This document shows positions 1 to 44,974 of a stretch of DNA of 44,974 nt, in pieces. This stretch comes from Myxococcota bacterium (GTDB taxonomy: Bacteria; Myxococcota_A; Polyangia; HGW-17). The stretch lies in assembly GCA_018821745.1 (NCBI GenBank), contig JAHJLU010000383.1, positions 1 to 44,974 on the forward strand. The letters are read 5' to 3'. The number at the start of each line of letters is the position of its first letter. The first letter of the stretch is position 1. Position numbers and translations under genes: made by a program. The notes beneath the pieces were generated by a model. That model was given only the letters and a program-made list of their open reading frames with translations. It did no database searches and was not told the DNA's origin.

Positions 1-340
1 CCGATCTGAATATTGCGTCACCATAGGAGCCCTGCTCAAACAGTGTGACGCCCCCGCGGGTGTAGTGAAAGGCGTTGAGATAGTCAGTGGCGTTTATTTT
101 GCGCTGGCGCAGTTTCAGGACAAAGGGCCGGCCAGCCATCTCCTGGAGTCGGGTTTCGTCGGCAGAGAAGGGCACTGCAGCGGGCTTTTTGGGCTTCTTT
201 GCTTTTACGTACTTTTTTGTTTTTGCAACTCTTTTGCGGTCAGTGTGCCGATTCTTTGCGGCAAGGGGCCCCACACAGAGGGTGAACGCCACGGAAAAAA
301 TCGCCGTGCGCCAGACAAGTTGTAACACCGTGGATATCAT
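1..340 (-). CDS. Partial CDS (3' end runs off the left edge): secreted hypothetical protein with signal peptide and Lys-rich linker
   Basis: Absent from the supplied ORF track because there is no stop in the window. The reverse strand from ATG at 340 reads MISTVLQLVWRTAIFSVAFTLCVGPLAAKNRHTDRKRVAKTKKYVKAKKPKKPAAVPFSADETRLQEMAGRPFVLKLRQRKINATDYLNAFHYTRGGVTLFEQGSYGDAIFRS and stays open to position 1. It has a hydrophobic signal-like N-terminus. GGTGAGG lies 5 nt upstream of the ATG. Confidence 0.45.
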   Translation of the reverse strand, partial: MISTVLQLVWRTAIFSVAFTLCVGPLAAKNRHTDRKRVAKTKKYVKAKKPKKPAAVPFSADETRLQEMAGRPFVLKLRQRKINATDYLNAFHYTRGGVTLFEQGSYGDAIFRS

Positions 341-424
341 ATACGCCTCACCAGGGGAGAACATCACCCTCCCGACACGCCAGGGAGTCCTGGACCTTCA
401 GAACCTGAATTACAAACGGATTGC

Positions 425-452
425 ATTGTACCATGCCTGTGACTTAGTTCAA
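425..452 (-). promoter_or_regulatory. Sigma70-like promoter candidate for the partial gene at 1..340
   Basis: The minus strand reads TTGAAC (452..447), a 16-nt spacer, then TACAAT (430..425). It sits in the 151-nt gap between the kinase stop and the next start. Confidence 0.3.
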
Positions 453-491
453 GTAGGGGTAAAGGACCTGGGAATTATTTCAGAACTCGGA

Positions 492-2351
492 CTACAAAAA
501 GTCGTTGATCATTGCCTTGGGCATGGGATGTGGTCTGACCGGTCGCATACCCGGATTGACCATGACGGGAGGAACTGGTTTCACAGGCTTCATGGAGGCA
601 CCCACCTTGACCAGATTTACGAGCACCGGCATATCGAAGGCTGGGTAGAGTTTTTTCACCCAGGGGACAAATCCCGCGGCGGTCACCTTGATCTCAACGG
701 CGGTGATGTCACTTTTGGGGAGCTTGAAGATGGGTGTTTTGGAGACCTTCCCGTTGACCTCAATCACCGTCTCCACGTTGGGAGAGATTTGCAGCTGGAA
801 GGTGACGGTCTGGGGCAACACGGGCATGGGGGGAGCCATCTCGGGAGGATTGTTCACTAAATCATTTTTCATGACTGGGGGGCGGGTTGATGGAGCGATG
901 GTGTCTTCATCGGAGTCCCGCTGCCCGTAGTTGATATTAATCACGCCCGTGGGAATCAGCACCGCTGCCAGGAGCAGAACAGCCGCACCGATGATCAGGA
1001 TGATCTTTTTGCCGGAAGCTGCGGGGGCCAGCATGCTGGTGCTCCCCACATCGGAGATGGAGAACTTCTCCACCTCGGGGATGGTGGCACCGGCGATGAG
1101 CTTGGGAGAGAGATTGGATTCACTGGCCGCGAGGGTCTTTAGAATGGGGAGCAGCCGGCCTGAGAGCTCCTCGACGCTCCGTGGCCGGGACTCCTTCTCT
1201 TTTTTCAGACACCATAAAATTATTGCCTCGAGCTCGATATTGATTTCCACCAGCGCAGAGGGCAAATAGGGGGTCTGGGTGATATGGGCCTGTAAAATGG
1301 CCATGAAGGAGTCACCCTTGAAGGGGAGCCGCCCCGTGAACATTTCGTAGAGGATGATCCCCAGGGAGTAGATGTCACTGGCCGCATCGACAGACTGGCC
1401 CGCACACTGCTCTGGGCTCATATAGAAGGGTGTCCCGATGGGAACCCCTGTCTTTGTGTGCGAAGTGCGGAATCCGTCCTCGGTGAACTTGGCGATACCA
1501 AAATCCAGGAGCTTCACATAGTGATCTTCGTGGGGACGTTTCTCCAGGAAGATATTGTCGGGCTTGATGTCGCGGTGAATAATTCCTTTGTCGTGTGCCG
1601 CTCCGAGGGCCGACAGAATCTGCCTGAGGATCGTGTACGCCTCCAGGTACGGGACAACCTGAGTCTGCTTGATATAGGTGGTCAGGGTCTGCCCCTCGAG
1701 GTACTCCATGACGAAATATTGGGAGCCCTCTTCCATCTCGCCGAAGGAGAAAATATCGACGATGTTGGGATGGTGAATGGCGTTGACCGCTTTGGCCTCG
1801 GCCAGAAAGCGCCCCATCATGTCTTTATTTTCCGACAGGGAAGGCTTGAGAACCTTTATGGCTACACGTTTGCCAATGAGGGGATGGACGCCGCCGTAGA
1901 CAGAACCCATGCCACCGCTGCCCACAATACAGTTGACTTCGTATTCACCCACCCGGCGGCCAATCATCTCGTCCTGGATTTTCTTCACCTTGGTGATTTT
2001 CCGGTTGTCCTGGACGGTGAGGGAATCTTCGGGGTTGGGATCACTCTCCGCGGGGTCGACCACCCCGGGGGAGGAGGCATCCCGCAGATCGGGAGTGTTT
2101 GTGGAGATCCGGTTTTCACCCTGGGTACGCTCCCGCATTTCTTTCACAGGCGGGGGTGTTCCCATGAGGGTCCGCTGGTTGGCTACAGGGATCTCAAACC
2201 CGCATACACAGGCGTTTTCATTTTCTGAAATCTGGACGCCACATTCCGGGCATTTCATGGTCATGGCAGCAAAACCTGGGTTATTCTTTTCATGGCTCGG
2301 GGATTGTACCCCCGAATCTGCATGGACGTCAAGAACCTGGGAACAATTCAT
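492..2351 (-). CDS. Eukaryote-like Ser/Thr protein kinase: N-terminal zinc ribbon, one TM helix, PEGA-like extracytoplasmic C-terminal domain
   Basis: Kinase motifs: Gly-loop GSGGMGSVYGG, VAIKVLK lysine, catalytic loop HRDIKPDNIFL, DFGIAKF, GTPFYMSPEQ. Zinc ribbon CPECG...CVCG. TM segment IILIIGAAVLLLAAVLIPTGVI. The tail ISPNVETVIEVNGKVSKTPIFKL...IKVTAAGFVPW resembles a PEGA domain. The start is uncertain (ATG at 2351, 2264 or 2258; none has a clear SD). Confidence 0.9.
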   Translation of the reverse strand: MNCSQVLDVHADSGVQSPSHEKNNPGFAAMTMKCPECGVQISENENACVCGFEIPVANQRTLMGTPPPVKEMRERTQGENRISTNTPDLRDASSPGVVDPAESDPNPEDSLTVQDNRKITKVKKIQDEMIGRRVGEYEVNCIVGSGGMGSVYGGVHPLIGKRVAIKVLKPSLSENKDMMGRFLAEAKAVNAIHHPNIVDIFSFGEMEEGSQYFVMEYLEGQTLTTYIKQTQVVPYLEAYTILRQILSALGAAHDKGIIHRDIKPDNIFLEKRPHEDHYVKLLDFGIAKFTEDGFRTSHTKTGVPIGTPFYMSPEQCAGQSVDAASDIYSLGIILYEMFTGRLPFKGDSFMAILQAHITQTPYLPSALVEINIELEAIILWCLKKEKESRPRSVEELSGRLLPILKTLAASESNLSPKLIAGATIPEVEKFSISDVGSTSMLAPAASGKKIILIIGAAVLLLAAVLIPTGVININYGQRDSDEDTIAPSTRPPVMKNDLVNNPPEMAPPMPVLPQTVTFQLQISPNVETVIEVNGKVSKTPIFKLPKSDITAVEIKVTAAGFVPWVKKLYPAFDMPVLVNLVKVGASMKPVKPVPPVMVNPGMRPVRPHPMPKAMINDFL

Positions 2352-2441
2352 ATTACCAGTTGTTCTTCAAAAAGATAGCAAAGAAGTGTGCCGCTTCAAC
2401 CAACTTTTTCGGTCCCGGTCCCCGGGAAAATGAACGACCTG

Positions 2442-2924
2442 TTAATTTCCGTTCACTTTCCCCAACTTTTGTACCAACTTCTCTCTTCTGTTTTTTACGA
2501 GGGGGTCGGTGTCCGTTGTGTCCATTCGTGCGATCTCCGACCGGGCACTGAGAAAATCTCTGGCCCAATAGGCCAGCTCTCCCCGCCGGATCCGTTCCGC
2601 GGGTCCCAGGTTTCCCATCTCGACACTGACCCGGAGCAGGTGGCTGGTTTTGGGTTTGTCACCGTCCAGGTGGGCAATCTCTCCGTATATGGTGTAAAGA
2701 AGCCCGTCCCCCGGCGAGAGGGCCAGAAGGCCATCCATCAAGGTCCGCGCCTCACCCATACTACCATGGGCAGCCAGCAGAAGTGCCAGCGAGGCGGTAC
2801 CGTACAGTTCCTCCCCGGTCACCCCGAACAGCTCACCCAGAGTACTCTGCCGACTGGCGAGACTCTCGGCTCTGGCAATGATTTCATCATCCGTCATGTC
2901 CTGTCGCGGTATTCTTTTTTCCAT
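2442..2924 (-). CDS. Small TPR-like protein resembling class II type III secretion chaperones (LcrH/SycD/CesD type)
   Basis: About 160 aa and all-helical. The segment STLGELFGVTGEELYGTASLALLLAAHGSMGEARTLMDGLLALSPGD lines up with the LcrH region TIAMLNEISSDTLEQLYSLAFNQYQSGKYEDAHKVFQALCVLDHYD (recalled from memory). The track start at 2933 is GTG, overlapping the upstream stop as GTGA. ATG at 2924 lies 8-11 nt after AAGGG and is preferred. Confidence 0.55.
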   Translation of the reverse strand: MEKRIPRQDMTDDEIIARAESLASRQSTLGELFGVTGEELYGTASLALLLAAHGSMGEARTLMDGLLALSPGDGLLYTIYGEIAHLDGDKPKTSHLLRVSVEMGNLGPAERIRRGELAYWARDFLSARSEIARMDTTDTDPLVKNRREKLVQKLGKVNGN

Positions 2925-2929
2925 TTTAT

Positions 2930-3538
2930 TCACACCCTTATGTTCATAATGCTTGCTTTTTTAGTGGTATGCATGGCCTGAATCATGTTGGAGGCAGTGC
3001 TCTGCATCTGGTTTAGCCGCTGCATAAGGATCTGGATTCTATTCTCCACGTTCTGGGTGTTGGCCACCTGACTGGAGGTAGCCTGATTCTGCCCCGTGGA
3101 GGTACTTTTTGCCAATTTTCCCTGCTCCTTGAGGCAATCCTCGAGCTCACCCCTGATGGAATCACTCACCACACCGGCGATGAGAATAATCTTCTCCTCA
3201 ATGGAGTAGTTACCGTTGAGGATTGACTGAATTTTTGCCTGGGAATTATTGGAGGCTGCAGTGCCCCCACTGCCGGTGCTCTGGCTGGAATTCTGAAAAT
3301 CCTTATAGGAGTGTGCCTCATTGAAGGTCATGCCGGCCAGTTTTCCCAGGACCCCCGTAAGAAAGGGGGTAAAGGCCTGCATCCCCTGCATAAAGGGCAT
3401 GCCCCCGGCGGAACCCTGCCCCGAGAGGAACATGGAGAAGAGCATCCCCTGGGGAGACGAGGCACCCACGCCCATGATGGCAGCCTGCGAGATCATGGGG
3501 ATGGCAGTATTCAGGAAAGAACCAATATTGAAACTCAT
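2930..3538 (-). CDS. Secretion-substrate-like protein (202 aa): Gly/Met-rich hydrophobic N-half, S/T/N/Q-rich middle, C-terminal helix resembling T3SS needle/filament termini
   Basis: ATG at 3538 follows a strong SD (AAAGGAGTCACC-ATG), so the track start at 3598 is probably too long. There is a single Cys. The C-terminus SNMIQAMHTTKKASIMNIR aligns without gaps to the PrgI/MxiH-type terminus SNTVKVFKDIDAAIIQNFR (recalled). The stop overlaps or abuts the chaperone-like gene. Confidence 0.6.
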   Translation of the reverse strand: MSFNIGSFLNTAIPMISQAAIMGVGASSPQGMLFSMFLSGQGSAGGMPFMQGMQAFTPFLTGVLGKLAGMTFNEAHSYKDFQNSSQSTGSGGTAASNNSQAKIQSILNGNYSIEEKIILIAGVVSDSIRGELEDCLKEQGKLAKSTSTGQNQATSSQVANTQNVENRIQILMQRLNQMQSTASNMIQAMHTTKKASIMNIRV

Positions 3539-3652
3539 GGTGACTCCTTTCGGGCCAGGTATAATCCCCACGGGGAAGACGCGAAGGTAGAGGCCCATGT
3601 CCCTTCCGCTGAGATCCTTTTCTGCCCCTGCCGTTGTTTGTTGCGAAAAAAA

Positions 3653-5743
3653 TTATTTTTTCTGGTTTTCCAGGATCAACTTTTTCAAATTCTTGTATTT
3701 TTCGTTGTACGGCTGAACCAGGAGGGCGCGCTCGATTTCGTTGCTCGCCAGCTGGTGCATGCCAGAACGCAAAAAGAGCACCGCCCTGAGCCAGGCGAGA
3801 TGTGAAGAACGCTGAAAATGGGCCAGCGCCTCCTGGGAGCCTCGATAACTGAGCTCCGGGTAGACCCCGTAGCGGATGAGGATGTCGAGATATCCCAACC
3901 ACTGCTCGGGATTATCCCGGGCACTCTGGGCCCCTTTCTCGGCAAACACCCGCCCATTCTCCTGCCCTTTGGCGCGCCCGGCGGCCGCGAGTATGGCAAA
4001 AGCCCGGGCACTGTGCGAACCATAAAGGGAACGGGCGATGGTGTCGTAAACCTTGGTGAAGGTTGCACCTGCCGCAAGATGCAGTTCACCCAGCAAAATC
4101 CTGGATGTCAGGGCCGTTTCATCATTGCCCGATGCCAGCTTCTCCAGCGCGGCCATGGCACCGGGGAGACCCAGCGCCAGACGAAGTTTGGTTACAATCA
4201 GTCTCCCGCGGGAACTGAGCTTTGCCGTTGTGAGGGTCTTAACCAGCTCCGAGCCCAGGGAAAAAAGCCCATTGGAGACAAACCACTCAAGGCGCCCGAG
4301 GCTCTCATCCATCTCCGCCGGGGGCTCGTTGAGATCGGCCTTTCCCCGCTGGAATGAGGCAAGGACCATCAGACGGGTCACATCACCTGCCCCGGAATCC
4401 TGTGCCTCACGAAGGTAGGAGAGGGCCTCATCCCAGCGCTCCATTTCAAAAAGCGCCTTCCCCAGGGCATATTTCATGGAGGCGGGGGTCCCTTTGCGTT
4501 CATATTTCTGCATCAACTCCTGGGCGGCCCGGTAGCGCCGCATGCGACCAAGTTCCCAGATACGTTTGGCGAGGGGGGGGATGAGCGGCTCCACTTCCTT
4601 GATACCCCCAAAATATTTGGGCAACGCCCGAAATGCCGTAATGGTCTGGACAATGTCATTTTGGATAAAAGGGGGCAGCGTCCACCACAATGACCTGGCG
4701 ATGACCGGCAGGAACTGTTTGAGGAAGGCCCGTCCAAGGGGAGTTGAGGGGATATTTCCCACCTTGAGATCACCGGCGTACATTCGGGCGAAGTGAAATG
4801 CCCGGTAGTAAAAAGACCGGGCCAATGGAAAAGAACGCTGGTGGGGGGCTTCCAGTCGCTGGGCCCAGGTATGCCAGAATTCAAAGAGAAAACCCACGGT
4901 GTGAATCTGCCGGGACCAGGATGACTCCCCGAAATTGAGCTGGCCCATGGCCTCTTGGGCTTTGAGTATCTGCGCCGCCTCCCGTTCACCCTCTTTGTGA
5001 CGTCCCAGACCGGAGAAATAACTGCGGCAGGCCGACGCCGCCTTGGGAAACTCGTAGCGGAGAAGATACAGCAGGGTGAGAAAATATTTATGTTCCAGAT
5101 TTCTGCCGCGGGCCAGTTTCTTGATGACCACTCCGGCCTCTCGTCCACGGGTAATTGTGAGAGCCACAAGGGCGCTGTGGTAGGTCAGAATTTCCCGGGC
5201 GCTCAGGGAGTAGGGGAAGGTGGTGACCAGGTACCGCGCAAAGAAAGGATCGCTCCCCTTGATTCGCACGACCTTGTCCAGCGCCCGTGCACGGGCTTCG
5301 TCTGATGATGCATCCACATAGGAGAAGAAGTCCTCCGAGGGAGAGTGCATGGGAGCCGTGGGGAACCACGTGGCATAGGAGGAGGGACTCTTCAGAATTT
5401 CAATCTTGGGAGGCACGTCAAGGCTGAGACAGTCTCCCCAGGGGGAGAGGGGAGAGAGTGGCTGAAGCCGCCGTTCGAATATCCGCGCCAGGCGGGAATA
5501 CTTGTACAGGGCCTTTCTGTCGTAGAGATCGTGATGACGGGTCTCTCCCGAGGGCTGGGTCACCGTCAGGGTCCCAAATCTCGGCGCTCCACAACTTACA
5601 TACCCCCGGGGATCATCCCCGGCTGTGTTATACGCCTCAAAAATTTGCCTGGTCAGTTCCTTCTCTTTGCCCAGAGAGACAATTTTGGGTTCCCCTTTCT
5701 CCACGGCGTGAAGGTAGGTCAAATGCCCGTCGGGCTTCACCAT
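3653..5743 (-). CDS. Large hypothetical protein (696 aa) with a TPR-like helical-repeat C-terminal half
   Basis: Long ORF with ordinary composition, on the same strand as its neighbours and tightly spaced. Helical repeats such as YALGKALFEMERWDEALSYLREAQ. No catalytic motif recognised. Confidence 0.7.
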   Translation of the reverse strand: MVKPDGHLTYLHAVEKGEPKIVSLGKEKELTRQIFEAYNTAGDDPRGYVSCGAPRFGTLTVTQPSGETRHHDLYDRKALYKYSRLARIFERRLQPLSPLSPWGDCLSLDVPPKIEILKSPSSYATWFPTAPMHSPSEDFFSYVDASSDEARARALDKVVRIKGSDPFFARYLVTTFPYSLSAREILTYHSALVALTITRGREAGVVIKKLARGRNLEHKYFLTLLYLLRYEFPKAASACRSYFSGLGRHKEGEREAAQILKAQEAMGQLNFGESSWSRQIHTVGFLFEFWHTWAQRLEAPHQRSFPLARSFYYRAFHFARMYAGDLKVGNIPSTPLGRAFLKQFLPVIARSLWWTLPPFIQNDIVQTITAFRALPKYFGGIKEVEPLIPPLAKRIWELGRMRRYRAAQELMQKYERKGTPASMKYALGKALFEMERWDEALSYLREAQDSGAGDVTRLMVLASFQRGKADLNEPPAEMDESLGRLEWFVSNGLFSLGSELVKTLTTAKLSSRGRLIVTKLRLALGLPGAMAALEKLASGNDETALTSRILLGELHLAAGATFTKVYDTIARSLYGSHSARAFAILAAAGRAKGQENGRVFAEKGAQSARDNPEQWLGYLDILIRYGVYPELSYRGSQEALAHFQRSSHLAWLRAVLFLRSGMHQLASNEIERALLVQPYNEKYKNLKKLILENQKK

Positions 5744-5814
5744 GAGGCCGTGCCGGTGTCTGATACCACCCTTTACAACACTGTATTCATAGGTAACGGA
5801 GGTGGGCGATGCTC

Positions 5815-6594
5815 TCAGGGGAGTGGAAAAAAGAAAAACACAGAAAAAAAAATCACGGGCATGAAAAACTCACCGGACTTGAGTCGGCGCAGGAATTCCC
5901 GCAAGAGCGAAAAATTCCCTTTCTCCCGGGACATGAAGGCGATGCCATAGAGATCCTCGGAGGGCTTGTTTTTGACCTCTGCTAAAAAAGAGACCGGCCG
6001 AACACCACCGGGGACCGTGATCTCCAGAAAAATTTTTTCACCCACCAGATCGTTGCCGCCTTTTGTACGCATGCGGGCACCCCCTTCGGCAATATCGAGG
6101 AGGATAGCATCGTGATAAACGGCGGTCTCGATAATGCGAAACCGGATGGGAAGTTCCACACTGAGCCGTGGATGCTTGCGTCTTTTTTCCGGTTTTGAGA
6201 TCCCCTGTTCAAAAAGACCAACAAGATAGAGCACCTTCTCCAGCTCGTCGGTTTCAACCAGGACAAGGGCACCGCCACGAATCCCTCTGCGGGGCACGGG
6301 TCGCCGAAAAGAGATGACCGAGCCCCTGACGAGGGTCTTGTCGTGAACGGATGGAATATGCAATTCCACAATGATTTCCTGCCCTATGGAGAGTTCCTGC
6401 ACCGTAGGACAGAAGAGGTGGTTATCGTCACCGTTCCAGGCATCAAGAAATTCTTCGGTGTTGAGGTAATTGGCGCGCAGATAATTCATTACTTTTGAGG
6501 GATACCAGATTTTGCCTTTCTTCTCAAAGTCAAAATGTAGCGGGTCCCAAAAAAGCACCGATTTTCCAGCAAAAAAATAAAACCATTGATTCAA
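5815..6594 (-). CDS. PilZ-domain (c-di-GMP receptor) protein
   Basis: RRKHPR (RxxxR) followed by LDIAEGGARM (D/NxSxxG-type) at the usual spacing. An upstream beta-rich region looks like a degenerate second PilZ-like barrel. The track start at 6594 is TTG; ATG at 6489 is an alternative. The 3' end is T-tract rich. Confidence 0.75.
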   Translation of the reverse strand: MNQWFYFFAGKSVLFWDPLHFDFEKKGKIWYPSKVMNYLRANYLNTEEFLDAWNGDDNHLFCPTVQELSIGQEIIVELHIPSVHDKTLVRGSVISFRRPVPRRGIRGGALVLVETDELEKVLYLVGLFEQGISKPEKRRKHPRLSVELPIRFRIIETAVYHDAILLDIAEGGARMRTKGGNDLVGEKIFLEITVPGGVRPVSFLAEVKNKPSEDLYGIAFMSREKGNFSLLREFLRRLKSGEFFMPVIFFSVFFFFPLP

Positions 6595-6615
6595 TGTTGC
6601 CTTGTCAAGTATGCT
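6586..6615 (+). promoter_or_regulatory. Sigma70-like promoter candidate for the peptidase gene
   Basis: TTGATT (6586..6591), an 18-nt spacer, then TATGCT (6610..6615), about 35 nt upstream of ATG 6651. It overlaps the TTG-extended PilZ ORF, which argues for the shorter PilZ start. Confidence 0.3.
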
Positions 6616-6650
6616 CAGTACCCACCAACTTCCACCTGCGGGAGCATGTC

Positions 6651-9077
6651 ATGTCCTTGAGAGCACAATTGAATATGTCACACAATCTATCCGTTCTATT
6701 TATGGGCTTTCTGCTGATCGCTCCGGGCTGCACAAAGAAATGCCCCGGCAGAACCGTCGTCTCCTGCCCCAGTGTCCAGAATACCATGACCACCGGGGGT
6801 CGGATAAAGATCCCTCGACCCAACATTTTCCTTGATCTGGAGAAGGTGGCCACGGGTTCTTATCTGTCGGGGAGCGTCCGTGGAATCAAGTGGTCCCCCA
6901 CGGGGAGTCACCTCACCTTCCTCAAGACGGGAGACAGGGGCCTCACCGAGCTGTGGGCCTACAATGTCTCCTCGAGAAATATCTCCCCCCTTGTCAAGAG
7001 CGCATCCCTGGTTCAGCGTGTCCACGAGACCGAGAGCGAAAAGGCTTCCCGGGAGCGAAAACGCATAGCCGAGCGGGGTATTGTGAGCTATTTCTGGGCC
7101 CCCGACGGCAAGAGCATCCTCTTCCCCCTCTCCGGTGATCTCTATCTCTACACCCTGGCAACGGGAAAAGCCCGCCGCCTGACCAACGACAAGGACCCCG
7201 AGATTGATCCCACCTTCAGCCCCGACGGTTCCCACATGGCATGGGTGAAAAAGGGAAACCTCCAGATCCTGAATATTCGCTCGGGCAAGGTCACACCCCT
7301 CACCAAGGGTGCCACCAAAACCAGATTCTTCGGCCTCTCGGAGTTCGTGGCCCAGGAGGAAATGGACCGTTACCGTGGCTACTGGTGGGCCCCAGACGGT
7401 AAACGTATTGCCTACCTCGATGTGGACGAGTCCAAAGTCCGGGTACGCAAGCGCCTCGATGTGGACGCCGAGGCTTTCCGTGTAAGCTCCCAGCGGTATC
7501 CCTCGGTGGCCACCCCCAACGCGTTGGTCAAGGTGGCGGTAGTGACCCTGGCATCAAAGAAATCGGTTTATATGATGCTCCCCGGCTATGAATACATCCC
7601 CCGGGTCAAGTGGGTCAACTCAGCCGAAGTCTCCGTCCAGACCCAGAACCGGCAGCAGACCATACTCAAACTGAATGTCTGCGACCCCCGAAAGGGAGCG
7701 TGCCGGGTCATTCACACAGAGCGGGACAGCAAATGGGTGGAGCTCCACAAAGACCTGTATTTCATCGATGGAGGCCGGCGCCTCCTGTGGAGCACGGAAA
7801 ATTACCCTCTGAATTTCGGCGGATCATCCATTGGCAGCGGCAAACTGGCCCGCACCCTGGTGCTCGCCACCCGCACCCAGAAGGGTCGCCTCCTGGCGCC
7901 CCACCCCATCCCCATGATGAGCGGGTACACCTTCCATCGCCTCCTGGCCGTCGATGAGAAGCAGCAGATCATTTATTTCTCGGCGTTTGGCGATATGGGT
8001 CGTTCCAACCATCTGTTTTCCTACACCTACGGGACACTGCCCACACCCCAAAGCCGCGCCTGGTCCGGAGTTCAGTACCCCAACAGCAACACATCGGGGC
8101 TCCGCATAATTACCGGGGCCCTCCGGTTCAATCGCTTTACCATCTCCCCCGACAAGAAAACCTTCCTGGAGACCACCTCCGATATCCAGACCGATACCCA
8201 ACTGATCATCAAAAACATGGGAGGAAGCCAACTGGCTGTTCTCCCGCAGATCCGCCCCATGGACCCGATCGTGTCCCGCCTCCCCCGCCCGAGCTTCGTC
8301 TCCATTCCCCTGTCTGACAAAAATGGCACCGCCCTCAACGGTCTTCTGTTCAGCCCCCGCCCATACGCATCGAGCTCCGTCAAATATCCCGCCATCATCT
8401 TTGTCTACGGTGGGCCCCACGGACACATGGTTCGCCGTCAATCCTCAAAATACAACCTCTGGAGCCAGTATCTTGCGGAGCGAGGCTTCTACGTCCTCCA
8501 TGTGGACGGCAGGGGCGGCCTCTACCGTGATCGTCAGTTCGCCAAGGCACCACACAAGGATTTCGGTTCCTTCGAGGTCATCGACTCCGAGATGGCGGCC
8601 CGGTACATGAGCAAGCTCCCCCGGGTGGACGAAAGCCGCATCGGCATCTGGGGATGGAGTTATGGCGGATACGCGGTCCTTGCAGCCCTCTCCGGTACCC
8701 GCAACGTCTTCAGAGCGGGTTTCGCCGTCGCTCCACCCACGGACTGGACGCTCTACGACACCCATTACACGGAGCGCTATCTGGGCACCGGCGGCAAATC
8801 CAGCGCCCCTTACAAAAAAAGCCTCATAGACTCAGCCCGTCTGCGAAAACTGAGTGCCCCCCTCATGGTTGTCCATGGAATGTCCGATGACAACGTGCTT
8901 CTCATCAACTCCTTGAGAATCATCAAAAAAATGCAGGATATCAAGCACCCCTTCGAGATGATGCTCTACCCGGGGAAAGCCCACTCCCTGTGGGGAAACA
9001 GCACCCGGGTCCACCTGATCTCGCAGCTCACGGCCTTTTTCATCAACCACCTCTCGCCCCCCTCCTTCACCCCCTGA
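6651..9077 (+). CDS. Dipeptidyl-peptidase IV / prolyl oligopeptidase family S9 serine peptidase, lipoprotein
   Basis: Nucleophile elbow GWSYGGY, then VVHGMSDDNV (Asp) and PGKAHS (His). N-terminal DPP-IV-type propeller repeats (WSPTGSHLTF, FWAPDGKSILF, FSPDGSHMAWV, WWAPDGKRIAYL). Lipobox LLIAPGC. ATG 6651 is chosen because the track start at 6495 overlaps the divergent gene. Confidence 0.9.
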   Translation: MSLRAQLNMSHNLSVLFMGFLLIAPGCTKKCPGRTVVSCPSVQNTMTTGGRIKIPRPNIFLDLEKVATGSYLSGSVRGIKWSPTGSHLTFLKTGDRGLTELWAYNVSSRNISPLVKSASLVQRVHETESEKASRERKRIAERGIVSYFWAPDGKSILFPLSGDLYLYTLATGKARRLTNDKDPEIDPTFSPDGSHMAWVKKGNLQILNIRSGKVTPLTKGATKTRFFGLSEFVAQEEMDRYRGYWWAPDGKRIAYLDVDESKVRVRKRLDVDAEAFRVSSQRYPSVATPNALVKVAVVTLASKKSVYMMLPGYEYIPRVKWVNSAEVSVQTQNRQQTILKLNVCDPRKGACRVIHTERDSKWVELHKDLYFIDGGRRLLWSTENYPLNFGGSSIGSGKLARTLVLATRTQKGRLLAPHPIPMMSGYTFHRLLAVDEKQQIIYFSAFGDMGRSNHLFSYTYGTLPTPQSRAWSGVQYPNSNTSGLRIITGALRFNRFTISPDKKTFLETTSDIQTDTQLIIKNMGGSQLAVLPQIRPMDPIVSRLPRPSFVSIPLSDKNGTALNGLLFSPRPYASSSVKYPAIIFVYGGPHGHMVRRQSSKYNLWSQYLAERGFYVLHVDGRGGLYRDRQFAKAPHKDFGSFEVIDSEMAARYMSKLPRVDESRIGIWGWSYGGYAVLAALSGTRNVFRAGFAVAPPTDWTLYDTHYTERYLGTGGKSSAPYKKSLIDSARLRKLSAPLMVVHGMSDDNVLLINSLRIIKKMQDIKHPFEMMLYPGKAHSLWGNSTRVHLISQLTAFFINHLSPPSFTP

Positions 9078-9255
9078 TTCTCACCATGCGGCGCGATGCC
9101 AAAACCAGCCAATGACCGGTCGTTTCTCCTGAAAAGAACTGAGAATTCTTGTTTTATAAAAATATAACAACCACTTAAAACTGATGTTTTAAATTTGTGT
9201 TTTTTTTACCAATGGGGATTTTTTTTTCCGTATGATGGGGCCAACGGAGGCAACT

Positions 9256-10638
9256 ATGGACACAGCTCCCTATTCAGAACCATATAAAATCAAAGTAGTA
9301 GAACAAATAAAACAGATCTCGCGAGAGGAACGGGCGCAAAAAATCAGGGAGGCACACTACAACCTCTTTTTGCTGCACGCTGAGGATGTGTATGTGGATC
9401 TCCTCACGGATTCAGGAACCGGAGCCATGAGCGACCGCCAGTGGGGGGCCCTCATGGAGGGGGACGAGAGCTACGCGGGTTCCCGAAGTTTCTTCGCCAT
9501 GAAAACGGCCATCAACGATATCCTCGGGCTTCCCCATGTGCTCCCTACCCATCAGGGAAGGGCGGCGGAGAATGTACTCTTCTCGGCACTCATCAAAGAG
9601 GGAGATGTCATCCCCGGGAACAGCCACTTCGACACCACCAAGGGGCACATCGAGTTCCGCAAAGCGTCAGCCGTTGACTGCACCATCGCCCAGTCCAAAG
9701 ATCCTTCCCTGAACCATCCCTTCAAGGGCAATGTCGACCTCATGGCACTGGAACAGTGCATCGCACAGCACGGGGCCGGGAGAATCCCCATGGTCATCAT
9801 CACCATCACCTGTAACTCGGGTGGTGGACAGCCCGTGTCCCTCGAAAACATCAGGGCTGTGGCCGAGATCACTAAAAAACACGGGATTCCGCTGATATTC
9901 GACGCAGCAAGGTTTGCAGAGAACGCCTACTTCATCAAGACCAGGGAGTCTGGCTGTGATAACCTCACCATCCGTGAGATTTGCCACGAGATGTTCACCT
10001 GTGCCGACGGGTGTACCATGTCGTCCAAAAAAGACGCCATCGTCAACATGGGAGGCTTCATCGCCCTGCGCAGTGAAGAACTCTTTCAGGCCTGCAGCGT
10101 CTTCAACATTATCTATGAGGGTTATATCACCTACGGTGGCATGTCCGGACGTGACATGGCGGCTCTGGCCCGGGGGCTCTACGAAGGCACGGAGTTTGAC
10201 TATCTCCACTCCCGAATCTCCCAGACGGCGTACCTTGGTAAACGCTTGGTGGAAGAGGGAATCCCCGTCCTACATCCCTTCGGCGGCCACGCTATCTACG
10301 TCAATGCCCTGGAATTCCTGCCCCACATTCCCCAGGAGCAGTTCCCCGCACAGGTCCTCGGCGTTGAACTCTACATTGAAGGCGGTGTCCGCGGCGTCGA
10401 GATAGGCACGGTCCTGGCAGACAGGGATCCCGTCACCCGGGAGAACCGACCCCCCAATATGGAGCTGCTGCGACTTGCCATTCCCCGCCGCGTCTACACC
10501 AACAATCACATGGAGGTGGTGGTGTGGGCGCTGAAAAAGGTGTGGCAGCGCAGAGAGCAACTCAAGGGGCTCTCCCTCACCTTCGAGGCGCCAATAATGC
10601 GCCACTTCACCGCCCACTTCACTCCTGTCAGTTCCTGA
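9256..10638 (+). CDS. PLP-dependent beta-eliminating lyase, tryptophanase / tyrosine phenol-lyase family
   Basis: Near full-length colinearity with recalled TnaA/TPL sequences: DLLTDSGTGAMSD, PTHQGRAAE, ITCNSGGGQPVS, FAENAYFIK, the PLP-lysine region MSSKKDAIVNMGG, RLAIPRRVYT and MRHFTA. GGAGG lies 5 nt before ATG 9256. Confidence 0.93.
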   Translation: MDTAPYSEPYKIKVVEQIKQISREERAQKIREAHYNLFLLHAEDVYVDLLTDSGTGAMSDRQWGALMEGDESYAGSRSFFAMKTAINDILGLPHVLPTHQGRAAENVLFSALIKEGDVIPGNSHFDTTKGHIEFRKASAVDCTIAQSKDPSLNHPFKGNVDLMALEQCIAQHGAGRIPMVIITITCNSGGGQPVSLENIRAVAEITKKHGIPLIFDAARFAENAYFIKTRESGCDNLTIREICHEMFTCADGCTMSSKKDAIVNMGGFIALRSEELFQACSVFNIIYEGYITYGGMSGRDMAALARGLYEGTEFDYLHSRISQTAYLGKRLVEEGIPVLHPFGGHAIYVNALEFLPHIPQEQFPAQVLGVELYIEGGVRGVEIGTVLADRDPVTRENRPPNMELLRLAIPRRVYTNNHMEVVVWALKKVWQRREQLKGLSLTFEAPIMRHFTAHFTPVSS

Positions 10639-10675
10639 AAAAACCTCACACGGGAGGGGAAAGTTCGGCCCGCTG

Positions 10676-12289
10676 CTAGTTGCAGTAGTCTACGGCGCCG
10701 TTTTCGACACAGGTGAGTCCATAGTCACTGCACTCTTCGTAAAACTCCCAGTGGTAGCAATTATCGAGGCCCTGGGCGCACTCGCGCAGCTCCGTCCCGA
10801 AACACCGGTACTCCGGATAGGTGCAGTCATCAACACAATCATATGAGCATTCCGCGGAAAATCCATTTTCTTCACAGATCTGACCATAGTCCGCGCAGTA
10901 GTCATAGTCTGTCCAGTAATAACACAGGTCGTAGTCCTCTTCACATGATTGCACCGTGGTGCCGCTGCACCGGTAGAAGCCGTAGCCAGCACACTCGCTG
11001 ACGCAATTGTATTCGCAGACGGGCGACCCCGATGATTCGTCGCAGACCATTCCCCATGCATCACAGTCGTCGTATTCCTCCCAGTACCTGCAACCGTCGT
11101 AGTCTTCTGTGCACTCAACAATGAGATCACCGCTGCACTGCTGCTCATAAAGCGTAGGACACTCATGGAAACATTCAACAGCACAATAGGGTGTCCCGCT
11201 GGTATCATCACAGACCTGACCGTAGAGCCCGCAATTGTCCGTGACCTCCCAGTCACGGCACCCGCTGGTCTGCATAACACACTCCTCCACCGCATCTCCA
11301 TTGCACCGGGAAGACCCCGTAGGGGAACATATATTGGTGCAATTTGAAGTACATACCGCCGTCCCGGTGTGATCTTCGCAGAACTCTCCCGTGAGAGCAC
11401 AGGAATCCGTGTAGCTCCACTCCAGACAGCCGGCGGCGCTCCAGTTACAGGTCTCGATAACATCGCCGTTGCAGCGGGTCTGGTCCACCACCGTGCAGTC
11501 ACTCACGCAGGCGGCGCAGGCAGGAGGCCAGGCGCTGTCATCACAGGTCTCTGACGAGAGGCCACAGTCCTCGGTCAGGGAGTATCCGTAGCAACCGCTC
11601 GATTGGGTCTCGCAAAACTCTATGCGGGTCCCGTTGCAGCGGTAATCATTGGGGATACACACATCGGCGCAGGTGTCACTGCAGGCCGGACCACCGGCGG
11701 CCGAGGGATCACAGGTCCTTCCCGTGATCATACAGTCCACCTGGGTCTGCCACACGTTGCAGCCGGCACCTCCCATGACGCACTCCTCAAGAATGTTTCC
11801 GTTACACTGGGTCTCGGTATCGCTGCAGGCATCCACACACACCACACAGGTTGCGACCTCTTCCACCATGCCACACACGAAAGAGTTGTCCTCGCAGTTC
11901 TCCTGGAAGCTCCAATGACGACAGCCATCCTCCCCCAGCTCACAGTTCTGTATATTATTGTTGTTACAGCGGGTCTCTCCCTCTGAACAATCATTCACAC
12001 ACGCCTCTACACAATTGGAGAGGTCAAAGGAGCAATCGGTGTTGCAGCCCAGGATCCCGCTCTCAAAGCCGAGATCCATGCAATCCTTGTCAGCAAGGTC
12101 CGTCCCGTCACACTCCTCCCCGAAATCACGCACATCATTACCGCACACCACATTGTTTGTGTTGTTTGTATTGTTGATATTATTAGAATTATTCACATTA
12201 TTGACGTTATTGACGTTATTCGTGGAGGCATCGTCACAGGCCCCAAAGAGCAGCACACCAACCACCAGGGGGAGCAAATAATTTTTCAT
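10676..12289 (-). CDS. Secreted Cys-rich repeat lipoprotein: lipobox, Asn-rich linker, one CGxD...ECD module, eight tandem 8-Cys modules
   Basis: ATG 12289 gives MKNYLLPLVVGVLLFGAC (lipobox), with GAAAGG upstream. The linker is NNVNNVNNVNNSNNINNTNNTNN. Then comes CGNDVRDFGEECDGTDL...C. The eight repeats are described under the repeat feature at 10682..12001. Confidence 0.85.
   Translation of the reverse strand: MKNYLLPLVVGVLLFGACDDASTNNVNNVNNVNNSNNINNTNNTNNVVCGNDVRDFGEECDGTDLADKDCMDLGFESGILGCNTDCSFDLSNCVEACVNDCSEGETRCNNNNIQNCELGEDGCRHWSFQENCEDNSFVCGMVEEVATCVVCVDACSDTETQCNGNILEECVMGGAGCNVWQTQVDCMITGRTCDPSAAGGPACSDTCADVCIPNDYRCNGTRIEFCETQSSGCYGYSLTEDCGLSSETCDDSAWPPACAACVSDCTVVDQTRCNGDVIETCNWSAAGCLEWSYTDSCALTGEFCEDHTGTAVCTSNCTNICSPTGSSRCNGDAVEECVMQTSGCRDWEVTDNCGLYGQVCDDTSGTPYCAVECFHECPTLYEQQCSGDLIVECTEDYDGCRYWEEYDDCDAWGMVCDESSGSPVCEYNCVSECAGYGFYRCSGTTVQSCEEDYDLCYYWTDYDYCADYGQICEENGFSAECSYDCVDDCTYPEYRCFGTELRECAQGLDNCYHWEFYEECSDYGLTCVENGAVDYCN
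10682..12001 (-). repeat. Eight tandem 54-56-codon modules, each with 8 Cys (protein-level repeat, diverged at DNA level)
   Basis: Module starts fall at ORF residues 116, 170, 226, 280, 336, 392, 448 and 504. The pattern is C-x3-C-x6/7-C-(N/S)G-x5-C-x6-C-x2-W-x5-C-x6-C-x8/9-C. Example: CADVCIPNDYRCNGTRIEFCETQSSGCYGYSLTEDCGLSSETCDDSAWPPAC. Confidence 0.8.
12152..12223 (-). repeat. Asn-rich low-complexity linker coding region containing a short 9-bp tandem repeat
   Basis: Encodes TNNVNNVNNVNNSNNINNTNNTNN directly after the lipobox Cys. The forward strand contains ttattgacgttattgacgttatt. About 40 nt are near-identical (synonymous differences only) to 25737..25787. Confidence 0.8.
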
Positions 12290-12339
12290 ATCAAATGCCT
12301 TTCCGGCCAAAGAATCACACACAGGTGGCCTTCTTTGTT

Positions 12340-12368
12340 TTGCCATTTACTCTTCAGCGTAGTAAAAA
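12340..12368 (+). promoter_or_regulatory. Sigma70-like promoter candidate for the DUF89 gene
   Basis: TTGCCA (12340..12345), a 17-nt spacer, then TAAAAA (12363..12368), in the 105-nt divergent intergenic region. Confidence 0.25.
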
Positions 12369-12394
12369 ATGGGGGATTGTCGAGAAAAACCTGT

Positions 12395-13252
12395 ATGAAA
12401 ACGTACCTCGAGTGTTTCAGTTGTTTTATGAACAGTGCCGTCAGGACGGCAAAAACCTTCAGCAATGACAGGGAGTTTCAGGAGAAAGTGAGCCGTGAGA
12501 TTCTGGGGTTTTTGTCCCTCATTGATCTCTCCCGAACCCCGCCGGAGATGGGCGCATTTATCGAGCACCACATCTTCTCAAGCCTCGCGCTTGACGATCC
12601 CTTTGGTCCCCTGCGGTCCCAATATAACAAACTCATGCTCAACCTCCTTCCCCGTTTCCGCCAAGAGGTCACGGCTGCTTCCAGTCCCTTTGAAGCAGCC
12701 CTCAGGCTGGCCATAGGGGGGAATATTATCGATTTCGGCAATGAATACACCATGACCGAGGAGCTGGTCCACGAGACCCTCACTTCATCCATGACCGCCA
12801 CCTTCCACCTGGGCACTCCCGGGGCGCTGGATGCGCTCATCAAGAGGGCCGGAACGATCCTTTATATCGGTGACAACTGTGGAGAGATCGTACTGGATCG
12901 ACTCTTCATCGAGACCGTGGGGCCAAAAAAATTCACCTTCGCAGTCCGAGGAGCCCCCATCCTCAACGATGTGGTCCGTGAGGACGCCAGGGAGGCTGGT
13001 CTCGATACCCTGGTACCTGTGATCGATACAGGCCAGGCCATCCCCGGGGTGGTCCTTTCCAGCGCCTCCGAAGCTTTTCTTCAGGAGTGGGAGGCCTCGG
13101 ATCTGGTCATCGCCAAGGGCCAGGGAAACTACGAAACTCTCAGTGAAACGCAAAAACCTGTCGCCTTTCTGCTCAAAGCGAAATGCAGCGTGGTCGCCCG
13201 CCACCTGAAGGTCCCCCAGGGCTCCATGGTTATCCATCTGGCAAACTGCTAA
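12395..13252 (+). CDS. DUF89 / ARMT1-like damage-control phosphatase family protein
   Basis: Metal-site motifs GDNCGEIVLD and AKGQGNYE, plus LRLAIGGNIIDFG, are typical of DUF89. ATG 12395 is preferred to the longer track ORF, which overlaps the divergent gene. Confidence 0.8.
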   Translation: MKTYLECFSCFMNSAVRTAKTFSNDREFQEKVSREILGFLSLIDLSRTPPEMGAFIEHHIFSSLALDDPFGPLRSQYNKLMLNLLPRFRQEVTAASSPFEAALRLAIGGNIIDFGNEYTMTEELVHETLTSSMTATFHLGTPGALDALIKRAGTILYIGDNCGEIVLDRLFIETVGPKKFTFAVRGAPILNDVVREDAREAGLDTLVPVIDTGQAIPGVVLSSASEAFLQEWEASDLVIAKGQGNYETLSETQKPVAFLLKAKCSVVARHLKVPQGSMVIHLANC

Positions 13253-13409
13253 AAATCGCACCATCCCCATTTTATCTTCCCCTGAGGCCTCGCTGAAAAA
13301 TAGGTGCACCTCCCGTGGCTTCACATATTTACTCTCCCGGTCCCCCGTGCTATGGTTTATTTATCCAGCAAATTGTTAACGGCAGTTATGCCTGAATTGA
13401 GGAATCACC

Positions 13410-15155
13410 ATGAAATTTCTGTTTCTGCTCACTATTATTTTTGTGGTCGCCTGCAGTGAGGAGGTCAGCAGCTCTTCAGAATGCGGAGATAACGTCCTTG
13501 ATGTTGGGGAAGAGTGTGACGGGACCAATACGGGGGGGGCGCAGTGTTCCGATCACGGGTTTTATTACGGGCCCGTGTCGTGCAACGACGACTGCACCCT
13601 GGACCTCTCCTTGTGCAGCAACTCCTGTGGAGACGGCGTCCTTGACGGGAGTGAGGAGTGTGATGATGAGAAATTCGGCGGAGTAACCTGCCAGACCCTC
13701 GGATACAACGGCGGAGTCCTCGCGTGTACACTCGCCTGTACCTTTGATGTCACCGACTGTCAGAGCTCCGGTCGCTGTGGCGACGGGACCATTGACGAGT
13801 TGGAGGACTGTGAAGGAGAGGACCTCAACGGATCCACCTGCGAAGATCTCGGGTTTGACGGGGGAACGCTCCGCTGCGCTTCCGACTGTTCCTACGATGA
13901 CTCCTTTTGTCTCCATGTTGGGTGTGGGGACTTTATTCAGGCGGGCAATGAGGAGTGTGACGGGACCGATTATGGTGGCCAGTCCTGCGGGACCCTGGGG
14001 TATTACGGGGGTGACGTGACCTGTAACGAAAACTGCACGCTGGATATTTCCGACTGTGAATCCCACGGGTGGTGTGGTGACGGAACAGCCAACGGAGATG
14101 AAGAGTGCGACGCTGATGATCTCATGGATCAAGCATGCAGTGACCTTGGGTACCACGGTGGGGCGCTCACCTGTTCCCCCGCATGTGAACTGATTCTCAC
14201 GGACTGTTACAGTTACGGCACCTGTGGTGACGGGATTGTCAACGAGCCCTATGAAACATGTGATGGTTCCAGCATGGGCGCCTTCTCAACCTGTGAGGAC
14301 AACCCGACAGAGAACTATTACAACGGCACCCACACACCCACCTGTACCCCGGAGTGCACCGTGGACTTCGGAGACTGCCCGCTCAACGGGAGCTGCGGTG
14401 ACGGAATCAGGCAGGCTGCCTACGAGGAGTGTGAAGGTGCCTTCCTGGGAAGTGCCACCTGCGGCTCAGTCAACCCCGGCTCCACAGGGACACTCACCTG
14501 CAATGCAAATTGTTCCTTCAACACCAGCCTCTGTACGGGAACCTGTGATGGTGCAGCCCTGGAGCCCGGTGAAATGTGCGACGGGTCTTTGTTCCCCGGG
14601 GGGCAGGACTGCGGTGATTACGGTTACAATCCCGGGCCCGCGGCTCTCACCTGTGTGGACTGCGAGAGCATCGATGACAGCTCCTGTGTCTCCAACGGAT
14701 ACTGTGGGGACAACATCCTCCAGTCTCCCTACGAAAAATGCGATTATTCAACGGCCCCCTCATGCACAAGCCTTGGGTATGAAGCAGGAACAACAGCTCC
14801 CTGCGTCGATTGTGAGGTGGACACCTCGGCGTGCCACAACACCAGCCCCGGGATTGTGGGGGATGCCTGTACCAGTGTCGCTCAGTGCGATGAATTCACG
14901 GGGACCACTCTCAATAATATGTGCCTGACATCCCTGGGAGGAAGCCCTGTTCTTGGCGGGTACTGCACCGCCGTGTGCACGGGTATTTCGGATCATCGCT
15001 GCGCAGTCAACGGAGGCCTGTGCATGCCCAATCCCATCAATTCGCTGAATTACTGCATGAAACCTTGCCGTGACAATGCCGACTGTACGCGCACCGGGTA
15101 CACCTGCCACATGTATATAGAGGGTTCCGGAACATATTATTTCTGCATGCCATGA
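13410..15155 (+). CDS. Secreted Cys-rich repeat lipoprotein (nine CGDG...ECD-type modules plus a Cys-rich C-terminal domain)
   Basis: GAGGA precedes the ATG. Signal and lipobox MKFLFLLTIIFVVAC. The repeats resemble the Myxococcus cysteine-rich repeat / DUF4215 family. Confidence 0.85.
   Translation: MKFLFLLTIIFVVACSEEVSSSSECGDNVLDVGEECDGTNTGGAQCSDHGFYYGPVSCNDDCTLDLSLCSNSCGDGVLDGSEECDDEKFGGVTCQTLGYNGGVLACTLACTFDVTDCQSSGRCGDGTIDELEDCEGEDLNGSTCEDLGFDGGTLRCASDCSYDDSFCLHVGCGDFIQAGNEECDGTDYGGQSCGTLGYYGGDVTCNENCTLDISDCESHGWCGDGTANGDEECDADDLMDQACSDLGYHGGALTCSPACELILTDCYSYGTCGDGIVNEPYETCDGSSMGAFSTCEDNPTENYYNGTHTPTCTPECTVDFGDCPLNGSCGDGIRQAAYEECEGAFLGSATCGSVNPGSTGTLTCNANCSFNTSLCTGTCDGAALEPGEMCDGSLFPGGQDCGDYGYNPGPAALTCVDCESIDDSSCVSNGYCGDNILQSPYEKCDYSTAPSCTSLGYEAGTTAPCVDCEVDTSACHNTSPGIVGDACTSVAQCDEFTGTTLNNMCLTSLGGSPVLGGYCTAVCTGISDHRCAVNGGLCMPNPINSLNYCMKPCRDNADCTRTGYTCHMYIEGSGTYYFCMP
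13482..14834 (+). repeat. Nine tandem ~48-57-codon 6-Cys modules, CGDG-x5-(E)ECD-x9-C-x3-LGY-x-GG-x3-C-x3-C-x6-C
   Basis: Module-initial Cys at residues 25, 73, 123, 172, 222, 272, 329, 379 (degenerate) and 432. Example: CGDGVLDGSEECDDEKFGGVTCQTLGYNGGVLACTLACTFDVTDC. Confidence 0.8.
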
Positions 15156-15206
15156 CAGGGAAGGCTCCAGTATTCACTCCCCCATCTTTCGTTCCACGAC
15201 CCCGGA

Positions 15207-15581
15207 TCATCTCACGGCAATGAACTCCAGCTCCACCAAAGCCCCCTTGGGGAGCGCCGACACCTCCACCGTGGAGCGGGCGGGACGGTGATCGCCAAAA
15301 AATTCCGCGTACAGCCCATTGACCGTGGCAAAATCTCCCAAATTACCGAGAAACACCGTGGTCTTGATCACGTCTTCCTTTTTGCACCCCGCCTCCTGCA
15401 GAATGGCCAGAGCGTTGTCGAGCACCTGCCGGGTCTGTCCGTGGACCGTGTCAGAAACAAGATCCCCCGAGAGGGGCGAAATCCCGATGATCCCGGATGA
15501 ATAAACGGTACCCCCCTGGGCAACGGCCTGAGAATAGGGACCGATAGCGGCAGGAGCCTTCGGTGTGTTGATAAATTCCAT
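15207..15581 (-). CDS. ridA: RidA/YjgF/TdcF family reactive enamine/imine deaminase
   Basis: 124 aa. Contains PKAPAAIGPYSQAV..., GQTRQVLDNALAILQEAG, VKTTVFL and PARSTVEVSALPKGALVELE, which are classic RidA blocks. AAAGGAAC lies upstream of the ATG. Confidence 0.92.
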   Translation of the reverse strand: MEFINTPKAPAAIGPYSQAVAQGGTVYSSGIIGISPLSGDLVSDTVHGQTRQVLDNALAILQEAGCKKEDVIKTTVFLGNLGDFATVNGLYAEFFGDHRPARSTVEVSALPKGALVELEFIAVR

Positions 15582-15674
15582 GCTTTTGTTCCTTTCTTCA
15601 CGGATTATTCGTAGAAAAATATTGGTAATAGTCGAAAAAAAAGTTTACAAAAGGGGCCAGGAAAGGTCCACTCC

Positions 15675-17390
15675 ATGTTGCAGTTGCAGGAATCTCCGGT
15701 CCAGAAATTCACTTCCATGGGTATGCGGGTCCTTTTTCTTGTTCCCATCCCCTGTCTTATCCTCTCTTCATGGCGACAGGGCAAGCCCTCCTGGGCGTTT
15801 TCTCTGGGGCTCATTCTGTTTTCTACCTTTGTGTGGGCCATCTGGGAGTTCCTTTTTTACTCCCTTCGGCAGAGACTGCTCAGGGCCAGGAGGGCCCTGG
15901 TGGGATGCAACCACATGATGAAGAAGCTTCAGACCTGTATTTTTCTGGTCCACGACAGCGAGGTTTTTCACCTGGGGGGCGCCATGTGGGAGGAGTGTCC
16001 CGAACACCTCCCGAAACAAATATCCGGTGTGTCCACCCTGCTGTCAGCCTATCCCTTCCTGAAACACAGCCTGCAGTGCGCTTTGTCCGGCCAGCCAATG
16101 GATGAGACAGTCATCTTCGGGGATCACTTCTTCGAGGTGGTGTGCCACCCAATGTCTTCCGGAGGAAGCAGCCGGCCGTGTATCCTGTGCATGATCAGGA
16201 ACATTACCTTCCTGAAAAAAAGTCAGGATGAGCGATCCTATTTTGCGAAACGGCTGGAGCAGGCGGGACGCATGGAGGCGCTGGGAACCCTCGCCGGTGG
16301 GTTTGCCCATGACTTCAACAACATCATCTTCAGCGCCATCGGGTTTACCGAAATGGCCATGGAGCAAACCTCCACAGACACCAAACTCCACACATGCCTG
16401 ACCCAGATCTCCCTCTCCTGTTCCCGGGCAAAAGAGCTGGTGGAGCAGATCTCGCTTTTCTCCGGCAGATCCATGGGAGAGAAGCAGCGTCTGCGACTCC
16501 ATCCACTCATTAAAAGCCTCGCAAAACGGATTGTGCGGGATCACAGTGTTCGAGTGAAGCTCCGTTTCTATCTGGATGAGGAGACACCCCCCGTCTTCAT
16601 GGATCCCACTGCCATGCACCTGGTCCTTTTTCACGTGATTGACAACGCAGTGAGGTCCATGGACGAAGAGGGCGGGGCCCTCACCTGCACGCTCTCCCTC
16701 GTGGGCGGCAGTCACGGTGACACACAGGACCGGGTTAAAATCACCATTAAAGATACGGGGTGCGGGATGAATGAGGAGACCCGGAAACGTATCTTCGATC
16801 CCTACTTCACCACCAGGCCCCCCGGTGAAGGCATGGGACTGGGGCTCGCCACGGCCTATGGAATTCTGTCCCAAAATGGCGGCTGGACCGAGGTAGAGAG
16901 CGTACCCCGGGAGGGAACAACCTTCACTTTCTACCTGCCGCCCTGCAGCACTGAACATTGTGAAACTGAGGAACCGCTCTCAACCGATAATCCCCGGGGA
17001 ACTGAGCACATCCTGGTGGTTGATGATGAGCCGCAGATCGAGACTCTGCTCCGCATCACCCTTGAATCACTGGGCTACCGGGTCACCTCAACCACCAAAC
17101 CCCAGCAGGCGCTGGCAGATCTCACCCAATCACTCCAGAGCTTTGATCTGCTGGTAACAGACCGCGTCATGCCGGGAATAACAGGAGAAGAGCTCACCGC
17201 CTTGGTGAATAAGATGGCCCCGGATTTTCCGGTACTCATGCTCACGGGTCAGGGCTTTGTCGCACCCCCAACCGGGGGGAATTCTCCCCATTTCGATCTA
17301 CTGTACAAGCCAACCAGAAAAAAAGAGCTCGCCCATAAGGTACGGGCGCTCCTCGATAAAGGAACCCATGGCACGGATACTCCTCATTGA
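15675..17390 (+). CDS. Hybrid sensor histidine kinase (TM N-terminus, PAS-like sensor, HisKA, HATPase, C-terminal receiver)
   Basis: H-box GGFAHDFNNIIFSAIG. ATPase boxes HVIDNAVRSM, KDTGCGMNEE and GEGMGLGLATAYG. Receiver ILVVDDEPQ...DLLVTDRVMPGITG...LYKP. Confidence 0.88.
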   Translation: MLQLQESPVQKFTSMGMRVLFLVPIPCLILSSWRQGKPSWAFSLGLILFSTFVWAIWEFLFYSLRQRLLRARRALVGCNHMMKKLQTCIFLVHDSEVFHLGGAMWEECPEHLPKQISGVSTLLSAYPFLKHSLQCALSGQPMDETVIFGDHFFEVVCHPMSSGGSSRPCILCMIRNITFLKKSQDERSYFAKRLEQAGRMEALGTLAGGFAHDFNNIIFSAIGFTEMAMEQTSTDTKLHTCLTQISLSCSRAKELVEQISLFSGRSMGEKQRLRLHPLIKSLAKRIVRDHSVRVKLRFYLDEETPPVFMDPTAMHLVLFHVIDNAVRSMDEEGGALTCTLSLVGGSHGDTQDRVKITIKDTGCGMNEETRKRIFDPYFTTRPPGEGMGLGLATAYGILSQNGGWTEVESVPREGTTFTFYLPPCSTEHCETEEPLSTDNPRGTEHILVVDDEPQIETLLRITLESLGYRVTSTTKPQQALADLTQSLQSFDLLVTDRVMPGITGEELTALVNKMAPDFPVLMLTGQGFVAPPTGGNSPHFDLLYKPTRKKELAHKVRALLDKGTHGTDTPH

Positions 17391-17751
17391 CGATGATTTT
17401 CAGATACGGCTCATGCTCCGGATGACCTTCGAAGAGGCAGGGTATACCGTTGAGGTGGCCGAAAACGGAAAAGAGGGGATAGCAAAATGTGCAGCCTTTG
17501 ATCCCCAGGTTATCATCACCGATATAATCATGCCCGAGATGGACGGTACAGAGACAATAATGAAGCTCTCAAAGAGTCACCCAAACACAAAGATCATTGC
17601 CATTTCCGGTGGTGGCAGAAACTCCCCGGAGGGGTATCTCTTTGTGGCAAAACAGCTCGGAGCTGATATGACCTTCTTTAAGCCCATTGACCGCAGTAAA
17701 TTGCTCGAAGCGGTGGCCCAATTGATTCCCGGGGAGATCAGTCAATCGTAG
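17368..17751 (+). CDS. Stand-alone CheY-like response-regulator receiver
   Basis: MARILLIDDD...VIITDIIMPEMDGTE...IIAISGG...FKPI. ATG 17368 overlaps the kinase 3' end by 23 nt. The longer track ORF N-terminus is out-of-frame read-through of the kinase. Confidence 0.88.
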   Translation: MARILLIDDDFQIRLMLRMTFEEAGYTVEVAENGKEGIAKCAAFDPQVIITDIIMPEMDGTETIMKLSKSHPNTKIIAISGGGRNSPEGYLFVAKQLGADMTFFKPIDRSKLLEAVAQLIPGEISQS

Positions 17752-17771
17752 TCGGTGTTTCGGTTTCATTA

Positions 17772-20681
17772 TCATTTTGCATGTGTATCTTCCCATTTCA
17801 GGCCCTGAACATCAATACCGAAGCGCTTTATTTTATTATAGATAGTACCCCTGGAAACCCCAAGGTCCCTGGCAGTCCTGGTGGCGGAGTATCCGTTCCT
17901 CCGAAGACTCCCCAGCAGCCAGGTGCGCTCCATTTCATCCAGCGATGTTCCCTCGGGGGGCAGGTTAAACCCTTGCGGAGTGGCCAAAGGTTTTGACACA
18001 GGCTGCTCAATGAGCACGGCGGGAATGGAGTCAATCAACTTAACTCCCTGGGGAACCACATTGACCTCGGCCTCGACGATATGTTCCAGTTCCCGGATAT
18101 TTCCCGGCCACTGATAGGTCATCATCCGTTCAAGAACCTTCGGGCCAAAGCGCTCCACTTTCTTTCCCATTTTTCCCGCGAAGCGCTCCAGAAAAACCTG
18201 GGCAAGCCGGGGAATATCGGCCGCACGATCTCGCAGCGGAGGGATATGAAGGTGCATCACTCTGAGGCGGTATAACAGATCGGAGCGAAACTGATTGATC
18301 TCCACCAGCCGCTCCAGGGGGCGATTTGTCGTGGAGATAATGCGCACATCAAACAGGTACTCCAGGGTCCCTCCGATGCGCCGATACTGGCGTTCCTGAA
18401 GAACCCTGAGGAGTTTTGCCTGCATCTCCAGGGGCATATCGCCTATTTCATCAAGCAACAGAGTACCCCCTTCTGCCAGTTCAAATTTTCCCGGTTTCCC
18501 ACCCCTCACCGCCCCGGTAAAGGAGCCCTCTTCATACCCGAACAGTTCACTCTCCAGCAGTTCGCCCGGGATGGCAGCACAGTTGATGGCGATAAATGGC
18601 CCTTCACTCCGGTTCCCCGCGTTGTGGACCGCCTGGGCAAAAACTTCCTTTCCCGTCCCGCTCTCGCCGGTGATAAGAATATCTGACTCCGCCTGGGCAG
18701 CAATCCGTGCCAACTTCACCTGAGCCATGAAGGCAGGATCGTTCCCTGTGAGATGCTCGAAGGTGTAGCGGGGAGCAGGGACGGCAATGGAGTGAACCGC
18801 CTTCTTCACCTTGCGCAACTCGGTCATGGTGATGACCTCCCCTGCGGTCTCCCCGAGGTGATCCGTGAGAGGCCGCGAGATGGTCAGCACCTCTCCACGG
18901 GGAAAGCGCAGGAGCGTCTCCGTACGCAACCGTTTCAAGTCACTGGGCAGGTTAATGGGGAGTGTATCGAAGGGGACCCCCAGAATCTTATTTTTCGGCA
19001 TGTCAAAGAGCGCGATTGCGGCGCGGTTGATGGACATCACCTGCCGATGACGGTTCAGGGTGATCACGCCATCTGAGATAGCATCCAGAGTGGCCTCCAT
19101 ATTAATCGCCGTCACTCGGGAAATGCGCTGCATGCGATAATTGTCCAGGAGGGTCCCGACCTGCAGAATCAGGGACTCTATCATGGTGATATCCATGGGG
19201 GAGAGCTTGCTGCCCGACTTGCGCTTGTCACAGTAAATGACGCCGTAACAGGCATTCCCTGCACGCACGGGGAGGGCCGTCACGTGGGGATCAGACGAAG
19301 ATGAGACCTGAACTGCCTTGCGGGTCTTGAAGGGGAAAAAGTCGGGGACAACTGCTTCATCCGAATTCAACACCATCAGCGCTATCCGGTGCCAGGTATC
19401 GAGGGGAGTGCCTCTGATGATGGAGCCCCGAATTTGCGATTCCGGCGCATTGGGCAAGAAGGCCACTCCATCGGACTCCACAACCTCCATGATAATACCC
19501 AGCGTTGTCCCCATAAGAAGATCCTCTTCCAGGATGGAACTGAGCTTACGCCCGTATTCCACAAGGCGCTCCAGTTTTTTCCGCTCAACCCCCATCTGAT
19601 TGGCGGACTCCACCAGCTCCCGTCGTTTTTTCTCCAGATCCATGAGTGTGTGGTGTGTGGTCAGAAAGTTACCGATGACATGCTCCACCGACTGTTCCAC
19701 ATCCACCCAGTGATTCTCTGGGGCTCCCAGGTGGATCTCCATCAGTTTTTTCAAATCCTCATCCAGATTTTTCGCAAGACGCCCCAGAAAGTAGGATAAT
19801 CGACTGGAGTGTTCGTTGATCTCCCGGTTTCCCAGTTGATCGGACTCTCTGCGTCCGAATTTTTTGAACCCCTGATTGGTCCGCTCCAGGTCCCGAACCG
19901 TCCCACATTGGTGATAGAGCGTGAGGGCCCGGGCAAAATACCAGGCCGGAGGCCGAGACTGATCTCTAACAAGACTGCTTCCCACGCGCCCCAGCTCCCG
20001 CCCGACAAAATTTCCAGCGGCCAGATAGAGGGCAGCCTCATAAAACTGGTTCCCCTCTATGTTGCAATTCTCAATGGCAATATTGAAGTACTTGAGGGCG
20101 TTCTCTCCATCGCCGTTTTCCGCCATGGCCAGCGCCAAGGCATGGTACGCCTCGACTCCCAGCAGCGCATTATGCTCGGCGGATATTTCCTTGAGCGCTC
20201 TGTGGGCGGCCTCCAGAGCGGCCTCGGCATACCCCGACTGCTGACTGATCCTGCTCCGGAGTATAAAGCACTCTATTTCCAACTCCTTGTTGTACCAGGT
20301 CCCCAGAAGGGACTGTGCCCACACAAGAAGAGAGTCGGCCTCATCGAGCGAGTTGGTCGCAAGCTTCAGTCTCGTTTCAATCAGAGAAAAGGCGATGCTC
20401 TGATCCTTGTCGAAAACACGGTCAGCCAGCTCACGCCCCTCCATGATAAATCTCTCGCTCTCGGCGAATTTGGAGAGCTCCAGGGTGCAGCGCGCCAGCA
20501 TGAGCAGGATTTTACCCCGATCACCCCCATCCCGGCGCACAAGAAGATCCGCATAGTAGAGCAGGGCCAGGGAATGATGATAAAAACCCTTCTCCATATA
20601 CCGCTGGCACACACCGAGGAGTTCGGTTGTATCCCGGGGCAGTATGATGCCAGGTTCCTTATGGGAATTTTTTTTGTTCAT
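17772..20681 (-). CDS. Sigma54-dependent transcriptional activator (bEBP) with TPR, GAF and PAS input domains and no receiver
   Basis: AAA+ core: Walker A GESGTGKEVFA, GAFTGA-type loop ELFGYEEGSFTGA, Walker B TLLLDEIGDM. C-terminal Fis-type HTH TARDLGVSRGTIYNKIKRFGI. The N-terminal ~380 aa are TPR-like helical repeats. Confidence 0.92.
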   Translation of the reverse strand: MNKKNSHKEPGIILPRDTTELLGVCQRYMEKGFYHHSLALLYYADLLVRRDGGDRGKILLMLARCTLELSKFAESERFIMEGRELADRVFDKDQSIAFSLIETRLKLATNSLDEADSLLVWAQSLLGTWYNKELEIECFILRSRISQQSGYAEAALEAAHRALKEISAEHNALLGVEAYHALALAMAENGDGENALKYFNIAIENCNIEGNQFYEAALYLAAGNFVGRELGRVGSSLVRDQSRPPAWYFARALTLYHQCGTVRDLERTNQGFKKFGRRESDQLGNREINEHSSRLSYFLGRLAKNLDEDLKKLMEIHLGAPENHWVDVEQSVEHVIGNFLTTHHTLMDLEKKRRELVESANQMGVERKKLERLVEYGRKLSSILEEDLLMGTTLGIIMEVVESDGVAFLPNAPESQIRGSIIRGTPLDTWHRIALMVLNSDEAVVPDFFPFKTRKAVQVSSSSDPHVTALPVRAGNACYGVIYCDKRKSGSKLSPMDITMIESLILQVGTLLDNYRMQRISRVTAINMEATLDAISDGVITLNRHRQVMSINRAAIALFDMPKNKILGVPFDTLPINLPSDLKRLRTETLLRFPRGEVLTISRPLTDHLGETAGEVITMTELRKVKKAVHSIAVPAPRYTFEHLTGNDPAFMAQVKLARIAAQAESDILITGESGTGKEVFAQAVHNAGNRSEGPFIAINCAAIPGELLESELFGYEEGSFTGAVRGGKPGKFELAEGGTLLLDEIGDMPLEMQAKLLRVLQERQYRRIGGTLEYLFDVRIISTTNRPLERLVEINQFRSDLLYRLRVMHLHIPPLRDRAADIPRLAQVFLERFAGKMGKKVERFGPKVLERMMTYQWPGNIRELEHIVEAEVNVVPQGVKLIDSIPAVLIEQPVSKPLATPQGFNLPPEGTSLDEMERTWLLGSLRRNGYSATRTARDLGVSRGTIYNKIKRFGIDVQGLKWEDTHAK

Positions 20682-20712
20682 TTTTTATCCCATCTTGTAC
20701 AAAATCTGAACA

Positions 20713-20741
20713 ATTATCCCATAATTCCCCTTTCATTTCAA
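20713..20741 (-). promoter_or_regulatory. Sigma70-like promoter candidate for the bEBP gene
   Basis: The minus strand reads TTGAAA (20741..20736), a 17-nt spacer, then GATAAT (20718..20713), in the AT-rich 100-nt gap. Confidence 0.35.
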
Positions 20742-20781
20742 TCCCTTTTTTGCCATCTAAAAAACCACTAAAATTCCTCAA

Positions 20782-22413
20782 TCAGGAAACCGGCTTATTG
20801 AGAACCTTTCGGATATGCAATGACAGCTCATTGATATCATATGGTTTCTGGATATAATCAAGGCAACCTTCCGTCATGAGTTCCTGAGCTGCCCCCTCGT
20901 AGGTGTACCCTGAGGTGAGAAGCACACGCATGGAGGGGACAATCTGACGAACACTCCGGAAGGTCTCCGTACCGTCCATATCGGGCATGATCATATCCAT
21001 AACAATCAAATCAATCGCTTCACCCATCTCCCTGACCCGGTTGACCGCCTCACGTCCACTCTCGGCGAGGATGACCTGGTATCCCAACTTGGCGAGCATA
21101 CTTCCGGCCGTTTTCAGAATAATTTCTTCATCGTCCACCAACAGCACGGTCTCGCTGCCCCGAAGAATTTCACCGGTCGCGGGGGTCATTTCCCGGGCCA
21201 CATCATGGGCCACGGGGAAATAGAGGAAGAAACTGGACCCCCTGTCAAGCTCCGAGGTAACATTCACAAAGCCCCCGTGGTTCTTCACTACACCATACAC
21301 AGAGGCCAGGCCGATCCCCGATGAACGGGAGCTGTCCTCCGCGAACTGCGGCTCAAAAATATGCTCCAGGATCTCCTTTTTGATACCATGTCCCGAATCC
21401 TTCACCACCACTTCCACATAATACCCTGCGGTCGCAAGATAGATGGACGCCTGCCGCTCATTGATCTCCATATTTCCGGTACTTATCTCGATGGTCCCCC
21501 CCTTCTCCATGGCCTGGGAGGCATTCACCAGCAGGTTCATGAGCGCCTGCTCTATCTGACTCTTCATCCCTTCAATGGGCAGAAGATTTTTGCCCGGGAA
21601 GGTCTTGACCTGAATCTCCTTGTGGGCTCTGGAGAACAGTCTCACGGTCTCGTCAATGAGCTCATCCAGTTGAATGGAGACCTGCTCATGGGCACCACCA
21701 CGGGCAAACCGCAAAAGCTGCCTGGTCAGTTTAGACCCGCTGACAATATACTGTTTAATACTCTCCAGGCGCATATAGTCCGGGTCGTCGCGCTCTTTCT
21801 CGTGCAGCAGGATCGACACATTCCCCATCATGGCCATTAAAAGGTTGTTGAAATCGTGTGCTATTCCTCCCGCGAGAGCTCCCGTCGCCTCCATCCGCTG
21901 CAAATACTGGAGCTGTCTGTCACGCTCACCGTCACTGACATGCTCCTCAACCCGCTTCCTGATACATCCGATGATGCTGGCCAAAAGCGTAAACACGGGC
22001 AGCGTTTCTTCAGCATCCATGGTGGTGCCGGGAAATGCAAAACAGAGCACACCCCTGATCTCCTCATGGCAGGGGACAGGAACAGCCACATTTCTGTGGG
22101 ATTTTTCCTCGGGAGCCTCAATGATCACCGGCTCGCCCAGGAGCGCCTTGGCCAACTCCGGTGGAAGATCTCCGAAAATTTTATTTGGGGAAGTCCCCGG
22201 GGAATCCCACCGCGCAACCGGACGCAGCAGGTTGTCGTCATTGAGGAGAAACACGGAGATTGCCGTGGCCCCCGTATGGGGAGCTACCATCTCCAGGTAG
22301 CCGTTGTACGAGAAGTCTCCCCGGGAGTCGTAGTGCTCATTGGCGCGTCCCAGAACATCAAGCAGTGATAACATACCGGAAGATAAAGGAAAACCTGTTT
22401 TTAATCCACTCAT
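20782..22413 (-). CDS. Hybrid sensor histidine kinase (GAF-like N-terminus, HisKA, HATPase, receiver)
   Basis: H-box GGIAHDFNNLLMAMMGN. ATPase boxes LLVNASQAM, KDSGHGIKKE and SGIGLASVYG. Receiver VLLVDDEEI...DLIVMDMIMPDMDGTE...LQKP. AAGGA lies upstream of the ATG. Confidence 0.9.
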   Translation of the reverse strand: MSGLKTGFPLSSGMLSLLDVLGRANEHYDSRGDFSYNGYLEMVAPHTGATAISVFLLNDDNLLRPVARWDSPGTSPNKIFGDLPPELAKALLGEPVIIEAPEEKSHRNVAVPVPCHEEIRGVLCFAFPGTTMDAEETLPVFTLLASIIGCIRKRVEEHVSDGERDRQLQYLQRMEATGALAGGIAHDFNNLLMAMMGNVSILLHEKERDDPDYMRLESIKQYIVSGSKLTRQLLRFARGGAHEQVSIQLDELIDETVRLFSRAHKEIQVKTFPGKNLLPIEGMKSQIEQALMNLLVNASQAMEKGGTIEISTGNMEINERQASIYLATAGYYVEVVVKDSGHGIKKEILEHIFEPQFAEDSSRSSGIGLASVYGVVKNHGGFVNVTSELDRGSSFFLYFPVAHDVAREMTPATGEILRGSETVLLVDDEEIILKTAGSMLAKLGYQVILAESGREAVNRVREMGEAIDLIVMDMIMPDMDGTETFRSVRQIVPSMRVLLTSGYTYEGAAQELMTEGCLDYIQKPYDINELSLHIRKVLNKPVS

Positions 22414-22662
22414 GATAACCGCAATCCTTCACAGCAGGACAGACAGGCGACGTATGCCCCATGGAAACCACCATTACAATCACTGAAGTTTACAGGAGAC
22501 CCTAAAAAAAGAGAAGCACAAATTAACGCCATGGCGCCAGAATTCCTTGAGAAAGATTGGAGTTCGCGCCATCGCGCCGATTGAACACAAAACGCATCTT
22601 TGTGACCTTTTGCTTGTCTTTTTATGGAAGGTCGGTAAATTTCTCCTCTGCTAGGAGGAAAC

Positions 22663-23328
22663 ATGAACAGAACATCATTTTCAATAATTGTCACGCTGAT
22701 GGCCACCCTGGTCCTTTCCGGGTGCCAGAAAAAATCAGACAAATCCAAGGAATCCAAACAGGATAAAACCACCAGGGGGCTTATAAACACGGGTGAGGCG
22801 GCCGTGGACAAGGCCATAAAATCACAAAAGCCCGTAGTGATAATCAACACTTCTCTGGGCACAATAGAGGTGGAGCTTGACGCGGTCAAGGCACCCGTCA
22901 CCAGCCGCAATTTTCTTCGATATGTGGTCCGCGGCCATTACACCAACACGATCTTTCACCGGGTCATGTCAAATTTCATGATCCAGGGTGGTGGCTTCAC
23001 TACGGAGAAAATCGAAAAGGGAGACCTGCTCGAGCCCATCAAGAACGAAGCAGGGAACGGGCTCTCCAATGTTCGGGGAACCATCGCCATGGCGAGGACA
23101 CCCAACCCCAACAGCGCCAAAGCCCAGTTCTTCATTAACGTCAAAAATAACGACAAGCTCGACAGAGCCAACTCCCGGGACGGTTTCGGATATGCCGTTT
23201 TCGGAAAGGTAATCAACGGCATGGACGTTGTCGACAAGATCCGATACGTCCGTGTCTCCAACCAGGGAGGCCCCTTCGCCAATCTCCCTGATACCATGGT
23301 GGTCATCAAGGGCATGAAGATTAAGTAG
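22663..23328 (+). CDS. ppiA: Cyclophilin-type peptidyl-prolyl cis-trans isomerase, lipoprotein
   Basis: Strong SD (AGGAGGAAAC-ATG). Lipobox LVLSGC. Cyclophilin blocks FHRVMSNFMIQGGGF, GTIAMARTPNPNSAKAQFFINV and GYAVFGKVINGMDVVDKI. Confidence 0.92.
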   Translation: MNRTSFSIIVTLMATLVLSGCQKKSDKSKESKQDKTTRGLINTGEAAVDKAIKSQKPVVIINTSLGTIEVELDAVKAPVTSRNFLRYVVRGHYTNTIFHRVMSNFMIQGGGFTTEKIEKGDLLEPIKNEAGNGLSNVRGTIAMARTPNPNSAKAQFFINVKNNDKLDRANSRDGFGYAVFGKVINGMDVVDKIRYVRVSNQGGPFANLPDTMVVIKGMKIK

Positions 23329-23357
23329 ATGCCCTTTAGCCCCAAAAAAGGTTTTGA

Positions 23358-24254
23358 ATGGATGATTCGAGAGCGCCTCTCCAGCCGGGCGAGCAGATTT
23401 TTCAACGTAAACACCCCGAAGGCCTGGAAAAAGGTCAGCAGGATTCTCTGTGGCTGGAGATAGCACAGACCTCCATTCTCATTGAAACCTTCTTCGGACC
23501 GGCGCCAACTCCCTTCATCAGCGGGCGCATGGCTCCCTTCTCCATCAAACCCCGAAACCCTGAAATCATTCTGAGTATCACCTTCGATGACTCTCTTGTC
23601 CCCTTCACGGCCTCCTCGGAAATCGTCGCCGAGCGTAGTGGCGGGGACCTCCTCTTTTGTGCCCCCCAGTACCGGTTGCAACTGAGCCTGAGTCCGGGAG
23701 CAGTTACCCGGGGAACCGTCGTTTGCAGGGGCAGCTTTGAACAGATCCTGGGAGCCCTGAGGCTGGCCCTCGCGCACCACCTGGTCTTCACGGGCAGGGG
23801 ATTTTTGCTCCACGCTTCGTGTGTTCTTGTGGGGGACACGGCCCACCTCTTTCCCGGTCCCTCGGGGACCGGGAAAAGCACTGCCATATCCAGGGCTCCG
23901 GGCACCATCCTCGCCGACGAAATTACCGCGCTCACGGTTTCCCCCGGAGGGATTCTGCGGGCGAGCGGGACTCCCTTCGGCAATCGCCTGCAGCCTTCAT
24001 CGCTCCATTGCCCGCAACTTATCATCCACAAAATTGTCCATGCACAGGAAAACCGAGCCCTTCCCACCACGGCGGGAAGAATTGTTTCGATTTTACTGGA
24101 GTCTCTGGTGTTTTCTCCCACAGATGACGCCGAAGGCCAGATTATACTGGATTTGCTGATGAAAATCATCGATGGCTGCTCCTACGACATACTCCACCTG
24201 CGTGCCGATGGCAGCTTCTGGAGACCATACCTCCCCACGGGTGAAACAAAATGA
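23358..24254 (+). CDS. HPr-kinase-like P-loop protein (putative peptide kinase or accessory protein of a RiPP-type cassette)
   Basis: The C-terminal half GFLLHASCVLVGDTAHLFPGPSGTGKSTAISRAPGTILADEITAL matches the HprK C-terminal-domain layout (G-x-G-hydrophobic-G-x-SG-x-GKS...ADD/E). The stop overlaps the PqqD start (ATGA). Confidence 0.6.
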   Translation: MDDSRAPLQPGEQIFQRKHPEGLEKGQQDSLWLEIAQTSILIETFFGPAPTPFISGRMAPFSIKPRNPEIILSITFDDSLVPFTASSEIVAERSGGDLLFCAPQYRLQLSLSPGAVTRGTVVCRGSFEQILGALRLALAHHLVFTGRGFLLHASCVLVGDTAHLFPGPSGTGKSTAISRAPGTILADEITALTVSPGGILRASGTPFGNRLQPSSLHCPQLIIHKIVHAQENRALPTTAGRIVSILLESLVFSPTDDAEGQIILDLLMKIIDGCSYDILHLRADGSFWRPYLPTGETK

Positions 24255-24526
24255 CGACCTATCGCATACCCAAAGGCATCGCCAGCAGGAAGCTCAGTGA
24301 GGAATTTTTCCTCCTCTCTCCCAAAACCTCCACCATGCACACGCTGAACCCCATGGGCTCAGCCATGCTGACCCTCCTCTCCAATGGAAAATCTCCACGG
24401 GAGATCGGCGAGATCCTCAGTCAGGAATTCGACGCCAGGGCCGAGACAATAGAAAAAGATGCCAATGACCTGGTCACACTGCTGCTGGATCAGGGACTCC
24501 TTGAAGTCACCGGGGAAAAGGAGTAG
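24251..24526 (+). CDS. PqqD-family peptide-binding chaperone (RiPP recognition element)
   Basis: 91 aa with the typical PqqD pattern: IASRKLSEEFFLLSPKTSTMHTLNPMGSAMLTLLSNGKSPREIGEILSQEFD...AETIEKDANDLVTLLLDQGLL. Confidence 0.8.
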   Translation: MTTYRIPKGIASRKLSEEFFLLSPKTSTMHTLNPMGSAMLTLLSNGKSPREIGEILSQEFDARAETIEKDANDLVTLLLDQGLLEVTGEKE

Positions 24527-24528
24527 CT

Positions 24529-25539
24529 GTGACCATCTGGGAGAGATTCCGATATGAGACCGCCGCACAGGGCAAAATTACCGCGCTGGATCTGGAGTTG
24601 ACCAAGCGGTGCAATCTCTCCTGTGCCCATTGCTACAAGCTCCGGGGACCGCAGATGATGGACGGGTCGCTGTTTCACCGGGTCCTGGACCAGGCGAGGG
24701 AGCTTGGAATTTTCATGATCGGGTTCAATGGGGGTGAACCCCTGTCCCATCCACAGTTTCTCCCCTTCGCCCGGCGAGTCCTGGAGGAGGGTATTTTCCT
24801 GACCCTGGTCACCAACGGCACGCTCATAACAGAGCAGATGGTCCATGAACTCTCGGCGTGGAAGGGGATTCGTTTTCAGGTGTCACTGTATGGACACGAT
24901 CCCGCCTCTTTCTCGGCGCTCACCGGGGCTCCCGGTTCCCTGTGGGAGAAGGCGCTTCATTCTCTGGAGCTCATTCGCGGGGCAGGGTTCCACCTGGAGG
25001 TGATCCTCCTGGCGGTTGATCAGGAGATCGCCCACATCGGTGGGTTCATGGCATCCCTGAAAAATCAGGGGTTTGACACATGGGTAAATCCCATCCTCTT
25101 TCCCAGGGAGGACGGCGATGAGACGCCCCTGAAGTTTGCCCTTTCCAATGAAAATTATCTAAAACTCTCCCAACTGGAAGACTACAACCCCATTCCCCGC
25201 TGCGAAGGAAACTGTCAGGCCTGTGGCGCCGGGGTCTCATCACTGTCGGTGGATGTCTTCGGGAATATTGTCCCCTGCCTTCTTATCCGTGAGTCACTGG
25301 GAAAAATCCCAAATACTTCCCTGGCAGATGCCCTTGGTGGGGAGACCCTTAAAAACTTCATAAAAAAGAATTCCATCCCACCCCAGTGTGTAGAGTGCGA
25401 TTATTATCCCCACTGCGTTCGCTGCCCCGGCGCTTCCGTGTTCACTACAGGATTGCTCACGGGCATCTCTGGGGAGACCTGCCGCATGGCCAGGTTGCGG
25501 CAAATTTTCCACTCGAGCCACCACCCGGACCATCACTGA
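24529..25539 (+). CDS. Radical SAM enzyme with C-terminal SPASM domain (peptide-modifying maturase type)
   Basis: CNLSCAHC (CxxxCxxC) is followed by the GGEP motif FNGGEPLS. SPASM pattern CGAGVSSLSVDVFGNIVPC...CVECDYYPHCVRC...C. The GTG start lies 5 nt after AAGGAG and 2 nt after the PqqD stop. Confidence 0.9.
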   Translation: MTIWERFRYETAAQGKITALDLELTKRCNLSCAHCYKLRGPQMMDGSLFHRVLDQARELGIFMIGFNGGEPLSHPQFLPFARRVLEEGIFLTLVTNGTLITEQMVHELSAWKGIRFQVSLYGHDPASFSALTGAPGSLWEKALHSLELIRGAGFHLEVILLAVDQEIAHIGGFMASLKNQGFDTWVNPILFPREDGDETPLKFALSNENYLKLSQLEDYNPIPRCEGNCQACGAGVSSLSVDVFGNIVPCLLIRESLGKIPNTSLADALGGETLKNFIKKNSIPPQCVECDYYPHCVRCPGASVFTTGLLTGISGETCRMARLRQIFHSSHHPDHH

Positions 25540-25561
25540 CATTAACCATAACAGAAAGCAA

Positions 25562-25590
25562 TTGGGTACTTGCTCATTTTTCGTTAGATA
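25562..25590 (+). promoter_or_regulatory. Weak sigma70-like promoter candidate ahead of the FG-GAP lipoprotein gene
   Basis: TTGGGT (25562..25567), a 17-nt spacer, then TAGATA (25585..25590), in the AT-rich 140-nt gap. Confidence 0.2.
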
Positions 25591-25679
25591 CTAAACTGGA
25601 TTAACGATATTATCTATGCTCCTGAAATTGGATCGGCCATCCCGATCATTAAACCCAAAGGGAATCCCTGGAGGTAACC

Positions 25680-28600
25680 ATGCGACATCTGGCACTATTC
25701 TTATTGGTAATATGGACATTGGGCGCCGTCTCCTGTGATGACGACAGCAACAATTCCAATAACATCAACAACACAAACAACACAAATTGTGACTGCCAGG
25801 TGACCATCGACACCATCAATGGTCGGGACCTGATGACCGTGAACAACCTTATCCAGGATCAGGACGACCAGGATGTAAACACCGCCGGGTTCCAGATTGA
25901 GGTGGCGGTTTCCTTCTCACAGACTGCCCCCTGTGTCCCTGAAGACGGCTCCACTGCCAGACTCTCGGGAGGCGTCGAGACCATGCAGGCCACCATAACC
26001 AACGGGCAGGCGGTCTTCTCCGGATACTCCATCCCATCGGGGAACGGAGTCCTCCAACTTATCGCCTCCGCCGGCGGCTGCTCCTCTGAACCCACAGATA
26101 TCCTGCTCTCCACCACCCCGGTCCCCATCTGCGCCATCGTCTCCGGGGTCACCTCCGGGACCAGCTACTCCTGTGAAAACGACGACGAAGTTCCGGGGCA
26201 ACTTGGTCTTCAGCGACTCATAACCGCCCAGTGCTCCAATGTGGCCCAGGGCACCACCGTCAACTTCCTGGTGGACGGCAACATGCAAGCTTCCGGCGTC
26301 ACGGGTGTCACGGGCCAGGTGAGCGCCCAGGTGACCTTCCCGGTGACGGCCATCTGCAAAGACACGGTGATCGTCTCCCTCTCGGGTGAATACGACGGCG
26401 CCACCCTCGAAGACGCAATCGCTACGGGTGAAGCCTGCTGCCTCGGCGCCATCCCCTGCTCCATGGGATGGATCGAAGGGACCCACTTCGTGACGGGCAC
26501 ACCCGCAGGAGTCGACACCATGAACGTCGCCACCGATATGGAATCGACCACAGCGGACCACCAGAACCAGTACCAGATCACTACCAACCGAAGCGAAGTC
26601 TCCAGTATCGCCCTTATGGCCGATGACGGTTCGGGGACCTTCACCCAGGTGTGCGGCTCCACGTCACTCACCGCCAACACCGTGACGCTTGACTGCACAA
26701 TCCCCGACGGCACCGTGGCTATCAAACCCGTCTGCACCATTACGGGTGAGACCACTCCCTTCGAAGATGCGAGCCAGCACCACACGGTATACGTTGACAC
26801 CATCCCTCCCACATACGCATCCGATTTTTCCTGCAATGTCTCCAACGCACACGAGGTCGACATCTCCTGCGCCTGGACCATCCCCGGTACCGCCGGCACC
26901 GGTGAAGAAATCTTCGGCACTATTGTTCGATACACCGACACATACGACTCCACCGCAACATGCCTCGCCGACTCCTTCGGCCTCTTTGACACCGGCTGGT
27001 CAACCCTTGATGATGCGCCTGGCCTTTCAACTCTCGATGGAGCAGGAATCCCCGGTGAAGCCAAAAATCACACCTTCACCCCCTTCTCCCCCGGCCCCGG
27101 CTACTGCATGGGCGAGAAGCTCATGGACTTCGGCGGCAATCTCTCCCAGGGGACAGGCGTCTCCTGGACCGGCGCGGTCTACCCAACCATGCAGACCATC
27201 CCCGGCTACAGTGATGACTCCCAGTACGGCAGCGCCCTGGCCACGGTGGATCTCAACTGCGACGGCCTCAAAGATCTCGTTGTAGGGGCCCCCATCGGCC
27301 ACTACGATGCAGCCTGCGGCGGTGACGGTTTCTGTGAAGGCGACGGCAAGGTCTTCGCCTATTTTGCCAAATCCACGGGCGGCTACAGCAGCACCCCCGA
27401 CATCGTCATGACCCACGATCCCGATCTGGGCTACGACACCTATTTCAACTTCGGCATCGCCATGGCAGGGATCGGCAATTTTTCCCGGCACACCGCCATC
27501 GGCAACGACAGCCCTGCCTGCGAGGATCTCGCCGTGAGCGCCCTCTATATGTTAAACGAAGATTTCTATTATACTGGAGAGGTCTACATCCTCAAGGGGC
27601 GACCCGACTGGACCGGCTTTGGGCAGATCTCCACCAAAACCGACGACGCCACCTCCTTTGACATGGTCATTAAATATCGCCGGGGTGCCAGCGATTACTC
27701 TGATAACTATTATTTCTATGAAGAGTTCGGGATTAGCCTCGCGGCCATCGGCGACTTCAACGGCGACGGCTTCGGAGATATGGCCATCGGGGCCCCCGGA
27801 GCCATGCCCTCTGGCGCCGTCTACGGCCTTTTTAGTCGCCCCATCCCCTTCAAGGCCGGCACCAACCCGCCCGTCTACCTTGAAGCCCCCGCCCAGATGA
27901 GCTTCAGCCTCCTGGGGAACTCCACCCTCTCCGCCACGGTTGCCCCCTATGTCTCTGACTACGAGTTCCTGGGGTGGTCCATGTCCGCTTTGGGAGACTA
28001 CAACGGCGACGGCTACGACGACATGCTGGTGGGCGCTCCCGGCTGCGGTGGACTCTGGGGCTACGGAACCTGGGGCGGAACCACCAACGCTCCCGGCAAA
28101 GCCTTCATCATCCTGGGGGGTACCGGCGACAGCACCACCTTCGACTCCGTGACCTACAGCGGCACCAGACTCTTTACCCTCACCCAGGACACGGCGACCA
28201 TCCCCGGAACCAGCTGCTTCGGCTGGAAGGTGGCGGGGTTTGGCGACATCAACGACGATGGCCTCCTGGACTTCGGCGTCTCCGATCGCAATTATGATAT
28301 GCCCGGTTCTTCGGGAGTCGGCAACTTTGAGGGGGCCTTGTTTGTCTACTTCGGTGATGGAACCGTCGGCGATCTCCAGACCTCCGACGCCGGGATGAAA
28401 ATGCGCAGCGAAAACGAACTCACCGTCTCCTCCGATAACTTTGGCGTCGCCGTGGCCCGCTCCGTGGAGACGGTCAACACCCCCATGGGCGACTTCAACA
28501 ACGACGGCATCCCCGACATCCTCGTGGGTGCACAGCACTTTGACACATATCACGGCAGCACCTTTGTGTGGTACGGTGACGTCACGCTGGTGCCCAACTA

Positions 28601-28811
28601 CCAGCCCGACAACTGGATCACCTACGAAGAGGCCACCTTCTGGTTCACCCCCCCCTCCCCCAACGGGTACTGGGGAGTGACCACCATCTGGCTGGGTGAT
28701 TCCAACAACGACGGCTACTCCGATATCGCCATCGGAGACCCCGTCTGGGACACCTTTTATTCAGGCGGTGGTTCTAATCCCAACAGGGGGCGCGTCACCA
28801 TCATCTACTAG
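25680..28811 (+). CDS. Large surface/secreted lipoprotein: Asn-rich linker, Ig-like N-terminal half, integrin-alpha-type FG-GAP/VCBS beta-propeller C-terminal half
   Basis: GGAGG precedes the ATG. Lipobox TLGAVSC is followed by DDDSNNSNNINNTNNTN. There are at least six Ca-binding FG-GAP loops. Confidence 0.88.
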   Translation: MRHLALFLLVIWTLGAVSCDDDSNNSNNINNTNNTNCDCQVTIDTINGRDLMTVNNLIQDQDDQDVNTAGFQIEVAVSFSQTAPCVPEDGSTARLSGGVETMQATITNGQAVFSGYSIPSGNGVLQLIASAGGCSSEPTDILLSTTPVPICAIVSGVTSGTSYSCENDDEVPGQLGLQRLITAQCSNVAQGTTVNFLVDGNMQASGVTGVTGQVSAQVTFPVTAICKDTVIVSLSGEYDGATLEDAIATGEACCLGAIPCSMGWIEGTHFVTGTPAGVDTMNVATDMESTTADHQNQYQITTNRSEVSSIALMADDGSGTFTQVCGSTSLTANTVTLDCTIPDGTVAIKPVCTITGETTPFEDASQHHTVYVDTIPPTYASDFSCNVSNAHEVDISCAWTIPGTAGTGEEIFGTIVRYTDTYDSTATCLADSFGLFDTGWSTLDDAPGLSTLDGAGIPGEAKNHTFTPFSPGPGYCMGEKLMDFGGNLSQGTGVSWTGAVYPTMQTIPGYSDDSQYGSALATVDLNCDGLKDLVVGAPIGHYDAACGGDGFCEGDGKVFAYFAKSTGGYSSTPDIVMTHDPDLGYDTYFNFGIAMAGIGNFSRHTAIGNDSPACEDLAVSALYMLNEDFYYTGEVYILKGRPDWTGFGQISTKTDDATSFDMVIKYRRGASDYSDNYYFYEEFGISLAAIGDFNGDGFGDMAIGAPGAMPSGAVYGLFSRPIPFKAGTNPPVYLEAPAQMSFSLLGNSTLSATVAPYVSDYEFLGWSMSALGDYNGDGYDDMLVGAPGCGGLWGYGTWGGTTNAPGKAFIILGGTGDSTTFDSVTYSGTRLFTLTQDTATIPGTSCFGWKVAGFGDINDDGLLDFGVSDRNYDMPGSSGVGNFEGALFVYFGDGTVGDLQTSDAGMKMRSENELTVSSDNFGVAVARSVETVNTPMGDFNNDGIPDILVGAQHFDTYHGSTFVWYGDVTLVPNYQPDNWITYEEATFWFTPPSPNGYWGVTTIWLGDSNNDGYSDIAIGDPVWDTFYSGGGSNPNRGRVTIIY
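25737..25787 (+). repeat. Asn-rich linker coding region, near-identical to part of 12152..12223
   Basis: Encodes DDDSNNSNNINNTNNTN. The core aattccaataacatcaacaacacaaacaacacaaat differs from the reverse complement of the other locus (aattctaataatatcaacaatacaaacaacacaaac) only at third-codon positions. Confidence 0.8.
27249..28741 (+). repeat. FG-GAP repeat region (protein-level)
   Basis: The six loops are DLNCDGLKDLVVGAP, IGDFNGDGFGDMAIGAP, LGDYNGDGYDDMLVGAP, FGDINDDGLLDFGVSD, MGDFNNDGIPDILVGAQ and LGDSNNDGYSDIAIGDP. Confidence 0.8.
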
Positions 28812-28836
28812 ATGGAGGCACAAAAGGAGACTATAG

Positions 28837-29016
28837 ATGGAAAATTCATCGACACAAACACCCGAAAGTCGGACTGACAAACAGAAGAAACCCTACACTC
28901 CGCCACAACTGTTGAGTGAGAAGGTCTTTGCCACCGACGCCCTGGGAGGGTGCCGCATGGCATCGTTCGCCGACGGTTGTGGCACGCGCCGCGATGTCTA
29001 CCTCTCCTCCCTCTGA
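28837..29016 (+). CDS. Unlisted 59-codon ORF: candidate RiPP precursor peptide (lasso-type leader motif, GG junction, two-Cys core)
   Basis: My own translation is MENSSTQTPESRTDKQKKPYTPPQLLSEKVFATDALGGCRMASFADGCGTRRDVYLSSL, with stop TGA at 29014..29016. AAGGAG at 28824..28829 lies 7 nt before the ATG. The ORF starts 25 nt after the preceding stop and ends 4 nt before the next ATG. It is one codon below the apparent size cut-off of the ORF track. Confidence 0.5.
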   Translation: MENSSTQTPESRTDKQKKPYTPPQLLSEKVFATDALGGCRMASFADGCGTRRDVYLSSL

Positions 29017-29020
29017 TCAC

Positions 29021-29416
29021 ATGCCCTCTCTAGCGCTCACCCTCATCTCGTCCTCCATGGCACCCACCATCACCGAGGGGCAGACCGTCTGGTCCACCCC
29101 CTGCGTTTCCCCTTGTGCAGGGCAGATTGTGGTTATCCCCAGGGGCACCATCTATGTGGTCCACCGGCTGGTGCTGCGCTTCCCCGCCCCCTTTTCCCGG
29201 TGGGGCCTCGAGCGGGGTGACAATGAAAAATTTCCCCGCCTCGTTCACCTGAAGAAGCTGGCAGGCGTTGTGATCATGCCTGAACTCGGGCCCTCTCCCA
29301 CCCGCCGAAACCCCCTGGGAGAGCTGTGGTGGTGGGGACGCAGCATGGGAGGAAACCTCTATTACCGAATGATCACTCGCCTGCCGGTTATTGGAGCCAT
29401 CCATGCCGGTGCTTGA
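29021..29416 (+). CDS. S24/S26-family serine peptidase, ER/SipW-like (Ser-His) signal-peptidase homologue without an obvious membrane anchor
   Basis: SSSMAPTI (the S-M-x-P-T serine box), GQIVVIP, YVVHRLV (His in the position of the S26A/S24 Lys, as in SipW/Sec11) and ERGDNE (GDN box). An alternative in-frame ATG lies at 28994. No hydrophobic N-terminal anchor with either start. Confidence 0.6.
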   Translation: MPSLALTLISSSMAPTITEGQTVWSTPCVSPCAGQIVVIPRGTIYVVHRLVLRFPAPFSRWGLERGDNEKFPRLVHLKKLAGVVIMPELGPSPTRRNPLGELWWWGRSMGGNLYYRMITRLPVIGAIHAGA

Positions 29417-30026
29417 CAGGCCCCCCAGAACCATTGGAGTCACAGGCGGAATCGGATCAGGCAAGTCCACCTTCTCCAAAATGCTGGCCAGCCTTGGTGG
29501 TATTCATCTTGACGGCGATCAACTGGCGAGAAAAGCCGTGGAACCCGGCAGTGAAGGTCTCCGTCAGGTGCGAGACCGTTTTGGACCGCAAATTCTAATG
29601 GACGACGGGACCCTCAATCGGAGAGCGCTGGGAGCCCTGGTATTTTGCGACCACGCCGCTCTGGCCGATCTGGAGGCCATTTTACACCCCCTCATCGGTG
29701 ATCTCCTGAAAGCCACAATAAAAACCGGGCCCTATCCCATTATCTATGAGGCCACCCTGTTGTTTGAGGCAGGCCATCACCATTTCACGGATCTCACGGT
29801 CACGGTGGTGGCACCCCGTGAGATCACCCTCGCCCGCGTTGCAATCCGGGACAGTCTGGGGGTTCCACAAATCAGGGACCGTCTCAATTCCCAGCACGAC
29901 GACTCCTATCGTCTGAACCTCTCCGATATTGCCGTTCATAATAACAACGATCTTGAAAGTCTCGAGCAAAAAGCCCGTACCCTCCACGGGGACATTCTGC
30001 GGGGATCCTTCAAGAGCGTCTACTGA
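29403..30026 (+). CDS. coaE: Dephospho-CoA kinase
   Basis: IGVTGGIGSGKST P-loop at the N-terminus, then LDGDQLAR, ILHPLI and EATLLFE, with the typical ~200-aa CoaE size. ATG 29403 overlaps the peptidase 3' end by 14 nt. Confidence 0.9.
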   Translation: MPVLDRPPRTIGVTGGIGSGKSTFSKMLASLGGIHLDGDQLARKAVEPGSEGLRQVRDRFGPQILMDDGTLNRRALGALVFCDHAALADLEAILHPLIGDLLKATIKTGPYPIIYEATLLFEAGHHHFTDLTVTVVAPREITLARVAIRDSLGVPQIRDRLNSQHDDSYRLNLSDIAVHNNNDLESLEQKARTLHGDILRGSFKSVY

Positions 30027-30027
30027 A

Positions 30028-31632
30028 ATGGATCCCTCAAAACATCTGTATAAGAGCATGGAGGCCCTCGTTGTCCTGGCGCTGGAGCAGCTTGTTCCAC
30101 CTCGAACCGTGTGGTGGAATCCACCGCAACAGGTCGTCCCCTTCGACTCGGATATTACCATCGGCCCGCGACCCTTTCTCCCCGAGGTCGTTATCCTGGT
30201 GACCCATGGCGGACCCCAAAATGGAGGTCAGGTGAAATTCTGGAGAGATCTCCATGAATTTTTCCTCTACCGGACAGCCAGACCAGCGACCAGAATCATT
30301 CGCGTCCTCTATGGAAGCGCCAATTCACCACAGTGGCACAGGCAGATGGTGCGGTTTTATGACGGGTCCCTGGAGCTGGACACTCTCCCCGCCTCGGCAC
30401 AAATCAATCAGTTATTGCTCTTGTGGACCACAGAACACTTTCACGCCATGGACCGTGAGGCGGTCAAAATATTTTTATCCGAGCGGTGTCAACACCCGCC
30501 TCTGGCTGGTTTTTTTTCACGTCTCAAGCAAGCGCTCTTTGCCCTACTGCAGGCACCCATGGGAGATTTTTTGCCAAAGCTGCCACCACGGGGGCTCATA
30601 ATGGAGCCATCCTTCCCCACCTCGGTGCGAAGAGCCGTCACCCTTTTGGGGCTCTTCCCCGAGCTGCTCCGCACGTCCATGTCGGGAAAAATGCGGCGCA
30701 GCCTCACGGAGGCCGGGATATTGGAGGAGAGCCTCACGGGCTTCAGACCGGCCTTTCCCTATGGTCACTACATCACCCAATCGAGGGATCTGCTGGGCAC
30801 GAAACTGCTCACCACTCTGGTAAAGAGAGCGGTGCCCCATCTCGCTCTCATCAGGCGTCGATGGGACCACCGAGACTGCTTGATCGAGAGCATACAGGAG
30901 GCTTGCAGGACAACCCGCCCTGAGGCGTGCGCCTTCTCTCAGTTTTCTGAGGAGGAGGCCATGGAGGTGGGTGGAAATCCCCTCCTCCTCGGTCTGCGCT
31001 ACGTCTTGAAATCCCGATCCCTGGACAGCTTCGGTCACGGACTGCTGCTCAGGGAAGCGGGACTCCCCCAGGACACCGCCTCCCTGTATCGCCTCTCGAG
31101 GATGTTCCGGGGTGAAATCCCCCTGGACCCGCGGCTGGAGGACCCACTGAAAACCCGCCTGGATCAGGCGAAGGAAATAATAGAGAGCTCGCGCGGCACC
31201 TTCAAACAGTCCATCTTTTCCGTGCTCTTCAAGGACGAGGCGATCAAGGTGCGCCAGGTGGAACCGCTGCTGTGGCTCCTCCAGCAGGGAGGACCCCCCC
31301 GAGCCCGTCTCGAGCCCTCTTTTCCTTCCCTGGTCGACCCGTCGGGCAGGGCGGGAACCGTGCGCCTCCTGGTCTCTGGATCGGCGCTGGCCCACTGGAA
31401 GACAGCCCACAAGGGACAGCGTGACAAGACCAAGGAGCTTGCCGCAAAGGGGTTTTCCCTTGCCGCCATGCACCCGGAAATCTCCCGCAGGTACCTCTTT
31501 CTGGATGGTGAATGGTCCCCGAAAAATCTGGGTATCCTCGCCACGAGCGGGTGGACCCACGTCTACCCAATCTCCGCCCTTGGGCCGGTTTTCATGAAAA
31601 AGAGGTTTACGAAAAAGAGTGTATGGGTATAA
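30028..31632 (+). CDS. Hypothetical protein (534 aa), no recognisable family
   Basis: The ATG lies 1 nt after the coaE stop. Composition is protein-like, whereas the 338-aa antisense ORF is G/R/E-rich shadow. I found no PP-loop, P-loop or metal motif. Confidence 0.65.
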   Translation: MDPSKHLYKSMEALVVLALEQLVPPRTVWWNPPQQVVPFDSDITIGPRPFLPEVVILVTHGGPQNGGQVKFWRDLHEFFLYRTARPATRIIRVLYGSANSPQWHRQMVRFYDGSLELDTLPASAQINQLLLLWTTEHFHAMDREAVKIFLSERCQHPPLAGFFSRLKQALFALLQAPMGDFLPKLPPRGLIMEPSFPTSVRRAVTLLGLFPELLRTSMSGKMRRSLTEAGILEESLTGFRPAFPYGHYITQSRDLLGTKLLTTLVKRAVPHLALIRRRWDHRDCLIESIQEACRTTRPEACAFSQFSEEEAMEVGGNPLLLGLRYVLKSRSLDSFGHGLLLREAGLPQDTASLYRLSRMFRGEIPLDPRLEDPLKTRLDQAKEIIESSRGTFKQSIFSVLFKDEAIKVRQVEPLLWLLQQGGPPRARLEPSFPSLVDPSGRAGTVRLLVSGSALAHWKTAHKGQRDKTKELAAKGFSLAAMHPEISRRYLFLDGEWSPKNLGILATSGWTHVYPISALGPVFMKKRFTKKSVWV

Positions 31633-31662
31633 CTTGCCCGAGGAAAGCGCGGGCCAGAGCCC

Positions 31663-34596
31663 ATGGAGACAGACATGAAAGATTACAACCCTTTAGAATT
31701 TGAAGAGAATATATACTCCTGGTGGGAAGAATCGGGATTTTTCAAGGCATCCGACAGCTCCGATGCTCCCCCCTATTGTATTGTCATCCCCCCGCCCAAT
31801 GTGACAGGGGCTCTGCATATGGGTCATGCCCTCACCAACGTCATCCAGGACACCATCATCCGGTGGCGCCGAATGCAGGGTTACAACACCCTGTGGCTTC
31901 CCGGCACAGACCACGCGGGGATCGCCACACAGGCCGTGGTAGAGAGAAACCTCCGCCGCGAAGGCACCTCCCGCCACGAGCTCGGGAGAGAGCGCTTTTT
32001 GGAGGAGGTATGGAAATGGAAAGAGCAGTACGGCGCCCGCATTACGGGGCAGCTTCGCCGTCTGGGCTCCTCCCTGGACTGGTCCCGCGAGCGGTTCACG
32101 ATGGACGAGGGGCTGAGCAACGCTGTCAATGAAGTCTTCGTGCGTCTTCACGAGCAGGGACTTCTGTACAGGGATAACCGCCTCATCAACTGGTGCCCTT
32201 CCTGCAGAACGGCGCTCTCCAACCTGGAAGTGGAGCACGAAGGCCACGAGGGTAACTTCTACCACATCAACTACCCCGTTGTGGACGCCCAGGGCAATCC
32301 CACCACGGATCACGTGACAGTCGCCACCACACGACCGGAGACCATGCTGGGCGACACCGCCGTTGCAGTGCACCCCGAGCCCGAAAAGGCCCTCACGGAT
32401 AAAATCAGAAAGGCCGAAAAAGACCTGGAAGGATCTTCCGAGGGCGAGCGCCCGGAGAAAGAAGCCCAACTCTCTGCTCTACGCAGCCGAATGGAAGAAC
32501 CTGTCCTCTCCAAGCTCAAGTGGCTTGCCTCCCTTATCGGGTCCAGTGTTCTTTTGCCCCTGACGGGACGATCCATCCCCGTGGTGGGCGATCTCCACGC
32601 AGACCCGGCGCTGGGAACCGGCGCCGTAAAAATCACGCCGGGCCATGACTTTAACGACTTTGAGGTGGGAAAACGGCAGCAGCTTGAACGCATCAACATT
32701 CTGAACGAAGACGGCTCTCTCAACGAAAACTGCGGGGAGTATGCGGGACTGTCCGTGCTCGACGCGAGACTCCGCGTGGTCGAGGATCTTACTGCGCAGG
32801 GCTACCTTGATCACACCGAGCCGCGGGATCACGAGGTCGGCCATTGCAGCCGCTGTGAAGCCGTGGTGGAGCCCATGCTCTCCCTCCAGTGGTTCGTGGA
32901 TGCCAAACCGCTTGCAGAAAAAGCTGTCGCCGCGGTCAGGGAAAAACAGACGGAGATTATCCCCCCCATGTGGGAGAAGGTTTTCTATCACTGGATGGAG
33001 AACATTGAAGACTGGTGCGTGTCCCGCCAGCTCTGGTGGGGACACCGCATCCCTGCCTGGTATTGCGATCATGGCCACATCACCGTGGCCCGGCAGACTC
33101 CCTCCTGCTGCAGTGTCTGTGGAGATGCCTCGGTGCATCAGGATGAAGATGTGCTGGACACATGGTTTTCCTCGGCCCTGTGGCCCTTCTCCACCCTGGG
33201 CTGGCCGGAAGAAACGCCGGCCCTCGCCACCTTCTATCCCAACGCCCTCATGGAGACCGGTTTCGACATCCTTTTCTTCTGGGTAGCCCGCATGATGATG
33301 ATGGGGATCCACTTCCTCGACGAGGTGCCCTTCAAGAAGGTGTTCCTCCATGCCATGGTCCGCGACAACGAAGGTCGCAAGATGTCAAAATCACTGGGAA
33401 ACACCATCGACCCACTGGATGTGATCGCCGGAATCAGCCTCCCGGACCTGCTGGCAAAGGTAGAAGCGGCACTCCCTCCGGAATCGGAGAAGGAGTCCAG
33501 AAAGCATCGCATCCTTGAGGGGATTTCCAAAAAATATCCCCAGGGGATCGAAGTCCACGGAACCGATGCCCTGCGCTTCACACTGGCGGTAATGGCCGCC
33601 CAGGGCAGAGATGTAAAACTCGATATGGCGCGCATCTCCGGGTATCGTGCCTTTGCGAATAAAATATGGCAGGCTACCACGGGCATGGTCCTCCCCCATC
33701 TGGGAGACGTGCGACCCCCCTCTCCCCATGACTGGCAAGAAAAACTGGAGCTCACGGATCGATGGGTCCTCTCCAGACTGTCAACCACGGTGGGTGAGGT
33801 CAACGACCACATGGAGGAGTTCCGCCTCAACGACGCAGCAGACTCTATTTATCGTTTCTTCTGGCATGAGTTCTGTGACTGGTACCTGGAGCTGGCAAAA
33901 CCAAACCTCTACGGCAACAACGGTGATGATGCAAAAGAAAGAACCGTGGCGGTTCTGTGCCACGTCACCGACACCTTCCTGCATCTCCTCCATCCATTCA
34001 TGCCCTTCATCAGCGAGAAGCTCTGGGGAGAGATCCCCCGCGCCGGGAGCGGAGCCCCTTCCCTCATGGTCTCCTCCTTCCCCGCACGGTCAAACTTCCC
34101 CTCATTCCCCGACGCCGAAGACGACATGGAACATGTCAAGCAGGCCATTATGGCCGTTCGGGCCATCAGGGGAGAGAACAGTGTCCCCCCGGGATCCTGG
34201 GTTCAGTTGTACGTTCACACCTCCGACACCCACACGAGGAAAGTCCTGGAAGAAAACAAGGCATACCTGGTTGGCTACCTCACCCGCGCCAACGACCTGG
34301 TCTTCACCAGCGAGCGCCCTGCACGGTGCGCCGCCTCACCCCTGCGCGGGGGTGAGCTCTTCATCCCCCTCGAGGGACTCGTTGACTTCGCCGGGGAGAT
34401 TCTCCGCCTCCAGAAGGCGCTGAAAAAGTCGGAAAAAGACCTGGAGAGTATCGAGAAAAAGCTGGGAAATCCAGCCTTTATCGCGAAAGCACCGCCGGAG
34501 GTCATAGCGGAAAACAGGGCCCGCCTCGAGGAGCACCAGAGCCGGGTCGATAAGATCAGGAAATCCCTCGAGCATTTTGAGGAAATGGTCAACTGA
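31663..34596 (+). CDS. valS: Valine--tRNA ligase
   Basis: PPPNVTGALHMGHAL (HIGH), GRKMSKSLGN (KMSKS), WCPSCRTALS and WCVSRQLWWGHRIP blocks, plus a C-terminal coiled coil. An alternative start at ATG 31675 (MKDYNPLEFE) follows GGAG by 6 nt. Confidence 0.97.
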   Translation: METDMKDYNPLEFEENIYSWWEESGFFKASDSSDAPPYCIVIPPPNVTGALHMGHALTNVIQDTIIRWRRMQGYNTLWLPGTDHAGIATQAVVERNLRREGTSRHELGRERFLEEVWKWKEQYGARITGQLRRLGSSLDWSRERFTMDEGLSNAVNEVFVRLHEQGLLYRDNRLINWCPSCRTALSNLEVEHEGHEGNFYHINYPVVDAQGNPTTDHVTVATTRPETMLGDTAVAVHPEPEKALTDKIRKAEKDLEGSSEGERPEKEAQLSALRSRMEEPVLSKLKWLASLIGSSVLLPLTGRSIPVVGDLHADPALGTGAVKITPGHDFNDFEVGKRQQLERINILNEDGSLNENCGEYAGLSVLDARLRVVEDLTAQGYLDHTEPRDHEVGHCSRCEAVVEPMLSLQWFVDAKPLAEKAVAAVREKQTEIIPPMWEKVFYHWMENIEDWCVSRQLWWGHRIPAWYCDHGHITVARQTPSCCSVCGDASVHQDEDVLDTWFSSALWPFSTLGWPEETPALATFYPNALMETGFDILFFWVARMMMMGIHFLDEVPFKKVFLHAMVRDNEGRKMSKSLGNTIDPLDVIAGISLPDLLAKVEAALPPESEKESRKHRILEGISKKYPQGIEVHGTDALRFTLAVMAAQGRDVKLDMARISGYRAFANKIWQATTGMVLPHLGDVRPPSPHDWQEKLELTDRWVLSRLSTTVGEVNDHMEEFRLNDAADSIYRFFWHEFCDWYLELAKPNLYGNNGDDAKERTVAVLCHVTDTFLHLLHPFMPFISEKLWGEIPRAGSGAPSLMVSSFPARSNFPSFPDAEDDMEHVKQAIMAVRAIRGENSVPPGSWVQLYVHTSDTHTRKVLEENKAYLVGYLTRANDLVFTSERPARCAASPLRGGELFIPLEGLVDFAGEILRLQKALKKSEKDLESIEKKLGNPAFIAKAPPEVIAENRARLEEHQSRVDKIRKSLEHFEEMVN

Positions 34597-35339
34597 TGTC
34601 ATCCTCGAGGAGCCAACGACTCAGATCCCTCATCGCCCTCCCGGCGCATTCGTCGGACTGGGAATTCACCTCCGTCCTCATCTCCCGACCCCTGAACTTT
34701 CTGCTCCTTCACCTGGTGGGAGACGTGGCGTGGATCACCCCCAACCTCGTCACACTGCTGGGATTCGCCTCATTTCTTTGTGCCTCCTGGCTCATCGCCT
34801 TTCATCCCGTCCACCTTGCGGCCATCAGCCTACTCCTCTTCGCGCGCCTCATCCTCGACGACCTGGACGGCATGATGGCCCGATACCGGGGAGGGGGCTC
34901 AAAGCTTGGCTCCTACCTGGATAAAACCACAGATGTAATTGGTTTTTTTCTTTTTTTCAGCGCCCTCGGGTACCGATCAGCCATCGCCCTCAACCAGGGG
35001 TGGTATCCCTGGATTGCCCACGTCGCCACCTTCTCCCTCCTCACCACCGGGTATGTAAAATGGGTGGTCCACTCCTTTGAGCCCCCCGAGAGCGCGCAAC
35101 CTGAGAAACCCGCCGCCACCTCAATCCCCAAAAGGCCCTGGTATAAAATATTTGCCATCCTCCTTTTTTTAAAGCTGCCGGCCCTCAATGAGTGTGACAT
35201 CTTCCCCCTGGCGATCATTCTGCTGCTGCTGGGAAAACCACACTGGCTGCTGTGGGTCCTGGCCACCACACAGGTCTTTCAGATGCTCGCCATGGTCATC
35301 ATCCGCGGCGCACGCGCCCATGCCCTGGACCGAAAATAG
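34596..35339 (+). CDS. CDP-alcohol phosphatidyltransferase family membrane protein
   Basis: Exact signature DGx2ARx8Gx3Dx3D in LDDLDGMMARYRGGGSKLGSYLDKTTD. Multiple TM helices. The start overlaps the valS stop (TGATG). Confidence 0.82.
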   Translation: MSSSRSQRLRSLIALPAHSSDWEFTSVLISRPLNFLLLHLVGDVAWITPNLVTLLGFASFLCASWLIAFHPVHLAAISLLLFARLILDDLDGMMARYRGGGSKLGSYLDKTTDVIGFFLFFSALGYRSAIALNQGWYPWIAHVATFSLLTTGYVKWVVHSFEPPESAQPEKPAATSIPKRPWYKIFAILLFLKLPALNECDIFPLAIILLLLGKPHWLLWVLATTQVFQMLAMVIIRGARAHALDRK

Positions 35340-35416
35340 TCGAACCTGACACCGCATAAGGGATAACGTTTTATAGGGGGTTCAACAAAGGGGAGAGGAA
35401 AGGCAGGGGGAGTTGA

Positions 35417-36244
35417 TCAGTGCCGGCGATGGTGTCGACGACGACACACCTTTTCGTCTTTGCACACCTGCTGATCCACATAGCGACATTTGGTACGGTA
35501 ATCGGGACGACACTCGCGCTCCTTTTTACACCGACGTTTGCCATGACGTATTTTGCATATTTTTTTATATTCGCAGGTCTCCCCGATCCGCTTCTTTTTG
35601 CACCGCTGCACCTTCTCTGTGCGGCACACCCTCTCAATACGACACCGTGATTTTTTGCATTTCACCCCGTTCCAGTGGCGGCCCGCAGGGCAGATGCAGC
35701 GATTCACGCTCCAGTAGCTTCCACCGGTGCATGTACAAACGCTCCCGTTCCACACACTGCCACCGCTGCATACGCAGCGCTTGCCGTTCCATGTCTTTCC
35801 CTTGTTACAGACGCATGAGCTCCCGTTCCACACGCTGCCACCCTTGCAACGGCGGACCGCATGGGATTTGATCAGGTAGGCGGTCATAGTGACCCGCATC
35901 TTGTGTGTGCTGAAGACCCCCGCGATTGAGCGCGAACTGGAAAAATAGAAAGAGCCGGGCAGATTATACCGGTGCCTGCCGTTGTGGGTTTTCCACGTGC
36001 CAATCAACTTGCGCTGATGCCGGTTATAGGTCCCCACGAAGGAGTTCCAACCCGAGTAGGTTCCGCCCGAGAGGGTCCCGTAGGTGTAACCGCCAGACTG
36101 TGTAAAAGTTATGTATGTATTACGATGAATGGTGAGCGTGTGGCTGTTGAATTTCCACTTTCCCAAAAATGGGTTGGCGCCAGCAAAGGCCGGGAATATC
36201 ATGAGAAACCCGAGAATACCCCACGGTGCAAATTTCCTAATCAT
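35417..36244 (-). CDS. Secreted protein with five G-x2-WNG-x2-C-x-C mini-repeats and an extremely basic Cys/Lys/Arg-rich tail
   Basis: AAAGGA precedes the ATG. Signal peptide MIRKFAPWGILGFLMIFPAFAGA. Repeats GGSVWNGSSCVC / KGKTWNGKRCVC / GGSVWNGSVCTC / GGSYWSVNRCIC / AGRHWNGVKCKK. The tail ends RRRHHRRH. Confidence 0.7.
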   Translation of the reverse strand: MIRKFAPWGILGFLMIFPAFAGANPFLGKWKFNSHTLTIHRNTYITFTQSGGYTYGTLSGGTYSGWNSFVGTYNRHQRKLIGTWKTHNGRHRYNLPGSFYFSSSRSIAGVFSTHKMRVTMTAYLIKSHAVRRCKGGSVWNGSSCVCNKGKTWNGKRCVCSGGSVWNGSVCTCTGGSYWSVNRCICPAGRHWNGVKCKKSRCRIERVCRTEKVQRCKKKRIGETCEYKKICKIRHGKRRCKKERECRPDYRTKCRYVDQQVCKDEKVCRRRHHRRH

Positions 36245-36294
36245 ACGAGCTGTCCTTTCGCTAAAGAAGTAAATATAATGGTCAGTACCCTTCT

Positions 36295-36324
36295 ACCATA
36301 CTGTCCATGGTCGACGCTTGTCAA
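36295..36324 (-). promoter_or_regulatory. Sigma70-like promoter candidate for the basic Cys-rich protein gene
   Basis: The minus strand reads TTGACA (36324..36319), an 18-nt spacer, then TATGGT (36300..36295), about 45 nt upstream of the start. Confidence 0.35.
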
Positions 36325-36497
36325 GGCTTCCTTATTCATTTCATTGGATAATATCTCGGATAACAAGAGTTAGAGTGCCAAAATTATTTACCCTTTTCTC
36401 TCTTTGACTTTTTCCCGGGGGGCTCTCAACGCCCAGGGATTGGAATATTTTTTGTCATGTCTTTTCAAGTCAGTGGATAACAGGTACACTTCCCCCC

Positions 36498-36938
36498 ATG
36501 GCCCGGCTTCTGATAATTCCACTCGTAATGAGTTTATTCGTCTCTCCCTCGTGCAAACGCGATGAGTGGAGACTCGACGGAAATGATCCCATGGAGCGTT
36601 CTGTCCTGCTCTTCCCGGGAACCAGGAAGACCATCGTCATCACCACCGCCAAATATCTGGAAAAAGTAGACATCGGCATCGACTTTGATCTTCCTGCCGA
36701 CGCCCTTGACCTCAAAATAGTCACCGGTGGCCACACCTATCGGGGGAGGAGGATGGCAGGCACTTTTATGCCCCTGGTGGTCTGCGGTGTCCCCACTGGT
36801 AAAGGTCGCCTTGTGCTTCATCTTCGCCAGCGTTCTTTGGCCAAGTCAGCGTGGGTCGCCATAAGAGTTGCCCCCTCTCTCTCGAAAATGTGCGCTCCCA
36901 CGACCCCCATCTGGGATGATTATGTGGTGCGCAGATGA
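36498..36938 (+). CDS. Small hypothetical lipoprotein
   Basis: MARLLIIPLVMSLFVSPSC lipobox. The stop overlaps the start of the downstream kinase (ATGA). No SD seen. Confidence 0.55.
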   Translation: MARLLIIPLVMSLFVSPSCKRDEWRLDGNDPMERSVLLFPGTRKTIVITTAKYLEKVDIGIDFDLPADALDLKIVTGGHTYRGRRMAGTFMPLVVCGVPTGKGRLVLHLRQRSLAKSAWVAIRVAPSLSKMCAPTTPIWDDYVVRR

Positions 36939-38332
36939 TCTCACGACGGCTCTCCCTGTATGCGCTCTTTGCCCTCCTCTCCCTGATCCCGGGGGTGGCA
37001 ACCTTTTTCTCCACCACGGGAAAAAAACCCATGAACCCCCTTGTTCTTCAATCACTTCTCGTAAATATATCGAGACAGATCCATGGGGGCATTCCCCTCT
37101 CCAGCGGTGCCAACCGCCGTAAACTCAAACCCTTTACTCAACTTCTCCTGCTGCACTACAGCGGCGTATACCTGGGGGATACCAAGGGAGAACTGCTCTT
37201 CGGGAAGGGCACCCTCAAAGATGCCAGAGTCTGTACCAACCAACTGACACTAACAAAAGCCAGGGCAGCATCTCCCCCATGGACCTGTTATAAAATTCCA
37301 GGCAAGACCTCCTCCCTGGCACTCTCGGGAGGCGCGTCCTCTCCCCTGCCCCTCTTTTTCTGGCCCGTTCTCCTGCTCCCCCTTCTGGTGTTTGCCGGCT
37401 TTGTGTTCTGGTTCGAAAACAGAGCCCGTTCCCTGAAGCAGTTGGCACAAACCATGAAAATTGTAGGGGCCGGAGACCTGCCCCGCCTCTCCATGAAGAC
37501 ACAGGGGGATCTGTCGGAGCTTGAAAAATCCCTGGCGGTAATGATTGCCCTCATCCGTGAGAAGGAAGAAAACCTGGCTGCCCAGGTAGAACTCATCTCC
37601 CAGCAGGCCCGCCGGCTCGAGCAGTCGGAGCACGAGCTCATGGACCACGAAAAACTGGCCACTGTCGGCAAGCTGGCAGCAGGAATTGCCCATGAGGTGG
37701 GTAACCCCCTCTCGGCGCTCATGGGTCTGGTTGAGCTTATGAAGGATGGCAATCTTCCCCCCGAAGTGGTCTCGGATAACTACCGGATCATGGAAGATGA
37801 ACTCTCCCGTATGGACCATTTGATCCGGCAACTGCTTGAATTTTCCAAGCCCCCTGCCACAAACCCGGAGCCAACATCCCCCTTTGAGATGGTGAAGAAG
37901 GCTGTTGACCTGATCAAATCCCGGCGAGAGTTCCGCGACGTCACCTTTACCAATAAAATTTCACCCGAGGGCCCCCTCTTCCTGGCCTCATCGGAACTGC
38001 TTCAGGTCCTCCATAATCTCTTCCTCAATGCCGCGCATGCCACAGAGGGTTCAGGGAATATTGAGATCTTCACACAGTTACACGGGGAGTCTCTGCAACT
38101 GTTTGTTCTGGATGAGGGGCCGGGTATCCCCCCTCACCTGGAATCTGAAATTTTTGAACCATTTTTTACCACCAAGGAGCCCGGAGTGGGCACAGGTCTT
38201 GGATTGAGCGTCTCTCGGAAAATAATGGAAAACATGGGCGGGACCCTCTCTTTGGAAAAAACCGGGAAGGGAGCCTGCTTCAGATTATCCCTCCCCTCTC
38301 TCATCGAGCCTTTTTCTGTTGACAGAAAATGA
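36935..38332 (+). CDS. Sensor histidine kinase (two TM helices, HAMP, HisKA, HATPase)
   Basis: H-box LAAGIAHEVGNPLSALMG. ATPase boxes LFLNAAHAT, LDEGPGIP and GTGLGLSVSRKI. A HAMP-like segment follows the TM helix PVLLLPLLVFAGFVFWF. Confidence 0.9.
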   Translation: MISRRLSLYALFALLSLIPGVATFFSTTGKKPMNPLVLQSLLVNISRQIHGGIPLSSGANRRKLKPFTQLLLLHYSGVYLGDTKGELLFGKGTLKDARVCTNQLTLTKARAASPPWTCYKIPGKTSSLALSGGASSPLPLFFWPVLLLPLLVFAGFVFWFENRARSLKQLAQTMKIVGAGDLPRLSMKTQGDLSELEKSLAVMIALIREKEENLAAQVELISQQARRLEQSEHELMDHEKLATVGKLAAGIAHEVGNPLSALMGLVELMKDGNLPPEVVSDNYRIMEDELSRMDHLIRQLLEFSKPPATNPEPTSPFEMVKKAVDLIKSRREFRDVTFTNKISPEGPLFLASSELLQVLHNLFLNAAHATEGSGNIEIFTQLHGESLQLFVLDEGPGIPPHLESEIFEPFFTTKEPGVGTGLGLSVSRKIMENMGGTLSLEKTGKGACFRLSLPSLIEPFSVDRK

Positions 38333-38368
38333 CTTGCCCATATAGGGTTTCGCCGGAACAACAGCATC

Positions 38369-39490
38369 ATGAATCCTCTCTCGTATATCAAAAATCGCAT
38401 CATCATTATCGCCCTGGCCGCTGCACTTGGTCTTCTCCTGTTCTTCATGGGCAGACAGGGGCCTGCCTCACCGAAATCCCAGCCTGCTTCTAAGAAGCTC
38501 GCTGAACCACCCCACATCACCCAGGTACCTCCCGTCAAAACGGCTCCGGTCAAGAACACTGTGCCATTGCCCAATGTAACGCCCAAGGGATGTGTGGTGG
38601 AAAAAGTGAAGATCCCTCCCCAGCCCGTCTCCAGGGGCACTATTCCCCTGTGGCCCAAGGCTGCCCTGGCCCCAGAAGACAAAGATCTCGAAGCCCATCT
38701 CAAGATCGCCAAAATCGACAAGCAACCCAAATTCGAACAGGTCAAGCATTACCATATCGCCGGAAAAATCATGCTCATGCGAGCAAAGTATCTCGACTAC
38801 TATGCCAACACGGGAAAGAAAAAGCCCCTCACTCTCCCCGATGGCAGTGACTTTGCCATCCCCGAGGAGCGTCTCAAAGCAAAGGCCCTTGCCATGGATC
38901 TGGCGTCCAGAGCCGCGGCGCTGCTGAGCTCTACCCGGCCACATCCCAAATACGCCTTGTGGTCAGAGGCGCTGTATCTCAGCGCCCAGGCCTATATTCT
39001 GGTCAATAAAAAAGAGCAGGCGGCCAAATATCTCGAGATCATCTCTCGCACCAAATCCAAAGCCTTGGCAGCCAATTACGGACGATTTCTCCTGGGAAAA
39101 CTCCTCTTTCAGGGGGGAAAATTTCTTGACGCCATTAAAATGCTGAAGAAGGCCTCGGAGCTTCCACCCTTCTTTGAAAAAGTGCGTGAGTGGTATCTCC
39201 TGGCGGCTCGAATTGGAGCCTCCTCCGATGCCGACATTCCCTCTCTCCCCGAGATTGTCGCACCACTTGCCGGCAACAAAGAGTTTTACCAGGCCCTGGT
39301 GTTCGTCATAGCTGAACGCATCAAGCGCAGCAATGACCCCCTCTCCTCACTCAAAGGCATCCTGAAGAAGCTGCCCGCAGCCTATCACAAACCCCTGGTG
39401 TCATGGATACACGGCCTGGTTAAAAATTCAAACCTGCTGCAGCGCACCGCTCTGGCCACGGCCCTTTGCAAAATGCAGAAAGAAATGTAA
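38369..39490 (+). CDS. Hypothetical membrane-anchored protein with helical (TPR-like) C-terminal region
   Basis: N-terminal TM segment IIIIALAAALGLLLFF, a Pro-rich linker, then helical repeats (ALYLSAQAYILVNKKEQAAKYLEII). Confidence 0.65.
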   Translation: MNPLSYIKNRIIIIALAAALGLLLFFMGRQGPASPKSQPASKKLAEPPHITQVPPVKTAPVKNTVPLPNVTPKGCVVEKVKIPPQPVSRGTIPLWPKAALAPEDKDLEAHLKIAKIDKQPKFEQVKHYHIAGKIMLMRAKYLDYYANTGKKKPLTLPDGSDFAIPEERLKAKALAMDLASRAAALLSSTRPHPKYALWSEALYLSAQAYILVNKKEQAAKYLEIISRTKSKALAANYGRFLLGKLLFQGGKFLDAIKMLKKASELPPFFEKVREWYLLAARIGASSDADIPSLPEIVAPLAGNKEFYQALVFVIAERIKRSNDPLSSLKGILKKLPAAYHKPLVSWIHGLVKNSNLLQRTALATALCKMQKEM

Positions 39491-39497
39491 ATTGCCC

Positions 39498-40007
39498 ATG
39501 AATTACAGCATTACCCATACCTTCTCCTTCCCCGTGGATGTCCTGGAAAAAGCCATGCTCCACCCTGACCTCATCCCCTTTCTCCAAAGTGAGATGGATT
39601 CCCTTGACGAGATGGAGGTTCTTGAATGTGTCGATGAGGGTGAGACCATCAGGCGTCGCATCCGATATCTTCCCAAACCCATCATTAAAAGAATCGGCCT
39701 CAAAAAAGTGCCACCCAAGGCCATGGAGTTCGTGGAACATTCCGTGTATCACAAAACGCAGCAGATGCTGGAGTACAATAACATCTCCACCCACCCCAAG
39801 GTTAGATCCATCTTTGTCAACCGCGGGAACATTACCTTTGCATACTCGGGCAACACCACCACCAGGACCATCGCCGGGGAGCTCCACGTCAAGGTCAAGG
39901 TGCTGGGAATGGTAGCCGAGAAGGTGATCTACAAATCCGCCAAATCCGTTCTGGACGATGAGGCGGCAGCTTTAACTAAGTTTATTACCCTTAAAAATCT
40001 GGGGTAA
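39498..40007 (+). CDS. Hypothetical protein, possibly SRPBCC/START-like fold
   Basis: ATG 39498; the track start at 39492 is TTG. About 170 aa with a mixed beta/terminal-helix pattern. The fold assignment is weak. Confidence 0.55.
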   Translation: MNYSITHTFSFPVDVLEKAMLHPDLIPFLQSEMDSLDEMEVLECVDEGETIRRRIRYLPKPIIKRIGLKKVPPKAMEFVEHSVYHKTQQMLEYNNISTHPKVRSIFVNRGNITFAYSGNTTTRTIAGELHVKVKVLGMVAEKVIYKSAKSVLDDEAAALTKFITLKNLG

Positions 40008-40103
40008 CAACACTTTGGTGCTTCTCTATTAAACCGAAACCCCTTCCCTGTCCTTTAGCAGATTATCAGTATTATCCCGGGCACATCCCATTGACATCCC
40101 TTC

Positions 40104-40871
40104 TTATTTTTCGGGCAGCGCCGGCGAGATGAGGGATGGTTTGTTGTTTTGTCCCCACTTTTCCCAGTGGAGTTTTGCCGCATCCCATTTATTCTTCGGA
40201 ACATCATCTCCCTTGGGCCACCCGATGGGAATAACCGCCAGGGGAATAATATGCTTTGGCAAAGAGAGCAACGTGGTGACAACCCCGAGCTGTTTCTCCA
40301 TGGGATAGACTCCCGTCCACACGGCTCCAAGCCCCATGGCTTCAGCTGCAAGCAGGATATTCTCCACGGCGGCACTCACATCCTGAATCCAGAACTCCAG
40401 CATCTTCCCGGGGAGGGCCTTCTCCAGATCCCCGGCGACGATAATTGCGGCGGGTGTCTGCTTTATCATTTTCGCATAGGGGAGCTTATCCCCAAGGGCA
40501 TCAAGCGTTTTTCGCTCTGTAATAATAATAAACGCCCAGGGCTGTTTGTTCACCGCAGTGGGTGCAGCCATCCCTGCTCTCACCAGTTTCTCCAGCCACA
40601 TGGTTGGTACGGGTCTGGAGAGGTAGTGACGCACGCTCTTTCGCCGGTGAATGATTTTTAGGACTGCAGCGGCGTCACTTTGCCCTACCGACGGAACCCC
40701 TTTGTTATCCAAGGACCCTGGAGTTTTTTGGTTCTTGGCTTTTCCTGTTGGACCCACAAGCGCTTTCTTGTCCCCGCAGGAGCATGAGTCCCCACCTTTT
40801 GTTTTGCACCCGACCACGGCCAGCAGACTGATTAAAAGCACAGCAAAAAAAAGAATCCGGTTATTACCCAT
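40104..40871 (-). CDS. Nitroreductase-family flavoprotein, lipoprotein
   Basis: AGGAGG precedes the ATG. Lipobox LLAVVGC. Nitroreductase blocks RRKSVRHY, APTAVNKQPWAFIII, AVENILLAAEAMGLGAVW and AVIPIGWP. Confidence 0.87.
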   Translation of the reverse strand: MGNNRILFFAVLLISLLAVVGCKTKGGDSCSCGDKKALVGPTGKAKNQKTPGSLDNKGVPSVGQSDAAAVLKIIHRRKSVRHYLSRPVPTMWLEKLVRAGMAAPTAVNKQPWAFIIITERKTLDALGDKLPYAKMIKQTPAAIIVAGDLEKALPGKMLEFWIQDVSAAVENILLAAEAMGLGAVWTGVYPMEKQLGVVTTLLSLPKHIIPLAVIPIGWPKGDDVPKNKWDAAKLHWEKWGQNNKPSLISPALPEK

Positions 40872-40942
40872 GGAAAGTACCTCCTGATGAACATCTTTTA
40901 CAAAACCCGGGGCGAAAAAGAAAGATAAATGAATGATAAGAG

Positions 40943-42157
40943 TTAGGGCCGTTTATTGATTTCACCGGCTTTGGTGAGGCCAATTTTTGTAAGGATGGGG
41001 CCGCCAATCTCGAATACAATGGAGGTGGCGGTCACGCTGGCGAGCACGGAGGAACCTATCCACAGTGCGTGGGGTGAACCAAGGTGGGCGGTCTCGGTGC
41101 TGACCACCAGGGCGAGCCCGATGGCGACACCTGCCTGGGACAGGATCCCCAGACCAAGATACTTTCTAATGTTGTCATCGGCTTTACCAAGAACAGCACC
41201 CACATAGGCGCCACCCACGAGGCCAGTGGAGCGCCCGATAATATATATAATACCTATGCCGCCAAGAGCCGGCAGTGACCAGATGTTGAGATGGGCGCCC
41301 GCCAGACAGAAGAAGAGAACAAACAGCAGGGGCATGAGGATTGTCATCGCACTGGAGACCTTGTGCCCCACATGCTCTCCGCTGATGTTTACCAATACAA
41401 GCCCCGCCATCATATTGGTGAGGATGAGGGAGAGATGGAGCTGGTTCGAGATACCAATACCAAAGGCGATACCAATAAAAGAAATAATAATAATATCTGA
41501 TGCCTGCTGAATCCTTGGCATGATGCGGGAGAGGACAAATCCCATGGCCGCACCAATGGAGATACTGAGCCCGATCTCTTTCCCCGCGTTTAAAAGCCCG
41601 GCGGCCATATCAACCGATGCTCCGGGGATTTCCGAAGCGAGCATGGTCTTGGCCAGGGAGAAGGCCACGCCGAAGATGATAATAGCCAGGCCATCGTCAA
41701 AACCCACCACGGCGTACAGCGCCTTGGTGAGTGGCCCGTGGGCCCGGTACTCATGTATCACCGCAACGGTTCCCGCAGGGGCGCTTGCGGGAGCCATAGC
41801 CCCGAAGATCAGCGCCAGCGGGAGATCCCGGGTGAACAGATAAATTGCAGTGGTCACCAGCAGGAAGGCACCAAAAGATTCTGCGAAGATAATGGTGATG
41901 ATACCTTTTCCCTGCTTTCTCAGCGCCGGGATGGAGAGCTCCAGCCCGATACTGATGGCCACAAACCCAAGGGCCAGATCCGAGATGAAGTCCAGGTTGG
42001 TCAGGAAGGTGGGGGAGAAGACTTTGCCCACGCTCGTCCCAAGCAGCACACCAACGATCATGTAGCCGACAAGGGAAGGCAGTCGCAGCATTTTTGTAAA
42101 ATATCCAGCGATATAAGCACTGCATGCGGCAATGGCGATAATGAGAAATGGTTTCAT
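40943..42157 (-). CDS. Cation:proton antiporter (CPA2/Kef-like membrane domain only, no RCK/KTN domain)
   Basis: About 12 hydrophobic helices. The N-terminus LRLPSLVGYMIVGVLLG is typical of Na+/H+-exchanger family proteins. ATG 42157 is preceded by GAGGAA and lies 10 nt after the upstream stop. Confidence 0.85.
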   Translation of the reverse strand: MKPFLIIAIAACSAYIAGYFTKMLRLPSLVGYMIVGVLLGTSVGKVFSPTFLTNLDFISDLALGFVAISIGLELSIPALRKQGKGIITIIFAESFGAFLLVTTAIYLFTRDLPLALIFGAMAPASAPAGTVAVIHEYRAHGPLTKALYAVVGFDDGLAIIIFGVAFSLAKTMLASEIPGASVDMAAGLLNAGKEIGLSISIGAAMGFVLSRIMPRIQQASDIIIISFIGIAFGIGISNQLHLSLILTNMMAGLVLVNISGEHVGHKVSSAMTILMPLLFVLFFCLAGAHLNIWSLPALGGIGIIYIIGRSTGLVGGAYVGAVLGKADDNIRKYLGLGILSQAGVAIGLALVVSTETAHLGSPHALWIGSSVLASVTATSIVFEIGGPILTKIGLTKAGEINKRP

Positions 42158-42167
42158 GGCTTCCTCG

Positions 42168-42977
42168 CTAATCCCGTAATTTGCCGCCGAGATACTGGAT
42201 CTCGGTTGTAAACACGAGGACTCCCTCACCCTCGCTCAGGGGACCGGTCACCTCTTCAATTCGCCTGACGGCTTCATTGGTCAGCCGCTTGTCCACGATG
42301 AATCGAATGATTTTGCAATAACTCTCCTGCCGCATGCTCCACAGATCGGCAAACAGGGGCACCCTGTGGATATACTCGATGGCGGACTTTCCCTGCACCA
42401 CAGTGGGTGGCGAGGTGACGAGACCCAGTAATTTTTCCAGAATTTCCTCAAAAAGATCATCGTTTTCCAGAATAAGTTCAACCAGCGCCTGCTCCTTAGG
42501 TTTTACCCCTATCTCTGCAGGCAGCATCCCCAAAAAGGATTTTCGCAGGTCCTTTGGTGATGAGGCGATGAGCAGTTGCTCACGGTTGGCCTTGTTGATA
42601 AGGGCCTGAGAGATGGCGGAGAGGAGCTTCAGGTGGTCCATGGTCTGCCCCTCCGGGGCGATGATGAACACAAAAATTTGCGTATTCTTCCCGTCAACTG
42701 CATGAAAGTTCAAACCCTTGGGGACAACAACCAGACCAAGGACGAACTGGGCGATTCCCTGGACACGGCAGTGGGGGATCGCCATTCCTCCCTGAAAACC
42801 CGTGGAGGAGACCTCCTCCCTTTTCTCGAGCAACGTATAAATACTTTCGGCGGTGTGATCAGCCAGAGCCGGGTGCTTTGCTGCCAATGAAGCTATCCGC
42901 TCCAGGATTCCTTTTTTTGTGGAGATGCTCTCCTCAATAGTCACACAGGTTTTGGGTATCAGTTCTTCTATTTTCAT
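42168..42977 (-). CDS. PTS EIIA type-2 (PtsN/EIIA-Ntr-like) domain protein with an extra ~120-aa beta-alpha-beta (PII-like?) C-terminal domain
   Basis: EIIA-2 blocks REEVSSTGFQGGMAIPHCRV (phospho-His region) and IFVFIIAPEG...HLKLLS. AAGGAG precedes the ATG. The C-terminal fold assignment is inference only. Confidence 0.78.
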   Translation of the reverse strand: MKIEELIPKTCVTIEESISTKKGILERIASLAAKHPALADHTAESIYTLLEKREEVSSTGFQGGMAIPHCRVQGIAQFVLGLVVVPKGLNFHAVDGKNTQIFVFIIAPEGQTMDHLKLLSAISQALINKANREQLLIASSPKDLRKSFLGMLPAEIGVKPKEQALVELILENDDLFEEILEKLLGLVTSPPTVVQGKSAIEYIHRVPLFADLWSMRQESYCKIIRFIVDKRLTNEAVRRIEEVTGPLSEGEGVLVFTTEIQYLGGKLRD

Positions 42978-42995
42978 GGGGTATTTCTCCTTTTA

Positions 42996-43718
42996 TTAAA
43001 GCTCTATGGAGAGGGTTTTGTGATTATTCTTGATATGTTCCAGTATTTCTTCAGCGGTTGTTGCCTTTCGAAAGGCGCCGACTATCCCGGTAGTGCGGAA
43101 CAGATAGGAGAGCTTCGCCATGAGCCGAAGGTGCGCGGTGGTGTTCCTGGCACATAAAAGACCGAAAACATAGGTCTTCTCACCGTCCAGGGAATCAAAA
43201 TCGGTTCCTTTTGGGCAGATCCCCAGTACAACATGATTCTTCAAGAACCCCATCGCCTCGGGATTCCTTGGATGAGGAAGCGCAACCCCTCCACCCACTG
43301 CGGTGGACATCATCTCTTCGCGCATCCTTAGGGTGGAGAAGAGAGGCTCTGCAGAGGGCAACGTCCCCGCAGCGGTAAGCACACCCACGAGCTGTTCCAA
43401 AATAAATTCCACGGGTCCCGCCTTCATATCCATCAGGATATGTTCTTTGGGGACTAGCTCGATCAATGAATGTATTTTCGTTTCTGTAGCAATAACATCC
43501 ACCAGATTTGATTTTTGGACGCTCTGCATCTTCGAGAGAATCCAGTCATCAATAATCGCCCGCACAAAACGCCATTGCCCCGACACCTTGGCCGAAGGCA
43601 CTTCACCCGACCTGATCATCCGCTGGATTGTCCGCTCTGAAACCTTGAGGTACTGTGCAATCTCGGAAATCGTTAACAATTCATCAATATTGGGATTTTC
43701 TTGTCTCGCGTCACTCAT
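42996..43718 (-). CDS. Excisionase/MerR-type HTH fused to a PTS EIIA type-2 domain
   Basis: HTH LTISEIAQYLKVSERTIQRMIRSGEVPSAKVSGQWRF. EIIA-2 blocks EEMMSTAVGGGVALPHPR and YVFGLLCARNTTAHLRLMAKLS. ATG 43718 follows GGAG by 7 nt; the track start at 43733 is GTG. Confidence 0.82.
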   Translation of the reverse strand: MSDARQENPNIDELLTISEIAQYLKVSERTIQRMIRSGEVPSAKVSGQWRFVRAIIDDWILSKMQSVQKSNLVDVIATETKIHSLIELVPKEHILMDMKAGPVEFILEQLVGVLTAAGTLPSAEPLFSTLRMREEMMSTAVGGGVALPHPRNPEAMGFLKNHVVLGICPKGTDFDSLDGEKTYVFGLLCARNTTAHLRLMAKLSYLFRTTGIVGAFRKATTAEEILEHIKNNHKTLSIEL

Positions 43719-43763
43719 GGCAATCTCCGTCACGACATGTCACTGTTTGTCGTAATTTGTCAT

Positions 43764-43792
43764 ATTTTAGGCATAATTGTCAGACGAGTCAA
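43764..43792 (-). promoter_or_regulatory. Strong sigma70-like promoter for the HTH-EIIA / EIIA / antiporter operon
   Basis: The minus strand reads TTGACT (43792..43787), a 17-nt spacer, then TAAAAT (43769..43764). Confidence 0.5.
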
Positions 43793-43840
43793 GATGAAAT
43801 TACCCGAAATTCTCCCTGCAACCGAAAAATTATTCAATGA

Positions 43841-44974
43841 TTACTCTACTTCAATCAGACACTCTTCGTTACAGCCATCCCCCGAGACGGTATTTCCATC
43901 GTCACACTGTTCCCCCTCAGCGGTCTGAAGCACTCCATCACCGCAGGAGGCCCCCAGAGTCTGGCACCCGGGAGCGCAAGCGCTGGCATTTCCACCGAGG
44001 TTCAACCCGTCATCGCAGATTTCTCCATCCTCGGTGTCCACAATACCGTCTCCGCAGTATGAGGCGAGCGTACAGTCGGGGTTACAGGTCCCGTAGTCAC
44101 CATTGTTGACACCGTCATCACAGGCCTCTACGGAACTGACAATCCCGTCTCCGCAGTCGGAGGTGCACTGGGAGGGAGCCCGGGTGAAGTTGGTGAGGGT
44201 CAGCATATAGTTGGAGGCGGTAGTGTGGCGCTCGGCCTGAAACACAACTGCCTCGTAGATGCCACCTACCGTGAGCCCAAGGGCAGCGGCAACGCCAGCA
44301 TCCCCGAGATTCACGCTGCCCGGGCTCGCTCCATGGACACCGCCAATGTCAACGGCCAGGCGGTTGTTGATAAACACCCAGACGTCATCGTCGCCCGTGA
44401 AATCCAGCACTTCCGTACCGCTGTACTCAAACCAGTAACGGATCTCCGAGGTAAAGTGGAAGTTGTGCCCATTATAGGGAACCTCACATGGATTGCCATC
44501 GCAGGTTTCCGTCAAAAATCCCGATCCGTCGAGGGGGAAAAAGGTGGGACTCTGGAACTGATATGCTCCACCACCGATGTTGTTCAACGTCATCTCCTGG
44601 GCATATACCCGGTTATAGTGGGGATCGGAGCGATACCACAGGGCAAAGGAATCCAGGCTGAAGGTCATGGTATTGGGAACACGCACCGGTTTCCCGTCGC
44701 CGTCAAGCTCGGTCTCCACCATCCCCAACACCACGCCCCCGTTGTAACATTCGAAATCCTGATGACCGTATGGGGGAGTGGCCGCGGAATCCGTGTCGGG
44801 GAGACGCGCATTGGCGCCACAGGCGGCCACAAAATCACGGATGGTGATGGGGAGCACCACCTGGGCGGGCGGAGGCAGAGGCACCTCCACGCATTCCCAG
44901 CCATACTCTATGGTGCAGTTGGCACTGCAGCCGTCACCGGAGACGGTGTTGCCGTCGTCGCACTCCTCGGGAGC
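43841..44974 (-). CDS. Partial CDS (5' end beyond the right edge): fibro-slime/PA14-like domain adhesin flanked by Myxococcus-type Cys-rich repeats
   Basis: The frame stays open to 44974 (APEECDDGNTVSGDGCSANCTIEYGWEC...), so the track 'M' at 44890 is an internal GTG. Fibro-slime blocks ITIRDF, HQDFE, GMVETELDGDGKPV, FFPLDG, NFHFTSEI and FTGDDDVWVFINNRLAVDIGGVHG. Three C-terminal CGDG...CDDG repeats. Confidence 0.85.
   Translation of the reverse strand, partial: APEECDDGNTVSGDGCSANCTIEYGWECVEVPLPPPAQVVLPITIRDFVAACGANARLPDTDSAATPPYGHQDFECYNGGVVLGMVETELDGDGKPVRVPNTMTFSLDSFALWYRSDPHYNRVYAQEMTLNNIGGGAYQFQSPTFFPLDGSGFLTETCDGNPCEVPYNGHNFHFTSEIRYWFEYSGTEVLDFTGDDDVWVFINNRLAVDIGGVHGASPGSVNLGDAGVAAALGLTVGGIYEAVVFQAERHTTASNYMLTLTNFTRAPSQCTSDCGDGIVSSVEACDDGVNNGDYGTCNPDCTLASYCGDGIVDTEDGEICDDGLNLGGNASACAPGCQTLGASCGDGVLQTAEGEQCDDGNTVSGDGCNEECLIEVE

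What the first reader, a model, noticed from the sequence alone, without database searches (positions are those of the whole stretch)
2930..3538. 202-aa protein whose last 19 residues mimic a type III secretion needle/filament C-terminus
Seen directly:
- A strong SD precedes ATG 3538.
- Only one Cys.
- A Gly/Met-rich hydrophobic N-half (GMLFSMFLSGQGSAGGMPFMQGMQAFTPFLTGVLGKLAG) and a S/T/N/Q-rich centre.
- The terminal helix is ...LNQMQSTASNMIQAMHTTKKASIMNIRV.

Comparison (recalled, established family):
- PrgI/MxiH needles end ...SNTVKVFKDIDAAIIQNFR.
- The two align without gaps at SN, at the hydrophobic positions, and at A13, I15, N17 and R19.

The size is closer to EspA-type filament proteins than to ~80-aa needles. 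No T3SS apparatus gene is present in the window.
Basis: partly seen in the sequence, partly recalled or inferred. Interest (0 to 1): 0.6.

Follow-up and report, generated by a model that had tools for sequence, protein, structure and literature searches.

The report
Needle-tailed secretion substrate with its chaperone
This 202-residue protein and the small gene after it look like a cargo-and-chaperone pair of a type III secretion machine, in a bacterial group (Myxococcota) whose machines of this type are described as lacking needle and pore-forming parts.

Summary
P0001 itself hits no Pfam, NCBIfam or PDB entry. It belongs to an unnamed family defined by a C-terminal two-helix domain that always ends the protein (…SN……H.T….I.NIR[V]).

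Three results tie this family to type III secretion (T3SS):
- **Operon position.** Distant members that share the whole domain (hhalign E 5e-14) head complete T3SS operons, each followed by a SycD/LcrH-type chaperone.
- **Needle-like last helix.** The last helix is homologous (hhalign E 9e-13) to that of 79-87-aa proteins sitting in the needle (SctF) slot of those operons. A profile of that helix finds only T3SS needle or tip entries in the PDB (3 of 3, best E 0.003).
- **Chaperone fold.** The downstream protein P0002 folds (pLDDT 89) as a class II translocator chaperone; its top 18 Foldseek hits are SycD, IpgC, AcrH, Scc3.

The same genome encodes SctV, U, R, S, T, J and N, plus a separate SctF-like protein, all on other contigs.

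P0001 is therefore most likely a T3SS-exported tip- or translocator-like protein, not the needle itself. Export has not been shown.

The parts
2930..3538 (-). P0001 coding sequence: 202 aa plus the TGA stop. It belongs to an unnamed family of T3SS-linked proteins.
   Evidence: 13 homologues. One search found 51 proteins with the A1 profile, all matched at their extreme C-terminus.
3544..3550 (-). Shine-Dalgarno sequence AAAGGAG, 5 nt upstream of ATG 3538.
   Evidence: Read directly from the sequence.
3652..3679 (-). Promoter-like site (TTGATC-16-AATAAT) about 115 nt upstream of the start. This is a consensus match only.
3344..3538 (-). Residues 1-65: an uncharged Gly/Met/Phe/Ser-rich N-terminal half with the conserved start MSFNIGS. 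It has no Sec-type signal. It is a candidate for the secretion signal, the chaperone-binding region or a membrane-active segment.
   Evidence: the first charged residue is K66 and the maximum Kyte-Doolittle value over 19 residues is 1.28; the character of the region is conserved but the sequence is not; pLDDT is below 50.
2933..3253 (-). Residues 96-202: the conserved C-terminal two-helix domain (alpha1 ...ILNGNYSIEEKIILIAGVVSDS..., a low-complexity loop, then alpha2).
   Evidence: invariant columns. (helices 113-147 and 155-201, pLDDT 70-82). (hhalign against members encoded in T3SS operons: 98.2%, E 5.3e-14, 101 columns).
2936..3076 (-). Residues 155-201: the needle-like terminal helix (…QNVENRIQILMQRLNQMQSTASNMIQAMHTTKKASIMNIR).
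   Evidence: hhalign against proteins in the SctF slot, E 8.9e-13. (the only PDB hits are a 7y6c needle-complex chain at E 0.0026, a tip protein, and a PrgI-SipD fusion)..
2442..2924 (-). P0002: a 160-aa TPR protein that starts 5 nt after the P0001 stop. It is a divergent class II (SycD/LcrH/IpgC-type) T3SS chaperone.
   Evidence: AF2 pLDDT 88.7. (the top 18 Foldseek hits are SycD, IpgC, AcrH, Scc3). (hhalign E 1.2e-9 to a partner family whose best NCBIfam hit is TIGR02552). (phmmer E 6.5e-9 with the chaperone of the L049 operon).
492..2351 (-). Context: a zinc-ribbon Ser/Thr protein kinase downstream, conserved next to the pair in a relative.
   Evidence: Pkinase, E 3.5e-53. (same gene order in L004).
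3653..5743 (-). Context: a 696-aa protein with one TPR stretch, upstream and conserved in L004.
5815..6594 (-). Context: a PilZ-domain protein at the head of the co-directional gene row.

Best explanation
[quoted passage not shown] It is a tip- or translocator-like 'needle extension' protein, and P0002 is its dedicated class II (SycD/LcrH-type) TPR chaperone.

**Proposed mechanism**
- In the cytoplasm, P0002 binds P0001. The binding site is probably the uncharged N-terminal half, including the conserved P-x-L-rich segment around residues 58-69. This keeps P0001 soluble and unpolymerised.
- The SctRSTUV gate, with SctN, exports P0001.
- Outside the cell, the C-terminal helical hairpin docks onto the distal end of the needle polymer or continues it. 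Its last helix copies the needle subunit's C-terminal helix. The needle subunit itself is probably the SctF-like protein encoded at C519:7697-8083.
- The Gly/Met/Phe-rich N-terminal half provides the flexible or membrane-active part. In larger relatives a Gly-zipper hydrophobic loop between the two helices takes this place.

**What is shown**
- The family exists and its tail is conserved.
- The two-helix domain is homologous to proteins encoded in T3SS operons.
- The last helix is homologous to that of proteins in the SctF slot.
- P0002 has a class II chaperone fold.
- T3SS core genes are present in the genome.

**What is inferred**
- Export of P0001.
- Binding of P0001 by P0002.
- Docking on the needle.
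- Any membrane activity.
For: **Family and tail**
- The family is conserved and NIRV is invariant.
- All 51 profile hits match at their extreme C-terminus.

**Link to T3SS operons**
- hhalign of A1 against members in T3SS operons gives 98.2%, E 5.3e-14, and covers both helices.
- Those members, P0054 and P0039, sit at the head of operons with this order: [member][SycD-like TPR][~90 aa][82-86-aa needle-slot protein][HrpB1/YscG-like TPR][SctI][SctJ][SctL][SctN][SctO][SctP][FHA-SctD/Q][FliO][SctR][SctS][SctT].

**Needle-like last helix**
- hhalign against the needle-slot proteins gives E 8.9e-13.
- The L046 needle-slot protein scores 21.3 bits against the family HMM. SctI, used as a control, scores -0.9 bits.
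- PDB hits of the helix profile are T3SS needle or tip entries only.
- Three of 46 members touch PF09392.

**P0002**
- The AF2 model has pLDDT 88.7.
- The Foldseek top hits are all class II chaperones.
- There is a profile link to partner proteins that hit TIGR02552.

**Genome**
- SctV, U, J, R, S, T and N are present.
- An SctF-like gene is present.
- No flagellin was found.

**Co-occurrence in the phylum sample**
- 45 of 46 genomes with the domain also have FHIPEP, against 176 of 301 overall.

**N-terminus**
- There is no Sec signal and no charged residue in the first 65 residues.
Against: - P0001 itself has no hit in Pfam, NCBIfam or the PDB.
- P0002 itself has no TIGR02552 hit.
- Direct similarity to canonical needles is marginal. 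A designed helical bundle scored as well as the needles did.
- The needle-slot proteins (A7) do not hit PF09392 or PDB needles. Their SctF label therefore rests on size and gene order.
- The P0001 locus lies among PilZ, TPR and Ser/Thr kinase genes, not T3SS genes. In complete relatives the pair lies far from sctV.
- The genome's T3SS genes are scattered on short contigs. I did not search for a secretin, and the genome is 77% complete.
- No hydrophobic stretch reaches a typical transmembrane score.
- Genome co-occurrence is confounded by relatedness. One genome with the domain, G134, has no FHIPEP hit.
Confidence: 0.6

Rival explanations
1. P0001 is itself the polymerising filament or needle-sheath subunit, like EspA, SseB or Bsp22. 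It would build an extension on the needle by homopolymerisation and would not act at a membrane.
For: - Its size (202 aa) is in the EspA range.
- The predicted fold is a helical hairpin.
- The last helix is needle-like.
- One family member touches Pfam EspA at E 0.0038.
- A5 profile hits include the C-terminal helix of the SipD/IpaD tip proteins.
Against: - The chaperone is of the class II translocator type, not the CesAB, SseA or YscE/G type.
- P0001 has no EspA profile hit.
- Larger relatives carry Gly-zipper hydrophobic loops that suggest membrane insertion.
- Polymerisation could not be modelled with the tools at hand.
Confidence: 0.17
2. The pair has nothing to do with secretion. It is a cytoplasmic helical protein with a TPR partner, working as a scaffold or regulator in the PilZ / Ser-Thr kinase signalling row. 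On this view the resemblance to T3SS parts reflects shared ancestry or helical composition only.
For: - The neighbourhood with PilZ, a 700-aa protein and a zinc-ribbon kinase is conserved in L004. A kinase is also adjacent in L005.
- Zinc-ribbon proteins lie near the f16 members.
- No T3SS gene lies next to the pair in this genome or in complete relatives.
- Class II chaperones are known to double as transcription co-activators (established knowledge: IpgC-MxiE, SicA-InvF).
Against: - The same two-helix domain and the same chaperone type sit inside full T3SS operons.
- The extreme C-terminus is conserved as in axial T3SS proteins.
- 45 of 46 genomes with the domain have an export gate.
- T3SS substrates and their chaperones are commonly encoded away from the apparatus (established knowledge).
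Confidence: 0.15
3. P0001 is an exported regulator of the FlgM or YopD type. Its secretion through the T3SS would report assembly state and release P0002 or a sigma factor to change transcription.
For: - Sigma-factor genes lie directly upstream of the member in L046.
- An ECF sigma/anti-sigma pair lies beside the SctF-like gene on C519.
- Class II chaperone-translocator pairs are known to act in feedback regulation (established knowledge: LcrH-YopD).
Against: - No sigma factor lies at the P0001 locus.
- The needle-like terminal helix is more easily explained by a structural docking role.
- This role is not exclusive of the main explanation.
Confidence: 0.08

Closest known systems
Hydrophobic T3SS translocators with their class II chaperones (YopD/PopD/IpaC/AopB with SycD/PcrH/IpgC/AcrH)
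   Same: - The substrate gene is adjacent to a ~160-aa three-TPR chaperone whose predicted fold best matches SycD, IpgC, AcrH and PcrH.
- The N-terminus has no Sec signal.
- There is a hydrophobic or uncharged segment and a C-terminal amphipathic helix.
- Relatives sit in T3SS operons.
   Different: - No profile match to the YopD, IpaC/SipC, EspB or SseC families.
- Much shorter (202 aa).
- The chaperone gene follows the substrate gene rather than preceding it.
- No segment reaches a transmembrane score.
- The last helix resembles the needle subunit, which is not a described feature of the known translocators.
T3SS needle subunit SctF (PrgI/MxiH/YscF; Pfam PF09392)
   Same: - The C-terminal helix carries the pattern SN…(F/H)….I.N(F/I)R at the very end of the protein.
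- The fold is a helical hairpin.
- The helix is homologous to that of needle-slot proteins of related operons.
- Family members have sub-threshold PF09392 hits.
   Different: - More than twice as long, with a 95-residue N-terminal extension.
- P0001 has no PF09392 hit.
- The first helix is not alignable with the needle-slot proteins (one search aligned only 36 columns).
- The chaperone is class II, not YscE/YscG type.
- The genome has a separate SctF-like gene.
Needle tip and filament proteins (SipD/IpaD/BipD; EspA/SseB/Bsp22)
   Same: - Weak profile matches fall on the C-terminal helix of SipD, IpaD and a Chromobacterium tip protein.
- The size is similar to EspA.
- The idea that a hairpin mimics the needle in order to sit on it is established knowledge for the tip proteins.
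   Different: - All E-values are between 0.09 and 6.
- There is no globular tip domain.
- The chaperone type differs.
'Needleless' T3SS* of Myxococcus xanthus and Bradymonadia
   Same: - Same phylum-level setting.
- The apparatus genes are scattered or reduced.
- The literature states that needle, secretin and translocon are missing (PMC12075869, PMC3459982, PMC11509652).
   Different: - Here, and in 54 of 301 sampled genomes of the phylum, an SctF-like protein is present. A translocator-like protein with its chaperone is also present.
- I did not test whether M. xanthus itself carries them.

Membership tests
T3SS needle subunit SctF (PF09392 T3SS_needle_F) | Profile match above the Pfam gathering score | tested here: not met
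   P0001 has no hit at E<=1. Three of 46 family members hit below the cut-off; the best is 26 bits against a cut-off of 29.4, E 1e-5.
T3SS needle subunit SctF (PF09392 T3SS_needle_F) | Small size (about 70-90 aa) consisting of a single helical hairpin | tested here: not met
   P0001 is 202 aa. The hairpin occupies only residues ~113-201.
T3SS needle subunit SctF (PF09392 T3SS_needle_F) | Conserved C-terminal helix that ends the protein | tested here: met
   hhalign against needle-slot proteins gives 97.8%, E 8.9e-13. The helix profile hits only needle or tip entries in the PDB.
T3SS needle subunit SctF (PF09392 T3SS_needle_F) | Gene lies between a small co-chaperone and a YscG/HrpB1-like TPR gene, upstream of sctI and sctJ | tested here: not met
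   That slot is held by the 79-87-aa A7 family. P0001 lies among PilZ, TPR and kinase genes.
Hydrophobic translocators (SctB/SctE: YopD, IpaC/SipC, EspB, SseC families) | Profile match to a translocator family | tested here: not met
   No such Pfam or NCBIfam hit for P0001, and none among 46 relatives at E<=0.01.
Hydrophobic translocators (SctB/SctE: YopD, IpaC/SipC, EspB, SseC families) | Adjacent class II TPR chaperone | tested here: met
   The P0002 model has pLDDT 88.7, and its top 18 Foldseek hits are SycD, IpgC, AcrH and Scc3. It links by profile to partner proteins that hit TIGR02552.
Hydrophobic translocators (SctB/SctE: YopD, IpaC/SipC, EspB, SseC families) | Transmembrane or hydrophobic segment | tested here: inconclusive
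   There are 65 uncharged residues, but the maximum Kyte-Doolittle value over 19 residues is 1.28. Larger relatives have Gly-zipper hydrophobic loops.
Hydrophobic translocators (SctB/SctE: YopD, IpaC/SipC, EspB, SseC families) | Genomic linkage to a T3SS and export by it | tested here: inconclusive
   Linkage is shown for distant relatives but not for P0001. The genome does have the export gate. Export cannot be tested with these tools.
EspA-like filament proteins (PF03433) | Profile match above the gathering score | tested here: not met
   P0001 has no hit. One of 46 relatives hits at E 0.0038.
EspA-like filament proteins (PF03433) | Self-polymerisation into a hollow filament | not testable with these tools
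SycD/LcrH class II chaperones (TIGR02552), for P0002 | Profile match to TIGR02552 | tested here: not met
   P0002 has no hit at E<=0.1, and its closest relative's partner reaches only E 0.028. Partners of distant members reach E 2.6e-21, still below the 104.8-bit cut-off.
SycD/LcrH class II chaperones (TIGR02552), for P0002 | All-helical three-TPR fold of about 150 aa that resembles solved class II chaperones more than other TPR proteins | tested here: met
   Foldseek ranks 1-18 are all class II chaperones. SycD (2vgx) scores E 3e-4 with TM 0.70.

The most novel reading that the evidence does not exclude
P0001-type proteins, together with the SctF-like family found here, are the missing needle and translocon parts of the T3SS of predatory Myxococcota. 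They would be encoded away from the apparatus as substrate-chaperone pairs. The short, uncharged, needle-tailed P0001 type would be a new kind of translocator aimed at bacterial prey envelopes rather than eukaryotic membranes.
Probability: 0.22. Interest if true: 0.82.

Novelty: new variant of a known kind. Interest (0 to 1): 0.6.

Why it matters
**The open question.** T3SSs of Myxococcota are described as 'needleless' and as lacking a translocon (PMC12075869, PMC3459982, PMC11509652). How they deliver lytic effectors into prey is an open question.

**What this locus adds.** It led to two unnamed families:
- A needle-slot SctF-like family, found in 54 of 301 sampled genomes of the phylum.
- A family of larger proteins with the same terminal helix, each paired with a class II chaperone.

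Some of these genes lie inside full T3SS operons and others are dispersed.

**If the proteins are exported.**
- The 'needleless' label would not hold for many lineages of the phylum.
- The proteins would give concrete genes to delete and to localise.
- They would show how a tip or translocator can be built from a copy of the needle's docking helix.

**Practical value.** The domain has no Pfam model, so it is currently invisible to annotation.

Tried and rejected
**Searches that found nothing for P0001**
- Pfam and NCBIfam gave only weak coiled-coil noise.
- The A1 profile against the PDB gave nothing.
- Foldseek of the full-length AF2 model gave only generic helical hits. The model's mean pLDDT is 57 because the N-terminal half is disordered.

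**Readings considered and rejected**
- **A flagellar link.** No flagellin was found, and SctJ is of the short injectisome type.
- **Flagellar rod/hook C-terminal motif.** Pfam gave no such hit.
- **P0001 as the needle proper.** Rejected on size, gene position, chaperone type and the presence of a separate SctF-like gene.

**Tests that gave limited or negative results**
- **Canonical SctF in the phylum.** PF09392 reached its cut-off in none of 301 genomes. The sub-threshold hits turned out to be SctI or family members.
- **Proximity to sctV in complete relatives.** The genes are not close.
- **P0002 homologue search by word index.** It found only three proteins.
- **Needle-slot family A7 against the PDB and Pfam.** No needle hit.

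**Not available or not done**
- I did not search for a secretin.
- I did not resolve the GTDB class of the genome.

Full report
**1. The observation**

Window 2930-3538 (- strand) encodes a 202-aa protein, P0001.
- AAAGGAG lies 5 nt before the ATG.
- There is one Cys.
- Residues 1-65 have no charged residue and are rich in Gly, Met, Phe, Ser and Ala. The highest Kyte-Doolittle mean over 19 residues is 1.28, below a typical transmembrane value. There is no Sec-type signal.
- The tail is ...SNMIQAMHTTKKASIMNIRV.

P0002 (2442-2924, 160 aa) starts 5 nt after the P0001 stop. The neighbours on the same strand are:
- a PilZ protein (5815-6594);
- a 696-aa protein with one TPR stretch (3653-5743);
- a zinc-ribbon Ser/Thr kinase (492-2351).

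**2. No direct database match, but a real family**

P0001 hits nothing meaningful in Pfam, NCBIfam or the PDB.

A search of 5.8 billion proteins found 12 homologues of 191-222 aa. None carries a functional name; two are labelled only 'hypothetical protein'.
- Their N-terminal halves keep the same character but not the same sequence.
- Residues ~96-202 are strongly conserved, and NIRV is invariant.

Genome records place the relatives in Myxococcota-type MAGs: Haliangium, Kofleriaceae, Polyangia and 'Deltaproteobacteria bacterium'.

AlphaFold2 gives a disordered N-terminal half and a helical hairpin. The helices are 113-147 and 155-201, with pLDDT 70-82. Foldseek on this model was uninformative.

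**3. A wider family anchored at the C-terminus**

A profile search of 1.84 billion representatives found 51 proteins of 65-438 aa. All match at their extreme C-terminus. They share two helices:
- alpha1: ILNDPsLSlEEKIalL...
- alpha2: ...lQ.LMQk..qM...SN.mk..HdT....I.NIR(V)

Some carry a Gly-zipper hydrophobic loop between the two helices.

Scanned one by one against Pfam, 3 of 46 touch T3SS_needle_F. The best hit is E 1e-5 at 26 bits, against a cut-off of 29.4, and it aligns end to end with the C-terminus. One member touches EspA.

**4. Link to T3SS operons**

Two distant members, P0054 (locus L046) and P0039 (loci L049/L050, NCBI GCA_027078235.1), head complete T3SS operons with this gene order:

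[member][SycD-like TPR][~90 aa][82-86-aa protein][HrpB1/YscG-like TPR][SctI][SctJ][..][SctL][SctN][SctO][SctP][FHA-SctD/Q][FliO][SctR][SctS][SctT]

- L046 carries a second member (348 aa) with its own chaperone.
- The close P0001 family aligns to these operon members over both helices (hhalign 98.2%, E 5.3e-14, 101 columns).
- Another member, P0041, occurs as a free-standing pair among housekeeping genes, as P0001 does.

**5. The needle-like helix**

The 82-86-aa proteins sit where yscF sits in the Yersinia yscE-F-G-(H)-I-J order (established knowledge). They end ...SNIMKARHDSAINAIRNFR.

| Test | Result |
|---|---|
| Needle-slot family A7 vs the P0001-type core A5 (hhalign) | 97.8%, E 8.9e-13, 36 columns (last helix only) |
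| L046 needle-slot protein vs the A5 HMM | 21.3 bits |
| SctI control vs the A5 HMM | -0.9 bits |
| A5 profile vs the PDB | 13 of 25 hits at E<=10 are T3SS needle or tip entries; a designed helical bundle scores best |
| Last-helix profile A9 vs the PDB | 3 hits at E<=10, all T3SS |

The three hits of the last-helix profile are:
- a 43-residue chain of 7y6c, a needle/chaperone complex (E 0.0026);
- a Chromobacterium tip protein (E 1);
- a PrgI-SipD fusion (E 5.7), in which the PrgI tail and the SipD C-terminal helix both align.

Two caveats apply. The A7 proteins themselves hit neither PF09392 nor PDB needles, so their SctF label rests on size and gene order. The depositors' name for chain F of 7y6c is that of the co-chaperone family, so I treat its identity as uncertain.

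**6. The partner protein**

- P0002 has only a weak TPR hit in Pfam and no TIGR02552 hit.
- Partners of distant members hit TIGR02552 (LcrH_SycD) as their best or near-best NCBIfam family over its full length, with E from 2e-6 to 2.6e-21, all below the trusted cut-off.
- Their profile matches IpgC end to end.
- The P0002 family aligns to them (hhalign 96.4%, E 1.2e-9).
- The chaperone of the L049 operon finds P0002 directly (phmmer E 6.5e-9).
- The AF2 model of P0002 is confident (pLDDT 88.7).
- The first 18 Foldseek hits in the PDB are all class II T3SS translocator chaperones: SycD, IpgC, AcrH and Scc3. PcrH follows at rank 20. These rank ahead of generic TPR proteins.

**7. The genome**

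The genome is a 4.96-Mb MAG, 77% complete.

| Gene | Location |
|---|---|
| SctV | C176 |
| SctU | C663 |
| SctJ (short form, 285 aa) | C107 |
| SctR, SctS, SctT and FliO | C567 and C4 |
| SctN | C665 |

- These genes are scattered and are not in one classical cluster.
- No flagellin and no canonical PF09392 needle were found.
- A second protein with the terminal helix exists at C519:7697-8083 (~129 aa). It belongs to the needle-slot family.

**8. Distribution in the phylum sample**

| Feature | Genomes with a hit (of 301) |
|---|---|
| PF09392 above its cut-off | 0 |
| FHIPEP | 176 |
| SctF-like family A7 | 54, all FHIPEP-positive |
| A5 domain | 46, of which 45 are FHIPEP-positive (the exception is G134) |

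- These counts are not independent, because related genomes share features.
- In one family (f16), the SctF-like gene is followed by a YscG/HrpB1-like TPR gene.
- In G225 the order is [TPR][SctF-like][SctI].
- In complete genomes the P0001-type pair lies far from sctV.

**9. Reading**

- The pair is best explained as a T3SS substrate with its class II chaperone.
- The substrate keeps a copy of the needle subunit's docking helix, as tip proteins do (established knowledge for SipD and IpaD).
- It carries an uncharged, flexible N-terminal half.
- It is not the needle itself.
- Whether it forms a filament, a tip or a membrane-inserting translocator cannot be decided here.
- Export, chaperone binding and needle docking are all inferences.
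- The link to the neighbouring PilZ and kinase genes is unexplained. The FHA domain in the SctD/Q protein of the reference operon makes regulation by phosphorylation a reasonable idea, but I did not test it.

**10. Literature**

Papers on Myxococcus and Bradymonadia describe their T3SS* as lacking needle, secretin and translocon (PMC12075869, PMC3459982, PMC11509652). A search for Myxococcota together with SctF or translocon found no description of these families.

**11. Limits**

- No multimer prediction was available.
- I did not search for a secretin.
- The exact taxonomic class of the MAG was not determined.

**Earlier notes from this scan.** I tested the first claim and it holds. The second remains untested apart from its conservation in L004.

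Noticed in passing
Own genome, contig C519:7697-8083 (- strand; locus L059): A ~129-aa protein ending ...SMDYLKLQVELQEENRRFSTLSNMEKARHDTAKAAINNIRI. It belongs to the family that fills the needle (SctF) slot in related T3SS operons. It lies beside an ECF sigma/anti-sigma pair, and a 107-aa helical ORF follows it.
   Followed up: partly
Own genome, contigs C176, C663, C107, C567, C4, C665: The T3SS core genes (SctV, U, J, R, S, T, N and FliO) are scattered. SctV stands alone between unrelated genes. SctJ is followed by a 720-aa rhomboid-like fusion protein and V-type ATPase genes.
   Followed up: partly
L046:8528-8788 and L049:2398-2646: Needle-slot proteins of 82-86 aa (ending ...AIRNFR or ...AIRNVK) have no Pfam or PDB match. 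This divergent SctF-like family occurs in 54 of 301 sampled genomes of a phylum described as having needleless T3SS.
   Followed up: partly
L042 (G176:C1:224000-226000) and L044 (G013): In one family of complete genomes the P0001-type gene is tandemly duplicated. It is followed by a TPR chaperone, a ~680-aa secreted protein and a ~670-700-aa protein. That last protein has an N-terminal zinc ribbon and a C-terminal ...RGGGGDNIG motif that looks like a PP2C phosphatase. This parallels the zinc-ribbon kinase in the window.
   Followed up: no
L049:8548-10062: A 504-aa protein combines FHA, YscD-like and FliMN_C (SctQ-like) domains. An FHA domain in the T3SS basal body could link it to the Ser/Thr kinases found next to the substrate pairs.
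   Followed up: no
window 3653-5743 (- strand): A 696-aa protein with only one TPR stretch recognisable. It is conserved upstream of the pair in L004, and its function is unknown.
   Followed up: no
L046:5506-6183: A sigma-70 family factor is encoded directly upstream of the T3SS-operon member P0054, which suggests dedicated transcriptional control of the substrate genes.
   Followed up: no
G134:C12:7672-7809: The only sampled genome with an A5-type domain hit (E 2.9e-6, 427-aa frame) but no FHIPEP hit. It is a possible exception to the link with T3SS.
   Followed up: no

Follow-up and report, generated by a model that had tools for sequence, protein, structure and literature searches.

This locus raises the question of which substrate three adjacent maturation genes act on, and whether they belong to a known system. 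In the window, by which we mean the whole 44,974-nucleotide stretch of Myxococcota DNA that was analysed, an HprK-like P-loop protein, a PqqD homologue and a radical SAM (rSAM) enzyme are encoded side by side. The first-pass annotation treated them as a triad with no adjacent precursor and no lasso cyclase. Our analysis indicates that the region is probably one member of a conserved, apparently uncharacterised RiPP-type pathway of five core genes, a reading that includes the maturation course proposed below.

Gene block and maturation enzymes

On inspection of the sequence, one closely spaced, same-strand block extended from 22663 to about 29416. At its head, a secreted cyclophilin-type peptidyl-prolyl isomerase (22663..23328, + strand; Pro_isomerase PF00160, E = 1.9e-44) ended 29 nt before the P-loop gene. 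This isomerase gene also lay directly upstream at the related loci L001, L003/L004, and L009 and was missing in other clades. Its place in the unit is uncertain, because it is conserved upstream only in the window's own clade. The three maturation genes were packed as tightly as first reported. The TGA of the P-loop gene (24252-24254) shared bases with the PqqD ATG at 24251 in an ATGA overlap, and the GTG start of the rSAM gene (24529) lay 2 nt past the PqqD stop TAG (24524-24526), with AAGGAG at 24518-24523. An FG-GAP lipoprotein gene, a precursor gene, and a peptidase gene followed on the same strand. The first reading overlooked the peptidase gene, the same-strand block as such, and the conserved FG-GAP partner in Myxococcota.

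The ScmC-like P-loop protein (23358..24254, + strand, 298 aa) contained the motif GPSGTGKST. Its AF2 model had a pLDDT of 81.5 and a pTM of 0.83. When the model was searched against the PDB with Foldseek, 35 of the 36 top matches were ATP-dependent PEPCK (E = 5e-6 to 2e-4). The HPr kinase/phosphatase 1ko7 (rank 16, E = 3.8e-5) and one unrelated respiratory-supercomplex chain fell in the same range, and more HPr kinase/phosphatase entries came after. H152, G167, S169, G170, G172, K173, T175, and D187 were invariant across 31 relatives, in which the P-loop read GPSGTGK(S/T)T. Judged from the model and the alignment, the protein adopts a fold of the PEPCK/HprK type, in which the P-loop is preceded by a His and followed by an acidic residue for metal binding. 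Because of this fold and the conserved His, P-loop, and Asp, it cannot be called unrelated to HprK, and its first description as HprK-like holds. Among the NCBIfam models it matched only HprK_rel_A (E = 0.013-0.05), it gave no match to Pfam Hpr_kinase_C, and by itself it reached no curated model. Its predicted role is ATP-dependent phosphoryl transfer to the precursor peptide. A natural HprK-like/PqqD fusion also exists (P0005).

The PqqD gene (24251..24526, + strand) encodes a discrete PqqD-type peptide-binding chaperone, or RiPP recognition element (RRE), of 91 aa (PF05402, E = 5.7e-14). The rSAM gene (24529..25539, + strand) encodes an enzyme with Radical_SAM (PF04055, E = 1.2e-16) and SPASM (PF13186, E = 3e-6, over the gathering score) domains. 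The motifs FPGPSGTGKSTA and CNLSCAHC, the latter at rSAM residues 28-35, were found in the block genes by inspection. A seven-Cys SPASM array (C232, C250, C287, C290, C296, C299, and C318) was kept in all 7 aligned rSAM orthologues, except for a Lys in place of C318 at L010. The motifs and the full cysteine array noted at first were thus borne out. Homology was nearly full-length with the rSAM genes of L003, L010, L005, L011, and L012, and all equivalog scores in NCBIfam were far under their cut-offs (best 73.8 bits, against 380). The nearest curated relatives were the cofactor maturases MftC, PqqE, AhbD, and NirJ, not sactipeptide or ranthipeptide synthases. The enzyme is a predicted peptide maturase. 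As read from the sequences, the cassette carries the generic features of an RRE-dependent rSAM/SPASM RiPP system, namely CxxxCxxC, a SPASM domain with seven Cys, a PqqD-like RRE, and a short precursor with a conserved leader that co-occurs with the enzymes.

A conserved precursor family and its companion peptidase

The 59-codon ORF at 28837..29016 (+ strand; NCBI annotation KKF84_10280), which the first-pass annotation had named the best substrate candidate, gained strong comparative support in this role and is a conserved gene. Its ATG is preceded by AAGGAG 7 nt upstream, its leader contains KKPYTPPQL, and its predicted core is GCRMASFADGCGTRRDVYLSSL, which includes two conserved Cys. Between the window and L003 the precursors were 70% identical, compared with only 37% for the P-loop proteins, and their codon differences comprised 23 synonymous-only and 17 non-synonymous changes. 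Relatives were present at L003, L005, L010, L011, and L012, and in every related locus with enough flanking DNA. The family formed 35 clusters at 90% identity, and its profile found 834 cluster representatives at 50%.

All precursors shared the leader motif [KR][KR]xYxxPx(F/L) and the second Cys, and nearly all ended in Ser. Among 37 Myxococcota-type precursors, the basic pair and YxxP occurred in 37/37, the distance from Tyr to the first Cys was 18 residues in 33, and a C-terminal Ser was found in 33. Position Y+15 was always A or S, Y+17 was A, S, G, T, or N, and two Cys were present. The four remaining spacings (19 residues) belonged to the window clade, which is an outlier of the family. 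Its cores carry a 16-residue C-terminal extension and end in LSSL or LSSV, not in Ser. The 81 Acidobacteriota precursors all had a Tyr-to-Cys distance of 18, a C-terminal Ser, and Ala at Y+15. No hydrophobic region or signal sequence was found in the precursor.

In species-representative genomes, at least 569 of the 600 listed matches to the precursor pattern were confirmed. The best 80 of these, almost all from Acidobacteriota, form the set referred to here as the Acidobacteriota loci. The five genes occurred together in 71/80. In 67 loci the order was precursor, S26-like peptidase, HprK-like protein, PqqD, and rSAM, and in 4 it was HprK-like protein, PqqD, rSAM, precursor, and S26-like peptidase, which is the window order minus the FG-GAP gene. 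The PqqD gene was present in 75/80 loci and in 71/71 of those with the complete set. The module occurs repeatedly in Myxococcota genomes and in hundreds of Acidobacteriota from soil, and in the loci compared the peptide always accompanied the maturation enzymes. The statement that no precursor is adjacent was misleading, since the precursor lies in the same gene block and directly adjoins the maturases in relatives. Orthologous cassettes therefore do have a conserved adjacent precursor, and it is of the same peptide family as the window ORF rather than a different one. The unit is also larger than a triad, as it comprises five genes including the precursor and an S26-type peptidase.

The peptidase gene (29021..29416, + strand, 131 aa) starts 4 nt after the precursor stop and followed the precursor in 71/80 Acidobacteriota loci. 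In the L016/L098 clade no peptidase gene adjoined the cassette. An alignment of six sequences kept S(C)-M-x-P, H-R, and G-D. The profile matched human SEC11A (E = 6e-10), with Ser, His, and Asp aligned, SEC11C (E = 1e-9), and then bacterial SPase I and LexA. Orthologues matched TIGR02228 (sigpep_I_arch; best 4.4e-12), under the cut-off of 51.85 bits; the window protein alone had no NCBIfam match. The family HMM matched the window protein at 8e-43, as expected by construction, because this sequence is one of the six that built it. By its motifs and homology, the protein belongs to the S26B (SEC11/SipW type) family, and it is predicted to be the leader peptidase. The unit thus has a putative leader protease of its own. 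The predicted catalytic Ser lies at position 12 of the window protein, with no hydrophobic segment at the N-terminus, so the peptidase lacks an N-terminal transmembrane anchor. The L005 and L017 orthologues likewise have no N-terminal hydrophobic stretch.

SEC11/SipW-type peptidases normally work outside the membrane on Sec substrates. The window-type peptidase shares with them the SM-x-P, HR, and GD(N) motifs and small residues at -3/-1 of the predicted cleavage site. It differs in having no anchor, in a predicted substrate that has no signal sequence, and in a gene tied to RiPP maturases and not to secreted matrix proteins. We found no precedent for a SEC11/SipW-type enzyme as a cytoplasmic leader peptidase, the role suggested by the missing anchor and by a precursor that carries no hydrophobic signal sequence.

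Relation to lasso, SynChlorMet, and cofactor systems

The first-pass annotation compared the locus with lasso and SynChlorMet systems. Actinobacterial lasso peptides carry YxxPxL as their leader motif (PMC6784204), and the lasso-style leader described at first is indeed present in the precursor. PadeK and PsmK, two kinases of the HprK family, phosphorylate a C-terminal Ser on its side chain and require a DD metal site (PMC6993621). The paeninodin (PadeK) and pseudomycoidin (PsmK) lasso systems resemble the window cassette in YxxPx(L/F) about 17-18 residues before the core, in a discrete PqqD-type RRE, in an HprK-fold protein with a P-loop and an acidic metal site, and in substrates that end in Ser. 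In contrast to them, the window cassette has an rSAM/SPASM enzyme and an S26 peptidase, its P-loop protein lacks the Hpr_kinase_C match, and it has no cyclase, no B2 transglutaminase-type protease, and no Thr at -2, where the precursors have Leu or Val.

The SynChlorMet (SCM) cassette is represented in TIGRFAMs/NCBIfam by ScmC (TIGR04249), ScmD (TIGR04248), ScmE (TIGR04250), and ScmF (TIGR04251). It is similar to the window in its ScmC-family P-loop protein, its discrete PqqD homologue, and its PqqE-like rSAM/SPASM enzymes. It has two of the latter (ScmE and ScmF), whereas the window has one, and the window cassette additionally has a peptidase of the S26 type and a precursor from a defined family, joined in Myxococcota by an FG-GAP protein. 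The window P-loop protein did not match the ScmC model (cut-off 125 bits) even at E <= 10, and the best scores among its relatives (42 bits for P0011; E = 8.6e-6 for the L010 protein) were sub-threshold. ScmD (cut-off 100 bits) was not among the matches of the window PqqD at E <= 0.01, although the L010 PqqD protein scored 46 bits. The window rSAM reached 71.4 bits with ScmE and 57.0 bits with ScmF, each against a cut-off of 400. In the precomputed Pfam annotation, PF27840 (ScmC) was assigned to P0004 (37% identical) and to nearly all 35 profile matches, while the entries of the window protein (P0001) and P0002 were blank ('-'). The Pfam copy that we scanned gave the window protein no PF27840 match, and this copy may not contain PF27840. 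The proposed likeness to SynChlorMet therefore stood at the Pfam level, through the ScmC link of the homologues, but not at the level of the SCM models, none of which was reached, nor in the number of rSAM enzymes.

It is extremely improbable that the locus is a true SynChlorMet cassette, or a lasso system with its cyclase and B2 protease elsewhere in the genome. Such a reading would draw on the PF27840 matches of the P-loop homologues, on the YxxPxL leader, and on the window PqqD, whose best NCBIfam model was lasso_PqqD_Strm (34 bits, under the cut-off of 70). It is at odds with the SCM model scores, the single rSAM enzyme, and the Leu/Val at the lasso Thr position, and also with a core that has no conserved Asp/Glu at the ring-forming positions 7-9. 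The early statement that the window lacks a lasso cyclase, B2 protease, ABC exporter, and C39 peptidase agreed with both motif and Pfam scans. Neither the SGGxDS PP-loop nor the LSGGQ ABC signature occurred in open stretches of >=80 aa in the six frames of the window, no Asn-synthetase, transglutaminase, ABC, or C39 Pfam match was found in its 20 other large ORFs, and no exporter gene was found within it. In the 80 Acidobacteriota loci, the fixed set consisted of the same five genes, a count that covers the set and not its flanks. To our knowledge, the precursor of the SCM cassette was never identified, and the family described here offers a lead on it.

The cofactors PQQ and mycofactocin are each made by an rSAM/SPASM enzyme together with a peptidase and a PqqD-like chaperone that is a discrete protein. 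Like the window cassette, the mycofactocin (MftA/B/C/E) and PQQ (PqqA/D/E/F) systems use a small precursor and have a dedicated peptidase alongside the chaperone and the rSAM/SPASM enzyme, and in mycofactocin the modification is at the C-terminus. They differ from the window cassette in precursor motifs and peptidase family, and the window cassette has a kinase-like protein and no downstream redox-tailoring genes. The window rSAM scored 68.7 bits with MftC (TIGR03962, cut-off 265) and 57.2 bits with PqqE (TIGR02109, cut-off 381), in both cases over the N-terminal half only. The sactipeptide and ranthipeptide maturases AlbA, PapB, and StsB also are rSAM/SPASM enzymes that act on Cys-containing cores through an RRE. 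However, their RRE is usually fused to the enzyme and is a separate protein in the window, their systems usually carry a C39/ABC or M16 protease that is absent in the window, and the window core has only two Cys. Scores with PapB (48 bits, cut-off 340) and AlbA (52 bits, cut-off 850) were low.

Neither the curated protein-family models nor the searchable literature yielded a described product or function for the five-gene module, and no model or paper was found that describes the combination, in line with the first impression that it is undescribed. What looked like an odd triad becomes a system of five defined genes, whose precursor family has been identified, comprises at least 834 cluster representatives, and shows rigid invariants, namely the 18-residue Tyr-to-Cys spacing, two Cys, and the C-terminal Ser. 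Combined in this system are a leader and RRE of the lasso type, an rSAM/SPASM enzyme, an ATPase with an HprK/PEPCK fold, and a SEC11-type peptidase lacking an anchor, components that are not known to cooperate. The system also provides an explicit candidate substrate for biochemical reconstitution.

Proposed maturation course and the FG-GAP partner

In the proposed course, the discrete PqqD protein would first bind the leader motif [KR][KR]-x-Y-x-x-P-x-(L/F), as lasso RREs do with YxxPxL. It would then hand the peptide to the rSAM/SPASM enzyme, which may modify the core at or between the two invariant Cys; by analogy, a thioether-type cross-link is the most likely product. The two Cys might also simply form a disulfide. 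Like the HprK-family kinases of lasso peptides, the HprK/PEPCK-fold ATPase would phosphorylate a Ser at or next to the C-terminus. We infer this step from the fold, from the conservation of the catalytic residues, and from the Ser that ends nearly all precursors, together with the literature precedent. The anchor-less SEC11-like peptidase would cut off the leader 18 residues past the Tyr, where the preceding residues obey the small-x-small rule known from signal peptidases. What the analysis establishes is gene content and order, fold, motifs, and co-occurrence; the cross-linking of Cys, the phosphorylation of Ser, and the cleavage of the leader are all modelled on these related systems. More speculatively, the product may act at the cell envelope, as suggested by its partners: in Myxococcota these are FG-GAP lipoproteins, and in Acidobacteriota ABC-2 exporters, EPS loci, or large secreted proteins. 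This would indicate a role related to the envelope or matrix for two soil phyla that are abundant and poorly cultured.

The FG-GAP repeat lipoprotein (25680..28811, + strand, 1043 aa; PF01839, E = 8.7e-27) has a C-terminal beta-propeller region and an N-terminus, LGAVSC-DDD, that resembles a lipobox. Its gene sits between the maturase genes and the precursor. Giant FG-GAP or Big_13 proteins (1032-2341 aa) were encoded inside the cassettes of L003/4, L005-8, L011, L012, L016, and L098, in two different gene orders, and no FG-GAP gene lay within 7 kb in the 80 Acidobacteriota loci. The FG-GAP protein is thus a cassette partner in Myxococcota only.

This embedded position, and the invariance of Cys846 in the aligned propeller region of the FG-GAP proteins, could suggest that the FG-GAP protein is itself what the PqqD, rSAM, and P-loop proteins mature, in the manner of anaerobic sulfatase-maturating enzymes, with the small ORF being incidental or regulatory. 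We consider this highly improbable. The cassette occurred without any FG-GAP gene in 71/80 Acidobacteriota loci and at L010, the peptide, which always came with the enzymes, keeps a constant spacing between its RRE-type motif and the first Cys, and the two Myxococcota FG-GAP groups share little sequence. FG-GAP proteins are moreover Sec/lipoprotein substrates, whereas the rSAM and ATP-dependent enzymes are cytoplasmic.

The peptide as substrate is also compatible with a different end product. In quinohemoprotein amine dehydrogenase (QHNDH), the rSAM/SPASM enzyme QhpD cross-links the small subunit, a dedicated serine protease removes the leader, and the subunit assembles with a propeller subunit. 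It is a minor but real possibility that the product here is likewise a peptide-derived cofactor or a small cross-linked subunit that serves a secreted beta-propeller protein. An FG-GAP propeller lipoprotein gene lies inside every Myxococcota version of the cassette, in both gene orders, and the nearest curated rSAM relatives are cofactor maturases. The core CSGVKNTAGFPVGNC(S/T)MQS is nearly invariant in the main Myxococcota clade despite diverging leaders, and extra precursor copies in Acidobacteriota are flanked by large secreted proteins. Against this, the 81 Acidobacteriota precursors had 66 distinct cores, although the invariant positions C-G-K...C...K-x-S would still permit a cofactor. 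ABC-2 exporter genes lay directly upstream in 44-45/80 Acidobacteriota loci, which suggests peptide export, and no FG-GAP gene lay within 7 kb in any of the 80. The large proteins of Acidobacteriota show no detectable relationship to the FG-GAP proteins (propeller hints were non-significant), and no redox enzyme consistently accompanies the cassette.

A more specific form, in which a phosphorylated, cross-linked mini-peptide is a cofactor or small subunit of secreted beta-propeller proteins and not a secreted antibiotic-like RiPP, is rather doubtful. As partners it would have the FG-GAP lipoproteins of Myxococcota and, in Acidobacteriota, the large uncharacterised secreted proteins. If true, this would be a novel partnership of the 'peptide plus propeller' kind, comparable to PQQ or QHNDH and widespread among soil bacteria, with a possible tie to the extracellular matrix or exopolysaccharide. 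The chromosomal context, which also fits a cofactor or subunit, was single-copy and housekeeping, with CoaE and ValRS in the window and ETF, dnaN, recF, or RNase G elsewhere. Where present, the ETF genes ended 5-10 nt ahead of the PqqD gene.

The packed genes and the HprK-like protein

The region, part of a Myxococcota MAG, holds a divergent version of a five-gene RiPP-type cassette that is widespread and apparently uncharacterised. Three of its genes were packed tightly on the forward strand. The P-loop ORF (298 aa, 23358–24254, locus tag KKF84_10260) contained FPGPSGTGKSTA, and the PqqD ORF (91 aa, 24251–24526) started in an ATGA overlap with the preceding stop codon. The rSAM/SPASM ORF (336 aa, 24529–25539), with CNLSCAHC and a C-terminal cysteine array, started with GTG 2 nt past the TAG of the PqqD ORF, with AAGGAG at 24518–24523. 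This packing agreed with the first-pass annotation to the nucleotide. The motifs and domain identities it had assigned were likewise recovered from the sequence and in Pfam profile searches, which gave matches to PqqD (E = 5.7e-14), Radical_SAM (E = 1.2e-16), and SPASM (E = 3e-6, exceeding the gathering score). It had also claimed that the window lacks a lasso cyclase, B2 protease, ABC exporter, and C39 peptidase, and this held: SGGxDS and LSGGQ were absent from the long open stretches in all six frames of the window, and 20 other large window ORFs showed no Pfam match to Asn-synthetase, transglutaminase, ABC, or C39 domains.

The three rSAM cysteines were kept in an alignment of the window enzyme with six orthologues. 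The SPASM residues C232, C250, C287, C290, C296, C299, and C318 were kept in the same seven sequences, except that C318 was Lys in L010, a related locus. The highest NCBIfam score of the enzyme was that of a tungsten-cofactor maturase (73.8 bits, cut-off 380), and lower scores were obtained for ScmE (71 bits, cut-off 400), MftC (69 bits, cut-off 265), PqqE (57 bits, cut-off 381), AlbA (52 bits, cut-off 850), and PapB (48 bits, cut-off 340). Judged by these profile scores, the enzyme is outside every curated equivalog. The best NCBIfam score of the PqqD protein was with a lasso RRE model, below threshold.

For the P-loop protein, direct Pfam and NCBIfam scans returned only HprK_rel_A (E = 0.013–0.05), and no curated model of either database was reached. 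Generic P-loop matches prevailed in a profile-to-PDB sequence search, with PEPCK and HprK as weak longer matches only; the fold was settled by structure search and not by this search. The AlphaFold2 model, built with six homologues, had a pLDDT of 81.5 and a pTM of 0.83. Foldseek matches in the PDB at E ≤ 0.001 were ATP-dependent PEP carboxykinases (E = 5e-6 to 2e-4) and HPr kinase/phosphatases, with a respiratory-supercomplex chain as the one exception. H152, G167, S169, G170, G172, K173, T175, and D187 were invariant in 31 relatives. Because of these matches and the invariant His, P-loop residues, and Asp, the modelled protein is of the HprK/PEPCK fold with its nucleotide and metal site intact, and the HprK-like identity first proposed from its motif is borne out. 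Its homologues carried the precomputed Pfam assignment PF27840 ‘ScmC’; in the NCBIfam ScmC equivalog the best homologue scored 42 bits (cut-off 125) and none passed. A first profile scan of genome contigs with the P-loop alignment gave no match, and a metagenome scan returned the single locus L010. From sequence comparison, the P-loop and S26-like proteins of the window are recognisable solely via their relatives.

Precursor peptide and S26-like peptidase

The precursor ORF (59 codons, 28837–29016, forward strand, KKF84_10280) had AAGGAG 7 nt 5′ of its ATG. Its orthologue in the sister locus L003 was 70% identical, whereas the P-loop proteins of the same pair shared only 37% identity; codon differences between the two precursors were 23 synonymous-only and 17 non-synonymous. 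In more distant loci a like peptide directly adjoined the enzyme genes: it lay immediately upstream of the P-loop gene in L005 and L011, within an uncalled gap in L012, and between the PqqD and rSAM genes in L010. The earlier statement that there is no adjacent precursor is misleading, as the precursor stands in the same block in the window and directly beside the enzymes in relatives.

A six-peptide profile recovered 35 clusters, and a 33-peptide profile recovered 834 representatives among 1.84 billion cluster representatives; all 40 inspected of the 834 carried the motif. In species-representative genomes at least 569 precursors were confirmed from the 600 pattern matches listed, and the 80 best of them came nearly all from Acidobacteriota MAGs. 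[KR][KR]xYxxP was found in 37/37 Myxococcota-type and 81/81 parsed Acidobacteriota peptides. The distance from this Tyr to the first Cys was 18 in 33 Myxococcota-type sequences and in 81/81 Acidobacteriota sequences, and 19 in 4 window-clade sequences. Position Y+15 was A or S in the 37 Myxococcota-type peptides and Ala in 81/81 Acidobacteriota peptides, and Y+17 was A, S, G, T, or N in the former and S, A, or V in the latter. The Myxococcota-type peptides had two Cys (three in 2 sequences) spaced 8–15 residues apart, and the 81 Acidobacteriota peptides had two, spaced 9 in 77. The C-terminal residue was Ser in 33/37 and 81/81, respectively. The precursor invariants are very rigid across both sets, and the conserved family supports the earlier choice of this ORF as the substrate candidate. 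Ten precursors reached no NCBIfam or Pfam model at E ≤ 1.

The window clade was the outlier of the family, with the spacing of 19, a 16-residue C-terminal core extension, and an LSS(L/V) end. Ser43 of the window peptide was considered as the counterpart of the terminal Ser of other clades and rejected, as Gly is found there in P0069 of the window clade. A lipoprotein reading, from LGGC or SLAC before Cys, was rejected because the leader has no hydrophobic region.

The S26-like peptidase gene (131 aa, 29021–29416, forward strand) began with ATG 4 nt past the precursor stop codon, so the description of the region as a triad with neither precursor nor protease was wrong. Its orthologues followed the precursor or rSAM gene in every clade but L016/L098. 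S(C)-M-x-P, H-R, and G-D were conserved in a six-sequence alignment, and the profile matched human SEC11A (6e-10) and SEC11C (1e-9) with the catalytic Ser, His, and Asp aligned, followed by bacterial signal peptidase I and LexA. The orthologues also matched TIGR02228. As the catalytic Ser of the window protein is residue 12, the protein lacks the N-terminal membrane anchor usual for such enzymes. The A/S-x-small pattern from Y+15 to Y+17 of the precursors corresponds to signal-peptidase specificity; in most clades the predicted cleavage would leave the first Cys at the new N-terminus, and in the window clade it would leave Gly-Cys there. At L010 9996–10415 the peptidase had Cys for the nucleophile Ser (GCM-x-P in place of SM-x-P), all others having Ser. 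The L016 and L098 sub-clade encoded PqqD, a giant protein, precursor, ScmC-like protein, and rSAM enzyme with no adjoining S26-like gene; in this sub-clade the gene may lie elsewhere, or the enzyme may be dispensable.

Proposed maturation and relation to known systems

YxxPxL is the motif of actinobacterial lasso leaders (PMC6784204), and the cassette leader motif matches it. In lasso clusters, HprK-family kinases act on the C-terminal Ser, whose side chain they phosphorylate with the help of an essential DD metal site (PMC6993621); fold, P-loop, Asp, and terminal Ser are all conserved in the cassette. Considering the lasso-like leader motif, the lasso RRE score, the HprK-kinase precedent, the rSAM enzyme, and the two Cys, we propose four steps, listed with no implied order. 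PqqD would bind the precursor leader, the rSAM enzyme would modify the Cys-containing core, the HprK-like protein would phosphorylate the C-terminal Ser or Sers, and the SEC11-like protease would remove the leader. The simplest guess for the two invariant Cys would be a thioether-type cross-link.

Unlike lasso systems, the cassette lacks a cyclase, a B2 protease, and Thr at −2. It differs from SynChlorMet in the strict sense, as it reaches no SCM model and has one rSAM enzyme only, and it belongs to none of the curated sactipeptide, ranthipeptide, mycofactocin, PQQ, or GeoRSP families. Its overall plan is that of RRE-dependent rSAM RiPPs, with an HprK/PEPCK-fold ATPase and an anchor-less S26B peptidase in addition. 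The reading given in the first-pass annotation is partly supported: it had named the right substrate and relatives, and its triad, lacking precursor and protease, is replaced by five genes. No published account of the cassette was found in the full-text literature, a coverage that excludes subscription journals.

Cassette layout and neighbouring genes

For each of the five families an HMM was run against 98 loci; matches in the window itself are expected by construction, since its own sequences were among the HMM inputs. The order precursor, S26-like, HprK-like, PqqD, rSAM was found in 67/80 Acidobacteriota loci, and HprK-like, PqqD, rSAM, precursor, S26-like in 4/80. The window had this HprK-like-first order with an FG-GAP lipoprotein gene (25680–28811) separating the precursor from the rSAM gene, and L003 had an identical layout. 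The main Myxococcota clade showed ETFb, ETFa, PqqD, FG-GAP (1880–2340 aa), precursor, HprK-like, rSAM, and S26-like where present. As it occurs in both Myxococcota gene orders, the FG-GAP protein is, by gene position, a clade-specific yet consistent partner.

Under the main rival explanation the peptide is still the substrate, and a secreted propeller protein would use the product as its cofactor or small subunit, much as in the PQQ, mycofactocin, or QHNDH systems. The embedded FG-GAP gene, the near-invariant Myxococcota core, and the housekeeping gene context favour it. The variable cores and adjoining exporters of Acidobacteriota count against it, and we consider this explanation unlikely. 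An ABC-2 ATPase and permease pair, the candidate exporter, lay directly upstream of the cassette in 44–45/80 Acidobacteriota loci, immediately before the precursor (L017 7206–8866 and equivalents in 44–45 of L018–L097). A GGDEF/PilZ protein gene downstream of the rSAM gene hints at a connection with c-di-GMP signalling.

A large secreted protein family (600–1100 aa, no Pfam match) adjoined the cassette in about 21/80 Acidobacteriota loci; examples are L014 6456–8534 and 9232–11658 (reverse strand), L059 4861–6930, L062 4899–6989, L074 9976–11922, and several copies in L063. Extra precursor copies are flanked by these proteins or interleaved with them in L014/L015 and L063, and no maturase genes were nearby in L014/L015. 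Fold hints to TolB and designed propellers were non-significant, and homology to the FG-GAP proteins was rejected (hhalign probability 0.2, no Pfam match).

A relative of the window clade carries a natural HprK-like/PqqD fusion, P0005 (L009 1127–2302), which is Rosetta-stone evidence for joint action of both proteins. In Bacteroides caecigallinarum (L013 5555–9233), PqqD-like, ABC transporter, S26-like, ScmC-like, and second PqqD genes were found, and neither an rSAM gene nor a precursor was; because of this variant, the S26-like, HprK-like, and PqqD trio may form a separate module. Two cassette variants, in L010 and on the P0067 contig, were inside exopolysaccharide export loci (L010 3935–7710 and 10686–12245), with neighbours that included genes for a polysaccharide export protein, a Wzc-type tyrosine kinase, a Wzy_C protein, a PEP-CTERM-associated outer-membrane protein, and PilZ-like TIGR02266 proteins.

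In the main Myxococcota clade, electron-transfer flavoprotein (ETF) beta and alpha genes preceded the cassette in L005/L006 (1–456), L011 (23–2073), L012 (1–1682), L016 (1–1831), and L098 (1–716), with an ETF-to-PqqD gap of 5–10 nt in L005/L006, L011, and L012 and of about 113–115 nt in L016 and L098. The linkage could be functional, for example if ETF feeds electrons to the rSAM enzyme, or plain synteny. In the window, genes for a sigma-54-dependent activator (969 aa, 17772–20681, reverse strand) and a hybrid histidine kinase/response regulator (20782–22413, reverse strand) are divergent from the cassette block, as in L001; they may be cassette regulators or clade synteny. A promoter and terminator scan of 22300–31700 was uninformative. 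Between coaE and valS lies a 567-aa ORF (29929–31632, forward strand) with no Pfam or NCBIfam match, and a similar ORF follows coaE in L003. The ORF at 43841–44890 (reverse strand) carries PA14 and DUF4215 (myxobacterial cysteine-rich repeat) domains, which fits a Myxococcota origin.

Follow-up and report, generated by a model that had tools for sequence, protein, structure and literature searches.

The window considered here, that is, the whole stretch of 44,974 nucleotides of Myxococcota DNA that was analysed, contains six genes that most likely form one cassette for peptide modification and that encode a ScmC-like P-loop protein, a PqqD protein, a radical SAM/SPASM enzyme, an FG-GAP lipoprotein, a probable small precursor peptide and a Sec11/SipW-type peptidase (Table 1). 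These genes lie on a single strand and are separated, or overlap, by 4 to about 140 nt; a scan of the window for promoters and terminators revealed no excess over shuffled sequences. Direct translation of the 59-codon ORF gives MENSSTQTPESRTDKQKKPYTPPQLLSEKVFATDALGGCRMASFADGCGTRRDVYLSSL, and its TGA stop at 29014-29016 is followed, after 4 nt, by the ATG of the peptidase gene. This translation and this gap, together with the Shine-Dalgarno sequence, had been put forward in a sequence-only reading of the same DNA, and re-reading the sequence confirmed all three. Shine-Dalgarno-like sites are also found 5′ of the peptide gene at four related loci (L015, L018, L019 and L007). In GenBank the product is the hypothetical protein KKF84_10280 (MBU1238881.1) of a Myxococcota MAG.

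Table 1. Features of the cassette and of its small gene, in window coordinates.
Feature	Positions	Strand	Basis
ScmC-family P-loop protein, HprK/PEPCK fold, 298 aa, putative peptide kinase	23358..24254	+	Homologue families, AF2/Foldseek, invariant motifs
Discrete PqqD-type RiPP recognition element, 91 aa	24251..24526	+	Pfam PqqD, E 5.7e-14
Radical SAM/SPASM enzyme, 336 aa, without a recognition domain of its own	24529..25539	+	Pfam Radical_SAM 1.2e-16, SPASM 3e-6
FG-GAP repeat lipoprotein, 1043 aa, conserved cassette member	25680..28811	+	Pfam FG-GAP, E 8.7e-27
Shine-Dalgarno AAGGAG	28824..28829	+	Read in the sequence; spaced by 7 nt from the ATG at 28837
Gene of the probable precursor peptide (59 aa)	28837..29016	+	Ten members in all, purifying selection, sole frame open throughout nine close members
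Leader recognition motif K18-P-Y20-T-P-P23-Q-L25 (K-x-Y-x-x-P-x-L)	28888..28911	+	K18, Y20, P23 and L25 invariant in 8 aligned members
Predicted leader-cleavage zone F31-A-T33-D34-A-L-G37-G38	28927..28950	+	F31, D34 and G37 invariant; F-A-T aligns with F-E-T of LppA
C39-x8-C48 core segment	28951..28980	+	Both Cys invariant, spacing fixed in nine close members
Ser57 in C-terminal [Y/F]-x-S motif, candidate phosphorylation site	29005..29007	+	Invariant in 8-sequence alignment
Soluble Sec11/SipW-type (archaeal-type signal peptidase I, S26B-like) peptidase, 131 aa, putative leader peptidase	29021..29416	+	Family profile

The 59-codon ORF is a genuine, conserved small gene under purifying selection. 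Nine further homologues of the peptide were retrieved, from metagenome contigs and one Deltaproteobacteria MAG, and dN/dS ranges from 0.11 to 0.35 for the pairs with unsaturated dS, the peptide being still alignable at the protein level where dS is saturated; both the search for homologues and the examination of codon substitutions had been suggested by the earlier reading, and its division of the product into leader and core is likewise supported. Each of the other five frames is interrupted in at least one of the nine close members, and a gene in an antisense or overlapping frame was therefore rejected. Besides the residues of the leader motif, V30, F31, D34, G37, C39, C48 and S57 are invariant in an alignment of eight sequences. 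The family had only four matches among 1.84 billion representative proteins; a scan of metagenomes gave a single locus, L002, while a scan of genomes with an alignment of two peptide sequences gave no match. A hand-built degenerate DNA pattern, applied in a genome scan, returned one true member (L022, in the Deltaproteobacteria MAG SZUA-580, on a scaffold interrupted by an N gap next to the peptide gene, so that its context is unusable) and one match in Salinispira (L021), which was discarded as due to chance. All members of the family come from uncultured organisms.

The neighbourhood of the gene is conserved as well. The peptide gene is flanked by an FG-GAP gene upstream and a peptidase gene downstream at six loci (L001, L002, L005, L015, L018 and L019), while L020 is 714 bp long and its flanking ORFs are incomplete, with no assignable identity. 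Wherever contigs are long enough, the PqqD, radical SAM/SPASM and ScmC-family genes are present. L005/L006 carry the full set of six genes in the order of the window, with a ScmC protein 37% identical to that of the window; L007-L012 carry the same six components in a different order, with unrelated housekeeping genes at the borders, and L013 encodes a ScmC-PqqD fusion protein. The sole small ORF of L007, a distant locus, located between the FG-GAP and ScmC genes, codes for a two-Cys peptide with RRPYRKPGF at the position of the leader motif, and its leader aligns with the family in hhalign with an E value of 1.2e-4 and a probability of 55%, a weak homology. The association with HprK-like, PqqD and radical SAM genes 3-5 kb upstream, proposed from the sequence of the window, thus recurs in L005/L006 and in the rearranged L007, the short contigs displaying only a block made of the FG-GAP, peptide, peptidase and CoaE genes. 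It should be kept in mind that the whole cassette is visible on only three independent contig sets, two of them from one lineage. The initial reading had overlooked that the next gene encodes a Sec11/SipW-type peptidase and that the FG-GAP gene belongs to the conserved set.

The leader motif, which had been noticed at once in the form Y-x-x-P-x-L, has a chance frequency of about 0.8% in random 59-mers, and it is invariant across the close family. It belongs, as K-x-Y-x-x-P-x-L, to the class bound by the recognition proteins of lasso peptides and of the linear polyphosphorylated peptides (LPP) of Bacillota, the clusters of which comprise LppA, LppB, LppK and LppS (PMC6784204; Popov et al., Nat Commun 2026, PMC13381572). 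When compared with LPP precursors by hhalign, the leader shows 50% identity over 22 columns (E 0.0017), with a gap of two residues and FAT opposite FET. The neighbouring PqqD protein has lasso_PqqD_Strm as its best NCBIfam match, under the cut-off of that family, and its best relatives in the PDB are TbiB1 (5V1U, 2.3e-8), a lasso B1 protein and the closest solved one, LppB (9X8Z, 3.7e-3) and TfuB1 (6JX3, 4.3e-3). These three proteins bind YxxP leaders, and the same activity is predicted from sequence for the protein of the window. In LppB, N33 and D70 hold Pro-13 and Tyr-16 of the leader (PMC13381572); both align with N33 and D70 of the window protein, and D70 is invariant, with L32, L78 and L83, in five PqqD proteins of the cassette.

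The window P-loop protein matched no family of Pfam or NCBIfam and nothing significant in a sequence search of the PDB. Three of its homologues (P0008, P0009 and P0010) carry the domain PF27840 'ScmC', and P0010 matches TIGR04249 ScmC (6e-11), HprK_rel_A (2e-6) and HprK_rel_B, all under the curated cut-offs. Its AF2 model (pLDDT 81.5) retrieved PEPCK (5e-6) and HprK/P 1KO7 (3.8e-5) when compared with the PDB by Foldseek, and H152, the segment GPSGTGKST at 167-175, D187-E188 and R210 are invariant; fold and motifs make it a putative kinase, which falls below every curated family cut-off. The radical SAM enzyme and its locus together display the features of a SPASM peptide-maturase system: a CxxxCxxC motif (CNLSCAHC, residues 28-35) and a full set of SPASM cysteines (C232, C250, C287, C290, C296, C299 and C318) in the enzyme, and a recognition element and a Cys-bearing putative precursor at the locus. 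All NCBIfam matches of the enzyme are far under the equivalog cut-offs. The FG-GAP protein has a lipobox, LGAVSC, followed by DDD. As for the downstream protein, named 'S24/S26 family peptidase' at NCBI, searches of Pfam, NCBIfam and the PDB with the single sequence gave nothing significant, and neither did BLASTP against the L007 peptidase. The family profile, on the other hand, matches human SEC11A (7P2P) at 2.8e-7, with S12, H48 and D67 at the Ser, His and Asp positions of its SMEP, HRV and GDN motifs, and matches LppS-type peptidases at 30 bits with the catalytic triad aligned; seven of the nine family members match Pfam Peptidase_S24, and the L005 orthologue matches TIGR02228 weakly (1.3e-4). 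No transmembrane segment is predicted. The AF2 model, built from an alignment of two sequences, has a pLDDT of 34, and the family was assigned from the sequence profiles.

Where the leader would be cut can be narrowed down to a few bonds. The F-A-T of the precursor aligns with the F-E-T after which LppA is cleaved (PMC13381572), and small residues are found at -3 (Ala or Ser, position 35) and -1 (Gly37), as in signal-peptidase sites, so that T33/D34, L36/G37 and G37/G38 are predicted as candidate cuts. The Gly-Gly junction initially proposed holds for its first residue, G37 being invariant, but not for its second, some members having Ala or Tyr in place of G38; a double-Gly leader of the C39-peptidase type was rejected, given this variability of G38 and the lack of a transporter of that kind, and a Sec signal peptide was rejected as well, the leader having no hydrophobic segment. 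The two-Cys core recognized from the start is borne out by the nine close members, and its C39-x8-C48 segment is probably where the radical SAM enzyme acts. In lasso and LPP clusters, HprK-like kinases transfer phosphate to a Ser of the precursor (PMC8498205, PMC13381572), and the C-terminal Ser to which attention had been drawn as lying near a kinase site may be such a target: Ser57 is conserved, which makes it a candidate, and Ser is the final residue in three members (P0012, P0013 and the L007 peptide).

The LPP family is the closest known system. Both have a discrete PqqD recognition protein for a YxxP leader, with N33 and D70 conserved (its binding here being predicted), a HprK-fold P-loop protein, which belongs here to the ScmC branch and is a putative kinase, and an archaeal-type (SipW/Sec11-like) Ser-His-Asp signal-peptidase homologue as leader peptidase, a role that is putative in the present cassette. 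The leaders read KKPYxPPxL..S..VF[A/E]T here and KKxYxxPxVLxHQxIxFET in LPP, two Cys are also found in several LPP cores, and the lasso cyclase is absent from both. In contrast, the radical SAM/SPASM enzyme and the FG-GAP lipoprotein are not mentioned for LPP, while the NTP-transferase and the MsbA-like exporter of the LPP core set are absent here, domain searches of the window and of L005/L007 having found no NTP_transf or ABC transporter domain. The LPP consensus, YxxPxVLxHQxIxFET, is followed by xxS, with phospho-Ser3 (PMC13381572); the present leader is two residues shorter between Pro and Phe, and core position 3, the phospho-Ser of LppA that LppK targets, is Leu, Phe or Tyr. The present peptidase also lacks the long N-terminal helix of LppS, and its host belongs to the Myxococcota, whereas LPPs are reported as limited to Bacillota (PMC13381572).

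Other systems share part of this set. Lasso clusters of the paeninodin type have a [Y/W]xxPxL leader, a discrete B1/PqqD protein, a HprK-like kinase acting on the linear precursor (putative here) and a Ser at or near the C-terminus (PMC8498205, PMC6784204), but they differ by the cyclase, the B2 protease, the conserved ring-closing acid and the Thr at -2, none of which is found here. The SynChlorMet (SCM) cassettes (ScmC/ScmD/ScmE/ScmF; TIGR04248-04251, PF27840) combine a ScmC-family P-loop protein, a PqqD protein and radical SAM/SPASM enzymes, two of these against one in the present cassette, in which the peptidase and FG-GAP genes are extra. No window protein reaches the SCM equivalog cut-offs: the ScmC-like protein has no match, the radical SAM enzyme reaches 71 of the 400 bits required for ScmE, and the PqqD protein has no ScmD match at E<=0.01, that of L007 scoring 17.7 bits against a cut-off of 100. 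SCM cassettes are not known to have an identified precursor. With sactipeptides, ranthipeptides and the QhpD/QhpC/QhpE system the cassette shares a SPASM enzyme, a short Cys core with a leader and a dedicated leader peptidase, putative here; it does not belong to them at the sequence level, the best NCBIfam scores being 50-74 bits against cut-offs of 340-850, and its core has two Cys only. QhpC is the gamma subunit of quinohemoprotein amine dehydrogenase, cross-linked by a radical SAM/SPASM enzyme and processed by a dedicated peptidase, and in QHNDH the matured product pairs with a beta-propeller protein. Literature searches returned no papers on SynChlorMet/ScmC, on HPr kinase with PqqD and radical SAM, on FG-GAP with radical SAM and PqqD, or on signal peptidase with radical SAM, RRE and kinase.

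We may then consider it probable that the small ORF encodes the precursor of a six-gene, recognition-protein-dependent peptide-maturation cassette, with each reaction, the point of cleavage and the part played by the FG-GAP protein all being inferred. The leader, rich in Lys and running from residue 1 to about 33-37, would present its K-x-Y-x-x-P-x-L motif to the discrete PqqD protein through a knobs-into-holes contact, as in the solved complexes of lasso B1 proteins and LppB. The bound precursor would be handed to the radical SAM/SPASM enzyme, itself devoid of a recognition domain, for modification of the invariant two-Cys core, a Cys-derived thioether cross-link being the most likely product; it would also be passed to the HprK/PEPCK-fold ScmC-like protein, with probable phosphorylation of a conserved Ser, S57 or S43. 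The soluble peptidase, with its Ser12-His48-Asp67 triad, would then cut off the leader somewhere within F31-G38, in the way that LppS cleaves after F-E-T.

The same genes had been read as those of a lasso pathway, in which a B1-type PqqD protein binds the leader, the core starts at Gly38 and closes a Gly1-Asp9 macrolactam, and the kinase and the radical SAM enzyme act as tailoring enzymes. The YxxPxL leader, a PqqD protein nearest to lasso B1 proteins, an Asp nine residues after Gly38 and a HprK-fold protein close by, as in paeninodin clusters (PMC8498205), all speak for it. This macrolactam reading is, however, largely refuted, and we regard it as very improbable, because the cyclase and the B2 protease are lacking and Asp46 is not conserved: no Asn_synthase-type cyclase (PF00733) is found on any long ORF of the 45-kb contig, nor in L005/L007, no transglutaminase-type B2 protease in the 45-kb contig, L005 or L007, and Asp46 is replaced by E, Q, Q and T in P0011, P0012, P0013 and P0014, respectively, so that three of the nine close members have Gln or Thr there. 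Gly38 varies too, the Thr at -2 is absent, as had already been remarked, with Ala/Ser and Leu/Phe/Tyr at residues 35 and 36, and the slot of the leader peptidase is taken by a Sec11-type peptidase, as in the cyclase-free LPP family (PMC13381572).

Another account, which differs from the maturation cassette favoured here in the end function, would have the modified peptide serve the FG-GAP beta-propeller lipoprotein as a small subunit, in the manner of QhpC, or as a ligand held tightly by it, and not be released as a natural product on its own. The FG-GAP gene adjoins the peptide gene upstream at every locus with identified flanks, and lies within the cassette even in the rearranged L007, while domain searches of the window ORFs found neither exporter nor immunity gene in the cassette. 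An interaction with the peptide is conjectural, however; adjacency within a close lineage could reflect inherited synteny, and a meeting of the partners is hard to explain when the lipoprotein is exported by Sec/Lsp whereas the peptide lacks a signal sequence and the peptidase a membrane anchor. We therefore hold this end function to be unlikely, if conceivable. An equally speculative extension would see here an unrecognized maturation system, which supplies a radical-SAM-cross-linked, possibly phosphorylated peptide of 22-26 residues to the co-conserved FG-GAP surface lipoprotein, its K-x-Y-x-x-P…F-x-T leader representing the precursor type missing from ScmC-family (SynChlorMet-like) cassettes. 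Finally, the ORF might code for a small conserved protein that has no connection with the radical SAM and PqqD genes and that, for instance, interacts with the FG-GAP protein or the peptidase or regulates one of them, as could be argued from the four-gene block of the short contigs and from the 3.3 kb that separate the peptide gene from the radical SAM gene, with the 3.1-kb FG-GAP gene in between. This is quite improbable, since the solved proteins most closely related to the neighbouring PqqD protein bind exactly this invariant leader motif, the leader shares homology with those of LPP precursors, and the small ORF of L007 sits inside the cassette with no alternative small ORF as substrate.

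The first report of leader peptidases of the signal-peptidase type in RiPP pathways dates from 2026 and concerns only kinase-dependent linear peptides of Bacillota (PMC13381572). The present locus brings together, in Myxococcota, a recognition protein, such a peptidase, a kinase-like protein and a homologous leader, with a radical SAM/SPASM enzyme and a large surface lipoprotein, and it is most likely a previously undescribed cassette of that phylum, LPP-like, with a radical SAM enzyme added and no lasso product. If this were confirmed, the LPP-type family would span phyla and be joined by new post-translational chemistry, an orphan radical SAM enzyme and a ScmC-type protein would gain a concrete substrate, and one leader-recognition module would appear to have found repeated use in lasso, LPP and radical SAM pathways; were the lipoprotein-ligand account true, these three would be linked through a shared module of recognition protein and peptidase. 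The rarity of the family and its uncultured hosts make the cassette a lead for genome mining.

The open reading frame lies where the sequence-only reading had placed it, with AAGGAG at 28824-28829, 7 nt, an ATG at 28837, 59 codons and a TGA at 29014-29016, 4 nt ahead of the next gene's ATG at 29021. It had been described as unlisted; GenBank in fact annotates it in a Myxococcota MAG, as hypothetical protein KKF84_10280 (MBU1238881.1 / MBU1535698.1). Together with nine further homologues it makes up a family of ten members, rare and known from metagenomes only: when 1.84 billion representative proteins were searched exhaustively with a profile, four matches only were obtained (P0011-P0014). Selection and reading frame were tested on the nine close members. 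Over the 43 codons conserved between the window and contig L001 (72% nucleotide identity), 18 codon changes are synonymous and 9 are non-synonymous, and dN/dS runs from 0.11 to 0.35 (Nei-Gojobori, all pairs with unsaturated dS), the pair L019/L022, at 0.52, being the exception; distant pairs are still alignable as protein beyond dS saturation, and each of the other five frames is closed in at least one of the nine. Residues 1 to about 15-20 are free to vary; constraint starts at K18, and K18, Y20, P23, L25, V30, F31, D34, G37, C39, C48 and S57 are invariant in an eight-sequence alignment. On these comparisons we regard the ORF as a real gene. L022 is the sole match in the species-representative genome collection; its peptide adjoins an N-filled scaffold gap, neither an FG-GAP gene nor a full peptidase gene can be recognised next to it, and its context is unreliable.

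Genes around the peptide in the window, and homologues of the peptide on other contigs (L) or as individual proteins (P)
Feature	Position	Strand	Remark
Cyclophilin PPIase	22663-23328	+	
298-aa P-loop protein	23358-24254	+	
PqqD	24251-24526	+	Pfam 5.7e-14
Radical SAM/SPASM enzyme	24529-25539	+	
1043-aa FG-GAP lipoprotein	25680-28811	+	
Peptide	28837-29016	+	
131-aa protein	29021-29416	+	NCBI name 'S24/S26 family peptidase'
CoaE	29391-30026	+	
567-aa protein	29929-31632	+	no Pfam or NCBIfam match
ValRS	31663-34596	+	
Homologue P0002			
Homologue, L002			ORF
Homologue, L005	6060-6230		uncalled ORF
Homologues P0011-P0014			profile search
Homologue, L022	2182-2340	-	Deltaproteobacteria MAG SZUA-580
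Homologue, L007			distant 55-aa peptide

No promoter or terminator excess was found to interrupt the gene run from 22663 to 34596. On every informative contig (L001, L002, L005, L015, L018, L019) the peptide homologue has the 3' end of an FG-GAP gene before it, the products sharing a conserved C-terminus …GRVT[IV]I[YHK], and a 101-131-aa peptidase-like gene after it, then CoaE where the contig reaches; on L020 (714 bp) the flanking ORFs are truncated, with no neighbours identified. Longer contigs were recovered through homologues of the 298-aa P-loop protein. L005/L006 keep the window order of ScmC-like protein (37% identity), PqqD, radical SAM/SPASM, FG-GAP, peptide, peptidase and CoaE. A distant lineage, L007-L012 (about 25% identity in ScmC, 23% in radical SAM), has PqqD, a 1911-aa FG-GAP lipoprotein, a 55-aa ORF, ScmC, radical SAM/SPASM and a 161-aa peptidase-like protein, flanked by unrelated housekeeping genes. 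The 55-aa ORF of L007, MKPEDPQSPPPAPKPRRPYRKPGFERSLAFERSSLACSGVKNTAGFPVGNCSMQS, combines a leader of the form basic-basic-P-Y-x-x-P-x-F with F-E-R, two Cys and a Ser at the C-terminus, and matches the family profile across the leader (hhalign E 1.2e-4). The retention of six components in shuffled order is better explained by a functional unit than by inherited synteny, and co-occurrence in the window, L005/L006 and L007-L012 bears out the proposal of a recognition-protein-dependent precursor linked to HprK-like, PqqD and radical SAM genes. L003 and L019, which share JGI sample 3300027985, may be two halves of one such locus.

The lariatin leader quoted for comparison in the sequence-only reading is probably given correctly. 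That reading's observation of a lasso-type leader was sound, because the literature gives YxxPxL as the leader motif of lasso peptides (PMC6784204), also in the form [Y/W]xxPx[L/V/I/A/F/Y] (Popov et al., Nat Commun 2026, PMC13381572). The best solved relative of the window PqqD is TbiB1 (5V1U/5V1V, E 2.3e-8, full length), followed by LppB (9X8Z, 3.7e-3) and TfuB1 (6JX3, 4.3e-3), all crystallised with YxxP-type leaders (PMC13381572). In LppB, N33 fixes the kink at leader Pro-13 and D70 hydrogen-bonds Tyr-16 (PMC13381572); in a HMMER alignment the two fall on N33 and D70 of the window PqqD, and second-pocket L32, L78 and L83 are likewise matched, D70 and the three Leu being invariant in all five cassette PqqD proteins, L007 included. 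The lasso macrolactam proposed for the core, from Gly1 to Asp9, does not stand: none of the three cassette architectures has a cyclase or a B2 protease, position 46 holds Gln in P0012 and P0013 and Thr in P0014 instead of Asp, G38 varies among members, and Thr at -2 is absent. Neither Asn-synthetase-type cyclase nor transglutaminase-type protease, ABC transporter or NTP-transferase was found on the long ORFs of the 45-kb contig.

The closest known parallel is found in the linear polyphosphorylated peptide (LPP) clusters of Bacillota, where LppB is a discrete recognition protein, the HprK-like kinase LppK polyphosphorylates core Ser3, and LppS, an archaeal-type signal peptidase (S29/H68/D93), cleaves only the precursor presented by the recognition protein, after F-3 E-2 T-1; the core set also includes an NTP-transferase along with an MsbA-like exporter (PMC13381572). 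LPP precursors, whose leader motif is YxxPxVLxHQxIxFETxxS (PMC13381572; Supplementary Data 1, e.g. MTKKPYAPPSVLSHQKVSFETKASG…), align with the peptide family at 50% identity over 22 columns (hhalign E 0.0017, one 2-residue gap), placing F31-A32-T33 on F-E-T, and the window-type peptidase profile matches LppS-type enzymes at 30 bits over about 90 residues. We take the cassette to be a relative of LPP because the precursors align and the peptidase profile matches. In common with LPP it has a recognition protein and a peptidase of that type, a putative HprK-like kinase and a probably homologous leader; it adds the radical SAM/SPASM enzyme and the FG-GAP lipoprotein, and lacks NTP-transferase, exporter and Ser3. 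The main text and supplements of PMC13381572 make no mention of radical SAM, SPASM or FG-GAP; its authors describe signal-peptidase-type enzymes as a novelty in RiPP biosynthesis and LPPs as confined to Bacillota. Minor, unstudied network clusters in its Supplementary Data 1 include Myxococcota signal-peptidase-like proteins (compare L007 8442-8927): EYF04409.1 of Chondromyces apiculatus has a co-located recognition protein, EYF04406.1, and none is listed for RMH36650.1 and RPJ14135.1. The window-type peptidase profile scores the three proteins at 20-30 bits, and in view of this and of the EYF04409.1/EYF04406.1 pair a cultured myxobacterium may carry a related cassette.

A profile of nine peptidase-like proteins has its best match in human SEC11A (7P2P, 2.8e-7), then in bacterial signal peptidases I, then weakly in LexA. 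S12, H48 and D67 align on the SMEP, HRV and GDN motifs of SEC11A, where its catalytic Ser, His and Asp lie. M13, P15, G34, H48, R49, V51, G66, D67 and W105 are invariant, and Ser12 is present in every member with its N-terminus included; seven of the nine match Pfam Peptidase_S24, and the L005 orthologue matches TIGR02228 (archaeal-type signal peptidase I, 1.3e-4). The enzyme is probably soluble, because no member has a transmembrane-grade hydrophobic segment. Three candidate cuts may be considered: T33|D34 by the LPP motif, L36|G37 by lasso spacing (Tyr at -17), and G37|G38 by the signal-peptidase rule of small residues at -3/-1 (A/S35, invariant G37). Of these we would favour T33|D34, since there is direct experimental precedent for it and L007 has F-x-x as well (F-E-R).

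Homologues of the P-loop protein carry Pfam PF27840 'ScmC', and one of them, P0010, has sub-threshold matches to ScmC and to HprK-related kinases A and B. By the NCBIfam definitions the cassette is not a SynChlorMet one, although its P-loop protein is of that wider family. An AF2 model of the P-loop protein (pLDDT 81.5, pTM 0.83) retrieves ATP-dependent PEPCKs (5e-6) and HprK/P (1KO7, 3.8e-5) with Foldseek. Invariant H152, GPSGTGKST, D187-E188 and R210 resemble HprK/P's set of His, Walker A, Asp-Asp and Arg. Model and motifs support the term HprK-like at the level of fold, and the protein is a putative kinase. On L013 (1127-2302) a single 391-aa protein, P0009, joins a ScmC-like to a PqqD domain, a Rosetta-stone link suggesting that the P-loop protein acts on PqqD-bound peptide. 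On L014 (81-979) the ScmC-like gene ahead of PqqD is split into two ORFs (227 + 83 aa), a frameshift or assembly error in a short Logan contig.

In the radical SAM enzyme CNLSCAHC occupies residues 28-35 and the SPASM cysteine set is complete; an N-terminal recognition domain is missing, so that the enzyme would be expected to rely on the discrete PqqD. It scores far below all cut-offs of curated families, and a PDB search gave generic radical SAM matches only. In the core consensus, G-x-C-x-[MIL]-[AT]-[SG]-x-[AP]-x-[GS]-C-[GR]-x(2-4)-[YF]-x-S, both Cys stand out as candidate targets, for a thioether or merely a disulfide, and a cross-link at the conserved aromatic of [YF]-x-S is conceivable. 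Several Bacillota LPP precursors, e.g. …PHPCDNGGHTGSPNCK, …SHVCDGPAGDKNPHCD, …SNCVPPSFPGQYPGGNICV… (PMC13381572 Supplementary Data 1), have exactly two core Cys, paralleling the invariant C-x8-C here, but in clusters that lack a radical SAM enzyme. The cassette is a good lead for experiment, its enzymatic steps being putative.

The cyclophilin-type PPIase gene lies 30 nt upstream of the ScmC-like gene, directly upstream of it in L003 too (9267-9974), and on L013 (459-1130) it shares 4 nt with the gene for the ScmC-PqqD fusion; the distant L007 cassette has no such gene. In view of the Pro-rich leader (PYTPP), the isomerase may serve as an accessory factor. CoaE (dephospho-CoA kinase; TTG start as listed) overlaps the peptidase gene's 3' end by 26 nt and lies 3' of it in all Myxococcota-type loci that extend far enough; it appears to be co-transcribed and is probably a housekeeping passenger. 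Large uncharacterised ORFs follow CoaE in L005 (7235-8698) and L018 (3099-4025) as well, both cut by contig ends and likened to that of the window by position; the L007 cassette has no ORF of the 567-aa type. Upstream of the cassette (15675-22413), hybrid histidine kinases and a 969-aa sigma-54 activator are syntenic with L003 983-9066; this block is a possible regulator of the cassette; alternatively, lineage inheritance could account for the synteny.
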